This document shows, piece after piece, positions 1 to 33,834 of a stretch of 33,834 nt of DNA. How positions within the stretch are numbered: position 1 is the stretch's first letter; each line of letters starts with the position of its first letter. Under the pieces are notes generated by a model. It made no database searches. It had not been told where the DNA came from and was given only the letters and a program-made list of their open reading frames with translations. The stretch covers positions 1-33,834 of the forward strand of contig JAXDKH010000365.1 in the NCBI GenBank assembly GCA_034667185.1. The letters are read 5' to 3'. Source of the DNA: Chloroflexia bacterium (GTDB lineage Bacteria; Chloroflexota; Chloroflexia; QHBQ01; JADMIH01). Both the position numbers and the translations under genes were made by a program.

Positions 1-42
1 AAATCCGAAATCCGAATTCCCAATTCCCAAATGGAGGAACTA

Positions 43-1677
43 ATGAGCGATCCGTTGTGGTACAAAGACGCGATCATCTACGAGCTGCACGTCAAGGCCT
101 TTTATGATAGCAACGGCGATGGCATCGGCGACTTCAATGGCCTGACCGAGAAGCTGGACTACCTGCAGGACCTCGGCATCGACACCATCTGGCTGCTGCC
201 CTTCTTTAAGTCGCCCCTGCGCGACGACGGCTATGACATCGCAGACTACTACCAGGTACACCCCAACTACGGCACGGTGGCGGACTTCAAACGGTTCCTC
301 AAAGAGGCCCACCGCCGCAACCTGCGCGTGCTTGCCGACCTCGTGATGAACCACACTTCCGACCAGAACGCCTGGTTCCAGGAGGCCCGCGCCTCCACCG
401 ACCCGAAGAAGCGCAATTGGTACGTGTGGAGCGATACGATACATAAGTACGAGCAGGCCCGCATCATCTTCACCGACACGGAGCGCTCCAACTGGACGTG
501 GGACGAGACCGCCAAGGCTTACTTCTGGCACCGCTTCTTCAGCCACCAGCCCGACCTCAACTTCGATAACCCAGCGGTGCGCCGAGAGATGCTGCGCGTC
601 ATCCAGTTCTGGATGGACCAGGGCCTCGACGGGTTCCGGGCCGATGCTGTGCCTTACCTGTTCGAGCGAGAGGGCACGAACTGCGAGAACCTGCCCGAAA
701 CGCACGAGTACCTCAAGGAAGTGCGCCGCTTCATGGACGGGCGCTATGAGAACAAGGTGCTGCTCGCCGAGGCGAACCAGTGGCCCGCCGACCTGCTGCC
801 CTACTTCGGCAACGGCGACGAGTTTCACATGGCCTTCAATTTCCCGCTGATGCCACGTATCTTCATGTCGTTGCGGCGCGAGGAACGCTGGCCCATCATG
901 GAGATCATCAGCCAGCTTCCAAAGATTCCCGACATCTGTCAGTGGGGAATCTTCCTGCGCAACCACGACGAATTGACGCTGGAGATGGTCACCGACGAAG
1001 AGCGCGACTACATGTACTACGAGTACGCCAGAGACCCGCGCATGAAGATCAACATCGGCATCCGCCGCCGCTTGGCCCCACTCCTGGACAATGGCCGCCG
1101 CCAGATAGAGTTCCTGAACAACCTGCTGCTCACCCTGCCGGGCACCCCGGTGCTCTACTACGGTGACGAGCTGGGCATGGGCGACAACATCTTCCTGGGC
1201 GACCGCGACGGCGTGCGCACCCCCATGCAGTGGACCAGCGACCGCAACGCCGGCTTCTCGAAGGCCGACCCCGCCCGCCTCTACAGTCCGGTCATCAATG
1301 ACCCGGTGTACGGCTACCAGTCGATCAACGTAGAAGCCCAGATGCGCACCCAGACCAGCCTCCTGCGCTGGATGCGGCGCATGATCCACGTCCGCAAAAA
1401 ATACCCGGTGTTCGGCAGGGGCGACATCACCTTCCTCAACCCCGCCAACCCGAAGGTGCTCGCCTTCATACGCAGTTACGAGGGTACCGACGTGCTGTGC
1501 GTCTCCAACCTCTCCCGCTTCGCGCAGCCGGTCGAGCTTGACCTCTCACAGTACAATGGCCGTCGCCCCGTGGAGCTAATAGGCGAGATCGCCTTCCCGA
1601 AGATAGGCGAGCTACCATACTTCCTCACGCTTGGCCCCCACACCTTCTTCTGGTTCCGCCTGGACCACGAAGGGTAG
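43..1677 (+). CDS. treS: Trehalose synthase / maltose alpha-D-glucosyltransferase (GH13_16), no fused maltokinase
   Basis: [10 protein letters not shown]-terminus, [38 protein letters not shown] (nucleophile), [36 protein letters not shown] at 33-37 favours ATG 43 over 31. Confidence 0.95.
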
Positions 1678-1853
1678 GAGAGCGATGGAACCGCAAAGGC
1701 GCAAAGAGCGCAAAGGACACTAGTTGTTAGGAATTGTGGCTCACGAAAAAGGAGTAGGGTACCTGTTGACGTGCCCTACTCCTTTTATATTGTGAACCTT
1801 CATTCTGTTAGTGTCCTTTGCGCTCTTTGCGCCTTTGCGGTTTCATCGCTCTC
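1678..1853. repeat. Long nested inverted repeat (REP/REPIN-like) with an internal terminator-like hairpin
   Basis: ~45-bp arms 1678-1722 and 1809-1853 built from CGCAAAG(G/A) units, with one mismatch. Inner hairpin AAAAGGAGTAGGGTAC...GTGCCCTACTCCTTTT at ~1747-1786. Confidence 0.85.
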
Positions 1854-1957
1854 ATTAGCCCAACCCCGACGCTGAATTTCTATGCTTTACTGGCACGCTT
1901 TGTGCACCCCAGAGCCATACTTTGTACAGTGCTGAATACATGACACGGAGGCATTAT

Positions 1958-2842
1958 ATGGCTACCGGTGTTTCCCAGGCGATCATTGACAGGCAGAAAT
2001 GGCTCGACGACATATCCGATAAGCTGCAACCCCTCATCAACGATGCTTTCAGCAGCGGCGGCGAGGTGGGCAAGCTCGCCAAGGACTTCCTCAACGGCGT
2101 GTGGCTGGGCCACCCCCTGCACCCGGTTATCACCGACGTACCTGTGGGCGCGTGGACCATGACGCAGCTTCTCGACCTGATAAGCCTTTTGCGTGGCGAC
2201 GACCCTGGCCTGGATGCCGCTTCCGACATCACACTGGGCGCGGGTATTGTGGCTGCGGTGGGTGCGGCCGTAACCGGTCTGGTCGACTGGAGTGACGTAG
2301 GTGGCTCCCACCGCCGTATGGGCATGGCTCACGCTTTGATCAACGTCGGAGGCCTCACCCTGAACGTTGCGTCCCTCGCGCTGAGGATGGGCGGCAAGAA
2401 GAACCGTGGCCTGGCCCGGTCGCTGTCGGCGGGCGGCTACCTGCTCAACGCGGCAGCGGCCTACGTGGCGGGCGAATTGGTGTACAACCTCGGCCAGGCC
2501 ATCAACCGTGACGCCTGGGTGGACGGCCCCGACAAGTTCACCGACGTTGCCTCCCTGGAAGAGTTGCGGGAAGGTGAGATGGTCAAGGTGGATTACGACG
2601 GCAGGCCCATCGTCCTACTCCAGCACGACGATGGCATCCACGCCTTCGAGGGCACATGCCCACATTACGGCTGCGGGCTGTGGGAAGGCAAGCTGGAGGA
2701 CCATACCCTCACCTGCCAGTGCCACGGCTCCCAGTTCGACGTGCGCGATGGCACCCTCCTCCACGGCCCCGCCACTGCGCCGGTCCCCAGCTACGACGTT
2801 CGCAGGCGCATGGGCCGAGTGCAGATCAGGATGAGGAAGTGA
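1958..2842 (+). CDS. DUF2231-like membrane domain fused to a C-terminal Rieske [2Fe-2S] domain
   Basis: WLGHPLHP..TDVPVGAW membrane motif. Rieske boxes CPHYGC and CQCHGSQF, plus GPA. SD GGAGG at 1947-1951 before ATG 1958. Confidence 0.85.
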   Translation: MATGVSQAIIDRQKWLDDISDKLQPLINDAFSSGGEVGKLAKDFLNGVWLGHPLHPVITDVPVGAWTMTQLLDLISLLRGDDPGLDAASDITLGAGIVAAVGAAVTGLVDWSDVGGSHRRMGMAHALINVGGLTLNVASLALRMGGKKNRGLARSLSAGGYLLNAAAAYVAGELVYNLGQAINRDAWVDGPDKFTDVASLEELREGEMVKVDYDGRPIVLLQHDDGIHAFEGTCPHYGCGLWEGKLEDHTLTCQCHGSQFDVRDGTLLHGPATAPVPSYDVRRRMGRVQIRMRK

Positions 2843-2844
2843 TT

Positions 2845-3164
2845 CTGAAACGTGAAACGTGAAACGTGATGCGACTTGCTCTTGTTGGTGCGTGAATACG
2901 ACCTTAATTCTTTAGCGGGACCATATTCCACCCTGTCATCCTGAGCGTAGCGAAGGATCAGTTGGGTAGATGAGAGTCTACAACGTTCAGGATGCGGGTG
3001 GCATCAGGGACAAAGTCGCTTGAATACCAAGAGCCAAACAGGGGCCGCTGATCCTTCGCTGCGCTCAGGATGACAGGGTGGAATATGGCCGCCAGGGTAC
3101 AAATCACCTGCATTCTGGTACCCCATAGAGCAAGCCGCATCACGTTTCTCGTTTCACGTTTCAG
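2845..3164. repeat. Composite palindromic element: heptamer-repeat outer arms enclosing a ~140-bp MITE/REPIN-like unit
   Basis: Outer arms 2845-2882 and 3127-3164 contain (GAAACGT)n. Inner arms 2921-2961 and 3048-3088 contain GTCATCCTGAGCG(T/C)AGCGAAGGATCAG. Confidence 0.85.
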
Positions 3165-3184
3165 CACCAGGAGTACGAGACACT

Positions 3185-3706
3185 ATGGGAAAGAACAAAG
3201 GGCGCAAGCGGCACAACCCACTCAAAGGCCTCCTCTTCGGCCTCGTAGCGGGCGCGGCGGCTTCGGCGGCGATGGACCAATATTGGGGAATGGTAGAGCG
3301 AGTGCCGGGGGCGCGGCCTGAACAGCAACCCAGGCGTGGCGGCAACCAGCAGAAGGACGAGCCTTCCACCCAAATCATCGCTGACAGGCTATCGGAGGCG
3401 CTGACCGGCAAAGAAGTACCCGAGGACGCCAAGCCCGCCGCAGGAGTTGTAGTCCACTACCTCACGGGGGCCTTGCAGGGCGGCCTCTTCGGTCTAGTAG
3501 CAGCCGTGCGCCCCCGCACGGGCCTATTCGCCGGGCTGCTCTACGGTGTCGCCATCTGGCTGTTCCTGGACGAACTTACCCTGCGGCTCCTCAACCTCGC
3601 TCCCGACCCGGACAAGGTGCCGAAGAAGCAACACGTCGAAGCCCTGGGTGCACACCTGGTCTACGGCGGCAGCCTGGCGTTACTAACCAGACGCTTTCTC
3701 AGGTAG
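3185..3706 (+). CDS. DUF1440-like membrane protein
   Basis: GLVAGAAASAAM N-terminal helix, VVHYLTGA, GLLYG.AIW, HLVYG. SD AGGAG at ~3169. Confidence 0.7.
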   Translation: MGKNKGRKRHNPLKGLLFGLVAGAAASAAMDQYWGMVERVPGARPEQQPRRGGNQQKDEPSTQIIADRLSEALTGKEVPEDAKPAAGVVVHYLTGALQGGLFGLVAAVRPRTGLFAGLLYGVAIWLFLDELTLRLLNLAPDPDKVPKKQHVEALGAHLVYGGSLALLTRRFLR

Positions 3707-3710
3707 AAAA

Positions 3711-3747
3711 ACGACGGACGATGGTGAAAGCCACCATCGTCCGTCGT
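3711..3747. terminator. Hairpin between convergent genes, continuing into (ATCGTCT/C)n heptamers
   Basis: ACGACGGACGATGGTG-aaagc-CACCATCGTCCGTCGT, a perfect 16-bp stem. Confidence 0.55.
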
Positions 3748-3770
3748 CTATCGTCTATCGTCCGTTAGCC

Positions 3771-4706
3771 CTACTGCTGTCCGCCCGGACCCTTCTCGAT
3801 AGGCGCACCCACCAGGTTGCCCCACTCGGTCCAACTGCCGTCGTAGTTGCGCACGTTGGGGTAGCCGAGCAGGTGCTTTAGCACAAACCAGGTGTGCGAC
3901 GAACGCTCGCCGATGCGGCAATAGGCGACAACGTCCTTGTCTGACGTTACGCCCTTGGGCTGGTAAATATTGCGTAGTTCCTCGGGGCTCTTGAAGGTGC
4001 CGTCCTCGCGTACCGCCGTGGCCCACGGCACGTTCTGAGCGCCGGGGATGTGCCCGCCTCGCTGCGCACCCTCCTGCGGGTAGTTCACCATGTGCAGCAT
4101 CTCGCCCGTATACTCCGGGTTCGAGCGCACGTCCACCAGGGCGTAGCCTTCCTTCAGGCTGTTGTTCTGGCGGTCCAGCAACGCCATGACCTCGTCGCGG
4201 AAGGCGCGGATCTCGCTATCGTTGCGCTCCTGGGCTGTGTAATCCGCCTGAGAGTGGCTTGGCACCTCGCGGGTCATGGGGCGGTTCTCGGCCACCCATA
4301 ACTGGCGGCCGCCGTTCATGATCTTGGTGTTTTTGTGCCCAAACAGGTGGAACACCCACAACGCGTATGTAGCCCACCAGTTGTTCTTGTCGCCGTAGAA
4401 CACCACCGTGGTGTCGTTGGAGATGCCGCGCTCCCGGCACAGCCTCTCAAAATCCTCCCGGCTGATGTAGTCGCGCCGCACTTTGTCGTTGAGGTCGGCT
4501 ACCCAGTCGAGCTTGACCGCGCCCGGTATGTGTCCCTGCTCGTACAGCAGCACGTCCTCGTCCGACTCCACGAGCCGCACGCTGGGATCGTCCAGGTGGT
4601 CTTCCACCCACTGCGTGGACACGAGTATATCGGGGTTGGCGTAGCCTGAGCCGTTCTGTGTGTCTGTGGCCTGCGCCGTGACTTCTGTTCCTGTACCTGT
4701 AGACAT
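3771..4706 (-). CDS. Tandem-domain rhodanese / thiosulfate or mercaptopyruvate sulfurtransferase (SseA/CysA-like)
   Basis: GHIPGA twice, active-site loop YCRIGERS, C-terminal YDGSWTEW signature. SD AGGAG upstream. Confidence 0.93.
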
Positions 4707-5013
4707 GGTTTGCTCCTTTTCTCCTGGAATTGTGACGATATTCTCTTTTGCTTATCTGCTATGCAACGAGTAACGCAGTCGCGTACATATTATACACTGT
4801 TTAGGCTGTTTTAATGTGCTAGGGGCATGTCAATCCAGTTTGCATGTAAACCAACTTCCTACTGCCGCTAACTAACTTCTAAGGAACTTCAGCGTTACAT
4901 AAAGCACACAGGTTTCGTTACATAGGGCGAACGACCTTTACCTACCAATAGGCACCAGGCACGCACCTCCCGGCGAGCCACTCATGCCGCGCAGGTATCT
5001 ATCTTCCATGAGG

Positions 5014-5115
5014 CATGACTAAAGTACCACCGCGGTAACCCTTTTTATTATTGCTTTTACGTCAACATGGTCGATATAATTGTTTTGCACAGTTGATTGT
5101 GAATAAAAACAATTA
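5014..5115 (+). promoter_or_regulatory. Putative sigma70 promoter for the HD-GYP sensor gene, with an upstream 6-4-6 box and an overlapping inverted repeat
   Basis: TTGCTT (5051)-18 bp-TATAAT (5075). CATGAC-taaa-GTACCA at 5014-5029. Inverted repeat TAATTGTTTT (5077) / AAAACAATTA (5106). Confidence 0.45.
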
Positions 5116-5389
5116 GATGAAGATGTTACAGGCGTACTGCGTTCTTGCTTCTTTCTACCATTTGGTCTCGTAGCCTGTGAACGACCCTGAGTCCCGCAAT
5201 ACGCTCGTTGCTTGTACCACTCGGATGCATATGGACCAACTCCGAAGGCACCTACAGCCTCAGAAACATGCGCTAGAGAACAACCTCGCACCGGCGGGCG
5301 GGGTGACCTGGCAGCGCATTGCTGTGCCTTCGAGCGAGCCCGTGTCCTACACGAGGCTGGCTCCGCTGAGTTCGTCGGGTGCGTTCAAC

Positions 5390-7954
5390 ATGACGGCCCC
5401 CGCGCTGGCCTATCGCCGCAACACGGGCAGTACGCTCCGCGAGCGCATGCGGTTGGTCCTGGTCCTGTCTGCCACCCTGCTCTACATCGTGCTCCTTTCG
5501 TACGTGCTCTCGCTCAGCAGCAGTTCGGCCAGGCCCTCGGTGGGCCTCACGGCGCAGCGCGACACCGCAGGTGCATGGCGGGTGACCTCGCTCGTACCGG
5601 GTGGCTTGAGCTACGACAGTGAAGTGCGCCTGGGCGATATGGTTGTGGCGGCTTACGATGCCACCGGCAACGCGCTGAACCTGGGTGCGCTGCCCGCCGG
5701 GTCGGACAATTTCTCTTCGGTCTATGAACTGGCGGTCCGTTCAGGGGGCGACCCGGAAGGCAGGTTGGTCCGGATCAGCACCGCCAACCAGCGTCCCGAC
5801 ACTGCACTCCAGCGGTGGGGCTATGCGGCGCTCGGCCTCATCTTCATAGCGGTAGGGGGCGCGGTGTTCGTCAAGGCCCGGCAGCGTGATGCCGCCAGGG
5901 CATTCTATCTCTTCTGCCTCACCACTGCGGTAGCCCTGGCCCTCGCTTCGGCCATGTACCTGCGCATAGATTGGCTGCAGTCAATGCTTTTCATCACGCT
6001 TGCGGCCTGGGCCGGCTCCTTTGCGATCTTCTTCTTCAAGTTCCCGGTGTGCGTCGGCAAATCCAAGCGAGACCATTACTTCCTCCTCGCGTCCGTGGCC
6101 CTGGGTGCCCTGTTCATCATCGCCGGTTACTTGTGGGTGCTGGCAGGGAATTACGGCGACTACGAGACGGTGAGGATGCTCACCTTGATCTACGTGAGCG
6201 CCTGCGTGGCTTCCGGCCTTGGTACGCTCCTTAGATCCTTGGTGGGCGAGCGCTCCCCCGAAGTCCGGCAGCAACTGTTCCTGTTGCTTGGTGGCACTGC
6301 CATCGCGGTTGGCCCCGCCCTGTTGCTGGACCTTCTTCCGCACATTCTCATAGACAGGGCCATTGTGAGCATAGACATGACGGTGCTCTCAATGGGTTTC
6401 CTGCCCCTGGCCTTTGCATACGCCATTACCCAGCACCAGTTGCTCGGCATACGCAGCCTGGTGCGGCGTAGCGTGGTCTACGTCATAATGGGCTTCAACG
6501 TGCTGGTGCTCTTCGCCGTGGCTGCCGCCGTAGTCAGCGCCCTCTTGCCGCAGGGTTGGTGGGGCAGCGAGTTTGGGCTGCTCGGCTTCGGCCTCTTTGT
6601 CTTCCTGATTGCCCTGTCGTTCGGTTGGGCGCAGCACCGCGTCGAACGCCTGGTGGACCGCTATATTTACCACGACGCTTACGACTACAAAGAGGCGCTG
6701 TTGCAGTTTAGCGCCCAACTTGCCTCCGAGCAGGACCTGAAGGTGCTTGCCGACCAGCTTGTGGAGCGCACCTGCCGCCTGATGAACCTCACCTGCGGCA
6801 TACTTTTGCTGTCCTCCCAGCCGCAAGAGGCCCCGCAGGCGGAAAGGCTGGCTTCTTCGTCCGGGCGCGACTTCCCCGACGCCGAGACAGAGTACGCCCA
6901 TGCGTTTACCTCCCGCGTAGGGACTGACATGGGTGGCAGAGACCGCACGCAGCCGCTGACGGAAGGCGACCTTTACCTGGAGTTGTATGCTAAGCACGGA
7001 GCCCTTGCCGAAACACTCTTAGAGGGATTGCGCGCCGAACTGTCCAGTCAAGGCATAGTGCTGCGCGAACTTGACAGCACCGCACAGATGGTATTCCTGG
7101 ACGGCGATTCGCAGATGGGCAAGCCCGAATTGCGAACGTCCTTCCTTGACGAAGACCCTTCAGACCTCGATACTGTGCGTTCTTTCCTGGGTGTGCCTCT
7201 GTGGACCCGTTCCTACTTCATAGGAGTGCTCTGCCTGGGCGGCAAGAAGACCGGCGAGCGCTTTACCCAGGACGACATCTCGCTTTTGAGCACGCTGGGC
7301 AGCCAGGCGGCCCTCGCCATCTATAACGCGCAACTGTACGAGGCCCGCGAGCAGGCACTGCTCGATACGATAACGGCCCTGGCTCACGCCATCGAGGCTA
7401 AAGACACCTACACGATCAACCACTGCGAGAACATCACCGACCGGGCGGTGGTGCTGGCCCAGGCGCTATCGCTACCGAGGCAGGACGTGGAGAACATCCG
7501 CCTTGGCTCGATACTGCACGACGTAGGCAAAATTGGCATACCCGACGCCATCCTCAATAAGCCCTCCAAGTTGACCGACGAGGAGTACGAGATCATCAAG
7601 CAGCACGCGCAGATCGGTGCGCGCATCGTGCAGTCGGTGGGGGCATTGCAGGGTGTCGTGCCTATCGTGCGGCACCACCAGGAGCGATTCGATGGCCGGG
7701 GCTATCCCGACGGGTTGGTGGGCGAGGCGATACCAGTGGGCGCGCGAATCATCGCGGTGGTAGATGCATATGGGGCTATGACCGAAGACCGCGTATACCG
7801 TAAGGCGCTGGGGCACGCGAAGGCGCTCGATGAGCTACGTCGCAACGCAGGCACCCAGTTCGACCCGCACGTAGTCAACACCTTCATCCGCATTCTGAAG
7901 GAGCAGCCTGAGCTTGCCGAAATCCACTTAGAAGACCTGGTAGGTTTGCATTAG
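5390..7954 (+). CDS. Membrane sensor: TM + PDZ-like extracellular domain + multi-TM region (ComP-like) + GAF + HD-GYP phosphodiesterase
   Basis: WRVTSLVPGGLSYDSEVRLGDMVV (PDZ-like), ~8-9 hydrophobic helices, GAF end GVLCLGGKKTGERFTQDDISLLSTLGSQAALAIYNAQLY, LHDVGKIG and HHQERFDGRGYP. The ORF is open from 5177; the true start is uncertain (5390 or 5447 plausible). Confidence 0.85.
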   Translation: MTAPALAYRRNTGSTLRERMRLVLVLSATLLYIVLLSYVLSLSSSSARPSVGLTAQRDTAGAWRVTSLVPGGLSYDSEVRLGDMVVAAYDATGNALNLGALPAGSDNFSSVYELAVRSGGDPEGRLVRISTANQRPDTALQRWGYAALGLIFIAVGGAVFVKARQRDAARAFYLFCLTTAVALALASAMYLRIDWLQSMLFITLAAWAGSFAIFFFKFPVCVGKSKRDHYFLLASVALGALFIIAGYLWVLAGNYGDYETVRMLTLIYVSACVASGLGTLLRSLVGERSPEVRQQLFLLLGGTAIAVGPALLLDLLPHILIDRAIVSIDMTVLSMGFLPLAFAYAITQHQLLGIRSLVRRSVVYVIMGFNVLVLFAVAAAVVSALLPQGWWGSEFGLLGFGLFVFLIALSFGWAQHRVERLVDRYIYHDAYDYKEALLQFSAQLASEQDLKVLADQLVERTCRLMNLTCGILLLSSQPQEAPQAERLASSSGRDFPDAETEYAHAFTSRVGTDMGGRDRTQPLTEGDLYLELYAKHGALAETLLEGLRAELSSQGIVLRELDSTAQMVFLDGDSQMGKPELRTSFLDEDPSDLDTVRSFLGVPLWTRSYFIGVLCLGGKKTGERFTQDDISLLSTLGSQAALAIYNAQLYEAREQALLDTITALAHAIEAKDTYTINHCENITDRAVVLAQALSLPRQDVENIRLGSILHDVGKIGIPDAILNKPSKLTDEEYEIIKQHAQIGARIVQSVGALQGVVPIVRHHQERFDGRGYPDGLVGEAIPVGARIIAVVDAYGAMTEDRVYRKALGHAKALDELRRNAGTQFDPHVVNTFIRILKEQPELAEIHLEDLVGLH

Positions 7955-7995
7955 TCAGTAACTGTTCTTCGGTCCAGCAGATATTACGTGAGGTC

Positions 7996-8030
7996 GCCCG
8001 GTAGGGGAAAGTCCTACCGGGCTTTTGCTT
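7996..8030 (+). terminator. Intrinsic terminator after the HD-GYP gene
   Basis: GCCCGGTAGGG-gaaag-TCCTACCGGGC followed by TTTTGCTT. Confidence 0.8.
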
Positions 8031-8124
8031 GCCTGGACTCGTCGCGCAGAGTCAAATGTCGCATGTGCACCGTACTTCATAAATGCGACTCTACGTAGAT
8101 TTACGTAAATCGTGGAATAGCGCC

Positions 8125-8217
8125 TAGTACTCTGGTCCTACCTATTGTATTGACATAGTACTTTTGGTATACTCACCCCGTCGGAGATGGCTAGTACTTG
8201 CTAGTACCAAAGTACCA
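8125..8217 (+). promoter_or_regulatory. Promoter of peptide gene 1 with three TAGTAC-N4-GTACTA-like boxes
   Basis: TTGTAT (8145)-17 bp-TATACT (8168) with extended TG. Boxes at 8125-8140, 8156-8171 and 8202-8217, plus an extra TAGTAC at 8192. Confidence 0.55.
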
Positions 8218-8399
8218 TGTTATATGGTGGGTATTCTGTACTGGTCGAGGTAAGGTGCTGCAGGGAACAGTCGGGGTTCAGTAGCACAAGAGGAGCACCG
8301 GGTAACTGCCCGGAAGTGCCTATGCAGGGGCACATATTGGCGTTGTAAGCAGGCCACGAACCAGGAGCCATCGTCACACCACGGAGGAGCATAGCAACC

Positions 8400-8615
8400 A
8401 TGAACCTGAATATCCTAGAAAAACTCACCCGCCACGCCATCAAGGGTAACAACGTAGTAGGCATTAGCAACGAGATGCTGAAGAAGGGCTTCCTCAGCCC
8501 CGCCGAGCATCGCTCGGTGCAGTCCCTCTCGTGGCAGATCGCCGCCAACCTCAACGCTACCACGGGTGGCGCGGTCGCTGCACCCCCCACTACCGTTTAC
8601 CGGGTGTGGATCTAA
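8400..8615 (+). CDS. 71-aa putative ComX-like pheromone/RiPP precursor 1 (C-terminal YRVWI)
   Basis: Strong SD GGAGGAG, own terminator, and 38/71 ungapped identity to the paralog at 8855 support coding status. Function is inferred from the penultimate Trp and the neighbouring genes. Confidence 0.8.
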   Translation: MNLNILEKLTRHAIKGNNVVGISNEMLKKGFLSPAEHRSVQSLSWQIAANLNATTGGAVAAPPTTVYRVWI

Positions 8616-8643
8616 GCCCTAGATTTAGAACTTTTCTTCTTCT

Positions 8644-8676
8644 GCAAAAAGACCGGCACTAAGCCGGTCTTTTTGC
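8644..8676. terminator. Bidirectional intrinsic terminator after peptide 1
   Basis: GCAAAAAGACCGGC-actaa-GCCGGTCTTTTTGC. Confidence 0.85.
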
Positions 8677-8854
8677 GTCCTCCGGTATGATATCGCGTCC
8701 CAGACAGCGCCCCCAGCCCCTGCATTTATCAACATTTGTCTACAAATTCGGGTTCTTTATGCCTGTAGCCCTTACTTTCCGCCGGAACTGTCGTTATACG
8801 AGGCATGCACGGGCTATGTCACTGTGGCACTCCCGAACAGGAGGTTATTAGCTG

Positions 8855-9070
8855 ATGAACCTGAACGTACTTGAGAAACTCGCACGTGAGATAATGAAGG
8901 GCAACGACGTCTCGCTAACGAGCCAGGCACTGTTGAACAGGGCAGTACTATCGCCCATCGAGCACCGGTCGCTGCAATCCCTCTCCTGGCAGATCGCCGC
9001 CAGCGCACGTCACACCCCCAGCGGCAACACCACAGTCGCTTCGATCAGCACCTACCGCGTCTGGATTTAG
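8855..9070 (+). CDS. 71-aa putative ComX-like pheromone/RiPP precursor 2 (C-terminal YRVWI)
   Basis: SD AGGAGG at ~8839. Paralog of 8400-8615 with conserved MNLNxLEKL, LSPxEHRSxQSLSWQIAA and YRVWI. Confidence 0.8.
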   Translation: MNLNVLEKLAREIMKGNDVSLTSQALLNRAVLSPIEHRSLQSLSWQIAASARHTPSGNTTVASISTYRVWI

Positions 9071-9156
9071 ACGACCCTGCCCGATTGTCCTCGCTCGCCC
9101 ATGTACCTGATACAGGAGAGAGCCGGGGCCTTACGTTTGTGACCATGAGCTTCCGT

Positions 9157-11583
9157 CTATCCCTGCCGTCCGTCGGCATCTTCGCTGAGTAGCGGTGCGC
9201 GCTTCAGCACGTTCTGCAAGTAGTAGCTGAGCACCAGGAACAGACCGCCTACCCCCAGGAAGATCAACACGCGCCAGATGGCCTCCAGGCCCACGAGGTC
9301 GATCAGGAACAGCTTGGCGACCAGCAGCACCAGGGTCCCGGCTCCCGCGTACAGCAGAGGTGCGTTGCGGTTGAACCTGATGCCGGCCAGAAGTAGCACG
9401 CACGCCCAGACTCCCCAGGCTATCGTCACGAAGGCGTTCCCGTTCGGTAGGGTCTCCAACTCGCGCCATAGTAAGGCGAGCAAGGCCAGGTGTGCCGCGC
9501 CTCTGTACAGCAGTTGTACCCCTCGTTCCTTGTGCAGGAAAGATACTCCGGCTACCAGGAGTATTACGGCCACGTCAACCAGGTTGGGGAGGTTGAAGAA
9601 TACCGGCCCCGGAGCTGCTCCGTAAAGCAGCCTGAGCATAAGCTGCAGGGCGACCAGGCCCAAAATGATGTGCGAGGGCACAACCGTCTCAGCACGGTTG
9701 GTCCGCCCCGGTGCCCACCAGTACACGGCCTGCAACAGGGTGCCGTAGACCGCCCACCCCAGAATGATGTAGCTCCACCCGTCGGGGCGACCTGCTAGCT
9801 CACGCCATATCGTGCCGAGCACGACTAGGTGTACCATGCCCCGGTATAGGACGCTGGTGCCCTGGGGCCGCACTACAAAGGAAGCCGCCAGGGACAGCCC
9901 CAATACTGTCAGGTAGGTGAGTGCTTGCGCATTCAGGAACGGGAGTTCGTCCAGCCTGGCGGTCCCGAATATCGGGCCTACTATATCTCGCCACAACTGA
10001 GAGACCACCCACAGGGCCACGCAGCCCGATAGTATGTGGCCCATGACCGATGTGCCCCTGTCCGAGAGCCTGCGAGCAACGAAGTGCAGGGCCGCTGCCT
10101 CCACCGCGAGCGCCAGCATCAGCACGTTGCCATGTATCAGTTGCACCAGCGCCAGTGTCAGCAACAGCACGCCCACAACCGCGTGGGTGTATGCCAGTCG
10201 TTCTTGGGAACGCCGCAAGCTCCAGGCGACGGCTCCGAACAGCACGGCCCCGGCCAGCGTCGCCGCACCCAACACCTCGCTCGGTACCGTGGCTTCCCAC
10301 AGCCTCCACGAGAAGCCAAGAGTGGTCAGCGGAGCCAGCACCACGAGCGCGTGCACCTGCGATTCCAGGAGGTTCCTGAGGTCCTTGTCGTGGACGTAGT
10401 CGAGCGACGACGAAGGCCACCGCTCCGGGTTGATTGCCCGCAATGTTTCGCGTACCAATGGCACTACCCAGAAGACCAGCAGGCAGAAGATTGCCCCGGC
10501 TTGCAAAGCCCAATCACCGTCAGGCCCTGCACCGAACCTCTTTGCGCCCTCAAGCCCTGCCAGCAGCACCAGCCAGGTGCCCACGAAGGTGGTCCACAGC
10601 AGGCCGCGCCAGCCTCGGAAGAAATAGACTGCAACAGCCCCGGCGGCCACCAGGCAGGTATAGGTAACCAGGCCCGTGACGCCGCCCGACCTGTCGCCCA
10701 GCACGAAGGGAGTTGCCAGCCCACCCGCTACGCCCACGATGGACAGCAGCGACTGGTTGTGTCCCAGAGCGAGCACGAAGGCCAGCACCGTCACCGCCAC
10801 CATAAAGGAGAATGCCAGCTCGTAGGCCACCAGGTGGAAGAGCTGGTAGGCCGCGTATCCCGTAATGTAGAAGGTGGCAATGCTCCCGCCCAGCAAGATG
10901 TACTTCAAAGCCTGACGGTGCGCACCCATCAGCGAGCCTATGACGAGCAACGCAGCCCCGGCCACGAAGCCCATCGCGACGCGCACCCACTCGGTGAGCC
11001 ACCCCTGGTCCACCGAGTACTTGAACAGGAAGCCGATGCCGAGCAGGAAGAGCACGATGCCGACGCGGCTGAGCCAGAACTCCCCGCTTTTGAGGATGTC
11101 GGGCGGCTTACGGGCAGTGGTGCTCGCGCTCGGGGCGCTGCTTTTTGGCCGGGCGTCCGTGGAGCTTACCCACGAGGCGGAAGAGCCATATACCTGAGAA
11201 GTCGCGGTATTGGATTCATTGAGACCCGGCAGGGGCATGTTGCCCAGCGCGGCTATGCTCTCTGGAACAGCTATTTGCCGACCCTGCCCGGACGGCTGCA
11301 TGGACCTGCCGCACCACATGCAATAGGGGTTAGTGGGTGGGTTGCCGCCCCGGCAGTGCGGGCAGAACACCTCTGTGGGAGGGGCCGGTGGTGCAGGTAT
11401 CAGGTTTGTGGTGGCAGGTACAGCCCGCCCAGCGACCTGTAGGTCCTCGGTTGGTGTAAGAGTGGCGGGCCGTATTGTGGCTACCGCCCCTTCGAGTCGC
11501 TCCACCTGGCCGCGCAACTCGCCTACCATCTGCTCTAGCCTGCCGATTCGTTCGTCCAGGGGCACACGTCCCGTCTCTTCCAT
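9157..11583 (-). CDS. DUF2339-family polytopic membrane protein with N-terminal coiled coil and zinc ribbon
   Basis: WLSRVGIVLFLLGIGFLFKYS..GWL and C-terminal KLFLIDL..LEAIWRVLIFLGVG are typical of DUF2339. CPHC..NP....YCMWCG zinc ribbon. SD AGGAGG. Confidence 0.85.
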   Translation of the reverse strand: MEETGRVPLDERIGRLEQMVGELRGQVERLEGAVATIRPATLTPTEDLQVAGRAVPATTNLIPAPPAPPTEVFCPHCRGGNPPTNPYCMWCGRSMQPSGQGRQIAVPESIAALGNMPLPGLNESNTATSQVYGSSASWVSSTDARPKSSAPSASTTARKPPDILKSGEFWLSRVGIVLFLLGIGFLFKYSVDQGWLTEWVRVAMGFVAGAALLVIGSLMGAHRQALKYILLGGSIATFYITGYAAYQLFHLVAYELAFSFMVAVTVLAFVLALGHNQSLLSIVGVAGGLATPFVLGDRSGGVTGLVTYTCLVAAGAVAVYFFRGWRGLLWTTFVGTWLVLLAGLEGAKRFGAGPDGDWALQAGAIFCLLVFWVVPLVRETLRAINPERWPSSSLDYVHDKDLRNLLESQVHALVVLAPLTTLGFSWRLWEATVPSEVLGAATLAGAVLFGAVAWSLRRSQERLAYTHAVVGVLLLTLALVQLIHGNVLMLALAVEAAALHFVARRLSDRGTSVMGHILSGCVALWVVSQLWRDIVGPIFGTARLDELPFLNAQALTYLTVLGLSLAASFVVRPQGTSVLYRGMVHLVVLGTIWRELAGRPDGWSYIILGWAVYGTLLQAVYWWAPGRTNRAETVVPSHIILGLVALQLMLRLLYGAAPGPVFFNLPNLVDVAVILLVAGVSFLHKERGVQLLYRGAAHLALLALLWRELETLPNGNAFVTIAWGVWACVLLLAGIRFNRNAPLLYAGAGTLVLLVAKLFLIDLVGLEAIWRVLIFLGVGGLFLVLSYYLQNVLKRAPLLSEDADGRQG

Positions 11584-11892
11584 CTGCGACTACCTCCTTG
11601 CAACACAGGCCCATTTCCTAAATAGACCCCATTCACCTGTTACCAGTATGCGGTTGTAATATGCCCGTTACATCGGCAGTCTTGCCTAACTACGGGCTAT
11701 GCCACTATGCAGGGTGCTGTCATGGAAGAGTAGGTATTATTGCTTAGATTAGGCAGGTAAAGACAGCGCACTATCTAGACAGCTACGAAAGCAGGCAGCA
11801 AAGCTCGACCTCTATATAGGCGCAACTCGGCACGTCATATAAATAGAACGCAGCCCACCACTTTGGCGCGATTCTACCCGCACTTCATAGCC

Positions 11893-11926
11893 CAGTCAAC
11901 AGTCAACTCGCCTCGGCTGGTATAAT
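11893..11926 (+). promoter_or_regulatory. Extended -10 promoter of the ComQ-like gene
   Basis: TGgTATAAT at 11918-11926. Direct repeat (AGTCAAC)x2 sits in the -35 position. Confidence 0.5.
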
Positions 11927-11994
11927 ACCCCGGCAAACTAAGCACCAACAAAACACTCGCCTATCGTCCATCGTCCCTCATCCGAGGTGAGCCC

Positions 11995-13092
11995 GTGAGT
12001 TCCGAGTCCGAAATCCGGCAGTTCCTCGAAGCCACCGAAGAGCACCTGACGGAGGCCCTGCTCGAATACGCCTCCATAATGCCGATGTCGCTCATCAACA
12101 TCGGCAAGCTGGCCCTCTCTGCGCCGGGCAAGGTGTTGAGCGCGGTGCCTCGGATGCAACAAGCGGGTGGCACCTTGCCTTCGCCCTTACCCAGGTGGCC
12201 CCTTTACGTGATAGAGGCGTACAGGGCAGGGGCGTCTTACCCGGAAGATACCTGGCGGGACGCGCTGCCTGGCGCGGTGGCTGTGGAGATCGCCATGTCC
12301 GCTGCCGACTTGCTGGACGAACTGACCGACGACGATCCCAGTCCGGTTGCCGAGCAGTACGGTCCCGGCCAGGCCCTCAACACCGCCAACCTGATGCTGG
12401 TCATGGCTCAACAAGTGTTGCTCAAAGCGGCGCAATCGAGCACCAAGGACCTCTATCTTGCTGCCCTCGCCGCGCTCCAGGAGATGCTGGTGGAGGCCGC
12501 CGTGGGCCAGCACCTCGATATGCTTTACGATGGGCTGCCACCTGGTGTAGTGACATTGGAGATGAGCGCGGACGTGACGGCGAAGAAGGCGGGCGCTCTA
12601 ATAGCGGGGGCGTGGCGTGTGGGGGCCGTGCTCTCAGGTGCGGAAGCGCCCGTGGTTGACCTGCTGACCCGCCTGGGCCGCGAGACGGGGGGCTTCGCCC
12701 AACTCTCAAACGACCTGGAAGCGGTGCTGCCTCTTGACATAAGTTCATCGGACGTGTCTCTCATGGATGAAGGTGGAACGCCTGGGCTCAAGACCGACCT
12801 GCGCCTGCGCAAGCGCACCATGCCCATCGTATTTACCCTGCGCGAGGAAGGTGAAGCGCCCAACCCCCTGCAACGGGCTTTCAGCGACCCCACCTACGCT
12901 GCGAGCGTGGACGAGGACACCCTGCGCCGGGCCATAGTTGAAGCGGGGGGCGTGCAGTTCGTGCAGCTGGTAATGGAAGTGCACGCACAGACTATCGTGC
13001 AACTGCTGGCCGAGCTTGAGACGCTCAGGCCGGGCGCTACCGAGGCCCTGGGTTACCTGTTGCCGGTGCAGGCTGCGGAGGTAGAAGACTAG
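11995..13092 (+). CDS. Isoprenyl-diphosphate-synthase-fold protein, ComQ-like (putative peptide tryptophan prenyltransferase)
   Basis: FARM-like AADLLDELTDDD without the following RRG, GQHLD, KKAGAL, pseudo-SARM QLSNDLEA, KTDLRLRKRTMPIVF. GTG start with SD GAGGTGA. Confidence 0.7.
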   Translation: MSSESEIRQFLEATEEHLTEALLEYASIMPMSLINIGKLALSAPGKVLSAVPRMQQAGGTLPSPLPRWPLYVIEAYRAGASYPEDTWRDALPGAVAVEIAMSAADLLDELTDDDPSPVAEQYGPGQALNTANLMLVMAQQVLLKAAQSSTKDLYLAALAALQEMLVEAAVGQHLDMLYDGLPPGVVTLEMSADVTAKKAGALIAGAWRVGAVLSGAEAPVVDLLTRLGRETGGFAQLSNDLEAVLPLDISSSDVSLMDEGGTPGLKTDLRLRKRTMPIVFTLREEGEAPNPLQRAFSDPTYAASVDEDTLRRAIVEAGGVQFVQLVMEVHAQTIVQLLAELETLRPGATEALGYLLPVQAAEVED

Positions 13093-13435
13093 CTGCTCCG
13101 TTCATACGTTCCATGATGCTGCGCCATGCTCCGTGCTAACGGTCATACTTGCTAGTTTTCATCCGCACCGGGCGTCATCTGCCACATATTCTTGCCGTGG
13201 TATGCGATACCACATACCGCAGAAACACAAAGGGCACGGGCCCTCCATCAGCCCAGGGGATGTGTTTGCTGTGCCAGGCGGGGTCATATTCTCCCTGTAA
13301 AATGGTACGCGTATCCTCGCCCTGGTGAACCGCAATTTTACTGGCTTGACCCCGCACGTTGCGCCGCTTAGAATGGCAACTACCCAGCGTCTATAGCGCA
13401 CCACTCGCGGGATGATGCAGGAGGAAGATAATCAC

Positions 13436-13678
13436 ATGCTGGACGGTATCTGCCCAAAATGTGGATCAGCTGAGATCTATACGGATGTCCACGTAGAAGG
13501 AAGGTTCAGCACCCCCAGTATGAACCTGGTTATGGCGAAGGGCGGCATACTGGCTCCTGCCCTCGTTGGGCACGACAACTACTTGTGCGGTGCGTACGGA
13601 TACCTGGAGAGCTATGTAACCGAGCCCCAGGACGTGCAGGTGCTCGTGGAGAACTGGACCAGGCTGGAGGCTCGCTAA
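13436..13678 (+). CDS. Small zinc-ribbon-like hypothetical protein
   Basis: CPKCGS ... YLCGAYGYLESY. SD AGGAGG at 13419. Ends 6 bp before the DHFR-like gene. Confidence 0.65.
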   Translation: MLDGICPKCGSAEIYTDVHVEGRFSTPSMNLVMAKGGILAPALVGHDNYLCGAYGYLESYVTEPQDVQVLVENWTRLEAR

Positions 13679-13684
13679 CGCAGC

Positions 13685-14215
13685 ATGAAAGTAATCCTCA
13701 TGGCCGCCGTCACGGTAGACGGCAAGATCGCCCGGCACGAGCACCACTTCGTGGATTGGTCCTCGAAGGAGGACAAGAAGCTCTTCATGCAGACCTCAAA
13801 GCGCGCGGGCGTAGTTATCCTGGGCAACAACACCTACGAGACTTTCCCCGCGCCCCTGCCCGGCAGGCTCCATATCGTGCTCACCACCCACGTCGCGGGC
13901 AAGCCACACAAGCCGGGCGAGATAGAGTTCACCGACCGCACGCCCGCCGAGATAGTGGCCGGCCTGGAGGCTCGCGGCTACACAGAAGCGGTGCTCACGG
14001 GTGGCGCGCAGGTGAACGCCCTCTTCCTGGCCGCAAATATGGTAGACGAAATCTGGTTGACCGTGGAGCCTCACATCTTCGGCGTGGGTCTCGACCTGTT
14101 CCGCGGCGTGCCGTTCGACCGCCGCGCCACCCTCTTGGAGGTACGGCAGCTAAACGAGGGAGGATCGGTGCTGCTCAGGTACGGACTCGACACCGGTGCC
14201 TCTGCTGAAAGCTAG
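13685..14215 (+). CDS. Dihydrofolate reductase family protein
   Basis: AAVTVDGKIA, W-SSKED, ILGNNTYETF, PLPGR, GGAQV, VDEIWLTVEPHIFG. Confidence 0.85.
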   Translation: MKVILMAAVTVDGKIARHEHHFVDWSSKEDKKLFMQTSKRAGVVILGNNTYETFPAPLPGRLHIVLTTHVAGKPHKPGEIEFTDRTPAEIVAGLEARGYTEAVLTGGAQVNALFLAANMVDEIWLTVEPHIFGVGLDLFRGVPFDRRATLLEVRQLNEGGSVLLRYGLDTGASAES

Positions 14216-14269
14216 GCATGTGCATGACTGTCGCCCTGGCACTCATCTGAGAGCGAAGAGGTTTGTCAC

Positions 14270-15061
14270 ATGAAGGTAATGACGTACAACATACTTGAAG
14301 GGGCTAACCTCCGCTTCGGCGACCGTACCGAGTTGGTCATCGACATCATCGAGAGGGCCGGTGCCGACATTGTGGGCCTGTGTGAGTGCACCGGCTTCGA
14401 CGCGGAGAACGCAGCCCGGTTCAAGTACTTCCGCAGCCGCCTGAGGCTGGACGGCGCTATTACGCGGGCTCCAAGCGGCCACCACGTCTGTCTGTTCTAC
14501 CGGAGGGGCCTTCGCACCTTCAGCCGCACCAACCTCGCCAACACCATGTACAACGGCTTCGCGCGAGTAGCCTTCGAAAGCAAAGAACTTGGCCCCGTCA
14601 CGGTGGTCATGACGCACCTGCACCCCTTTTCAAGCTGGTACCGGGTGACGGAAGTCCAGCAGGTGCTTGGCCGCGCTAGCTCCTCGGAAGAGTCGATCAT
14701 CATGGGCGACATGAACAACCTAGCCCCGTCGGACCTGCCTTTCGATATTGACGCCGCAGGCCCTCAACTCGCAGGGCGGCTTTCCGGCCCCGATGGGCAG
14801 ATAGACACCCTCCCCATCAGGGCCATGCTCACCCAGGGCTTCGTGGATCTCGGGGCATCCACCGTGGGCCCGACCTACCCGACCCGCATCGAGCGCAAGC
14901 AGAAGGAGTCGGACATCGCCGTGCGCCTCGACTACATACTCGCCACGCCAGGCCTAGCCCGCCGCTGTCGCTCCATACGGGCGATAGACGAGCTGCCCGC
15001 CCACGAAGCCTCGGACCACCTGCCGGTAATTGCTGAGTTCGACCTGACGCCGGTCGGCTAG
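14270..15061 (+). CDS. Endonuclease/exonuclease/phosphatase (EEP) family protein
   Basis: MTYNI, DIVGLCE, THL, MGDMN, RLDYI, SDHLPV. Confidence 0.9.
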   Translation: MKVMTYNILEGANLRFGDRTELVIDIIERAGADIVGLCECTGFDAENAARFKYFRSRLRLDGAITRAPSGHHVCLFYRRGLRTFSRTNLANTMYNGFARVAFESKELGPVTVVMTHLHPFSSWYRVTEVQQVLGRASSSEESIIMGDMNNLAPSDLPFDIDAAGPQLAGRLSGPDGQIDTLPIRAMLTQGFVDLGASTVGPTYPTRIERKQKESDIAVRLDYILATPGLARRCRSIRAIDELPAHEASDHLPVIAEFDLTPVG

Positions 15062-15088
15062 CTACCGCAAAGCGGGCTAAAATAATCA

Positions 15089-15117
15089 GTGACAAATCTC
15101 GGCCGCTTTGGTATAAT
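15089..15117 (+). promoter_or_regulatory. Sigma70 promoter of the tRNA
   Basis: GTGACA-17 bp-TATAAT with extended TG, ~19 nt before the tRNA. Confidence 0.65.
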
Positions 15118-15135
15118 TGGGCGTCAAAGCTGCTT

Positions 15136-15207
15136 GGGCCTGTGGCGCAGCGGTAGCGCAGGCGACTCATAATCGCTTGGTCGTAGGTTCGAATCCTACC
15201 GGGCCCA
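15136..15207 (+). tRNA. tRNA with CAT anticodon, most likely tRNA-Ile2 (lysidine type); CCA not encoded
   Basis: Acceptor stem GGGCCTG/CGGGCCC, anticodon arm GGCGA-CTCATAA-TCGCT (as in E. coli tRNA-Ile2, from memory), T-arm GTAGG-TTCGAAT-CCTAC. Confidence 0.9.
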
Positions 15208-15221
15208 CTGAGAAACATTCA

Positions 15222-15284
15222 AACGATGTACATAGCAAGAGGTTGGGATACTCTATCCCCCACTCCCTTGCTGTGTACATCGTT
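15222..15284. terminator. Long hairpin between the tRNA and the convergent endonuclease gene
   Basis: AACGATGTACATAGCAAG ... CTTGCTGTGTACATCGTT. Confidence 0.55.
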
Positions 15285-15308
15285 CTAGGTGGCTTAACTG
15301 GTGTTGAG

Positions 15309-16268
15309 TTATGTGTTGGCGTTTATTAGTTCCAAGAACATCGTATAGAAGCGCTTCCAGTCTGGACCGTCCTGCCCTACAACCTGAGAAAATTCGAAAA
15401 TTGCTGTTGATGTACGGGTCTCTGTCTCAAAAGTAGCACGGGGTAATCCGCCCATCTGAATAATAGTCCACCGATGTTGGTAACCTTCCTGCTGGGCCTT
15501 AATCTGTGACTTTTCTGCTTCGCCTGCGCGGTTATGCGCATTTGAGAAGTCGCTACCGCCCTTGATTTCGATAGCAATCAGTGGTTTAGACGATGAGCCA
15601 ACACCCTGGTTGAGCCTTATGTCCGGGTCACTACCAGCCACTAATTCATAAGGTTGGCCGTTTGGCAGCACAAACCTGAGTTGGGTGTCTTCCACCTCGA
15701 ATTCAATCCAATCCTCGTTAAGAAGTCTGCGTAGAACTCTAAAAGCCTGCAGGGCAGCCTCACGTCCAATAACAGTATTCCTCCGGCCTTGTAGAGTTGG
15801 CCCTAATGTCAGCAGAGCTAGGTCGCTCAAGTCCCTGTTGTCGAACTGGCCCATGGCTTCTACCAGCATTGTGAGAGGCTCGATTAGACGAGCGCAGAAC
15901 GCCTCCATTTGGGGCTTCAGCCGTGCTGATAACACTCCACTCTGCTCAGCCTTTGCCCATGCACCATAGCCATACTTGAGAGTGAAGTCCTTTGTGATTG
16001 AAAGACCAAGTAACATCCTATAGTAGCCAATCAATGGTGGAGAGTATTCTATTATTGCAGGTACCGGAAAGACACGTTCACCACGCAAGCCGAGTGCTGC
16101 TACATGACTTAACGTATCAGCAGGTACAAGACGGTCTAGCTCCTCATTTAAGCGCGCCACACCAACGGCGGACACTGCGGCACTGAGAGCAGGATGAAGT
16201 TGTAAGCGCCGGGCTTCAAGCAGCGACAGGTACAACCCAATACCTTTGTCTGCTGGTAAGGGTTTCAT
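15309..16268 (-). CDS. Type II restriction endonuclease, XcyI/XmaI/Cfr9I-like (predicted CCCGGG)
   Basis: GLRGERVFPVP, YYRMLLG, DLALLTLG, DPDI ... IAIEIKGG (PD-(D/E)xK), SNAHNRAGEAEKS. ATG 16268 lies 1 nt after the MTase stop. Confidence 0.8.
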   Translation of the reverse strand: MKPLPADKGIGLYLSLLEARRLQLHPALSAAVSAVGVARLNEELDRLVPADTLSHVAALGLRGERVFPVPAIIEYSPPLIGYYRMLLGLSITKDFTLKYGYGAWAKAEQSGVLSARLKPQMEAFCARLIEPLTMLVEAMGQFDNRDLSDLALLTLGPTLQGRRNTVIGREAALQAFRVLRRLLNEDWIEFEVEDTQLRFVLPNGQPYELVAGSDPDIRLNQGVGSSSKPLIAIEIKGGSDFSNAHNRAGEAEKSQIKAQQEGYQHRWTIIQMGGLPRATFETETRTSTAIFEFSQVVGQDGPDWKRFYTMFLELINANT

Positions 16269-16269
16269 G

Positions 16270-17289
16270 TTAGCTGATTGCAATTAACGGTTCATCCCCC
16301 GCCTGCCTGTTCACCTGTTGGTGCTCGATAAGTGGTTGTATTATTTCGGCTGCACTGACTACTTGTGCCTCCTCCACTACTTCAACCTCATAGATTGGGC
16401 GGTCTAGTCTTGCCAACTGCCGAATACGGTGGCGAGCTATTGCTGAGTATTCGGGGTTTATCTCTATGCCGAGAAATGGCCGTCCCAGTTCCACTGCAAC
16501 TACCGCAACCGTGCCGGAACCTAAGAATGGGTCCAATACGACATCCCCCGGCCTCGTGGATAGCTTCACACACGGTTCAACTAGCTTCGGAGGGAACGTA
16601 GCGAAATGCACATCCATAAGAGGGTAGGTGTTGATATCCCAGACCGAGCGTACGTTACGGTTATTTACTTCGCGCACCGCTTGGTTATCGTAGTAGTAAT
16701 TTTCGGACTTTGTAAGGAAAAACAGATATTCATGCGAACGGGTAGGTCGATCCTTTACGCTTTCCGGTTGCGCGTTTGGCTTACGCCATATTACGTCCGA
16801 CCTTAAATACCAACCTGCTTGCTGTAGAGCAAACGCCAGTCGCCAAGGGATTCCAGTAAGTTCTTTTGATTTTAAACCATTTGGTGTAGGTGGCCTGGTA
16901 CTCATAGCGCGGGCGCGGTTCTTCTTGTCGGGCGCACGCCACGTTCTACCGCCCGATGTGTAGCTATCACCAATATTCAGCCACATCGAGCCATCGGGCC
17001 GCAACACGCGGCGTACCTGCTCGAACACAGTAACTAACGCCATAATATAATCATCCACGTTTGGTTCTAGACCGATCTGTCCATCAATGGCGTAGTCACG
17101 TAACGACCAATAAGGTGGAGATGTAACAACTGCTTGGATACAGTTGGCTGGTAGATTTGCCAGTACCTTGAGGGCATCGCCGGTAACTACGCGCGAGTCG
17201 AAGACTTGGTCTCCACCAGGAGCAGTTTGAACGAGGGGCGGCGTAACAGAAGCATCAGACGAGACGTAATGCACAGTGTGGACTTGCAC
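16270..17289 (-). CDS. Beta-class amino DNA methyltransferase (likely N4-cytosine), cognate MTase
   Basis: TSPPYW (motif IV) precedes DPFLGSGT (motif I); IWRKPN..PESVKDRP, HFATFP. GTG start with SD GGAGG. Confidence 0.9.
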   Translation of the reverse strand: MQVHTVHYVSSDASVTPPLVQTAPGGDQVFDSRVVTGDALKVLANLPANCIQAVVTSPPYWSLRDYAIDGQIGLEPNVDDYIMALVTVFEQVRRVLRPDGSMWLNIGDSYTSGGRTWRAPDKKNRARAMSTRPPTPNGLKSKELTGIPWRLAFALQQAGWYLRSDVIWRKPNAQPESVKDRPTRSHEYLFFLTKSENYYYDNQAVREVNNRNVRSVWDINTYPLMDVHFATFPPKLVEPCVKLSTRPGDVVLDPFLGSGTVAVVAVELGRPFLGIEINPEYSAIARHRIRQLARLDRPIYEVEVVEEAQVVSAAEIIQPLIEHQQVNRQAGDEPLIAIS

Positions 17290-17398
17290 TCCAGTACCAA
17301 CCTCCCTGTTCTTGTAGATTGTAGGGTCTTCCTGTTTGAAGAGTATATCATTGCCTTAGAGGACCCGCAAACTTACACCCTTCGATGTCGTCTCTGGC

Positions 17399-17430
17399 GT
17401 AAATAGCTAAGATGGTAAATAGCTAAGATG
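17399..17430. repeat. 16-bp tandem duplication near the island end
   Basis: GTAAATAGCTAAGATG x2. Confidence 0.8.
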
Positions 17431-17503
17431 TATGTAGATATTTTCATAGGATAACAAAGAGAAACTCTGCAATTGCTGAGGAATGCGTATGAAACGTTAT
17501 CGA

Positions 17504-17578
17504 TAGCCTGTGGCGCAGCGGTAGCGCAGGCGACTCATAATCGCTTGGTCGTAGGTTCGAATCCTACCGGGTCCACCA
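17504..17578 (+). pseudogene. Second, nearly complete tRNA(CAT) copy (attR-like) with a damaged acceptor stem
   Basis: Starts TAGCCTG instead of GGGCCTG, so pairs 1-2 are mismatched. Ends CGGGTCCA-CCA. Confidence 0.7.
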
Positions 17579-17970
17579 ACAAAATACACATGCAACTTGC
17601 CCTTACTGTTCAACAGTGGGACTTCTTTGCGCCTCACGCTCCCCAATCCGGTTCGAACTCTGTCGACACCTACATACCAATAGTTCCCTAGCTCCTCCTG
17701 CCGGGAGAGCCGGATCGCTGTATCGCCGCGCTCGGCCTGCGTGGTCGCATGCACATGCTTCTAGCCACACGTCTTGTCCTTCATCCACGTCTTCTTACTT
17801 GAGGCACAATTTTTGCTTACGCAGTCGCGTTGCTGGCCTCTTCCGGCTAGCAAGTCACCCGCAGCGGCACGTTAGCGGCAGGCTACGGGGTTCAAGTCTT
17901 CGCGCAGGTCTCACGTACAGGCCTCGGCGGGACTTCTTTTGCGCATGAGGGAGTAGGAGGAGCAAGGGCA

Positions 17971-20900
17971 GTGAAACGATTAATCATAGCTCTGTCGGCG
18001 CTTGTACTGGCGCTGATTGTGATGCGCGTGCAGGCAGGCGAGCCCATGAGCGCGAGTGGGGCCGCGGCACACACCAAGTCGGTCGTGCCTCAGATCCCGC
18101 AGCTTTTCCCCGAGGTGCGGCAGCCCGTCTACTTCGACGAATCTCCGCCCCTGCGCGACATAGTGCCCGTTCTAGAGCCCAACCCCAACGGGCCGACCTC
18201 CAGGCGCGAGGTGGAGCGCGAGAACGGTTTGAAGCCGAGCACCCATACACCCAACTTCGTGAGCATCGACCCGGTGGTGCAGACCTTCTTTGGCCCGCTT
18301 GCCATACCCACACCCATTATTACCTTCAAAGGCTACACCCAGCAGGACAACGCCTCCACCGGGCCCCTCATCAACTGGCCGCCCGATACCGAGGGAGACG
18401 TGGGCCTCAACCACTACTTCCAGTGGGATAATACGGGCTTCAAGATCTTCGACAAGGCCGGTAATCTCCTCTACGGCCCCGCCAACGGCAACTCTCTCTT
18501 TACCGGCATGACCGGTCCCGGTGGGGCTGAATGCGCGGGGACCGACAGTGGCGACCCGATTGTGCTCTATGACTCTATGGCCGACCGTTGGCTGGCGAGC
18601 CAGTTTACGACGGCCCCCGGTGCAGCGGCAGGCCCCACCTACGAGTGCATAGCCATCTCCAAGACCGGCGACCCGACCGGCCCCTACTGGCGCTACGCCT
18701 TCCAGGCAAGCCCAACCGCCTCCCCCAGTCGCTTCGAGGACTACCCACACTTCGGCGTGTGGCCCGACGCCTATTACATGACCACAAATGAGTTCGACGC
18801 CACGACCAATGGCATCGATCTTGTGGGGGCGGGCAATTTCGCTTTCGAGCGAGCAAAGATGATCGCGGGCGACCAGACCGCGAAGATGGTCTACTTCCAC
18901 CTGGACCCACCATACTCCGGCCTGCTTCCCTCCGACCTGGACGGCGCTACGCTTCCTCCGGTGGGCAGCCCCAACTACTTCGTGCAGGTTGATGACGATT
19001 TCGGCAATCCGCCCGCCGACCAGCTTTCCATCTTCAAGTTCCACGTCGATTGGACCACCGTCCTGAGTTCCACCTTTACCGGCCCCGTCACCACTCCGGT
19101 AGCGCCCTTCGACTCCGATTTCTGCGACGCCGATCGCGAAGCCTGCATCCCCCAGCCCGGCACAACCCAGAAGCTGGAGGTTATAAGCGACCGGCTGATG
19201 TACAGGCTGGCTTATCGCAACTTCAACGATCACGAGTCGCTGGTGGTGAACCACACGGTGGATGCCGACGGCACGGGGCACGCGGGCGTGCGCTGGTATG
19301 AGCTGCGCAGCCCTGGTACCTCACCCACTGTCTACCAGCAGGGCACCTTCGCTCCCGACGCGAGCGACCGCTGGATGGGCAGCGCCGCTATGGACAAGGA
19401 CGGCGATATAGCCCTGGGCTACAGCGTGTCGAACGCCACCGACGTCTTCCCTAGCATACGCTACACAGGGAGGCTGGCAGGTGACCCCCTGAACCAGATG
19501 AGCCTGGGTGAAGGTACGCTCTATCCCGGCTATGGGTCGCAGACCGCCAACGCGCGTTGGGGCGACTACAGCATGTTAGGCATCGACCCGTCGGACGACT
19601 GTAGCTTCTGGTATACGCAAGAGTACTACGGGACCACCGGCCAGTACTGGTCGACTCGCATTGGCAAGTTCAGGTTCGCAAGCTGCGGAGCCGACACGAT
19701 AGCCACCGAGACCCCTATACCTGCCCAGGACCCCTGCACCCTGCCCGGCGTCAAAGTGGTCACCGACGGCACGGGCGACGCCCTGGACACCCTGGGTGGT
19801 ACCGGCACCGAGCAGGCGCAAAAGTACGACATCGAGTATATCTCGGTGGCCGAACCCTACACAGCCACGGGACCCGATAACCTGGCGTTTACCATGAAGG
19901 TGACAAGCCTTGCCGGGCCTGAGAACGACCCCTCCACCAGCCCCAACACGACGTGGCGTATCTACTTCACCAGCCCTATGTCGGGCACTCTACGCTTCGT
20001 GGACATGCGCACTGACAACAGCGGCAACGTGACCTTTAAGTACGGCACCACCGTTGGCACCACTAACACGACGGTTGGCAATGCCGACGCGGGCGTGTAC
20101 GGCCTTGACGGCACGATCCGGATTATCGTTGCCACCTCCAAGCTGGGCGGTCTTACCCCGGGCCAGACTATCTCCGCCATCCATGGCAGGGTGATCTTCA
20201 CAACCTCCTCGCCCGGCGCTTCATACGATGTGGAGGACGCCAACTACCCTGAACCGGACAAGAGCGCCACGTACACGCTCGTGGGCAACGCCTCCTGCCA
20301 GGTGGTTGTGGGCGCTACCTCGACCGCCATACCCAGCAGCACGACCACGTCCACATCTACCTCTACGTCGCTTGCGAGCGCCACCTCCACCAGCATACCG
20401 GGCAGCACGTCAACCCCTACAGGTACGAATACGGGGACGGCTACTAGCGTTCCGGCGGGTACCTCCACGGGCACGGCCACCCGCACCGCCACCCGCACAC
20501 CCACTTCCATCAGCACGGGCACAGTGGCAGCGAGCAGCACCCCTAACGCCACAGCCACCGCCTGTACTATCCAGTTCGCTGACGTACCATCTTCGGGCGA
20601 GGGTTCTACCTTCTACGCGTTCGTGCGCTGCCTTGCTTGCCGGGGCATCGTGGGCGGCTACCCGTGCGGCGGTCCTGGAGAGGACTGCAACGACAACAAC
20701 CAACCGTACTACAGGCCGAGCGCTAACGTCACCCGCGGGCAGCTATCGAAGATAGTCGCCAACTCGGCGGGCTTGAATGACGACATAGCAGAAGGCCAGC
20801 AGCAGTTCGCCGACGTTGAACCGGGCGACCCCTTCTACCTCTACGTGGAGCGTCTAGCCCAGACCGGGGCCATATCGGGTTACCCCTGCGGCGGTACGGG

Positions 20901-21234
20901 TGAAGATTGTGACGACCTGGAGAGGCCGTACTTCCGCCCCAACAACCCCGCTACGAGAGGGCAAATATCTAAGATCGTGTCCATAGCGGCCGGCTTCGAT
21001 GAAGAGGTATCGGAGGACCAGCAGACGTTCACGGATGTGCCCACCGACAGCCCGTTCTGGGTGTACATCGAACGGCTGGCGAGCAGAGATGTGATCTCCG
21101 GCTACGGCGAGGCGGCGAAGTGCCCGACAGGTACTCCCTGCTTCCGCTACAACGATCTGACCACCAGGGGCCAGATGGCGAAGATCGCCTCCAACGCCTT
21201 CTTCCCAGGCTGCGAGACGCCTGTGAGGAGGTAA
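17971..21234 (+). CDS. Large secreted surface protein with Thr/Ser-rich linker and three Cys-containing SLH-like repeats
   Basis: Signal peptide, beta-rich body (PPDT.GDVG, GDPIVLYD, DYPHFG, RWGDYS), three F(A/T)DV...TRGQ repeats. GTG start with SD AGGAGG. Confidence 0.85.
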   Translation: MKRLIIALSALVLALIVMRVQAGEPMSASGAAAHTKSVVPQIPQLFPEVRQPVYFDESPPLRDIVPVLEPNPNGPTSRREVERENGLKPSTHTPNFVSIDPVVQTFFGPLAIPTPIITFKGYTQQDNASTGPLINWPPDTEGDVGLNHYFQWDNTGFKIFDKAGNLLYGPANGNSLFTGMTGPGGAECAGTDSGDPIVLYDSMADRWLASQFTTAPGAAAGPTYECIAISKTGDPTGPYWRYAFQASPTASPSRFEDYPHFGVWPDAYYMTTNEFDATTNGIDLVGAGNFAFERAKMIAGDQTAKMVYFHLDPPYSGLLPSDLDGATLPPVGSPNYFVQVDDDFGNPPADQLSIFKFHVDWTTVLSSTFTGPVTTPVAPFDSDFCDADREACIPQPGTTQKLEVISDRLMYRLAYRNFNDHESLVVNHTVDADGTGHAGVRWYELRSPGTSPTVYQQGTFAPDASDRWMGSAAMDKDGDIALGYSVSNATDVFPSIRYTGRLAGDPLNQMSLGEGTLYPGYGSQTANARWGDYSMLGIDPSDDCSFWYTQEYYGTTGQYWSTRIGKFRFASCGADTIATETPIPAQDPCTLPGVKVVTDGTGDALDTLGGTGTEQAQKYDIEYISVAEPYTATGPDNLAFTMKVTSLAGPENDPSTSPNTTWRIYFTSPMSGTLRFVDMRTDNSGNVTFKYGTTVGTTNTTVGNADAGVYGLDGTIRIIVATSKLGGLTPGQTISAIHGRVIFTTSSPGASYDVEDANYPEPDKSATYTLVGNASCQVVVGATSTAIPSSTTTSTSTSTSLASATSTSIPGSTSTPTGTNTGTATSVPAGTSTGTATRTATRTPTSISTGTVAASSTPNATATACTIQFADVPSSGEGSTFYAFVRCLACRGIVGGYPCGGPGEDCNDNNQPYYRPSANVTRGQLSKIVANSAGLNDDIAEGQQQFADVEPGDPFYLYVERLAQTGAISGYPCGGTGEDCDDLERPYFRPNNPATRGQISKIVSIAAGFDEEVSEDQQTFTDVPTDSPFWVYIERLASRDVISGYGEAAKCPTGTPCFRYNDLTTRGQMAKIASNAFFPGCETPVRR

Positions 21235-21271
21235 ACGACTCCCCATTCTGCCAGCGCGCGGAGAGGGATCT

Positions 21272-21310
21272 AAAACAACAGGAGTGTCAACGTGGCACTC
21301 CTGTTGTTTT
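21272..21310. terminator. Bidirectional intrinsic terminator
   Basis: AAAACAACAGGAGTGTCA-acg-TGGCACTCCTGTTGTTTT. Confidence 0.8.
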
Positions 21311-21412
21311 GTCTTGCTCGGAACAAAGCTGCACTCACTTGCATATTAAGGGTAGTCTTGTGCGCACAGGACAACTTCCGTGGACCCTTATCGTGCGCAG
21401 GGAGAGTGGACC

Positions 21413-22861
21413 ATGTCGAGAATCAGGCGCAAGGCAACTTACCTGGGTATCATTACTATCCTGCTGGCTATGCTGGCGGCCCAATTCGGCGTGCGTGCAT
21501 GGGTGGCGCAAGCCCAGTCTTTACCCGGCAGCGGCAGCCGCACCTTCCCTGAGACGGGCAAGACGGTCACCGGCATATTTCTGGAGTACTGGAACAAGAA
21601 CGGCGGCCTCCCTCAGCAGGGGTTCCCTATCTCGCAGCTTATGAACGAGGTCTCAGACCTGGACGGCAAGACGTACACGGTGCAGTACTTCGAGCGTGCC
21701 GAGTTCGAATACCACCCGGAGAACAAGCCTCCTTATGATGTGCTGTTGTCGCAATTGGGCACCTTCCAGTACAAACAGAAGTACCCTAACGTTGCGCCCA
21801 ACCAACTGCCAAACAACAGCCCCGGCTCACAACTCTTCCCTGAAACGAGCAAGCACGTTGGTGGTAAGTTCCTGGAGTACTGGCGCTCCCACGGTGGCCT
21901 GCCGCAGCAGGGTTTCCCGATTTCTGAGGAGTTCACTGAGAAGTCCGATTTGGACGGCAAGACGTACACGGTGCAGTACTTTGAACGTGCTGTGTTCGAG
22001 ATGCACTCTGAGAACTCTCCCCCTTACAATGTACTCTTGTCGCAACTCGGTACGTTCCAGTACAAGACCAGGTACGCGAGTGGCAGCACTCCTTCGCCCT
22101 CTCCACCGCCGAGCCAAGCTATCGAGGGGCTGTTCGACGTGGGCGGGTACAAGCTGTACATCAGTTGCGCCGGGGAGGGCAGCCCCACCGTGCTGATGGA
22201 GGCGGGGTTGGGTACGGCAACCTCGACGTGGTCGTCGGTGCTGTCCGACCTACGCAAGCTGTCCAAAGTGTGCGTGTACGACCGGGCGAATGTCGGCAGG
22301 AGCGAGCGCGGCCCCGCCCCACGCACCAGCGAGCAGGTGGTCAAGGAGCTACGTGCCCTCCTGGCAAGCGCTAATGTGCCAACGCCTTATGTGCTGGTCG
22401 CGCACTCGCATGGTGGGCTGCACGCGCAACTGTTCGCCAGCAAGTACAGGTCCGAGGTGGTTGGGATGGTCATGATAGACGCTACCCCCTATGACATCGA
22501 CGAGCGCTATGAAGCCGTGATCACTCCTCAGCAGGCGCAGGAACGCAGGGACCTCATCGAGCAAAACCGGGAGGGCGTCACCTATGACGCGGTTACAGCC
22601 AGCTACGCCCAGGTCCGAGCCGCCGGTCCCCTCCCCGAAGTGCCGCTGCTGGTCCTCGCTCACGGACGCACTTTGCAGTACCCGGCGGGATGGCCCGTGG
22701 AAGCCGTAGAGCGTGCCTGGCGCGAAGGCCAGGAGGGCCTGGCGGAACGCTCCCCCAAAGGCAGGCTCATAGTAGCCCAAAACAGCGGGCACTTCATCCA
22801 CCAGGACGAGCCCCAACTCGTAATCAACTCCGTGCGCGAAGTGCTCCAGACTGCACGGTAG
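21413..22861 (+). CDS. Secreted alpha/beta hydrolase with two N-terminal FPET repeat modules
   Basis: Signal peptide; duplicated FPET...GGLPQQGFPIS...VQYFERA..E.H.EN.PPY.VLLSQLG; nucleophile AHSHGG; catalytic His in SGHFIH. Confidence 0.85.
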   Translation: MSRIRRKATYLGIITILLAMLAAQFGVRAWVAQAQSLPGSGSRTFPETGKTVTGIFLEYWNKNGGLPQQGFPISQLMNEVSDLDGKTYTVQYFERAEFEYHPENKPPYDVLLSQLGTFQYKQKYPNVAPNQLPNNSPGSQLFPETSKHVGGKFLEYWRSHGGLPQQGFPISEEFTEKSDLDGKTYTVQYFERAVFEMHSENSPPYNVLLSQLGTFQYKTRYASGSTPSPSPPPSQAIEGLFDVGGYKLYISCAGEGSPTVLMEAGLGTATSTWSSVLSDLRKLSKVCVYDRANVGRSERGPAPRTSEQVVKELRALLASANVPTPYVLVAHSHGGLHAQLFASKYRSEVVGMVMIDATPYDIDERYEAVITPQQAQERRDLIEQNREGVTYDAVTASYAQVRAAGPLPEVPLLVLAHGRTLQYPAGWPVEAVERAWREGQEGLAERSPKGRLIVAQNSGHFIHQDEPQLVINSVREVLQTAR

Positions 22862-22903
22862 GCGAAAATGCCAAGAACAGCGCCAGGAGAAATAAAGAAT
22901 TGC

Positions 22904-23060
22904 ACCGCAGGGACGCAGAGACGCAGAGACGCAGAGGTTACGCAGAGATTGTGATTGATTAGATGAGGGAAGGGGCCACATCGTACTGTACGATGTGGCC
23001 TTTGTTAAAACACCCTCAATTCTTCTCCACGTACCTTTGCGTCCTCTGCGTCTTGGCGGT
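22904..23060. repeat. REP-like nested palindrome: (ACGCAGAG)n arms around a perfect 13-bp palindrome
   Basis: Left arm ACCGCAGGGACGCAGAGACGCAGAG..., right arm ...CTTTGCGTCCTCTGCGTCTTGGCGGT. Inner GGCCACATCGTAC-t-GTACGATGTGGCC at 22974-23000. Confidence 0.7.
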
Positions 23061-23077
23061 TCCGTCTCTTTACGTCA

Positions 23078-23106
23078 TTGCCGCTGCTTACTGCCGGTGC
23101 TATAAT
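23078..23106 (+). promoter_or_regulatory. Sigma70 promoter of the lipid cluster
   Basis: TTGCCG-17 bp-TATAAT with extended TG. Confidence 0.65.
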
Positions 23107-23176
23107 ACTCGCGGTGAGGCATCTCCTTATGCTTTGCCGGGTTGTCTTGTGCGCTATGTGCTGGCGGGGAGTGGCG

Positions 23177-24166
23177 TTGGAGATACTGGTCACGGGGGGT
23201 ACGGGGTTCCTGGGGCGGCACCTGGCGCGGGGTCTGCTGGAGCGCGGGCATGCCGTGCGTCTCATGGGCCGCAACTTCTCCGGCGTCTCGGACCTGCTGC
23301 GCATGGGCGCGGTGCCCGTACAAGCTGACCTGCGCGATAGGGAGGCGGTGACCGCCGCGTGTCGTGGTGTGGAGGCCGTGTTCCACGTGGGGGCGCTCTC
23401 GGCTCCGTGGGGCCTCTCCCGCGACTTCCACCACATCAACGTCGGCGGCACGGCGTCGGTGCTGGAAGGCTGCCGGCAGCATGGAGTGCGCCGCGTCGTG
23501 TACGTCTCTTCTCCAAGCGTGGTGTTCGATGGGCGCGACCACATCAATCTGCGGGAGGACGCGCCCTACCCTCGCCGCTTTGCCTCGGTCTACTCCCTCA
23601 CCAAGAAACTGGGCGAAGACCTGGTGAATGCCGCGAGCCGCGAAGGAAAGCTGGAGACGGTCATCCTGCGGCCCAAGGCGATGTTCGGGCCGGGCGACCA
23701 GTCGCTGCTGCCCCGCCTGGTGGAGGTGGCCCGCCGCAAGCGCCTGCCCCAGATAGGCGACGGCCGCAACCTGGTAGACCTCACCTACGTGGAGAACGTC
23801 GTGCAGGCCCTCATCGCCGCCCTCGACAGTCCTGCCGCCTCCGGCAAGACCTACACTATTACCAACGGCGAGCACATACCCCTCTGGCCCACGGTGCGCA
23901 TGGTGTTGCGGAGGACCGGCCTGCCTGACGACCTGCGCCCCTTGCCTCTGCCGGTGGCCCTGTTTGTTGCGCGCTTGATGGAGATTGGCGGCACGCTGCG
24001 TGGCAAAGAACCCCTGCTGACGACCTACACCGTGGGCATACTCGCCCGTACGCAGACCTACGATATCAGCGCGGCCCGGCGCGACCTGGGTTACCACCCC
24101 ACCATTAGTGTGGCGGAGGGCATAGAGCGCACGCTCGGTGACTTCGAGCAGCAGAAGGCAGCATGA
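23177..24166 (+). CDS. Extended SDR, 3beta-hydroxysteroid dehydrogenase / OleD-like NAD(P)-dependent reductase
   Basis: ILVTGGTGFLG, YVSSPSV, YSLTK, ILRPKAMFGPGD, DLTYVENV. TTG start follows GGGGAG; the track start at 23078 lies within the promoter. Confidence 0.85.
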   Translation: MEILVTGGTGFLGRHLARGLLERGHAVRLMGRNFSGVSDLLRMGAVPVQADLRDREAVTAACRGVEAVFHVGALSAPWGLSRDFHHINVGGTASVLEGCRQHGVRRVVYVSSPSVVFDGRDHINLREDAPYPRRFASVYSLTKKLGEDLVNAASREGKLETVILRPKAMFGPGDQSLLPRLVEVARRKRLPQIGDGRNLVDLTYVENVVQALIAALDSPAASGKTYTITNGEHIPLWPTVRMVLRRTGLPDDLRPLPLPVALFVARLMEIGGTLRGKEPLLTTYTVGILARTQTYDISAARRDLGYHPTISVAEGIERTLGDFEQQKAA

Positions 24167-25056
24167 TAGTGACTGGCCCGGCTAGCCCTATCCTCTCCTC
24201 GAACCAAGGTGGTCTCCCTGCCCGTGAGGGTGTGCCTGCTTTGCGCTACTACGTGCTCGATACCGGCTACTGCCTCGCCTCCGAGCACCACATCATGCGG
24301 GGCGGGGAACGGCGCAAAGTGCGGTGCCACTCGATTGTGGCCCTGCTGAGGCACCCTGAACAAGGGTGGTTCTTATGGGATGCCGGGTATGCACCACGCA
24401 TGCTGGAGGCCACTCGTCGCCTGCCTTATCGTCTCTACAGGCTCGCCACGCCACTGCACATTGCTGCGAATTTGGCAGTTGTCGCGCAATTGCCCCACTT
24501 TGGCCTCACTCCGTCGGATATAACTACCATCATCATTTCCCACTTCCATGCCGACCACGTTGCCAGCCTGCGGGACTTTCCCCAGGCGCGTATGTTCGCC
24601 ACCAAAGAGGCGTACGAAAGCGTGCGGACCCGACGTGGAATAAGCGCCCTTCGTCGTGCATTCATCCCATCTCTCCTGCCATCCGACTTCGAGCGTAGGG
24701 CAACACTAATATCTGACTTCGACGGCCCCACCTTGCCGGGACTTGGCCCCACGCACGACCTCTTTGGCGACGGTTCCGCGCTGCTGGTGCGCCTGCCAGG
24801 GCACGCGAAGGGGCAGGTGGGTATGTTGGCGAACACGGAGAGAGGGCCCGTGCTGTTCGCTGCCGACGGTTGCTGGCTTACCCGGCAGGTGCGCGAGCAG
24901 CGGCCCCCTCACCTCATCACCAACTTGTTTGTGGACGACCCCCAAGCTGTGCGCTCCACCATACTGGGGCTGAACATCTTCATGCAGGCCCGCCCCGACG
25001 TGGCGATTGTGCCCACCCACTGCCCTGAGGCGTTTGAGCGTGAGGTGAGTCGGTGA
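24163..25056 (+). CDS. Metallo-beta-lactamase fold hydrolase
   Basis: SHFHADH, PGHAKGQ, AADG, PTH. ATGA overlap with the upstream gene. Confidence 0.9.
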   Translation: MIVTGPASPILSSNQGGLPAREGVPALRYYVLDTGYCLASEHHIMRGGERRKVRCHSIVALLRHPEQGWFLWDAGYAPRMLEATRRLPYRLYRLATPLHIAANLAVVAQLPHFGLTPSDITTIIISHFHADHVASLRDFPQARMFATKEAYESVRTRRGISALRRAFIPSLLPSDFERRATLISDFDGPTLPGLGPTHDLFGDGSALLVRLPGHAKGQVGMLANTERGPVLFAADGCWLTRQVREQRPPHLITNLFVDDPQAVRSTILGLNIFMQARPDVAIVPTHCPEAFEREVSR

Positions 25057-26420
25057 GCCGGGTCGTGCAGGCTCTCACTCTGCCCCTGATCGTGGCCCAC
25101 TTCGCATGGGCGCGGTGGCGGTGGCACTATCTGCGCGGGGCAAGGTTGCGCCGTTACCAGGAGCGACGAGCCCGCCGGATTGTGGCCTACGCGCAAAAGC
25201 ACGCACCCTTCTACCGCCGGCACTGGTCGGGGCACAACACCCTCAAGTGGCGCTCGCTCCCCACCGTGAACAAGCGCCTGATGATGGACAACTTTGGCCG
25301 CTTCAACACGCGGGGTATCGGCAAGGACGAGGCGATGTCAGTGGCTTTGCGGGCCGAGACCAGCCGCGATTTCAGCCCCACATTGCGCGGCCTCACCGTG
25401 GGCCTATCGTCGGGCACTTCGGGGCACAGAGGCATCTTCCTCGCGAACGGCCTTGAGCAGGCGGCCTGGGCGGGCACCATCCTCGCCCGTACCCTGCACA
25501 GACTCCGGCCCCAGCGGCTGCGGGTCGCCTTCTTCCTGCGCTCCAACAGCAACCTTTATGAAAAGATAGGCGGGCTGCTCGTGCAGTTCCATTTCTTCGA
25601 CCTGATGCTGCCGTTAGAGGACGCGGTAGATGCGCTCAACCTGTACCGCCCTCACATCATTGTTGGGCCGCCATCTCTGCTGGGGCTGCTGGCGGACGCG
25701 CACAAGGCACGGCGGCTGCGGATAGACCCTGAACGGTTGGTCTCGGTGGCCGAGGTGATTGAGCCTCAGGACAGGGGCTACATCGAGTCGGTGTTCCACG
25801 CGCCCGTGCACCAGATCTACCAGTGTACCGAAGGGCTGCTAGCGGTAAGTTGTGCACTGGGCTCCCTGCACGTACAAGAAGACCTGGTGGTGTTGCAAAT
25901 GGAGCCACTACCCGGCGATGGCGGGCGTGCTAGCCCCATCGTCACCGACCTGTGGCGCAAGACCCAACCCATCATAAGGTACCGCCTCAACGACGTGCTG
26001 AAGATGCAGCGCGAGCCATGCCCCTGTGGCTCCCCCTACAGGGTGATAGAGTCCATAGAGGGCCGTTGCGACGACATCTGCCACTTCCTGGCCGAGAACG
26101 GCACGCGCCTCTTCTTCCCCGATACAATCCGCCGCATGGTGCTGCTCGCAAGCCCCGACATACTCGACTACCAGGCTTTCCAGGAGCGCCCGGGCCATCT
26201 CCGCGTGCACCTGGAGCTACCACCCGGCGCTTGCTTCGAGGAGGTGGCCTGCCAGGTCCGCGCCAGCGTCGAGGCTACAGTGTCGCATTATGGTTGCTTA
26301 CCCGCTACCATCCAAATCGAGCACGGGCTGACACCCATAACCCCCGGCACCAAGCGCCGCCGAGTAGTAAACCTACAAGCCACAAAACACCAACCAGAGC
26401 AACCCAGTGCCTCTCAATAA
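25053..26420 (+). CDS. F390-synthetase/PaaK-related adenylate-forming enzyme
   Basis: GLSSGTSGHRG, QIYQCTEG, TQPIIRYRLND, EGRCDD. GTGA overlap. Confidence 0.85.
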   Translation: MSRVVQALTLPLIVAHFAWARWRWHYLRGARLRRYQERRARRIVAYAQKHAPFYRRHWSGHNTLKWRSLPTVNKRLMMDNFGRFNTRGIGKDEAMSVALRAETSRDFSPTLRGLTVGLSSGTSGHRGIFLANGLEQAAWAGTILARTLHRLRPQRLRVAFFLRSNSNLYEKIGGLLVQFHFFDLMLPLEDAVDALNLYRPHIIVGPPSLLGLLADAHKARRLRIDPERLVSVAEVIEPQDRGYIESVFHAPVHQIYQCTEGLLAVSCALGSLHVQEDLVVLQMEPLPGDGGRASPIVTDLWRKTQPIIRYRLNDVLKMQREPCPCGSPYRVIESIEGRCDDICHFLAENGTRLFFPDTIRRMVLLASPDILDYQAFQERPGHLRVHLELPPGACFEEVACQVRASVEATVSHYGCLPATIQIEHGLTPITPGTKRRRVVNLQATKHQPEQPSASQ

Positions 26421-27783
26421 CACCAAATCCGTAATCCGCAATCCCAACTCCCAAATCGCCATCATCGCTCTCGGCTCCAGGGGCGACGTTCAGCCGTTCG
26501 TGGCGCTGGGGCTGGGACTGCGTGCCGCCGGGCACCAGGTGCGCATTGCCGCTGCCGCCGATTACGGGCCGCTGGTGGAGGCGTACGGGTTGGAGTTCGC
26601 GCGGCTGGGAGGCAGCATCCGCGAGCTAATGGATTGGGGGTTGGTGTACGACATCCTGGACGCGCCAAGCAACCCTCTGCGCTTCGGCAAGCGCATGTTC
26701 GATGCCCTACGTCCGTTGGTCAGCCGCCTCGTAGCCGATTGCTACAAAGCCTGCGCGGGGGCGGATATGCTGGTGGCGTCGACTCTGGGCGTGTACATAG
26801 CGTATGATGTGGCGCAGGAGATGGATGTTCCTCTCTACGCCGCGCACATGCATCCATACGGCCCCACCCGCGCTTACCCGCAGGTCTTCTTCCCCGAATT
26901 GCCACATTGGGTGCCTCTGCGCGGTCGCTATAATCGCCTGACGCACTGGCTGACGGAGGCTGGCTTTTGGTACTTCCTGGCATCGGGCCTCAACGAAGCG
27001 CGGCGAGAGACGCTGGCGCTACCCCCTATTTCGCGTACCGCCATGCTGCGCCGCGCAACTGAGACCACCGGCCCTACACTGCTTGCCTACAGTCCCGTTG
27101 TAGCTCCGCGCCCGCGCGACTGGCCCTCCCACGTGCAGGTGACCGGCTACTGGTTCGTGGACCGCGCACCCGGCTGGCAGCCGCCGCAACATCTGGTTGA
27201 CTTCCTGGCTTCCGGGCCGCCCCCGATCTATGTCAGCTTCGGCAGCAACCTCGCGGGACGACACCCGGACGAAGTTACTCGCTTGATGGTGAAGGCTTTG
27301 CGGCAGGCGGGCGTGCGCGGGATACTGTCGAGCGCTTGGGGCGACCTCGGCAACATTGACCTGCCGGAAGGCGTGCTTAAGGTGGGGCCGATGCCCCACG
27401 ACTGGCTTTTCCCGCGAGTATCTGCCGTCGTACATCACGGCGGCGCGGGCACAACCGCGGCGGCACTGCGTGCCGGCATACCCTCGGTGGTCGTGCCGTT
27501 CTTCGGCGACCAGCGCTTCTGGGCCAGGCGCGTACACTCCCTCGGAGCCGCCCCCACGCCCATACCACGCCCGCAACTGACTGCAAACCGCCTGGCGCAG
27601 GCGATACGTACTGCAACTTGCAACCCGGCTATGAAGCAGAGGGCAGTCTGGCTAGGCAAGCACCTCGAAAAGGAAAACGGAGTGGCACGTGCCATTGAGG
27701 CTCTTGGACTGAACACACCATGCGAATTACGAATTACAAATTACGAATTACGAGAAGCACCTACTGTAATTCGTAATTTGTAA
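26407..27783 (+). CDS. GT-B glycosyltransferase, GT1 sterol 3-beta-glucosyltransferase-like
   Basis: GSRGDVQPF, YVSFGS, PHDWLFP, HHGGAGTT, PFFGDQ.FW. Confidence 0.9.
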   Translation: MPLNNTKSVIRNPNSQIAIIALGSRGDVQPFVALGLGLRAAGHQVRIAAAADYGPLVEAYGLEFARLGGSIRELMDWGLVYDILDAPSNPLRFGKRMFDALRPLVSRLVADCYKACAGADMLVASTLGVYIAYDVAQEMDVPLYAAHMHPYGPTRAYPQVFFPELPHWVPLRGRYNRLTHWLTEAGFWYFLASGLNEARRETLALPPISRTAMLRRATETTGPTLLAYSPVVAPRPRDWPSHVQVTGYWFVDRAPGWQPPQHLVDFLASGPPPIYVSFGSNLAGRHPDEVTRLMVKALRQAGVRGILSSAWGDLGNIDLPEGVLKVGPMPHDWLFPRVSAVVHHGGAGTTAAALRAGIPSVVVPFFGDQRFWARRVHSLGAAPTPIPRPQLTANRLAQAIRTATCNPAMKQRAVWLGKHLEKENGVARAIEALGLNTPCELRITNYELREAPTVIRNL

Positions 27784-27792
27784 TTCGTAATT
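27725..27792. repeat. Perfect 27-bp inverted repeat made of (GAATTAC) heptamers, overlapping the GT1 3' end
   Basis: AATTACGAATTACAAATTACGAATTAC - 14 nt - GTAATTCGTAATTTGTAATTCGTAATT. Confidence 0.9.
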
Positions 27793-27809
27793 ATCTAAGG
27801 GGGTAGAGA

Positions 27810-28799
27810 ATGCTTCCGGTAAAGATAGCGGGCCTTGGCTGGTACCTACCTGAGAGGCGGGTGCTGAACGCTGAGCTTGAGGAACGGTTGCACATTCCCG
27901 CCGGGTGGATAGAACGGGTGACGGGCGTGCGGGAGCGACGGTACGCCACCGGCGAGTCTGCTGTGAGCATGGGTGGGGCCGCGTCACGTATAGCGCTGGC
28001 CGAGGCGGGGTTGGACGTGGGCGACGTAGATGCCATAATCGGGGCATCCGCCGCGCCACAGCAGATGATACCCTGCACGGCGGCCCTTATGCAGCGCGAA
28101 CTTGAGGCTCCCGACGGCGGCAGCGCCTGCTTCGACATCAACGCCACGTGCCTGGGCTTCCTGTTCGCCTTGCAGACCGCTTCCCACCTGGTAGCATCGG
28201 GCGTGTATCGCAACGTGCTCATCTTCAGCAGCGAGATCGGCTCTCGGTCCCTCAACCCCAGGGAGCGTGAGAGCGCGGTGCTGTTCGGTGATGCTGCTGC
28301 CGCTGCGGTGCTCACCAGGAGCGCGCCAGGCGAGAGCAGCGCCATATGGCACTCGCAATTCGCCACCTACAGCAGCGGTGCCGACCTGACCGAGATCCAG
28401 GGCGGCGGCAACCTGCACCACCCTAACGACCCGGCCACCACCCCGGAGATGAACATGTTCCACATGCGAGGCCCGGCCATCTTCAAGCTCGGTCTGCGGG
28501 TGCTAGCCCCTTTTGTGGACAGGTTCTTCGCCGGGCTGGAACTGGACCGCCGCGAAATAGACGCCGTGGTGCCCCACCAGGCCAGCCGGCATGGCGTCGA
28601 ACTGCTCACCAAGCAACTCGGTTTTGAGGAGAGGCAAGTCGTCTGGAACCTGGGGGAGCGAGGCAACTGCATCTCGGCTTCAATCCCGCTGGCGCTGGCC
28701 GAGTCGGTGCACAGCGGCAGAATCACACGTGGTGACCGCCTGTTATTGATCGGCAGCGGCGCGGGCCTGACCCTGGGCGCGGTGGCGCTTACCTTCTGA
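27810..28799 (+). CDS. FabH-like 3-oxoacyl-ACP synthase III family condensing enzyme
   Basis: Cys-His-Asn triad: DINATCLGF, PHQAS, GNCISASIP. Also LFGD and GSGAG. Confidence 0.9.
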   Translation: MLPVKIAGLGWYLPERRVLNAELEERLHIPAGWIERVTGVRERRYATGESAVSMGGAASRIALAEAGLDVGDVDAIIGASAAPQQMIPCTAALMQRELEAPDGGSACFDINATCLGFLFALQTASHLVASGVYRNVLIFSSEIGSRSLNPRERESAVLFGDAAAAAVLTRSAPGESSAIWHSQFATYSSGADLTEIQGGGNLHHPNDPATTPEMNMFHMRGPAIFKLGLRVLAPFVDRFFAGLELDRREIDAVVPHQASRHGVELLTKQLGFEERQVVWNLGERGNCISASIPLALAESVHSGRITRGDRLLLIGSGAGLTLGAVALTF

Positions 28800-29605
28800 T
28801 GGGCAAGAGTGGTGGCACAAAGCGCAAGGTGGCCCTTGTGACCGGAGGCGGCAGTGGCATCGGCCGGAGCATAGCCCTTGCGCTTGGCAGGCGCGGCGTG
28901 AACGTGGCAATCGCGGGCCGCCGCCTCGACCTGTTGGAGCAGGTAGCGCGCGAGGTGTCCGCCAGGGGAGTGCGTGCTGTGCCCCTTCATGCCGACCTCA
29001 CGGAAGAAACGGGGCGCGCCGACCTGGTAAGCCGGGTGCTGGGCGAACTTGGGCGGCTCGATATCCTTGTGAACAACGCGGGCGTTATGCAACGAGGCAG
29101 CCTCCTCGCGAAATCACCTGGAGAGGTACGCGCGGTGGTGGCAACCAATCTGCTAGCGCCCATCGAGTTAACACGGCAGGCCCTACCGGAGCTAGCCCGG
29201 CGCAAAGGTGCGGTGGTGCTGGTAGCTAGCGCGGTTAGCGACGTACCGTTGCCGTACGCAAGCCTTTATTCGGCCACAAAGGCGGGCGTCTCTGCCTTTG
29301 GTGAAGCATTGCGCTACGAACTTGCACCGCTTGGCGTGCGACTCCTGCTCGTCTACCCGCCCGGCACCGACACCGACATGGTGCGGGGCATGGCGCGGGC
29401 TGCGGGAGTCAGTAACTTCCCATTAGCACAGTCGGAAGGGGTAGGCGAGCGTATCGTCACATCGCTGGTGAAGGGGAGGCAGGAGGTACGCATGGGTGCC
29501 GAAGCCCGTCTACTGCCGCTGCTGTACCGCATCTCGCCCCGGCTGGTTCGCGCACTCTACCGCAGCCAGCGTGCCCTGTTCGAGGGCATGATGGGCGACG
29601 GGTGA
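28799..29605 (+). CDS. Classical short-chain dehydrogenase/reductase
   Basis: TGGGSGIG, NNAG, YSATK. TGATG overlap. Confidence 0.9.
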   Translation: MGKSGGTKRKVALVTGGGSGIGRSIALALGRRGVNVAIAGRRLDLLEQVAREVSARGVRAVPLHADLTEETGRADLVSRVLGELGRLDILVNNAGVMQRGSLLAKSPGEVRAVVATNLLAPIELTRQALPELARRKGAVVLVASAVSDVPLPYASLYSATKAGVSAFGEALRYELAPLGVRLLLVYPPGTDTDMVRGMARAAGVSNFPLAQSEGVGERIVTSLVKGRQEVRMGAEARLLPLLYRISPRLVRALYRSQRALFEGMMGDG

Positions 29606-29630
29606 GGCTTATGTACCCTGCTCCCATTCT

Positions 29631-29769
29631 GTCATCCTGAGCGTAGCGAAGGATCAGGTGGCATGCTAGAGTCCTCAACGTTGTGGTTGATGGAGGCATG
29701 AGGAACATCGTCGCTTGGATGTCAAGAATCGAACACGGGTTACTGATCCTTCGCTACGCTCAGGATGAC
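29631..29769. repeat. Second copy of the ~140-bp MITE/REPIN-like element
   Basis: Perfect terminal inverted repeats GTCATCCTGAGCGTAGCGAAGGATCAG / CTGATCCTTCGCTACGCTCAGGATGAC. Interior is colinear with 2935-3074. Confidence 0.85.
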
Positions 29770-29853
29770 GGCGCAATGGGGCACAACGGGGCCAGCAATC
29801 ATGCTTAAGGTACACTGAATACGCCAGTCCACCGCCCGGTGTTTACATATACG

Positions 29854-30714
29854 ATGACCGAAGACCCTCTGCAACAATACCAGCAATTCCTCGCGACGCA
29901 CCCCTTCCGCCACATAACCTCCGGCGGTATGCGATGGTCTTACCTCGTCGCAGGGCGTGGCGACCGCGCCCTGGTGCTGCTGCCCGGTGCCCCCGAACGT
30001 GCCGAGGCTTCGTTCGAGTACATGCAAGCCTTCGAGCACGACTACATGGTCATTGCAGTCAGCTACCCCGCAGACCTTGCGACGGTGGAAGAATGCCTGC
30101 ACGGAGTTGTTAGCATACTCGATGCGGAAGGCTTCGAGCGCGCGCACATGGTCGGCGGCTCCTACAGCGGGCTGCTGGCCCAGAGTTTCGTCAGGCGCTA
30201 TCCAGACAAGGTAGACCGTTTAGTGCTGTCCGATACCGGCGTACCAAGGCCGGACCGGGCTCGCAAGTACAGGCAGTACGTGAGGCTGCTGCGGATATTG
30301 CCCATGCCCATAATCCGGCTGCTGTGGCGGGTGGGCGCGTTCCTCTACCTGCGCGAAATGGCCCCGCAAAACCGTCCCTTTTGGCACGCCTATTTCGCCC
30401 AGCTACGCAAGTCGATCACGCGCCGGGAGTGCATGAGCCGCCTTCGGGTTTGGATCGACTTCGATATGCGCAGCCGCTTTTTGCCGGGCGCCCTGGACGC
30501 CTGGCGGGGCGAAGTGCTGATCCTCGAAGCTGAGCACGACACCACTTTCCCTGACTGGGAGCGACAAGCACTGCGCAAACTCTATCCAGCCGCCCAGGTG
30601 CGAGTCTTCTCCGGAGGCGGGCACGCGGCCTCCCTCGACCGCCGGGACGAGTACATAGAGGCCATCCGCACCTTCCTCACTGCTCAACCCGCCCGCGTGG
30701 AAGCTGCCTCGTGA
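29854..30714 (+). CDS. Alpha/beta fold hydrolase
   Basis: LVLLPG, VGGSYSG nucleophile elbow, EHD, GGHA. Start is 29839 or 29854. Confidence 0.8.
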   Translation: MTEDPLQQYQQFLATHPFRHITSGGMRWSYLVAGRGDRALVLLPGAPERAEASFEYMQAFEHDYMVIAVSYPADLATVEECLHGVVSILDAEGFERAHMVGGSYSGLLAQSFVRRYPDKVDRLVLSDTGVPRPDRARKYRQYVRLLRILPMPIIRLLWRVGAFLYLREMAPQNRPFWHAYFAQLRKSITRRECMSRLRVWIDFDMRSRFLPGALDAWRGEVLILEAEHDTTFPDWERQALRKLYPAAQVRVFSGGGHAASLDRRDEYIEAIRTFLTAQPARVEAAS

Positions 30715-31889
30715 GCCGCCTGGATAAAGTGGCCTGGGGCCTCACGTCGGCTTTTGTGCTGGATCGCGCTCTCAAGCTTGCTGCAGTAGCCCATTTCTTC
30801 AGTTGTAAGCGCCCTCACCCGCCTTCCCCGTGGCCTACTGTGACGCTGCTTCAGCCCGTATCGCGGGGTGCCTCCGACCTTCGCGCGGCCCTCATGGCAC
30901 GGGCCGCACTAGACTACCCGGCGCACGTGCAGCACCTGTTCGTTTGCGATGAAACCGATCAGGTGTCGCATGTGGCCTGTCGCGAAATCATGCGCGAGTT
31001 CCCTGGTATGGACGCGCAGATAGTGGTTGTACCCCACGGTGACTCTCCTATGTCGTTCAAGACGGTCAAGCTGCAAGCGGGCATAGACCATGCAAGCGGT
31101 GATGTCGTATGCTGCGTGGACGATGATATAATCTTGCGGCCCGACGCGTTGCGGTTGTTGGTGCCCTACCTTTTTGAGCCGGGCGTGGGTGCGGTGTTCG
31201 GCCTCGCCTGCTACACTAGCTGGCGCAACCTCCCCACGAGCCTGATGAGCGCCTTCGTCAACTCCAACGCCCTACTCAGCTACGTGCCTCTCACTTACCT
31301 GGCCGACCCGTTCACGATTACAGGACATTGCTACGCCCTGCGCCGAGAAGTGCTCGAGTCGGCGAACGAGTTTCGCGGTATGGAGCACCATTTCGGCGAC
31401 GACCACGAGCTGGCGTGGCGGCTGCGGGCTAAGGGCTTGCGCTCCGTACAGACTCCCCTCGTCTACGACGTGGTCAACCACTTCGACACGCTAGGCCAGT
31501 ACATCGCGCAGATGAAACGCTGGTTCGTCTTCCCCCGACAGATGCTCTTGCCCGCCATGACGCAACGGGAGCGGGCCATCAGTTTGGTCGGCAGCGCGGG
31601 CAACCTGGTGCCGGGGCTGCTTCTCTTGCTGGTCATACTCGCCCGAAGGTTCGCCGCCATCCGGTCCATGGGGCTGAGCCTGGGTCTGTCTGCTGCTATT
31701 TATGTTCTCTGCGAAAGACTTTACCTCAAGCGGCGCACGCCGCTGAGGTGGTGGCCCCTCGTCTTGCTTACCACGCTGTTGGCGCCCTTCCAGGTGGTAT
31801 GGGCGCTCCTGTCGGATGACGTGATAGAATGGCGCGGGAGGCAGATACGCGTGCTCAAGGGCGGGTGGTACAAGGAGGTCGAGCATTGA
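30711..31889 (+). CDS. GT-A glycosyltransferase, ceramide-glucosyltransferase (GT21)/HpnI-like, copy 1
   Basis: VTLLQP, K, VDDD, GHCYALRR, GDD, QMKRW; N- and C-terminal TMs; IEWRG. Confidence 0.8.
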   Translation: MSRLDKVAWGLTSAFVLDRALKLAAVAHFFSCKRPHPPSPWPTVTLLQPVSRGASDLRAALMARAALDYPAHVQHLFVCDETDQVSHVACREIMREFPGMDAQIVVVPHGDSPMSFKTVKLQAGIDHASGDVVCCVDDDIILRPDALRLLVPYLFEPGVGAVFGLACYTSWRNLPTSLMSAFVNSNALLSYVPLTYLADPFTITGHCYALRREVLESANEFRGMEHHFGDDHELAWRLRAKGLRSVQTPLVYDVVNHFDTLGQYIAQMKRWFVFPRQMLLPAMTQRERAISLVGSAGNLVPGLLLLLVILARRFAAIRSMGLSLGLSAAIYVLCERLYLKRRTPLRWWPLVLLTTLLAPFQVVWALLSDDVIEWRGRQIRVLKGGWYKEVEH

Positions 31890-33076
31890 GAAAATTATTG
31901 GGGGCGGTGTGGTTGTTGATGCTGGTGGAGAAAGCCTGGCGGCACCTGCTGGTGGTGCGCTTCTTTCGACGTCCTGTCCCACAGGCTGCCCGCGAGCCGG
32001 AGCTTGTCAGCATCTTGCAGCCCATCCTGAGTGGCGACCCCACGATGCCTGTCTGCCTGGAGCGTAGCCTCCAACTGCGCTGCCGCTACCCCCTGGAATA
32101 CGTCTGGCTGGTGGACCTGGACGACCCCGCCGCCCAGCGCATTTGCATGGACCTGTGCGGCAAATACCCGGAGCGCGACGTGAACGTGGTGGTCATGCCC
32201 CCACCCTCAGAGCGACAGAACCCCAAGATGGTCAAGCTGGTGGAAGGTGCCAGGCTCGCCAACGGCGACGTGCTATGCGTGCTCGACGACGACACGCAAC
32301 TACCGGACGGTGGCCTCGAACAGTGCATACCTTACTTGGACCGGCCCGGCGTGGGCCTAGCCTTTGGGCTACCCTACTATCTCAACTTCACCAACCTGTG
32401 GTCGTCGCTCGTCTCCTACTTCGTGGACAGTCACAGCCTGCTCACCTACATCCCCTACACCAGGCTGAGCGACCCCTTCACCATCAACGGCATGTTCTAC
32501 GCCGTGCGCCGGGATGTCCTGGAAAGGGTAGGCGGCTTCAACGGCCTGGAGAGGCTGCTGGCCGACGATTTCGCGGTGGCCCAACGCTTCCGCCGCAACG
32601 GCTACCGGTTGGCCCAGACCCCCCTCCTGCACGGCATCAGCACGCACGTCACCGGCCCACGACACTACCTCAGCCTCATCCAGCGGTGGTTCATCTTCCC
32701 CCGCGAGTCGCTGATGCGGCACCTCCAGCCGCGGGAGCAGGCGGTGCTCTACGGGTTCGGGCTTGCACCTGCCCTGTTCCCCCTGTCGCTGCTAACATAC
32801 TTCCTGTCTCGACCCACGCGGCGCAAAGCCCTTTTCGCGCTGCTGTACTTCGGCTACAGTTATGCCGCGTTCGCTCATATCAACAAGACCTACCTGCGCG
32901 AGGCGGCCCCCTGGCGCAAATCGTGGCTCGTCCCCGTAATACAGGCCGTCTTTCCGCTGCAACTCCTGGCGGCCCTGCTTTCCCCGCAACGCATCACCTG
33001 GCGTGGTCACCTTATGCAGGTGGAGCGCGGGGGTGGGTTCCGCTTCGTGCGCAGGCGCAATCCTGGCGCGTCTTAG
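31886..33076 (+). CDS. GT-A glycosyltransferase, GT21/HpnI-like, copy 2
   Basis: VSILQPI, NPK, LDDD, NGMFYAVRR, ADD, IQRW, ITWRG. TTG start in a TTGA overlap with SD AAGGAGG. Confidence 0.8.
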   Translation: MRKLLGAVWLLMLVEKAWRHLLVVRFFRRPVPQAAREPELVSILQPILSGDPTMPVCLERSLQLRCRYPLEYVWLVDLDDPAAQRICMDLCGKYPERDVNVVVMPPPSERQNPKMVKLVEGARLANGDVLCVLDDDTQLPDGGLEQCIPYLDRPGVGLAFGLPYYLNFTNLWSSLVSYFVDSHSLLTYIPYTRLSDPFTINGMFYAVRRDVLERVGGFNGLERLLADDFAVAQRFRRNGYRLAQTPLLHGISTHVTGPRHYLSLIQRWFIFPRESLMRHLQPREQAVLYGFGLAPALFPLSLLTYFLSRPTRRKALFALLYFGYSYAAFAHINKTYLREAAPWRKSWLVPVIQAVFPLQLLAALLSPQRITWRGHLMQVERGGGFRFVRRRNPGAS

Positions 33077-33139
33077 CGGGCGTGGAGGCACTTGGGAAGC
33101 AGCGTTTGCACGAAGAAGGGAGCACTTAAATCTTCCCTC

Positions 33140-33168
33140 TTGTCATGTCGTGCCGATTAGACTACAAT
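33140..33168 (+). promoter_or_regulatory. Putative sigma70 promoter for the ABC lipoprotein gene
   Basis: TTGTCA-17 bp-TACAAT. Confidence 0.5.
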
Positions 33169-33464
33169 GTCATAGGCCGCTTCACGGTTGATGGCCTCTG
33201 GGCCCAAAGAACCTGCGTTCGCGAGCGTCTTCATGCTTAACATGATACTCCTGTCTCATGCGATTCTCCGGGGCGGCAAGTTTGATGCAGTAGCCAAATA
33301 GATATGCCCGCGCAGGAATACATAGCTCTTGCACGCGGGCAGACACTGACAGTGCCTGGGCAGGCACTTTGGAGAGGAGGTGGTTGGCGCACAAATCTGA
33401 TTCTCCATTCCGTTTGAGCGCATTTTTAGCGCACCTAACACTTACACAGGAGGAAAGATACGCA

Positions 33465-33834
33465 ATGTTGCAAAAACGCTTCGCCACCCTGGCGATACTT
33501 GTCATAATGTCGATGCTGCTGGCTTCCTGCGGTGGCGGTACAGCCACCCCGGTCCCGGCCACAGCCACGAACGCTCCGGCTGCTGCGGCTACTGACACCA
33601 CCGCACCCGAGGCCCAGGCTACCGATACAACCGCACCTGAAGCTGCTACGGCCACTACCCCCGCCAAAGCAGAAGAGACTGCCACGCAGGGCACCGCGGG
33701 CGGCGACAAGCCCTTCGCGGGCAAGACCGTCACCATCTTCGGTGTGGCCGCTGACGAGCAGGCCCGCCTCTTCCAGAACGAATTTACCGCCTTCCAGGAG
33801 CGCACCGGTATCAAGGTCGTCTACGAAGGTAACA
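33465..33834 (+). CDS. Carbohydrate ABC transporter substrate-binding lipoprotein (5' part, truncated by the window; not in the ORF track)
   Basis: SD AGGAGG; MLQKRF...LLASC lipobox; Ala/Thr/Pro linker; GKTVTIFG...FQERTGIKVVYEG. Confidence 0.85.
   Translation, partial: MLQKRFATLAILVIMSMLLASCGGGTATPVPATATNAPAAAATDTTAPEAQATDTTAPEAATATTPAKAEETATQGTAGGDKPFAGKTVTIFGVAADEQARLFQNEFTAFQERTGIKVVYEGN

What the first reader, a model, noticed from the sequence alone, without database searches (positions are those of the whole stretch)
5014..13092. Candidate ComQX-type prenylated-peptide quorum-sensing system wired to an HD-GYP phosphodiesterase instead of a kinase
Seen: within 8 kb lie a PDZ-like + multi-TM + GAF + HD-GYP protein, two paralogous 71-aa peptides with a penultimate Trp, and an IPPS-fold enzyme with degenerate motifs. 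Known: in Bacillus ComQXPA, ComQ prenylates a C-terminal Trp of ComX, which the multi-TM kinase ComP senses and relays to ComA; HD-GYP domains hydrolyse c-di-GMP and related dinucleotides. Inference: this is a ComQ/ComX/ComP-like set in a probable Chloroflexota genome in which the pheromone directly controls second-messenger turnover. I know of no described system of this form, and no kinase or response regulator is in the window.
Basis: partly seen in the sequence, partly recalled or inferred. Interest (0 to 1): 0.92.

Follow-up and report, generated by a model that had tools for sequence, protein, structure and literature searches.

The report
Prenyl-peptide signal wired to c-di-GMP enzyme
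A soil Chloroflexia bacterium carries genes for a tryptophan-prenylated signal peptide, and the membrane sensor that travels with them ends in a c-di-GMP-degrading enzyme instead of a kinase, which would be a new way to link cell-to-cell peptide signalling to a second messenger.

Summary
All four genes are real: a PDZ / multi-TM / GAF / HD-GYP sensor (5177-7954), two 71-aa paralogous peptides ending YRVWI (8400-8615, 8855-9070), and an IPPS-fold enzyme (11995-13092).

The enzyme and peptides are homologues of StheQ/StheX of Sphaerobacter. An August 2026 preprint showed that StheQ farnesylates the penultimate Trp of StheX. That preprint's main text names no receptor.

The peptide and enzyme genes are adjacent in 18 of 20 genus loci. 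Of the 14 peptide+enzyme loci found outside the genus, 13 show the DNA beyond the enzyme gene, and in all 13 a homologue of the PDZ-TM sensor lies directly beyond it. None of 12 ordinary IPPS loci has one.

The shared sensor module carries three alternative outputs:
- HD-GYP alone, in this genus.
- HD-GYP-GAF-GGDEF.
- A HisKA_3 kinase, once followed by a LuxR-type regulator, as in ComQXPA.

This module swap is the main argument that the sensor reads the prenylated peptide and, here, sets c-di-GMP turnover directly. Receptor function, secretion and enzyme activity are all inferred. Homology to ComP was not shown.

Verdict: a new variant of a known kind. Interest 0.8.

The parts
5177..7954 (+). 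Sensor gene (925-aa ORF from the first GTG; the true start may lie further in, e.g. at codon 43). Domain order: disordered N-terminus, TM helix, PDZ-like domain, multi-TM bundle, GAF, HD-GYP.
   Evidence: ORF; Pfam. AF2 model has pLDDT 75, with residues 1-81 disordered. The Atlas holds the protein from residue 43 on. It is single-copy in its own genome for the N-terminal module.
5402..5521 (+). First TM helix of the sensor (residues 76-115). It is preceded by the basic stretch YRRNTGSTLRERMR.
   Evidence: Helix 76-115 in the AF2 model; sequence. Orientation (N-terminus inside) is inferred from the positive-inside rule.
5534..5791 (+). PDZ-like beta domain (residues about 120-205), predicted to lie outside the cytoplasm between TM1 and TM2. 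Proposed reader of the peptide's free C-terminus.
   Evidence: AF2 of this region has pLDDT 86. All listed Foldseek PDB matches are PDZ domains of Ctp/Prc, HtrA, DegS and DegP. Pfam PDZ_6 hits 16 of 34 aligned sensors. It is the most variable folded domain in the genus, at 30% mean pairwise identity against 76% for HD-GYP.
5804..6676 (+). Multi-TM bundle (residues about 210-500), of HisKA_7TM type.
   Evidence: Pfam PF16927, 31.7 bits at residues 221-425. Helices 210-500 in the model.
6686..7261 (+). GAF domain (residues about 504-695), with low-confidence insertions.
   Evidence: Pfam GAF, GAF_2 and GAF_3; model.
7268..7906 (+). HD-GYP domain (residues about 698-910). It carries H781-D782 and the motif HHQERFDGRGYP, with GYP at 842-844.
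   Evidence: Pfam HD_5, 134.8 bits. Motif positions. Foldseek finds 4mcw (HD-GYP c-di-GMP phosphodiesterase) at E 1.8e-13 and 9rbz (c-di-GMP-bound DvhD) at E 8e-10.
7996..8022 (+). Terminator-like hairpin plus T-run just after the sensor gene. It suggests the peptide genes are transcribed on their own.
   Evidence: consensus scan only.
8400..8615 (+). Precursor peptide 1 (71 aa). Conserved leader, variable core, ends YRVWI. The predicted prenyl acceptor is Trp70, codon 8607-8609.
8641..8671 (+). Hairpin (GACCGGC...GCCGGTC) followed by TTTTT, after peptide 1.
   Evidence: Read directly from the sequence. The scan did not list it.
8855..9070 (+). Precursor peptide 2 (71 aa), a paralogue of peptide 1 that also ends YRVWI. 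Trp70 is codon 9062-9064.
11995..13092 (+). StheQ/ComQ-type IPPS-fold peptide prenyltransferase candidate (365 aa). FARM-like DELTDDD at residues 108-114 (12316-12336). Q236 and pseudo-SARM N239-D240...A243 (12700-12723).
   Evidence: Pfam; alignment A1. Residue mapping onto the StheQ-like protein of G114, 29% identity. PDB profile search finds IPPS enzymes, and Ord1 at E 9e-5.

Best explanation
This is a peptide-pheromone module of the StheQX / ComQX / PalQX kind.

Proposed steps:
1. The two 71-aa precursors carry a conserved leader and a hypervariable core that ends in Trp-X.
2. The IPPS-fold enzyme at 11995-13092 binds them and transfers a prenyl group (probably farnesyl or geranyl) to the penultimate Trp70.
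3. The leader is removed and the short lipidated C-terminal peptide leaves the cell.
4. The peptide is read by the sensor at 5177-7954, by its extracytoplasmic PDZ-like domain and/or its multi-TM bundle.
5. The signal passes through the GAF linker to the HD-GYP domain and changes the rate of c-di-GMP hydrolysis.

Peptide signalling would thus set a second-messenger level directly, with no kinase or response regulator.

Shown here:
- gene reality;
- homology of enzyme and peptide to the characterised StheQ/StheX pair;
- conserved linkage of the three components;
- the PDZ and HD-GYP folds;
- the swap of output modules on one sensor module.

Inferred: prenylation in this organism, processing and export, binding of the peptide to the sensor, the sign of the response, and the nucleotide hydrolysed.
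For: (1) Enzyme.
- It is an IPPS homologue (52 bits, PDB profile best E 8.5e-21).
- It keeps D108, E109, D112, D114, K198, Q236, N239 and D240. These are the equivalents of StheQ D85, E86, D89, D91, K174, Q212, N215 and D216.
- The preprint gives these residues roles in donor binding or catalysis. N215D loses 98% of activity and D216A loses 96%.
- No RRG follows the first motif in any of 17 orthologues.

(2) Peptide.
- The leader aligns with StheX-like peptides and the Trp column is invariant in 35 of 35 rows; 34 of 35 are penultimate.
- 55 of 62 short hits in 1.84 billion representatives have a penultimate Trp.
- StheQ prenylates the second residue from the C-terminus.

(3) Peptide-enzyme linkage.
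- They are adjacent in 18 of 20 genus loci. One exception is a lone weak copy and the other is a contig end.
- The pair stays together in 5 loci with quite different neighbours.

(4) Sensor linkage, within the genus.
- The sensor is adjacent to the peptide on the same strand in 13 of the 20 loci, and also in L117.

(5) Sensor linkage, outside the genus.
- All 25 non-genus hits of the enzyme profile were fetched.
- 13 of them have a peptide gene. In 12 of those 13 the next gene after the enzyme is a homologue of the PDZ-TM sensor; the 13th contig ends 41 nt after the enzyme.
- A further locus outside the class (G660) shows the same arrangement.
- 0 of the 12 peptide-less IPPS loci has such a sensor.
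- Enzyme stop and sensor start overlap or lie 0-3 nt apart in L106, L107, L108, L110 and L111.

(6) Module swap.
- The same N-terminal module carries HD-GYP alone (this genus).
- In L106-L112 and L114 it carries HD-GYP-GAF-GGDEF. L106, L107, L110 and L111 have an intact GGDEF together with an HHExxDGxGYP motif.
- In L113, L119 and L126 it carries HisKA_3/HATPase_c. L126 is followed by a Response_reg+GerE regulator.
- This mirrors ComQXPA and PalPXQ (PMC10853753, section 2.1).

(7) Folds. PDZ fold. HD-GYP fold and motifs.

(8) Genome background. The genome has the rest of a c-di-GMP network: 15 GGDEF and 9 HD_5 places.
Against: - Sensor not always linked. In 5 of 20 genus loci no sensor lies within the fetched flank. 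In 4 of those genomes it is elsewhere, and in G021 (85% complete) it was not found.
- Separate transcription here. In the window the enzyme gene is separated from the peptides by an inverted DUF2339 gene. The sensor appears to have its own terminator, so the genes are not one operon in this organism.
- Altered residue in the enzyme. The window enzyme has Ala243 where StheQ has D219, and StheQ D219A loses 83% of activity.
- Altered HD-GYP motif. It has one extra residue (HHQE...), which is genus-wide.
- No protease or exporter gene lies in the locus, and nothing shows secretion.
- The PDZ domain is not detected by Pfam in the window protein itself, and the Foldseek E-values are weak (0.013).
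- No specific co-evolution signal. The similarity of peptide cores tracks all sensor domains alike: partial Mantel r is 0.19 for PDZ, 0.30 for TM and 0.33 for cytoplasmic GAF.
- All loci come from one phylum, nearly all from one class. Relatives are not independent.
- No homology to ComP was shown.
Confidence: 0.6

Rival explanations
1. The peptide and enzyme make a prenylated RiPP with another role, such as an antimicrobial, a surfactant or a membrane-active lipopeptide. The PDZ-TM-GAF-HD-GYP protein is then a co-located regulator that senses something else. One candidate is envelope stress read from exposed protein C-termini, as DegS-type PDZ domains do. On this reading the sensor only controls or responds to production.
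For: - The leaders of the StheX-like relatives score just under the cut-offs of NHLP-clan RiPP leader models (NF038399, 37-38 bits against 40), as in many RiPPs that are not signals.
- The nearest PDZ structures are those of Ctp/Prc and HtrA/DegS proteins, which read protein C-termini in general.
- In 5 genus loci the sensor is not adjacent to the peptide and enzyme.
Against: - The sensor directly follows the enzyme in 13 of 13 visible non-genus loci, often with overlapping stop and start codons. It follows none of the 12 ordinary IPPS genes.
- The kinase-type loci repeat the layout of ComQXPA and PalPXQ, where the kinase is the pheromone receptor.
- No immunity or transporter genes typical of bacteriocin loci were seen in the flanks scanned.
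Confidence: 0.2
2. The sensor's PDZ domain serves maturation or export of the precursor rather than perception. It would hold the precursor's C-terminus at the membrane for leader removal or release. The HD-GYP output would then report precursor load from the inside.
For: - The closest PDZ folds belong to C-terminal processing proteases (6bxg, 5wql, 9ku3).
- No dedicated protease or exporter is encoded in the locus.
Against: - The sensor has no protease or transporter domain.
- The PDZ domain is predicted to lie outside the cytoplasm, between TM1 and TM2 (inference from flanking charges).
- The sister architectures are ordinary sensor kinases.
Confidence: 0.08
3. The enzyme is an ordinary chain-elongating polyprenyl diphosphate synthase, and the small ORFs are unrelated small proteins. 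The neighbourhood would then be synteny by descent.
For: - Databases name most orthologues geranylgeranyl diphosphate synthase or polyprenyl synthetase.
- All genus genomes are related, so shared gene order is expected.
Against: - The SARM position reads NDxxx and the RRG after the FARM is missing, as in StheQ/ComQ.
- The enzyme is 29% identical to a protein that carries all 11 residues named for StheQ at the same residue numbers.
- The peptide-enzyme pair moves together into unrelated contexts.
- The triad persists at 25-30% protein identity with a different gene order.
- 12 of 12 ordinary IPPS loci lack both peptide and sensor.
Confidence: 0.03

Closest known systems
StheQ/StheX of Sphaerobacter thermophilus (bioRxiv 10.64898/2026.08.29.745113; I read the abstract, introduction, results part 1, the mutant section, the discussion and a term search)
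   Same: - An IPPS-fold enzyme with a FARM of the form DExxDxD and a pseudo-SARM beginning ND.
- An adjacent precursor of about 70 aa whose penultimate Trp is the prenylation site.
- The same phylum.
- The window enzyme is 29% identical to the StheQ-like protein of G114, and the peptide leaders align.
   Different: - Gene order: here it is sensor-peptide-enzyme. In the StheQ-like loci I examined it is peptide-enzyme-sensor.
- The window peptides give no hit to NHLP-clan leader models.
- The window enzyme has Ala for D219 and Ser for A167.
- The preprint's main text mentions no receptor, HD-GYP domain, phosphodiesterase or kinase (0 occurrences each). Its supplementary figure of the gene cluster could not be seen.
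- In the StheQ-like loci the adjacent sensor also carries GAF-GGDEF.
Bacillus ComQXPA quorum sensing (as described, and from general knowledge)
   Same: - An IPPS-fold enzyme prenylates a Trp near the C-terminus of a small precursor with a variable core.
- A multi-TM sensor is encoded alongside.
- Sister loci in Chloroflexia even have a HisKA_3 kinase and a LuxR-type regulator.
   Different: - The window has no kinase and no response regulator. The output is HD-GYP.
- The sensor has a PDZ domain and an HisKA_7TM-type bundle. That Pfam family does not ring in the B. subtilis control.
- StheQ is only 19% identical to ComQ according to the preprint.
- The Trp is strictly penultimate here.
PalPXQ of Paenibacillus alvei (PMC10853753; I read the outline and section 2.1)
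   Same: - Three genes in the order sensor-precursor-prenyltransferase, as in the window.
- A conserved leader plus a conserved Trp at the C-terminal end.
- An IPPS-superfamily prenyltransferase that binds its precursor.
   Different: - PalP is a histidine kinase.
- PalX's Trp is the very last residue.
- PalQ forms its own sequence cluster. It was not compared here because no sequence was available to me.
Signal receptors coupled to c-di-GMP enzymes: RpfC/RpfG (DSF to an HD-GYP regulator by phosphorelay) and RpfR (BDSF bound by a PAS-GGDEF-EAL protein). Recalled from general knowledge; only a table entry on RpfC-RpfG was seen.
   Same: A diffusible cell-to-cell signal sets c-di-GMP turnover. 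In RpfR the receptor and the enzyme are one protein.
   Different: - Those signals are fatty acids.
- RpfG needs a kinase.
- None uses a ribosomal, prenylated peptide, or a PDZ plus multi-TM sensor.
DegS-type PDZ sensing of C-terminal peptides (structures 6ew9 and 3gdu appear among the fold matches; the mechanism is recalled)
   Same: A bacterial PDZ domain outside the cytoplasm that is switched by the free C-terminus of a peptide ending in aromatic or hydrophobic residues.
   Different: - DegS is a protease activated by outer-membrane-protein tails.
- Here the PDZ sits on a multi-TM c-di-GMP enzyme, and the proposed ligand is a lipidated pheromone.
- Binding was not shown.

Membership tests
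ComQ-family (StheQ/ComQ type) IPPS-fold peptide tryptophan prenyltransferase | Homology to trans-isoprenyl diphosphate synthases | tested here: met
   Pfam PF00348, 52.1 bits against a cut-off of 27. PDB profile search finds 75 IPPS chains, best E 8.5e-21.
ComQ-family (StheQ/ComQ type) IPPS-fold peptide tryptophan prenyltransferase | First aspartate-rich motif kept (StheQ D85, E86, D89, D91) | tested here: met
   D108, E109, D112 and D114 are present. D108, D112 and D114 are invariant and E109 nearly invariant in 17 orthologues.
ComQ-family (StheQ/ComQ type) IPPS-fold peptide tryptophan prenyltransferase | Pseudo-SARM NDxxx in place of DDxxD, with the Gln one turn before it | tested here: met
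   Q236, N239 and D240 are invariant. The third position is Ala243 here, and Asp in most of the genus.
ComQ-family (StheQ/ComQ type) IPPS-fold peptide tryptophan prenyltransferase | Adjacent gene for a short precursor with a Trp near the C-terminus | tested here: met
   18 of 20 genus loci. In the window itself the pair is separated by one inserted gene.
ComQ-family (StheQ/ComQ type) IPPS-fold peptide tryptophan prenyltransferase | Transfers a prenyl group to the indole of the peptide's Trp | not testable with these tools
   Shown only for StheQ and, from what I read, for ComQ and PalQ.
ComQ-family (StheQ/ComQ type) IPPS-fold peptide tryptophan prenyltransferase | Direct sequence comparison with Bacillus ComQ | not tested
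   No ComQ sequence was available from any tool. JGI's pipeline names 4 of the 120 listed orthologues 'competence protein ComQ'.
ComQXPA quorum-sensing system | ComP-type histidine kinase receptor and ComA-type response regulator in the locus | tested here: not met
   No HisKA, HATPase_c or Response_reg domain in the 25 window ORFs scanned.
ComQXPA quorum-sensing system | Membrane sensor domain homologous to that of ComP | tested here: inconclusive
   PF16927, which matches the sensor, does not ring in the B. subtilis control genome. No direct comparison was possible.
ComQXPA quorum-sensing system | Extracellular accumulation of the peptide and a density-dependent response | not testable with these tools
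   No RNA run was listed and the organism is uncultured.
HD-GYP c-di-GMP phosphodiesterase | HD_5 domain with the HD and HHExxDGxGYP motifs | tested here: met
   HD_5, 134.8 bits. H781-D782 and HHQERFDGRGYP are present, with one extra residue in the second motif. The canonical motif wording is recalled.
HD-GYP c-di-GMP phosphodiesterase | HD-GYP fold | tested here: met
   Foldseek: 4mcw E 1.8e-13, 9rbz E 8e-10, 4r8z E 5e-9.
HD-GYP c-di-GMP phosphodiesterase | Hydrolyses c-di-GMP | not testable with these tools
   Inferred. A cGAMP-specific relative (5z7c) matches more weakly, at E 3.7e-5.
PDZ domain | PDZ fold | tested here: met
   AF2 pLDDT 86. All listed Foldseek matches are PDZ domains, with TM up to 0.61 and best E 0.013.
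PDZ domain | Match to PDZ sequence profiles | tested here: inconclusive
   Not matched in the window protein at E <= 1. PDZ_6 is matched in 16 of 34 aligned sensors, best E 2.6e-7.
NHLP-type RiPP leader | Match to NHLP-clan leader models | tested here: not met
   The window peptide gives 0 hits at E <= 5. StheX-like relatives score 37-38 bits against a cut-off of 40. The leaders nevertheless align.

The most novel reading that the evidence does not exclude
The sensor would be the first known peptide-pheromone receptor that is itself a c-di-GMP enzyme.

- Its extracytoplasmic PDZ domain reads the free C-terminus carrying the prenylated penultimate Trp, much as DegS reads outer-membrane-protein tails.
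- This switches the HD-GYP phosphodiesterase. In sister lineages it would switch a bifunctional HD-GYP/GGDEF pair.
- The same PDZ-TM reader has been exchanged between kinase and c-di-GMP outputs within one bacterial class.
- The hypervariable peptide cores and the fast-evolving PDZ domain form pherotypes, as ComX and ComP do in Bacillus.
Probability: 0.35. Interest if true: 0.9.

Novelty: new variant of a known kind. Interest (0 to 1): 0.8.

Why it matters
Peptide quorum sensing in Gram-positive-type bacteria is known to run through histidine kinases or cytoplasmic RRNPP receptors. Links from quorum signals to c-di-GMP are known for fatty-acid signals (this background is recalled, not from a call).

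A ribosomal, Trp-prenylated peptide read by a membrane protein that directly degrades c-di-GMP would join two major signalling fields in one protein. In relatives the same protein also carries a domain that makes c-di-GMP.

It also supplies a concrete receptor candidate for the StheQ/StheX system. [quoted passage not shown] Their organism is a cultured thermophile with solved enzyme structures, so the idea can be tested now.

The natural swap of kinase, HD-GYP and HD-GYP-GGDEF outputs on one reader module is a ready-made experiment on how sensor and output domains are coupled.

These Chloroflexia are common in soil metagenomes: 76 sensor clusters and more than 120 enzyme clusters were found. 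Peptide signalling is almost unexplored in this group.

Tried and rejected
1. Complex prediction of sensor residues 76-520 with the 71-aa precursor. The verdict was 'no answer' (score 0.00). This is no evidence either way.

2. Co-evolution of peptide core and PDZ domain by Mantel and partial Mantel tests on 15 genomes. All domains correlate with core similarity, the cytoplasmic GAF included, so the signal is not specific. I rejected it as evidence.

3. The search for related loci with the enzyme alignment in genome contigs. It reached only the same genus and ordinary IPPS genes of Anaerolineae. It did name the relatives as Chloroflexia/Chloroflexota MAGs.

4. The idea that G003 shows joint decay of sensor, peptide and enzyme. 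I dropped it. That genome has 20 contigs but only 71% completeness, so the frame breaks may be assembly indel errors.

5. ComP homology. PF16927 does not ring in the B. subtilis control. I could obtain no ComP, ComQ, PalP or PalQ sequence from any tool, so no direct comparison was made.

6. Phyletic co-absence. The genomes lacking peptide and enzyme are 63-66% complete (G014, G017), or hold the sensor on a 2.2-kb contig (G020). This is not informative.

7. Expression. No RNA holder was listed; only two soil-metagenome DNA holders were.

8. Rfam scan of the window. It found only two tRNA matches and nothing in the 445-nt region upstream of peptide 1.

9. The search with a single window peptide outside the genus found nothing convincing (best E 0.024). 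The distant relatives appeared only through the enzyme profile and then the joint peptide profile.

11. Supplementary files of the preprint, including its gene-cluster figure S1A, were not seen. They may show the neighbouring sensor gene.

Rows dropped before counts:
- Alignment A3 leaves out the G003 peptide (no Trp), the peptides of L112 and L115 (my start-codon parsing failed; they end IWF and FWY), the peptides of L037 and L038 (found later; they end AWG and RWF), and four peptides of the unpublished genomes G022 and G023.
- The 27-of-28 count includes those four. Without them it is 23 of 24.

Unpublished genomes:
- G017, G022, G023 and G032 are included in the tallies and in the peptide list.
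- No conclusion rests on them alone.

Full report
**What is in the window**

Between 5.1 and 13.1 kb lie five genes.

The first ORF, 5177-7954 (+), encodes 925 aa.
- Pfam finds HisKA_7TM at residues 221-425, GAF at 521-715 and HD_5 (the HD-GYP family) at 735-899 (134.8 bits).
- An AlphaFold2 model built on 34 aligned relatives has mean pLDDT 75. It shows a disordered N-terminus (1-81), one long TM helix (76-115), a small beta domain (124-201), a bundle of TM helices (210-500), a GAF domain and an HD-GYP domain.
- Foldseek against the PDB finds HD-GYP phosphodiesterases: 4mcw at E 1.8e-13, the c-di-GMP-bound DvhD 9rbz at E 8e-10, and PA4781 4r8z.
- The HD dyad (H781-D782) and HHQERFDGRGYP are present. 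The second motif has one extra residue relative to relatives such as HHEWYDGSGYP, and the genus shares it.

The beta domain was modelled on its own from 24 aligned sequences (pLDDT 86).
- Every listed Foldseek match is a PDZ domain, of C-terminal processing proteases, HtrA, DegS or DegP. The best is 6bxg, TM 0.60, with a modest E of 0.013.
- Pfam does not see a PDZ domain in the window protein, but sees PDZ_6 in 16 of the 34 aligned sensors.
- Basic residues precede TM1 and follow TM2. I therefore infer that the PDZ domain faces outward.

Two 71-aa ORFs follow, at 8400-8615 and 8855-9070.
- They are 54% identical and both end in YRVWI.
- Each has a Shine-Dalgarno sequence. A hairpin with a T-run follows the sensor gene and another follows peptide 1.
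- dN/dS against the orthologues of G007 and G009 is 0.13-0.20.

A DUF2339 membrane-protein gene lies on the other strand at 9157-11583.

The 365-aa ORF at 11995-13092 matches Pfam polyprenyl_synt weakly (52 bits).

None of the 25 window ORFs I scanned has a histidine-kinase or receiver domain.

**The genome**

The window is contig C365 of a 4.3-Mb, 468-contig genome that is 81% complete. Named public relatives are Chloroflexia/Chloroflexota MAGs. Two soil-metagenome runs hold the DNA.

**The peptide family**

With one window peptide as query, 21 of 24 other genomes of the genus have a match at E <= 1e-3. Nothing convincing was found in 16 genomes of other genera (best E 0.024).

The aligned peptides have a conserved leader (MNLNxLEKLARQ...P.EHRSL.SLSWQIAAN) and a hypervariable tail that ends in Trp-X.

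A joint alignment of 35 peptides includes those found later in other families.
- The first Met and the Trp are the only invariant columns.
- The Trp is penultimate in 34 of 35 rows.
- The exception is L119, where 12 residues follow the Trp.

A profile of this alignment was searched against 1.84 billion cluster representatives.
- It finds only 65 proteins at E <= 1e-3. Of these, 62 are short.
- 55 of the 62 have a penultimate Trp, and 57 have a Trp among the last three residues.

**The enzyme**

In 17 orthologues the invariant residues include D105, D108, D112, D114, GQHLD, K198-A-G, Q236, N239, D240 and KTD...KRT. No RRG follows the first acidic motif.

A literature search turned up a preprint of August 2026, bioRxiv 10.64898/2026.08.29.745113. 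I read its abstract, introduction, first part of the results, mutant section and discussion. It reports the following:
- Crystal structures were solved.
- The named residues are D85, E86, D89, D91 (FARM), K174, Q212, N215, D216, D219 (pseudo-SARM), A167 and T267.

In the class-wide search described below, the protein of handle G114 has exactly these 11 residues at these numbers. Its neighbouring peptide is 69 aa with Trp at 67 and 68.

The window enzyme is 29% identical to that protein. It aligns D108, E109, D112, D114, K198, Q236, N239 and D240 to the named positions. It differs by having Ala243 for D219 and Ser191 for A167. In StheQ, D219A loses 83% of activity, and N215D and D216A lose 98% and 96%.

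The window enzyme is thus a member of the StheQ branch of IPPS-fold peptide prenyltransferases with one weakened position. Most of the genus has Asp there.

JGI's pipeline already names 4 of the 120 listed orthologues 'competence protein ComQ'. The rest are called GGPP synthase or polyprenyl synthetase.

**Linkage inside the genus**

I fetched 20 loci around peptide hits from 19 genomes and mapped the window proteins on them.
- Peptide and enzyme are adjacent on one strand in 18 of 20 loci. The two exceptions are a lone weak second copy in G012 and a contig that ends 114 nt beyond the peptide.
- The sensor is adjacent to the peptide on the same strand in 13 of 20 loci. In 12 the order is sensor, peptide(s), enzyme; in L042 the contig ends before any enzyme gene. 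L117 shows the same order.
- The DUF2339 gene sits between peptide and enzyme only in the window's close relatives, L023 and L029.
- In five loci the peptide+enzyme pair lies among unrelated genes (NAPRTase, RecJ, proline racemase, glycosidases and others).
- In four of those five genomes an intact sensor orthologue lies elsewhere. In G021 (85% complete) none was found.

So peptide and enzyme are an inseparable pair, and the sensor is usually but not always beside them.

**Linkage outside the genus: the decisive result**

A profile of the enzyme was searched in 400 genomes of the class.
- The genus scores about 555 bits (21 of 25 genomes).
- 25 genomes of other families score 91-127 bits. I fetched all 25.
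- Twelve are lone, ordinary IPPS genes with neither peptide nor sensor.
- Thirteen have a 63-77-aa peptide gene with the family's leader just upstream of the enzyme.
- In 12 of these 13, the gene immediately downstream of the enzyme is a homologue of the window sensor's N-terminal PDZ-TM module. Identity is 23-29%, with E from 1e-17 to 1e-38.
- The 13th contig ends 41 nt after the enzyme.

A peptide-profile search of 400 genomes spread over the phylum added one more locus, G660. It has peptide, enzyme and the start of a PDZ-TM protein before the contig ends.

That makes 13 of 13 visible loci, with gene order peptide-enzyme-sensor rather than the genus's sensor-peptide-enzyme. Enzyme stop and sensor start overlap or lie within 3 nt in five of them.

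**Three outputs on one reader**

Pfam on these downstream proteins gives two architectures.
- Seven of them (L106, L107, L108, L110, L111, L112 and L114, about 1000-1125 aa) read [PDZ]-TM-GAF-HD-GYP-GAF-GGDEF. The GGDEF motif is intact in the six checked. An RxxD site five residues upstream was found in four.
- Three (L113, L119, L126) read [PDZ]-TM-GAF-HisKA_3-HATPase_c. In L126 a Response_reg+GerE regulator follows. This gives peptide, prenyltransferase, kinase and LuxR-type regulator, the parts list of ComQXPA.

The window's genus has the HD-GYP output alone.

In a tree of the shared PDZ+TM module (24 rows, quick method), the HD-GYP-only sensors form one group (98) and the HD-GYP-GGDEF sensors another (100). 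The kinase rows sit on long branches. Two changes of output suffice. The root and direction are unknown.

The Paenibacillus PalPXQ cluster has the same logic and the window's gene order: kinase, NHLP-type precursor with a C-terminal Trp, prenyltransferase (PMC10853753, section 2.1).

Because the module that is constant is the membrane/PDZ part, and the module that varies is the cytoplasmic output, the simplest reading is this: the constant part perceives the product of the two genes it always accompanies.

**How it most likely works**

Inferred steps:
1. The enzyme binds the leader, as StheQ and PalQ bind their full-length precursors.
2. It prenylates Trp70.
3. The leader is cut off. Many cores follow a Gly-rich stretch (ANxxAxGxG). 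No protease gene is nearby.
4. The lipidated tail leaves the cell.
5. It is read from outside by the PDZ domain and/or the TM bundle.
6. The GAF-linked HD-GYP domain changes its rate of c-di-GMP hydrolysis.

The genome has 15 GGDEF and 9 HD-GYP places, so such a change would feed an existing network.

A PDZ domain is an attractive reader for two reasons. The invariant feature of the signal is its C-terminal Trp-X-COOH. The closest PDZ folds belong to proteins that read free C-termini (the mechanism is recalled). Within the genus the PDZ domain is also the fastest-evolving folded part (30% mean identity, against 51% for TM, 43% for GAF and 76% for HD-GYP), beside hypervariable peptide cores. 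That pattern is expected of pherotypes.

I could not show specific co-variation, however, and the co-folding job gave no verdict. The sign of the response, and whether the substrate is c-di-GMP rather than another dinucleotide, remain open.

**What speaks against it**

- The sensor is unlinked in five genus loci.
- In the window the three parts look like separate transcription units, with an inverted gene inserted between them.
- Ala243 may weaken the enzyme.
- The HD-GYP motif has an extra residue.
- Nothing shows secretion.
- No exporter or protease is encoded nearby.
- All evidence is comparative and comes from related genomes.
- Homology of the sensor to ComP was not shown.

The main rival keeps the peptide chemistry but makes the sensor a co-located regulator of a RiPP with another role. 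I give that rival 0.2.

**Novelty**

The chemistry (ComQ, PalQ and now StheQ) and the idea of a quorum signal setting c-di-GMP (recalled for fatty-acid signals) are both known.

What I did not find in print is a prenylated-peptide locus whose partner sensor is an HD-GYP or HD-GYP/GGDEF protein.
- The searches were 'HD-GYP'+'ComQ'; 'HD-GYP'+'peptide pheromone'+'c-di-GMP'; 'ComQXPA'+'Chloroflexi'; and 'NHLP'+'prenyltransferase'+'diguanylate cyclase'.
- The StheQ preprint's main text contains none of the words HD-GYP, phosphodiesterase, receptor or kinase.
- Its supplementary gene-cluster figure was not visible to me.

I therefore file this as a new variant of a known kind, with interest 0.8.

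**Limits of this report**

- Counts that include the unpublished genomes G017, G022, G023 and G032 are those. No conclusion depends on them alone.

Noticed in passing
window 9157-11583 (-): An 808-aa DUF2339 membrane protein with an N-terminal coiled coil and a zinc-ribbon-like CxxC pair. It is inserted on the opposite strand between the peptide genes and the prenyltransferase gene. It was seen only in the window's closest relatives (L023 of G007, L029 of G009), not in the other genus loci.
   Followed up: partly
window 15136-17571: A low-GC stretch (51% against about 61%) holds an XcyI-type restriction endonuclease (15309-16283, -) and an N4/N6 DNA methylase (16270-17289, -). It is bracketed by a tRNA (15136-15207) and a second, slightly truncated tRNA match (17507-17571). 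It looks like a small restriction-modification island inserted at a tRNA gene.
   Followed up: partly
L126 (G226) 4611-8750: A complete ComQXPA-like set in a Chloroflexia genome. In order: a 63-77-aa peptide ending VAWS, an IPPS-like enzyme, a TM-GAF-HATPase_c kinase, and a Response_reg+GerE regulator. All are on one strand.
   Followed up: partly
L106, L107, L108, L110, L111, L112 (other families of the class): The sensors next to StheQ-like enzymes carry both an HD-GYP and a GGDEF domain. The GGDEF motif is intact, and an RxxD site lies five residues upstream in four of the six. These look like possible bifunctional c-di-GMP switches of about 1110 aa.
   Followed up: partly
L119 (G209) 9042-9257 (-): A family member whose Trp is followed by 12 more residues (…GTDWMISPPRTEAVQ) instead of one. 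This may be a follower sequence, a read-through, or a sequencing error.
   Followed up: no
L027 (G003) 6608-11204: The sensor and the enzyme each appear in three frame-shifted pieces, and the peptide lacks its Trp. This could be joint decay of the system. It could equally be indel errors of a long-read assembly (20 contigs but 71% completeness).
   Followed up: partly
L115 (G145) and L116 (G163): In both loci the sensor downstream of the enzyme is split into two overlapping ORFs. This is either a frameshift or an assembly error.
   Followed up: no
window 23078-33076 (+): A run of same-strand genes that looks like a glycolipid or lipid-modification cluster. It holds a 3-beta-HSD/epimerase, a metallo-beta-lactamase-fold protein, an unassigned 455-aa protein, a GT28/UDPGT-like glycosyltransferase, a KAS III, a short-chain dehydrogenase, an alpha/beta hydrolase and two GT21-type glycosyltransferases.
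   Followed up: no
window 17971-21234 (+): A 1087-aa protein with an S-layer homology domain near its C-terminus. Relatives of it lie next to the sensor in some genus loci (L034, L035, L038).
   Followed up: no
window 7955-8399: A 445-nt non-coding stretch upstream of peptide 1 with lower GC. It has no Rfam match and no promoter-like site by the sigma-70 scan. What drives peptide expression is unknown.
   Followed up: partly
G000 contigs C163, C460, C424: The genome has three further proteins with an HisKA_7TM bundle. One is fused to HD-GYP (879-aa frame) and one to GGDEF (746-aa frame). Multi-TM sensors feeding c-di-GMP enzymes are therefore a recurrent design in this organism.
   Followed up: no

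What the first reader, a model, noticed from the sequence alone, without database searches (positions are those of the whole stretch)
8400..9070. Twin 71-aa precursors: conserved leader, hypervariable segment, invariant YRVWI tail
Seen: the peptides align without gaps at 38/71 identity. Residues 1-49 are conserved (31/49), residues 50-66 match at only 2/17, and the last five are identical. Each gene has a strong SD and a terminator separates them, so they may be expressed independently. Inference: leader + core RiPP architecture with Trp70 as the modification site. The variable stretch could give two signal specificities, or be a spacer if the mature product is only the tail. Bacillus loci normally carry one comX.
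Basis: partly seen in the sequence, partly recalled or inferred. Interest (0 to 1): 0.8.

Follow-up and report, generated by a model that had tools for sequence, protein, structure and literature searches.

The report
Twin ComX-like prenyl-tryptophan peptide precursors
Two neighbouring 71-residue genes in an uncultured soil Chloroflexia bacterium most likely encode precursors of lipid-tagged (tryptophan-prenylated) signal peptides like the Bacillus ComX pheromone, and they sit beside a membrane sensor that would couple them to c-di-GMP signalling rather than to a histidine kinase.

Summary
The peptide family is small. It has a conserved four-helix leader, a hypervariable tail and Trp as the second-last residue in 31 of 32 peptides of this genus and in 58 of 66 database representatives. 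The polyprenyl-synthase-like gene at 11995-13092 is a relative of StheQ, the ComQ-type enzyme shown in a 2026 preprint to prenylate the second-last Trp of the 69-aa peptide StheX in another Chloroflexi species. It keeps 10 of the 13 residues named there. In most relatives it directly follows the peptide gene; here a DUF2339 gene is inserted between them. A co-fold supports leader-enzyme docking. The new points are these. The twin copies are old duplicates whose YRVWI tail is kept by selection, and they appear to be regulated differently. A ComP-like sensor (PDZ loop plus about ten membrane helices) fused to GAF-HD-GYP is linked to the peptide-enzyme pair across five families of the class. This suggests a peptide pheromone read directly into c-di-GMP turnover. 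That last step is inference only.

The parts
5177..7954 (+). Candidate receptor (R). Layout: TM1 (res 93-111), PDZ-like extracytoplasmic loop (about 112-213), about nine further TM helices (214-484), then GAF and HD-GYP. The HD motif (781-782) and HHQERFDGRGYP (833-844) are intact.
   Evidence: Pfam HD_5 3.4e-39, GAF 4.5e-9, HisKA_7TM 1.8e-7. Hydropathy and motifs. Loops of 10 of 16 homologues hit PDZ_6; the window's own loop does not. Loop model pLDDT 77.7; the listed PDB matches are almost all PDZ domains, E>=0.01. Directly upstream of the peptide gene in 10 of 13 genus loci. A homologue lies directly downstream of Q in at least 16 genomes of other families.
7996..8022 (+). Terminator-like hairpin after the receptor gene
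   Evidence: 11-bp stem (8 GC pairs) followed by TTTT. Hairpin-forming sequence lies at the same place in the G007/G009 alignment.
8125..8207 (+). Cluster of four TAGTAC repeats, 198-275 nt upstream of pepA; candidate operator or regulatory element. None upstream of pepB.
   Evidence: 4 of the window's 9 TAGTAC sites fall in 83 nt. The block is conserved in G007 and G009. The motif is present in the 400 nt upstream of 19 of 26 genus peptide genes, against a background of about 0.1 per 400 nt.
8400..8615 (+). pepA: 71-aa precursor, with a four-helix leader (about 1-57) and a disordered tail ending YRVWI (Trp70)
   Evidence: AlphaFold model: helices 3-15, 19-29, 34-40, 43-57; residues 56-71 below pLDDT 50. 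Co-fold with Q.
8643..8677 (+). Intrinsic terminator between pepA and pepB
   Evidence: Fold dG -25.7 kcal/mol, z -7.9
8855..9070 (+). pepB: paralogous 71-aa precursor with the same YRVWI tail and a different 50-66 segment
   Evidence: Paired with pepA in G007, G009, G022, G023 and public record L037. Synonymous sites between A and B are saturated while the tail has 0 non-synonymous changes.
9157..11583 (-). DUF2339 membrane protein gene, inserted between the peptides and Q in this lineage; probably not part of the system
   Evidence: Pfam DUF2339 1.4e-70. Present at this place only in the window, G007 and G009 among 14 loci. Homologues lie elsewhere in 4 of 5 other genus genomes searched.
11995..13092 (+). 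Q: ComQ/StheQ-family tryptophan prenyltransferase candidate (365 aa)
   Evidence: Pfam polyprenyl_synt 52 bits; all NCBIfam isoprenyl-diphosphate-synthase models far below cut-off. Conserved residues D105, D108, E109, D112, D114, D175, K198, Q236, N239, D240. A separate canonical polyprenyl synthase exists elsewhere in the genome (187.6 bits, contig C371).

Best explanation
pepA and pepB are two old paralogous precursors of a ComX/StheX-type modified peptide. Their N-terminal ~55 residues fold into a small helical, NHLP-clan-like leader that docks onto the ComQ/StheQ-family prenyltransferase encoded at 11995-13092. The enzyme then transfers a geranyl or farnesyl group to the indole of Trp70, the second-last residue. 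A protease not yet identified releases a short C-terminal lipopeptide ending in ...YRV-W(prenyl)-I. That much is inferred by homology to an enzyme-peptide pair that has been tested in vitro. The next step rests on gene linkage and domain architecture only. The released peptide would be sensed by the protein encoded just upstream (5177-7954). Its ComP-like sensor (an extracytoplasmic PDZ-like loop plus about ten membrane helices) would read the free, prenylated C-terminus and switch a cytoplasmic GAF-HD-GYP phosphodiesterase, so that cell-density information feeds straight into c-di-GMP levels. There is one enzyme, one receptor and one shared, selected YRVWI tail. I therefore think both precursors feed the same receptor and differ mainly in regulation and in the N-terminal part of the mature peptide, rather than forming two private channels.
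For: Family signature: Trp70 is invariant in 27/27 aligned genus peptides, together with M1, E7, R11 and E36. Trp is second-last in 31/32 distinct genus peptides and in 58/66 short library representatives, with Trp in the last four residues in 60/66.

Enzyme: Q aligns with the StheQ-like protein of G115 at 32% identity over 260 aa, E 3e-24. The G115 protein carries all 13 residues the preprint names, at the same numbers. The window's Q has the same residue at 10 of them: D82/D85/E86/D89/D91, D153, K174, Q212, N215 and D216 correspond to D105/D108/E109/D112/D114, D175, K198, Q236, N239 and D240. These are invariant or nearly so in 12 orthologues. The preprint shows StheQ farnesylating Fmoc-Trp and prenylating W68, the second-last residue of 69-aa StheX, which has an ordered region 1-59 and a disordered tail 60-69. 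The pepA model has the same layout.

Leader homology: profile-profile comparison of genus peptides against StheX-type peptides gives probability 94.6%, E 7e-8, over leader residues 1-49. 10 of 34 family members hit the NHLP-clan model NF038399.

Linkage: the peptide gene or genes are followed directly by Q in 10 of 13 genus loci. Three (the window, G007, G009) have DUF2339 inserted.

Co-fold of Q with pepA: ipSAE 0.79 against a best control of 0.43. The mark was reached by 58 of 80 solved complexes and 2 of 110 mismatched pairs. The runs agree in at least 66% of contacts and the partner's pLDDT is at least 68. The interface is Q 188-192, 280-284 and 317-336 with peptide residues 1-14 and 34-46. 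It flanks S191 and V323, the equivalents of StheQ A167 and T267, whose mutation weakened StheX binding.

Selection: between A and B the tail has 3.0 synonymous changes per 3.2 sites but 0 non-synonymous per 11.8.

Receptor: R lies directly upstream of the peptide gene in 10/13 genus loci. A single full-length orthologue is found elsewhere in the other three genomes. In other families the order is peptide, then Q, then R-homologue, with 4-nt gene overlaps or gaps (L095, L096, L100, L104). Comparing coordinates between searches shows this adjacency in at least 16 genomes. The output domain varies on the same sensor: HD-GYP here, HD-GYP-GAF-GGDEF in L095, L100 and L103, and a HisKA_3/HATPase_c kinase in G096 and G226. 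Against the window's protein the sensor is 44-58% identical, the output 68-87% and the flanking rhodanese 73-77% (the two nearest species are excluded from these ranges). PDZ-like loop. ComP of B. amyloliquefaciens is modelled with ten TM helices and a PDZ domain in its first extracellular loop, proposed to bind ComX (PMC9620489, passages).
Against: Nothing here shows translation, prenylation, cleavage, export or sensing. No RNA data were available.

In this genome Q is 2.9 kb from pepB, behind a gene on the opposite strand, so it cannot be co-transcribed with the peptides.

The window's Q has Ala243 where StheQ has D219. The D219A mutant lost 83% of activity. 10 of 12 orthologues keep Asp; only the window and G007 have Ala.

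The window also differs at the two pocket residues (S191 for A167, V323 for T267).

The co-fold placed only the leader with confidence; the tail and Trp70 are not confidently in the active site.

pepA and pepB themselves hit no Pfam or NCBIfam model.

For the receptor step: three genus genomes have R unlinked from the peptide-Q pair. The window's own loop gives no Pfam PDZ hit. Fold matches are weak (best E 0.01, TM 0.49-0.55).

No exporter or leader protease was found: Peptidase_C39 was not found in this 81%-complete genome.
Confidence: 0.72

Rival explanations
1. The peptides are prenylated by Q but are not diffusible signals. Either the whole 71-residue protein stays uncleaved and is tethered to the membrane by its lipidated C-terminus, acting from inside the cell (for instance on the neighbouring HD-GYP protein), or the product is a secreted RiPP natural product with antibiotic or surfactant activity, and the HD-GYP gene is merely a conserved neighbour.
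For: No exporter or leader protease was found in the window or, for Peptidase_C39, in the genome. The 1-57 region is predicted to be a folded four-helix domain, and several of its positions are as conserved as the Trp. The biological role of StheX is stated to be unknown. Some sister loci carry a B12-radical-SAM enzyme and a methyltransferase upstream, which suggests natural-product-like tailoring.
Against: Tails are hypervariable between species while the leader is conserved, and the sensor half of R diverges fastest. This is the pherotype pattern described for ComX systems (Dogsa 2014 abstract). R's sensor has an extracytoplasmic PDZ-like loop, a domain type that binds free C-termini. Leader conservation is explained by docking to Q. 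PalX, another member of this kind, is cleaved by cell lysate to an 8-residue core.
Confidence: 0.17
2. The two copies encode two distinct signal specificities (two pherotypes in one cell), with the 50-66 segment forming part of each mature signal and being discriminated by the receptor.
For: Residues 50-66 are conserved within each paralogue's orthologues but differ at 15 of 17 positions between paralogues. The pair is retained in at least 5 genomes. The upstream regions differ and a terminator separates the genes. A GG at 56-57 of pepA could be a cleavage site giving a 14-residue product that would differ from pepB's.
Against: The genome has only one Q and one full-length R orthologue. The last five residues are identical and held by selection. 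Known mature peptides of this kind are short: 6-10 residues for ComX and 8 for PalX. At that length the products would differ at only a few positions.
Confidence: 0.25
3. The ORFs encode small helical proteins unrelated to prenylation, such as accessory regulators of the HD-GYP enzyme, and the nearby polyprenyl-synthase-like gene is an ordinary isoprenoid enzyme.
For: pepA and pepB have no direct family hit. Q passes Pfam's polyprenyl_synt threshold. Q is not adjacent in this genome.
Against: Q scores far below every NCBIfam synthase cut-off (best 83.5 bits against 450). It has Asn in place of the first Asp of the second Asp-rich motif, as ComQ and StheQ do. The genome has a separate canonical synthase. 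The Trp near the C-terminus and the peptide-Q adjacency are family-wide. The co-fold passed its controls.
Confidence: 0.05

Closest known systems
StheQ/StheX of Sphaerobacter thermophilus (bioRxiv 10.64898/2026.08.29.745113)
   Same: Same bacterial class-level group. Peptide of about 70 aa with an ordered helical leader and a disordered tail, with Trp as the second-last residue. The enzyme has the D..DE..D.D first motif and a Q..ND pseudo-second motif. The leader-binding region maps to the same helices in the co-fold. Leaders are homologous by profile comparison.
   Different: Only 32% enzyme identity. The enzyme is 365 aa against 300 aa. The third pseudo-motif Asp is Ala here. There are two precursor genes instead of one. 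Gene order is receptor-peptide-(insert)-enzyme, rather than peptide-enzyme-receptor as in the StheQ-like locus of G115. The receptor here lacks the extra GAF-GGDEF module. The preprint's main text does not mention any receptor, kinase or c-di-GMP gene; its supplementary figures could not be seen.
PalP-PalX-PalQ of Paenibacillus alvei (PMC10853753)
   Same: The gene order sensor, precursor, prenyltransferase is the same as in this genus. The precursor has an NHLP-type leader, a conserved Trp at the C-terminal end and a short core. An AlphaFold complex was used there as well.
   Different: PalQ belongs to a separate cluster of the isoprene-synthase superfamily and modifies the very last residue. 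PalP is a histidine kinase. Firmicutes, not Chloroflexota.
ComQXPA quorum sensing of Bacillus subtilis
   Same: A prenylated-Trp peptide pheromone made by an IPPS-fold enzyme. The signal is hypervariable, with fast-evolving enzyme and sensor. The sensor architecture of about ten TM helices with a PDZ-like first loop resembles modelled ComP.
   Different: The Trp is internal (third or fourth from the end) in ComX. The ComX leader is not of the NHLP type (recalled). The output there is the ComP kinase and ComA regulator, with four co-directional genes. The 2014 census found no such loci outside Firmicutes (abstract). Here the output is an HD-GYP domain and no response regulator is linked.
DSF signalling through RpfC/RpfG in Xanthomonas (recalled, not searched)
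   Same: A cell-density signal controls an HD-GYP c-di-GMP phosphodiesterase.
   Different: There the signal is a fatty acid, sensed by a hybrid kinase that phosphorylates a separate HD-GYP response regulator. Here the sensor and HD-GYP are one polypeptide and the signal would be a lipopeptide.
PDZ domains of DegS and of C-terminal processing proteases (Prc, CtpA)
   Same: These are the best structural matches of the receptor's loop model. They recognise free C-terminal residues, as shown by the DegS entries in complex with YQF or YRF peptides listed.
   Different: Those are protease-linked periplasmic domains. The match is weak (E 0.01-0.1), and ligand binding here is conjecture.

Membership tests
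ComQ/StheQ-family peptide tryptophan prenyltransferase (gene Q, 11995-13092) | All-alpha trans-isoprenyl diphosphate synthase fold or domain | tested here: met
   Pfam polyprenyl_synt 6.8e-14, 52.1 bits against a cut-off of 27. PDB sequence matches are to polyprenyl and GGPP synthases. No structure of Q was predicted on its own.
ComQ/StheQ-family peptide tryptophan prenyltransferase (gene Q, 11995-13092) | First Asp-rich motif as in StheQ (D82, D85, E86, D89, D91) | tested here: met
   D105, D108, E109, D112 and D114 have the same spacing. Four are invariant and E109 nearly so in 12 orthologues.
ComQ/StheQ-family peptide tryptophan prenyltransferase (gene Q, 11995-13092) | Pseudo-second motif N-D in place of D-D, with Gln one turn before (StheQ Q212, N215, D216) | tested here: met
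   Q236, N239 and D240 are invariant in 12 orthologues and in 11 of 11 sequences of the cross-family alignment.
ComQ/StheQ-family peptide tryptophan prenyltransferase (gene Q, 11995-13092) | Third pseudo-motif Asp (StheQ D219; the D219A mutant lost 83% of activity) | tested here: not met
   Ala243 in the window and in G007. Asp in the other 10 of 12 orthologues and in all 10 sister-family proteins.
ComQ/StheQ-family peptide tryptophan prenyltransferase (gene Q, 11995-13092) | Distinct from the housekeeping chain-elongating synthase | tested here: met
   Best NCBIfam synthase model scores 83.5 bits against a cut-off of 450. A second, canonical PF00348 gene (187.6 bits) lies on contig C371.
ComQ/StheQ-family peptide tryptophan prenyltransferase (gene Q, 11995-13092) | Transfers a prenyl group to Trp of its cognate peptide | not testable with these tools
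   Only a co-fold is available: 0.79 against a best control of 0.43, and the tail is not confidently placed.
StheX/ComX-type precursor peptide (pepA, pepB) | Short ORF next to the prenyltransferase gene | tested here: inconclusive
   Not adjacent in the window: a 2.9-kb gap holds a DUF2339 gene on the other strand. Adjacent (about 70-350 nt) in 10 of 13 genus loci and in the sister-family loci.
StheX/ComX-type precursor peptide (pepA, pepB) | Conserved Trp close to the C-terminus (second-last in StheX) | tested here: met
   Trp70 of 71 in both copies. 27/27, 31/32 and 58/66 in the three sets examined.
StheX/ComX-type precursor peptide (pepA, pepB) | Ordered leader with a disordered C-terminal core | tested here: met
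   Helices 3-57 at pLDDT 73-78; residues 56-71 below 50. StheX: 1-59 ordered, 60-69 below 50.
NHLP-clan RiPP leader | Match to an NHLP-clan model | tested here: inconclusive
   pepA and pepB have no hit. 10 of 34 family members hit NF038399 (best 2e-10) and 9 hit TIGR04509. Genus leaders link to these by hhalign, 94.6% probability.
ComQXPA quorum-sensing locus | ComP-type histidine kinase and ComA-type response regulator adjacent, all four genes co-directional | tested here: not met
   The neighbour is a GAF-HD-GYP protein and no kinase or regulator lies in the locus. Kinase-output versions of the same sensor occur next to Q in G096 and G226.
HD-GYP c-di-GMP phosphodiesterase (gene R, 5177-7954) | HD and HHExxDGxGYP motifs with an HD_5 domain | tested here: met
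   HD_5 134.8 bits. HD at 781-782 and HHQERFDGRGYP at 833-844. Activity not testable.

The most novel reading that the evidence does not exclude
Chloroflexia carry a one-component version of ComX-type quorum sensing. A prenyl-tryptophan lipopeptide would be recognised through its free C-terminus by the extracytoplasmic PDZ loop of a ComP-like ten-helix sensor. That sensor is fused directly to c-di-GMP enzymes (HD-GYP here; HD-GYP plus GGDEF in the StheQ/StheX clade) instead of to a histidine kinase. This would give StheQ/StheX their missing biological role. It would also show an evolutionary swap of output module (kinase to c-di-GMP turnover) on a conserved pheromone sensor. The twin precursors would act as two differently regulated inputs to one receptor.
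Probability: 0.45. Interest if true: 0.8.

Novelty: new variant of a known kind. Interest (0 to 1): 0.62.

Why it matters
Tryptophan-prenylated peptide pheromones were long thought to be confined to Bacillus and other Firmicutes. In 2026 one enzyme-peptide pair from a cultured Chloroflexi species was characterised in vitro, and its function was left open. This locus shows three things. The same chemistry is probably used by a whole uncultured soil genus, with species-specific tails, which is a pherotype-like pattern. Precursors can be duplicated and kept for a long time. Across five families of the class, the peptide-enzyme pair travels with one particular sensor whose output is c-di-GMP turnover. 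If the link is real, it is a direct wire from a peptide quorum signal to the second messenger that governs biofilm and motility decisions. It also gives an immediately testable hypothesis for StheQ/StheX in a culturable organism. Finally, the enzymes are of interest as peptide-lipidation biocatalysts, and this genus offers about 20 natural enzyme-substrate pairs with different sequences around the Trp.

Tried and rejected

Expression: the look-up of sequencing runs listed three DNA holders (soil and biocrust metagenomes) and no RNA holder. Read laying was not used. This says nothing either way about expression.

Promoters: the sigma-70 scan found 0 sites in 7800-9400, against 0.8 expected. That is uninformative for this phylum.

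Rfam, 7900-9200 at E<=1: the only match was AgrB at 27.1 bits, below its gathering score of 40, lying on the terminator hairpin. I take it as chance. No riboswitch was found.

Upstream regions of pepA and pepB do not align meaningfully.

Export and cleavage: Peptidase_C39 (PF03412) was not found in the own genome, which is 81% complete, so absence is not shown. No transporter or protease lies in the window near the locus.

The ORF 13585-14208 first looked like a conserved neighbour. It is a spurious frame over a DHFR/RibD_C gene at 13685-14215.

DUF2339 as a system component: rejected, because homologues lie elsewhere in 4 of 5 genus genomes searched.

Anaerolineae loci from the genome-contig scan (L058-L064, 22-26% identity to Q): no peptide-family ORF at E<=10. 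I take these as ordinary synthases. That scan's patterns were too specific to reach beyond the genus.

PDB sequence search with Q found only ordinary synthases (best 3nf2, 1.7e-11). No ComQ-family entry was present in the copy.

Literature: no relevant paper combines ComQ with HD-GYP (1 unrelated hit) or ComX, c-di-GMP and prenyl (1 review of Bacillus metabolites, seen as a listing only). A search for StheQ, StheX, PalQ or PalX returned, among the 15 of 171 papers listed, only the two primary papers and one 2026 review that concern prenylation. These searches cover only the held library.

Figure S1 of the StheQ preprint (gene cluster, alignments) and Figure S3 of the PalQ paper may show neighbouring genes that I could not see.

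[quoted passage not shown] I cannot resolve this wording.

Slips: several minus-strand references were shifted by one codon, so the start codon was dropped and the stop included. Domain calls are unaffected. The first two rows of A5 lack their initial Met. This was corrected in A8.
Full report
**What is there.** The window comes from an 81%-complete metagenome-assembled genome of an uncultured Chloroflexia genus. Record titles of close relatives read 'Chloroflexia bacterium' or 'Chloroflexota bacterium'. At 8400-8615 and 8855-9070 on the + strand lie two 71-codon ORFs. They align without gaps at 38/71 identity, E 1e-26. Each has a GGAGG-type ribosome-binding site ending 10 nt before the ATG. 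Between them is a 15-bp hairpin followed by a T run (8643-8677; dG -25.7 kcal/mol, z -7.9). A second terminator-like hairpin (7996-8022) follows the upstream gene.

**The peptide family.** A word-indexed search found 19 homologues of 71-73 aa, all unannotated. In whole genomes the family is found in 22 of 25 other genomes of the same genus. Among the 35 genomes searched from other genera of the same class there was one doubtful match (E 0.0016, with two in-frame stops).

From the fetched loci I recovered 32 distinct peptides. 31 have Trp as the second-last residue. The exception is in G003, where the neighbouring receptor and enzyme genes are also split into pieces, so frameshifts or assembly errors are likely. 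In an alignment of 27 peptides the invariant positions are M1, E7, R11, E36 and W70. Residues 1-49 are well conserved, and the following ~20 residues differ in sequence and length between species.

A profile search of 1.84 billion representative proteins returned only 71 clusters at E<=0.001. Five of these are long repetitive proteins, which I set aside. Of the 66 short ones, 58 have Trp second-last and 60 have Trp within the last four residues. Most of the remainder look truncated or read through. The profile itself contains the Trp column, so this is not fully independent. However, hits that matched only profile positions 1-55 (for example P0029 and P0043) also end in W-x.

AlphaFold with this alignment predicts four helices (residues 3-57, pLDDT 73-78) and a disordered tail (56-71, pLDDT below 50).

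**The enzyme.** The gene at 11995-13092 has a weak polyprenyl_synt domain (52 bits). It falls far below the cut-off of every curated isoprenyl diphosphate synthase model (best 83.5 against 450 bits). The genome has a separate canonical synthase.

A preprint of August 2026 (10.64898/2026.08.29.745113; I read the abstract, introduction, results and discussion) reports the following. StheQ, a ComQ homologue of Sphaerobacter thermophilus, prenylates W68, the second-last residue of the 69-aa peptide StheX. Its first Asp-rich motif (D82, D85, E86, D89, D91) binds Mg2+ and the prenyl donor. N215, D216 and D219 of a 'pseudo' second motif are needed for activity. A167 and T267 line a peptide-binding pocket. 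StheX is ordered in residues 1-59 and disordered in 60-69.

In a class-wide search with the enzyme alignment, the best hits outside the genus were ~300-aa proteins, each preceded by a 65-76-aa ORF ending in W-x or WW-x. One of them, in G115, carries all 13 residues the preprint names, at the same numbers. Its 69-aa neighbour has I62, G63, T64, G66, W67 and W68, as in the preprint. I use it as a stand-in for StheQ/StheX.

The window's enzyme aligns with it at 32% identity over 260 aa (E 3e-24) and is identical at 10 of the 13 positions. The differences are S191 for A167, A243 for D219 and V323 for T267. The conserved positions are invariant or nearly so in 12 orthologues of the genus. The A243 substitution is shared only with the nearest species, G007. 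Since D219A cost StheQ 83% of its activity, it is a real caveat.

**Linkage of peptide and enzyme.** In 10 of 13 genus loci that hold both genes, the enzyme gene starts about 70-350 nt after the peptide gene or genes, on the same strand. In the window, G007 and G009, a DUF2339 membrane-protein gene on the opposite strand is inserted between them. Homologues of that gene lie elsewhere in 4 of 5 other genus genomes, so it is an insertion and not a component. A 14th locus (G012, contig C47) holds an orphan third peptide copy.

The genus leaders are homologous to the StheX-type leaders (hhalign probability 94.6%, E 7e-8, residues 1-49). 10 of the 34 family members scanned hit an NHLP-clan model and 9 hit another; pepA itself does not. 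PalX, the substrate of the Paenibacillus Trp prenyltransferase PalQ, also has an NHLP-type leader (PMC10853753; outline, section 2.1 and passages read).

**Co-fold.** The enzyme and pepA, each supplied with its alignment, scored 0.79 against a best control of 0.43. This mark was reached by 58 of 80 solved complexes and 2 of 110 mismatched pairs. The runs agree in at least 66% of contacts, and the partner's pLDDT is at least 68. The model supports binding; it does not show it.

The confident contacts join peptide residues 1-14 and 34-46, which include the invariant E7, R11 and E36, to enzyme residues 188-192, 280-284 and 317-336. These bracket S191 and V323, the equivalents of the two StheQ pocket residues whose mutation weakened StheX binding. 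This explains why the first 49 residues are conserved. The tail and Trp70 were not placed with confidence.

**The twins.** Two adjacent copies occur in 8 of the 23 genus genomes with a match: G000, G004, G007, G009, G012, G019, G022 and G023. The last two are unpublished. The A/B pair of the window is shared with G007, G009 and public record L037.

Nei-Gojobori counts show the following. Within each paralogue, residues 50-66 are under purifying selection much like the leader. For the A copy, G000 vs G007, non-synonymous changes are 5.0 per 35.2 sites against 8.0 synonymous per 15.8; the leader has 10.0/113.5 against 13.0/33.5. Between A and B, synonymous sites are saturated everywhere, including the tail (3.0 of 3.2 sites), while the tail has no non-synonymous change (0 of 11.8). 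So the duplication is old, the identical YRVWI is kept by selection rather than by recent gene conversion, and the 50-66 stretch is not a free spacer.

The genome has one enzyme and one full-length receptor orthologue. Upstream of pepA there is a block of four TAGTAC repeats (8125-8207) that is conserved in G007 and G009. The motif recurs upstream of 19 of 26 peptide genes across the genus, but not upstream of pepB-type copies in the window, G007 or G009. I therefore favour two differently regulated precursors feeding one receptor over two private channels, but this is open.

**The neighbouring sensor.** The gene upstream (5177-7954) encodes one TM helix, a ~100-residue extracytoplasmic loop, about nine more TM helices, a GAF domain and an HD-GYP domain with intact HD and HHQERFDGRGYP motifs. 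It lies directly upstream of the peptide gene in 10 of 13 genus loci. In the other three genomes a single full-length orthologue lies elsewhere.

In other families of the class the order is peptide, then enzyme, then a homologue of this sensor, with 4-nt overlaps or gaps between the enzyme and sensor genes (L095, L096, L100, L104). Comparing the coordinates of the enzyme hits with those of the sensor hits shows the two adjacent and co-directional in at least 16 genomes outside the genus: G095, G096, G111, G115, G131, G145, G163, G173, G205, G209, G226, G235, G243, G253, G257 and G283. In two more (G171, G295) a contig ends at the enzyme gene. For G129 the place of the enzyme match was not listed.

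The output differs on the same sensor. It is HD-GYP alone here; HD-GYP-GAF-GGDEF in L095, L100 and L103; and a HisKA_3/HATPase_c histidine kinase in G096 and, with a GAF domain, in G226. Adjacency that survives a change of gene order, together with overlapping genes, is good evidence of a functional link. It is not proof of ligand sensing.

Within the genus, and excluding the two nearest species, the sensor half is 44-58% identical to the window's protein. The output half is 68-87% identical, the enzyme 49-66% and the flanking rhodanese 73-77%. This is the pattern expected if signal, enzyme and sensor diversify together, although sensors often evolve fast anyway.

**The loop.** Loops of 10 of 16 homologues hit Pfam PDZ_6 (best 3.6e-7) and 8 hit PDZ; the window's own loop hits nothing. 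Its AlphaFold model (pLDDT 77.7) has weak PDB matches (best E 0.01, TM 0.49-0.55), but the rows listed are almost all PDZ domains: those of C-terminal processing proteases and of DegS, DegP and HtrA.

A modelling paper on Bacillus amyloliquefaciens ComP describes ten TM helices and a PDZ domain in the first extracellular loop, and proposes that this domain binds ComX (PMC9620489, passages only). The sensor here thus has a ComP-like layout. PDZ domains bind free C-termini, which would fit a signal whose conserved features are the last residues. That is my inference.

**Comparison and novelty.** The 2014 census found ComQXPA-like loci only in Firmicutes (abstract). The StheQ preprint extends the chemistry to Chloroflexi, states that the role is unknown, and does not mention a receptor, kinase, HD-GYP or c-di-GMP in its main text.

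I found no paper in the held library that links such peptides to c-di-GMP enzymes. Supplements could not be read.

What looks new is the system-level variant: a ComP-like sensor fused to c-di-GMP enzymes, long-kept twin precursors, and a genus-wide series of species-specific tails.

**Limits.** Nothing was measured. There is no RNA evidence. No exporter or leader protease is known. The enzyme is not co-transcribed with the peptides in this genome and carries A243. The receptor step rests on linkage and architecture alone.

Tallies include the unpublished genomes G022, G023, G033 and G153. No conclusion depends on them alone.

Noticed in passing
window 8125-8207 (and 8091-8108): Four TAGTAC repeats within 83 nt upstream of pepA, plus a conserved near-palindrome CTACGTAGATTTACGTAA. 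The motif recurs upstream of the first peptide gene in most species of the genus but not upstream of pepB. It is a candidate binding site for an unknown regulator.
   Followed up: partly
window 9157-11583 (-): A DUF2339 membrane protein (808 aa) with an N-terminal Cys-rich segment, inserted between the peptide genes and the prenyltransferase gene only in this species group.
   Followed up: partly
window 15309-17289 (-): An XcyI-type restriction endonuclease and an N4/N6 DNA methylase in a stretch of lower G+C (0.51 against about 0.61 around it). It is probably a horizontally acquired restriction-modification cassette.
   Followed up: no
window 13585-14208 vs 13685-14215 (+): The longest ORF here is an Arg/Pro-rich spurious frame. 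The real gene is the overlapping 176-aa DHFR/RibD_C protein.
   Followed up: yes
L028 (G003:C8:482000-501999): In this 20-contig genome the receptor, the peptide and the prenyltransferase all appear split or frameshifted. This is either a decayed locus or indel errors of the assembly.
   Followed up: no
L095 11182-14521 and L098 11486-15189 (sister-family loci): A B12-binding radical-SAM protein (491 aa) and a double methyltransferase lie just upstream of the StheX-like peptide gene on the same strand. This suggests further tailoring of the peptide in that clade. Nothing like it is present in the window.
   Followed up: no
L101 4753-7278 (G096) and L133 1432-3765 (G226): The same PDZ-multi-TM sensor next to a peptide-prenyltransferase pair, but fused to a HisKA_3/HATPase_c histidine kinase (with a GAF domain in G226). 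These look like kinase-output counterparts, with the same sensor, of the HD-GYP form (order of events not tested).
   Followed up: partly
L036 9785-10003 (G012:C47): An orphan third peptide copy (72 aa, ending RIWF) beside a short-chain dehydrogenase gene, far from the enzyme and the receptor.
   Followed up: no
window 17971-21234 (+): A 1087-aa protein with a C-terminal S-layer homology domain. Homologues of its C-terminal part also lie near the peptide locus in G018 and G012:C47.
   Followed up: no
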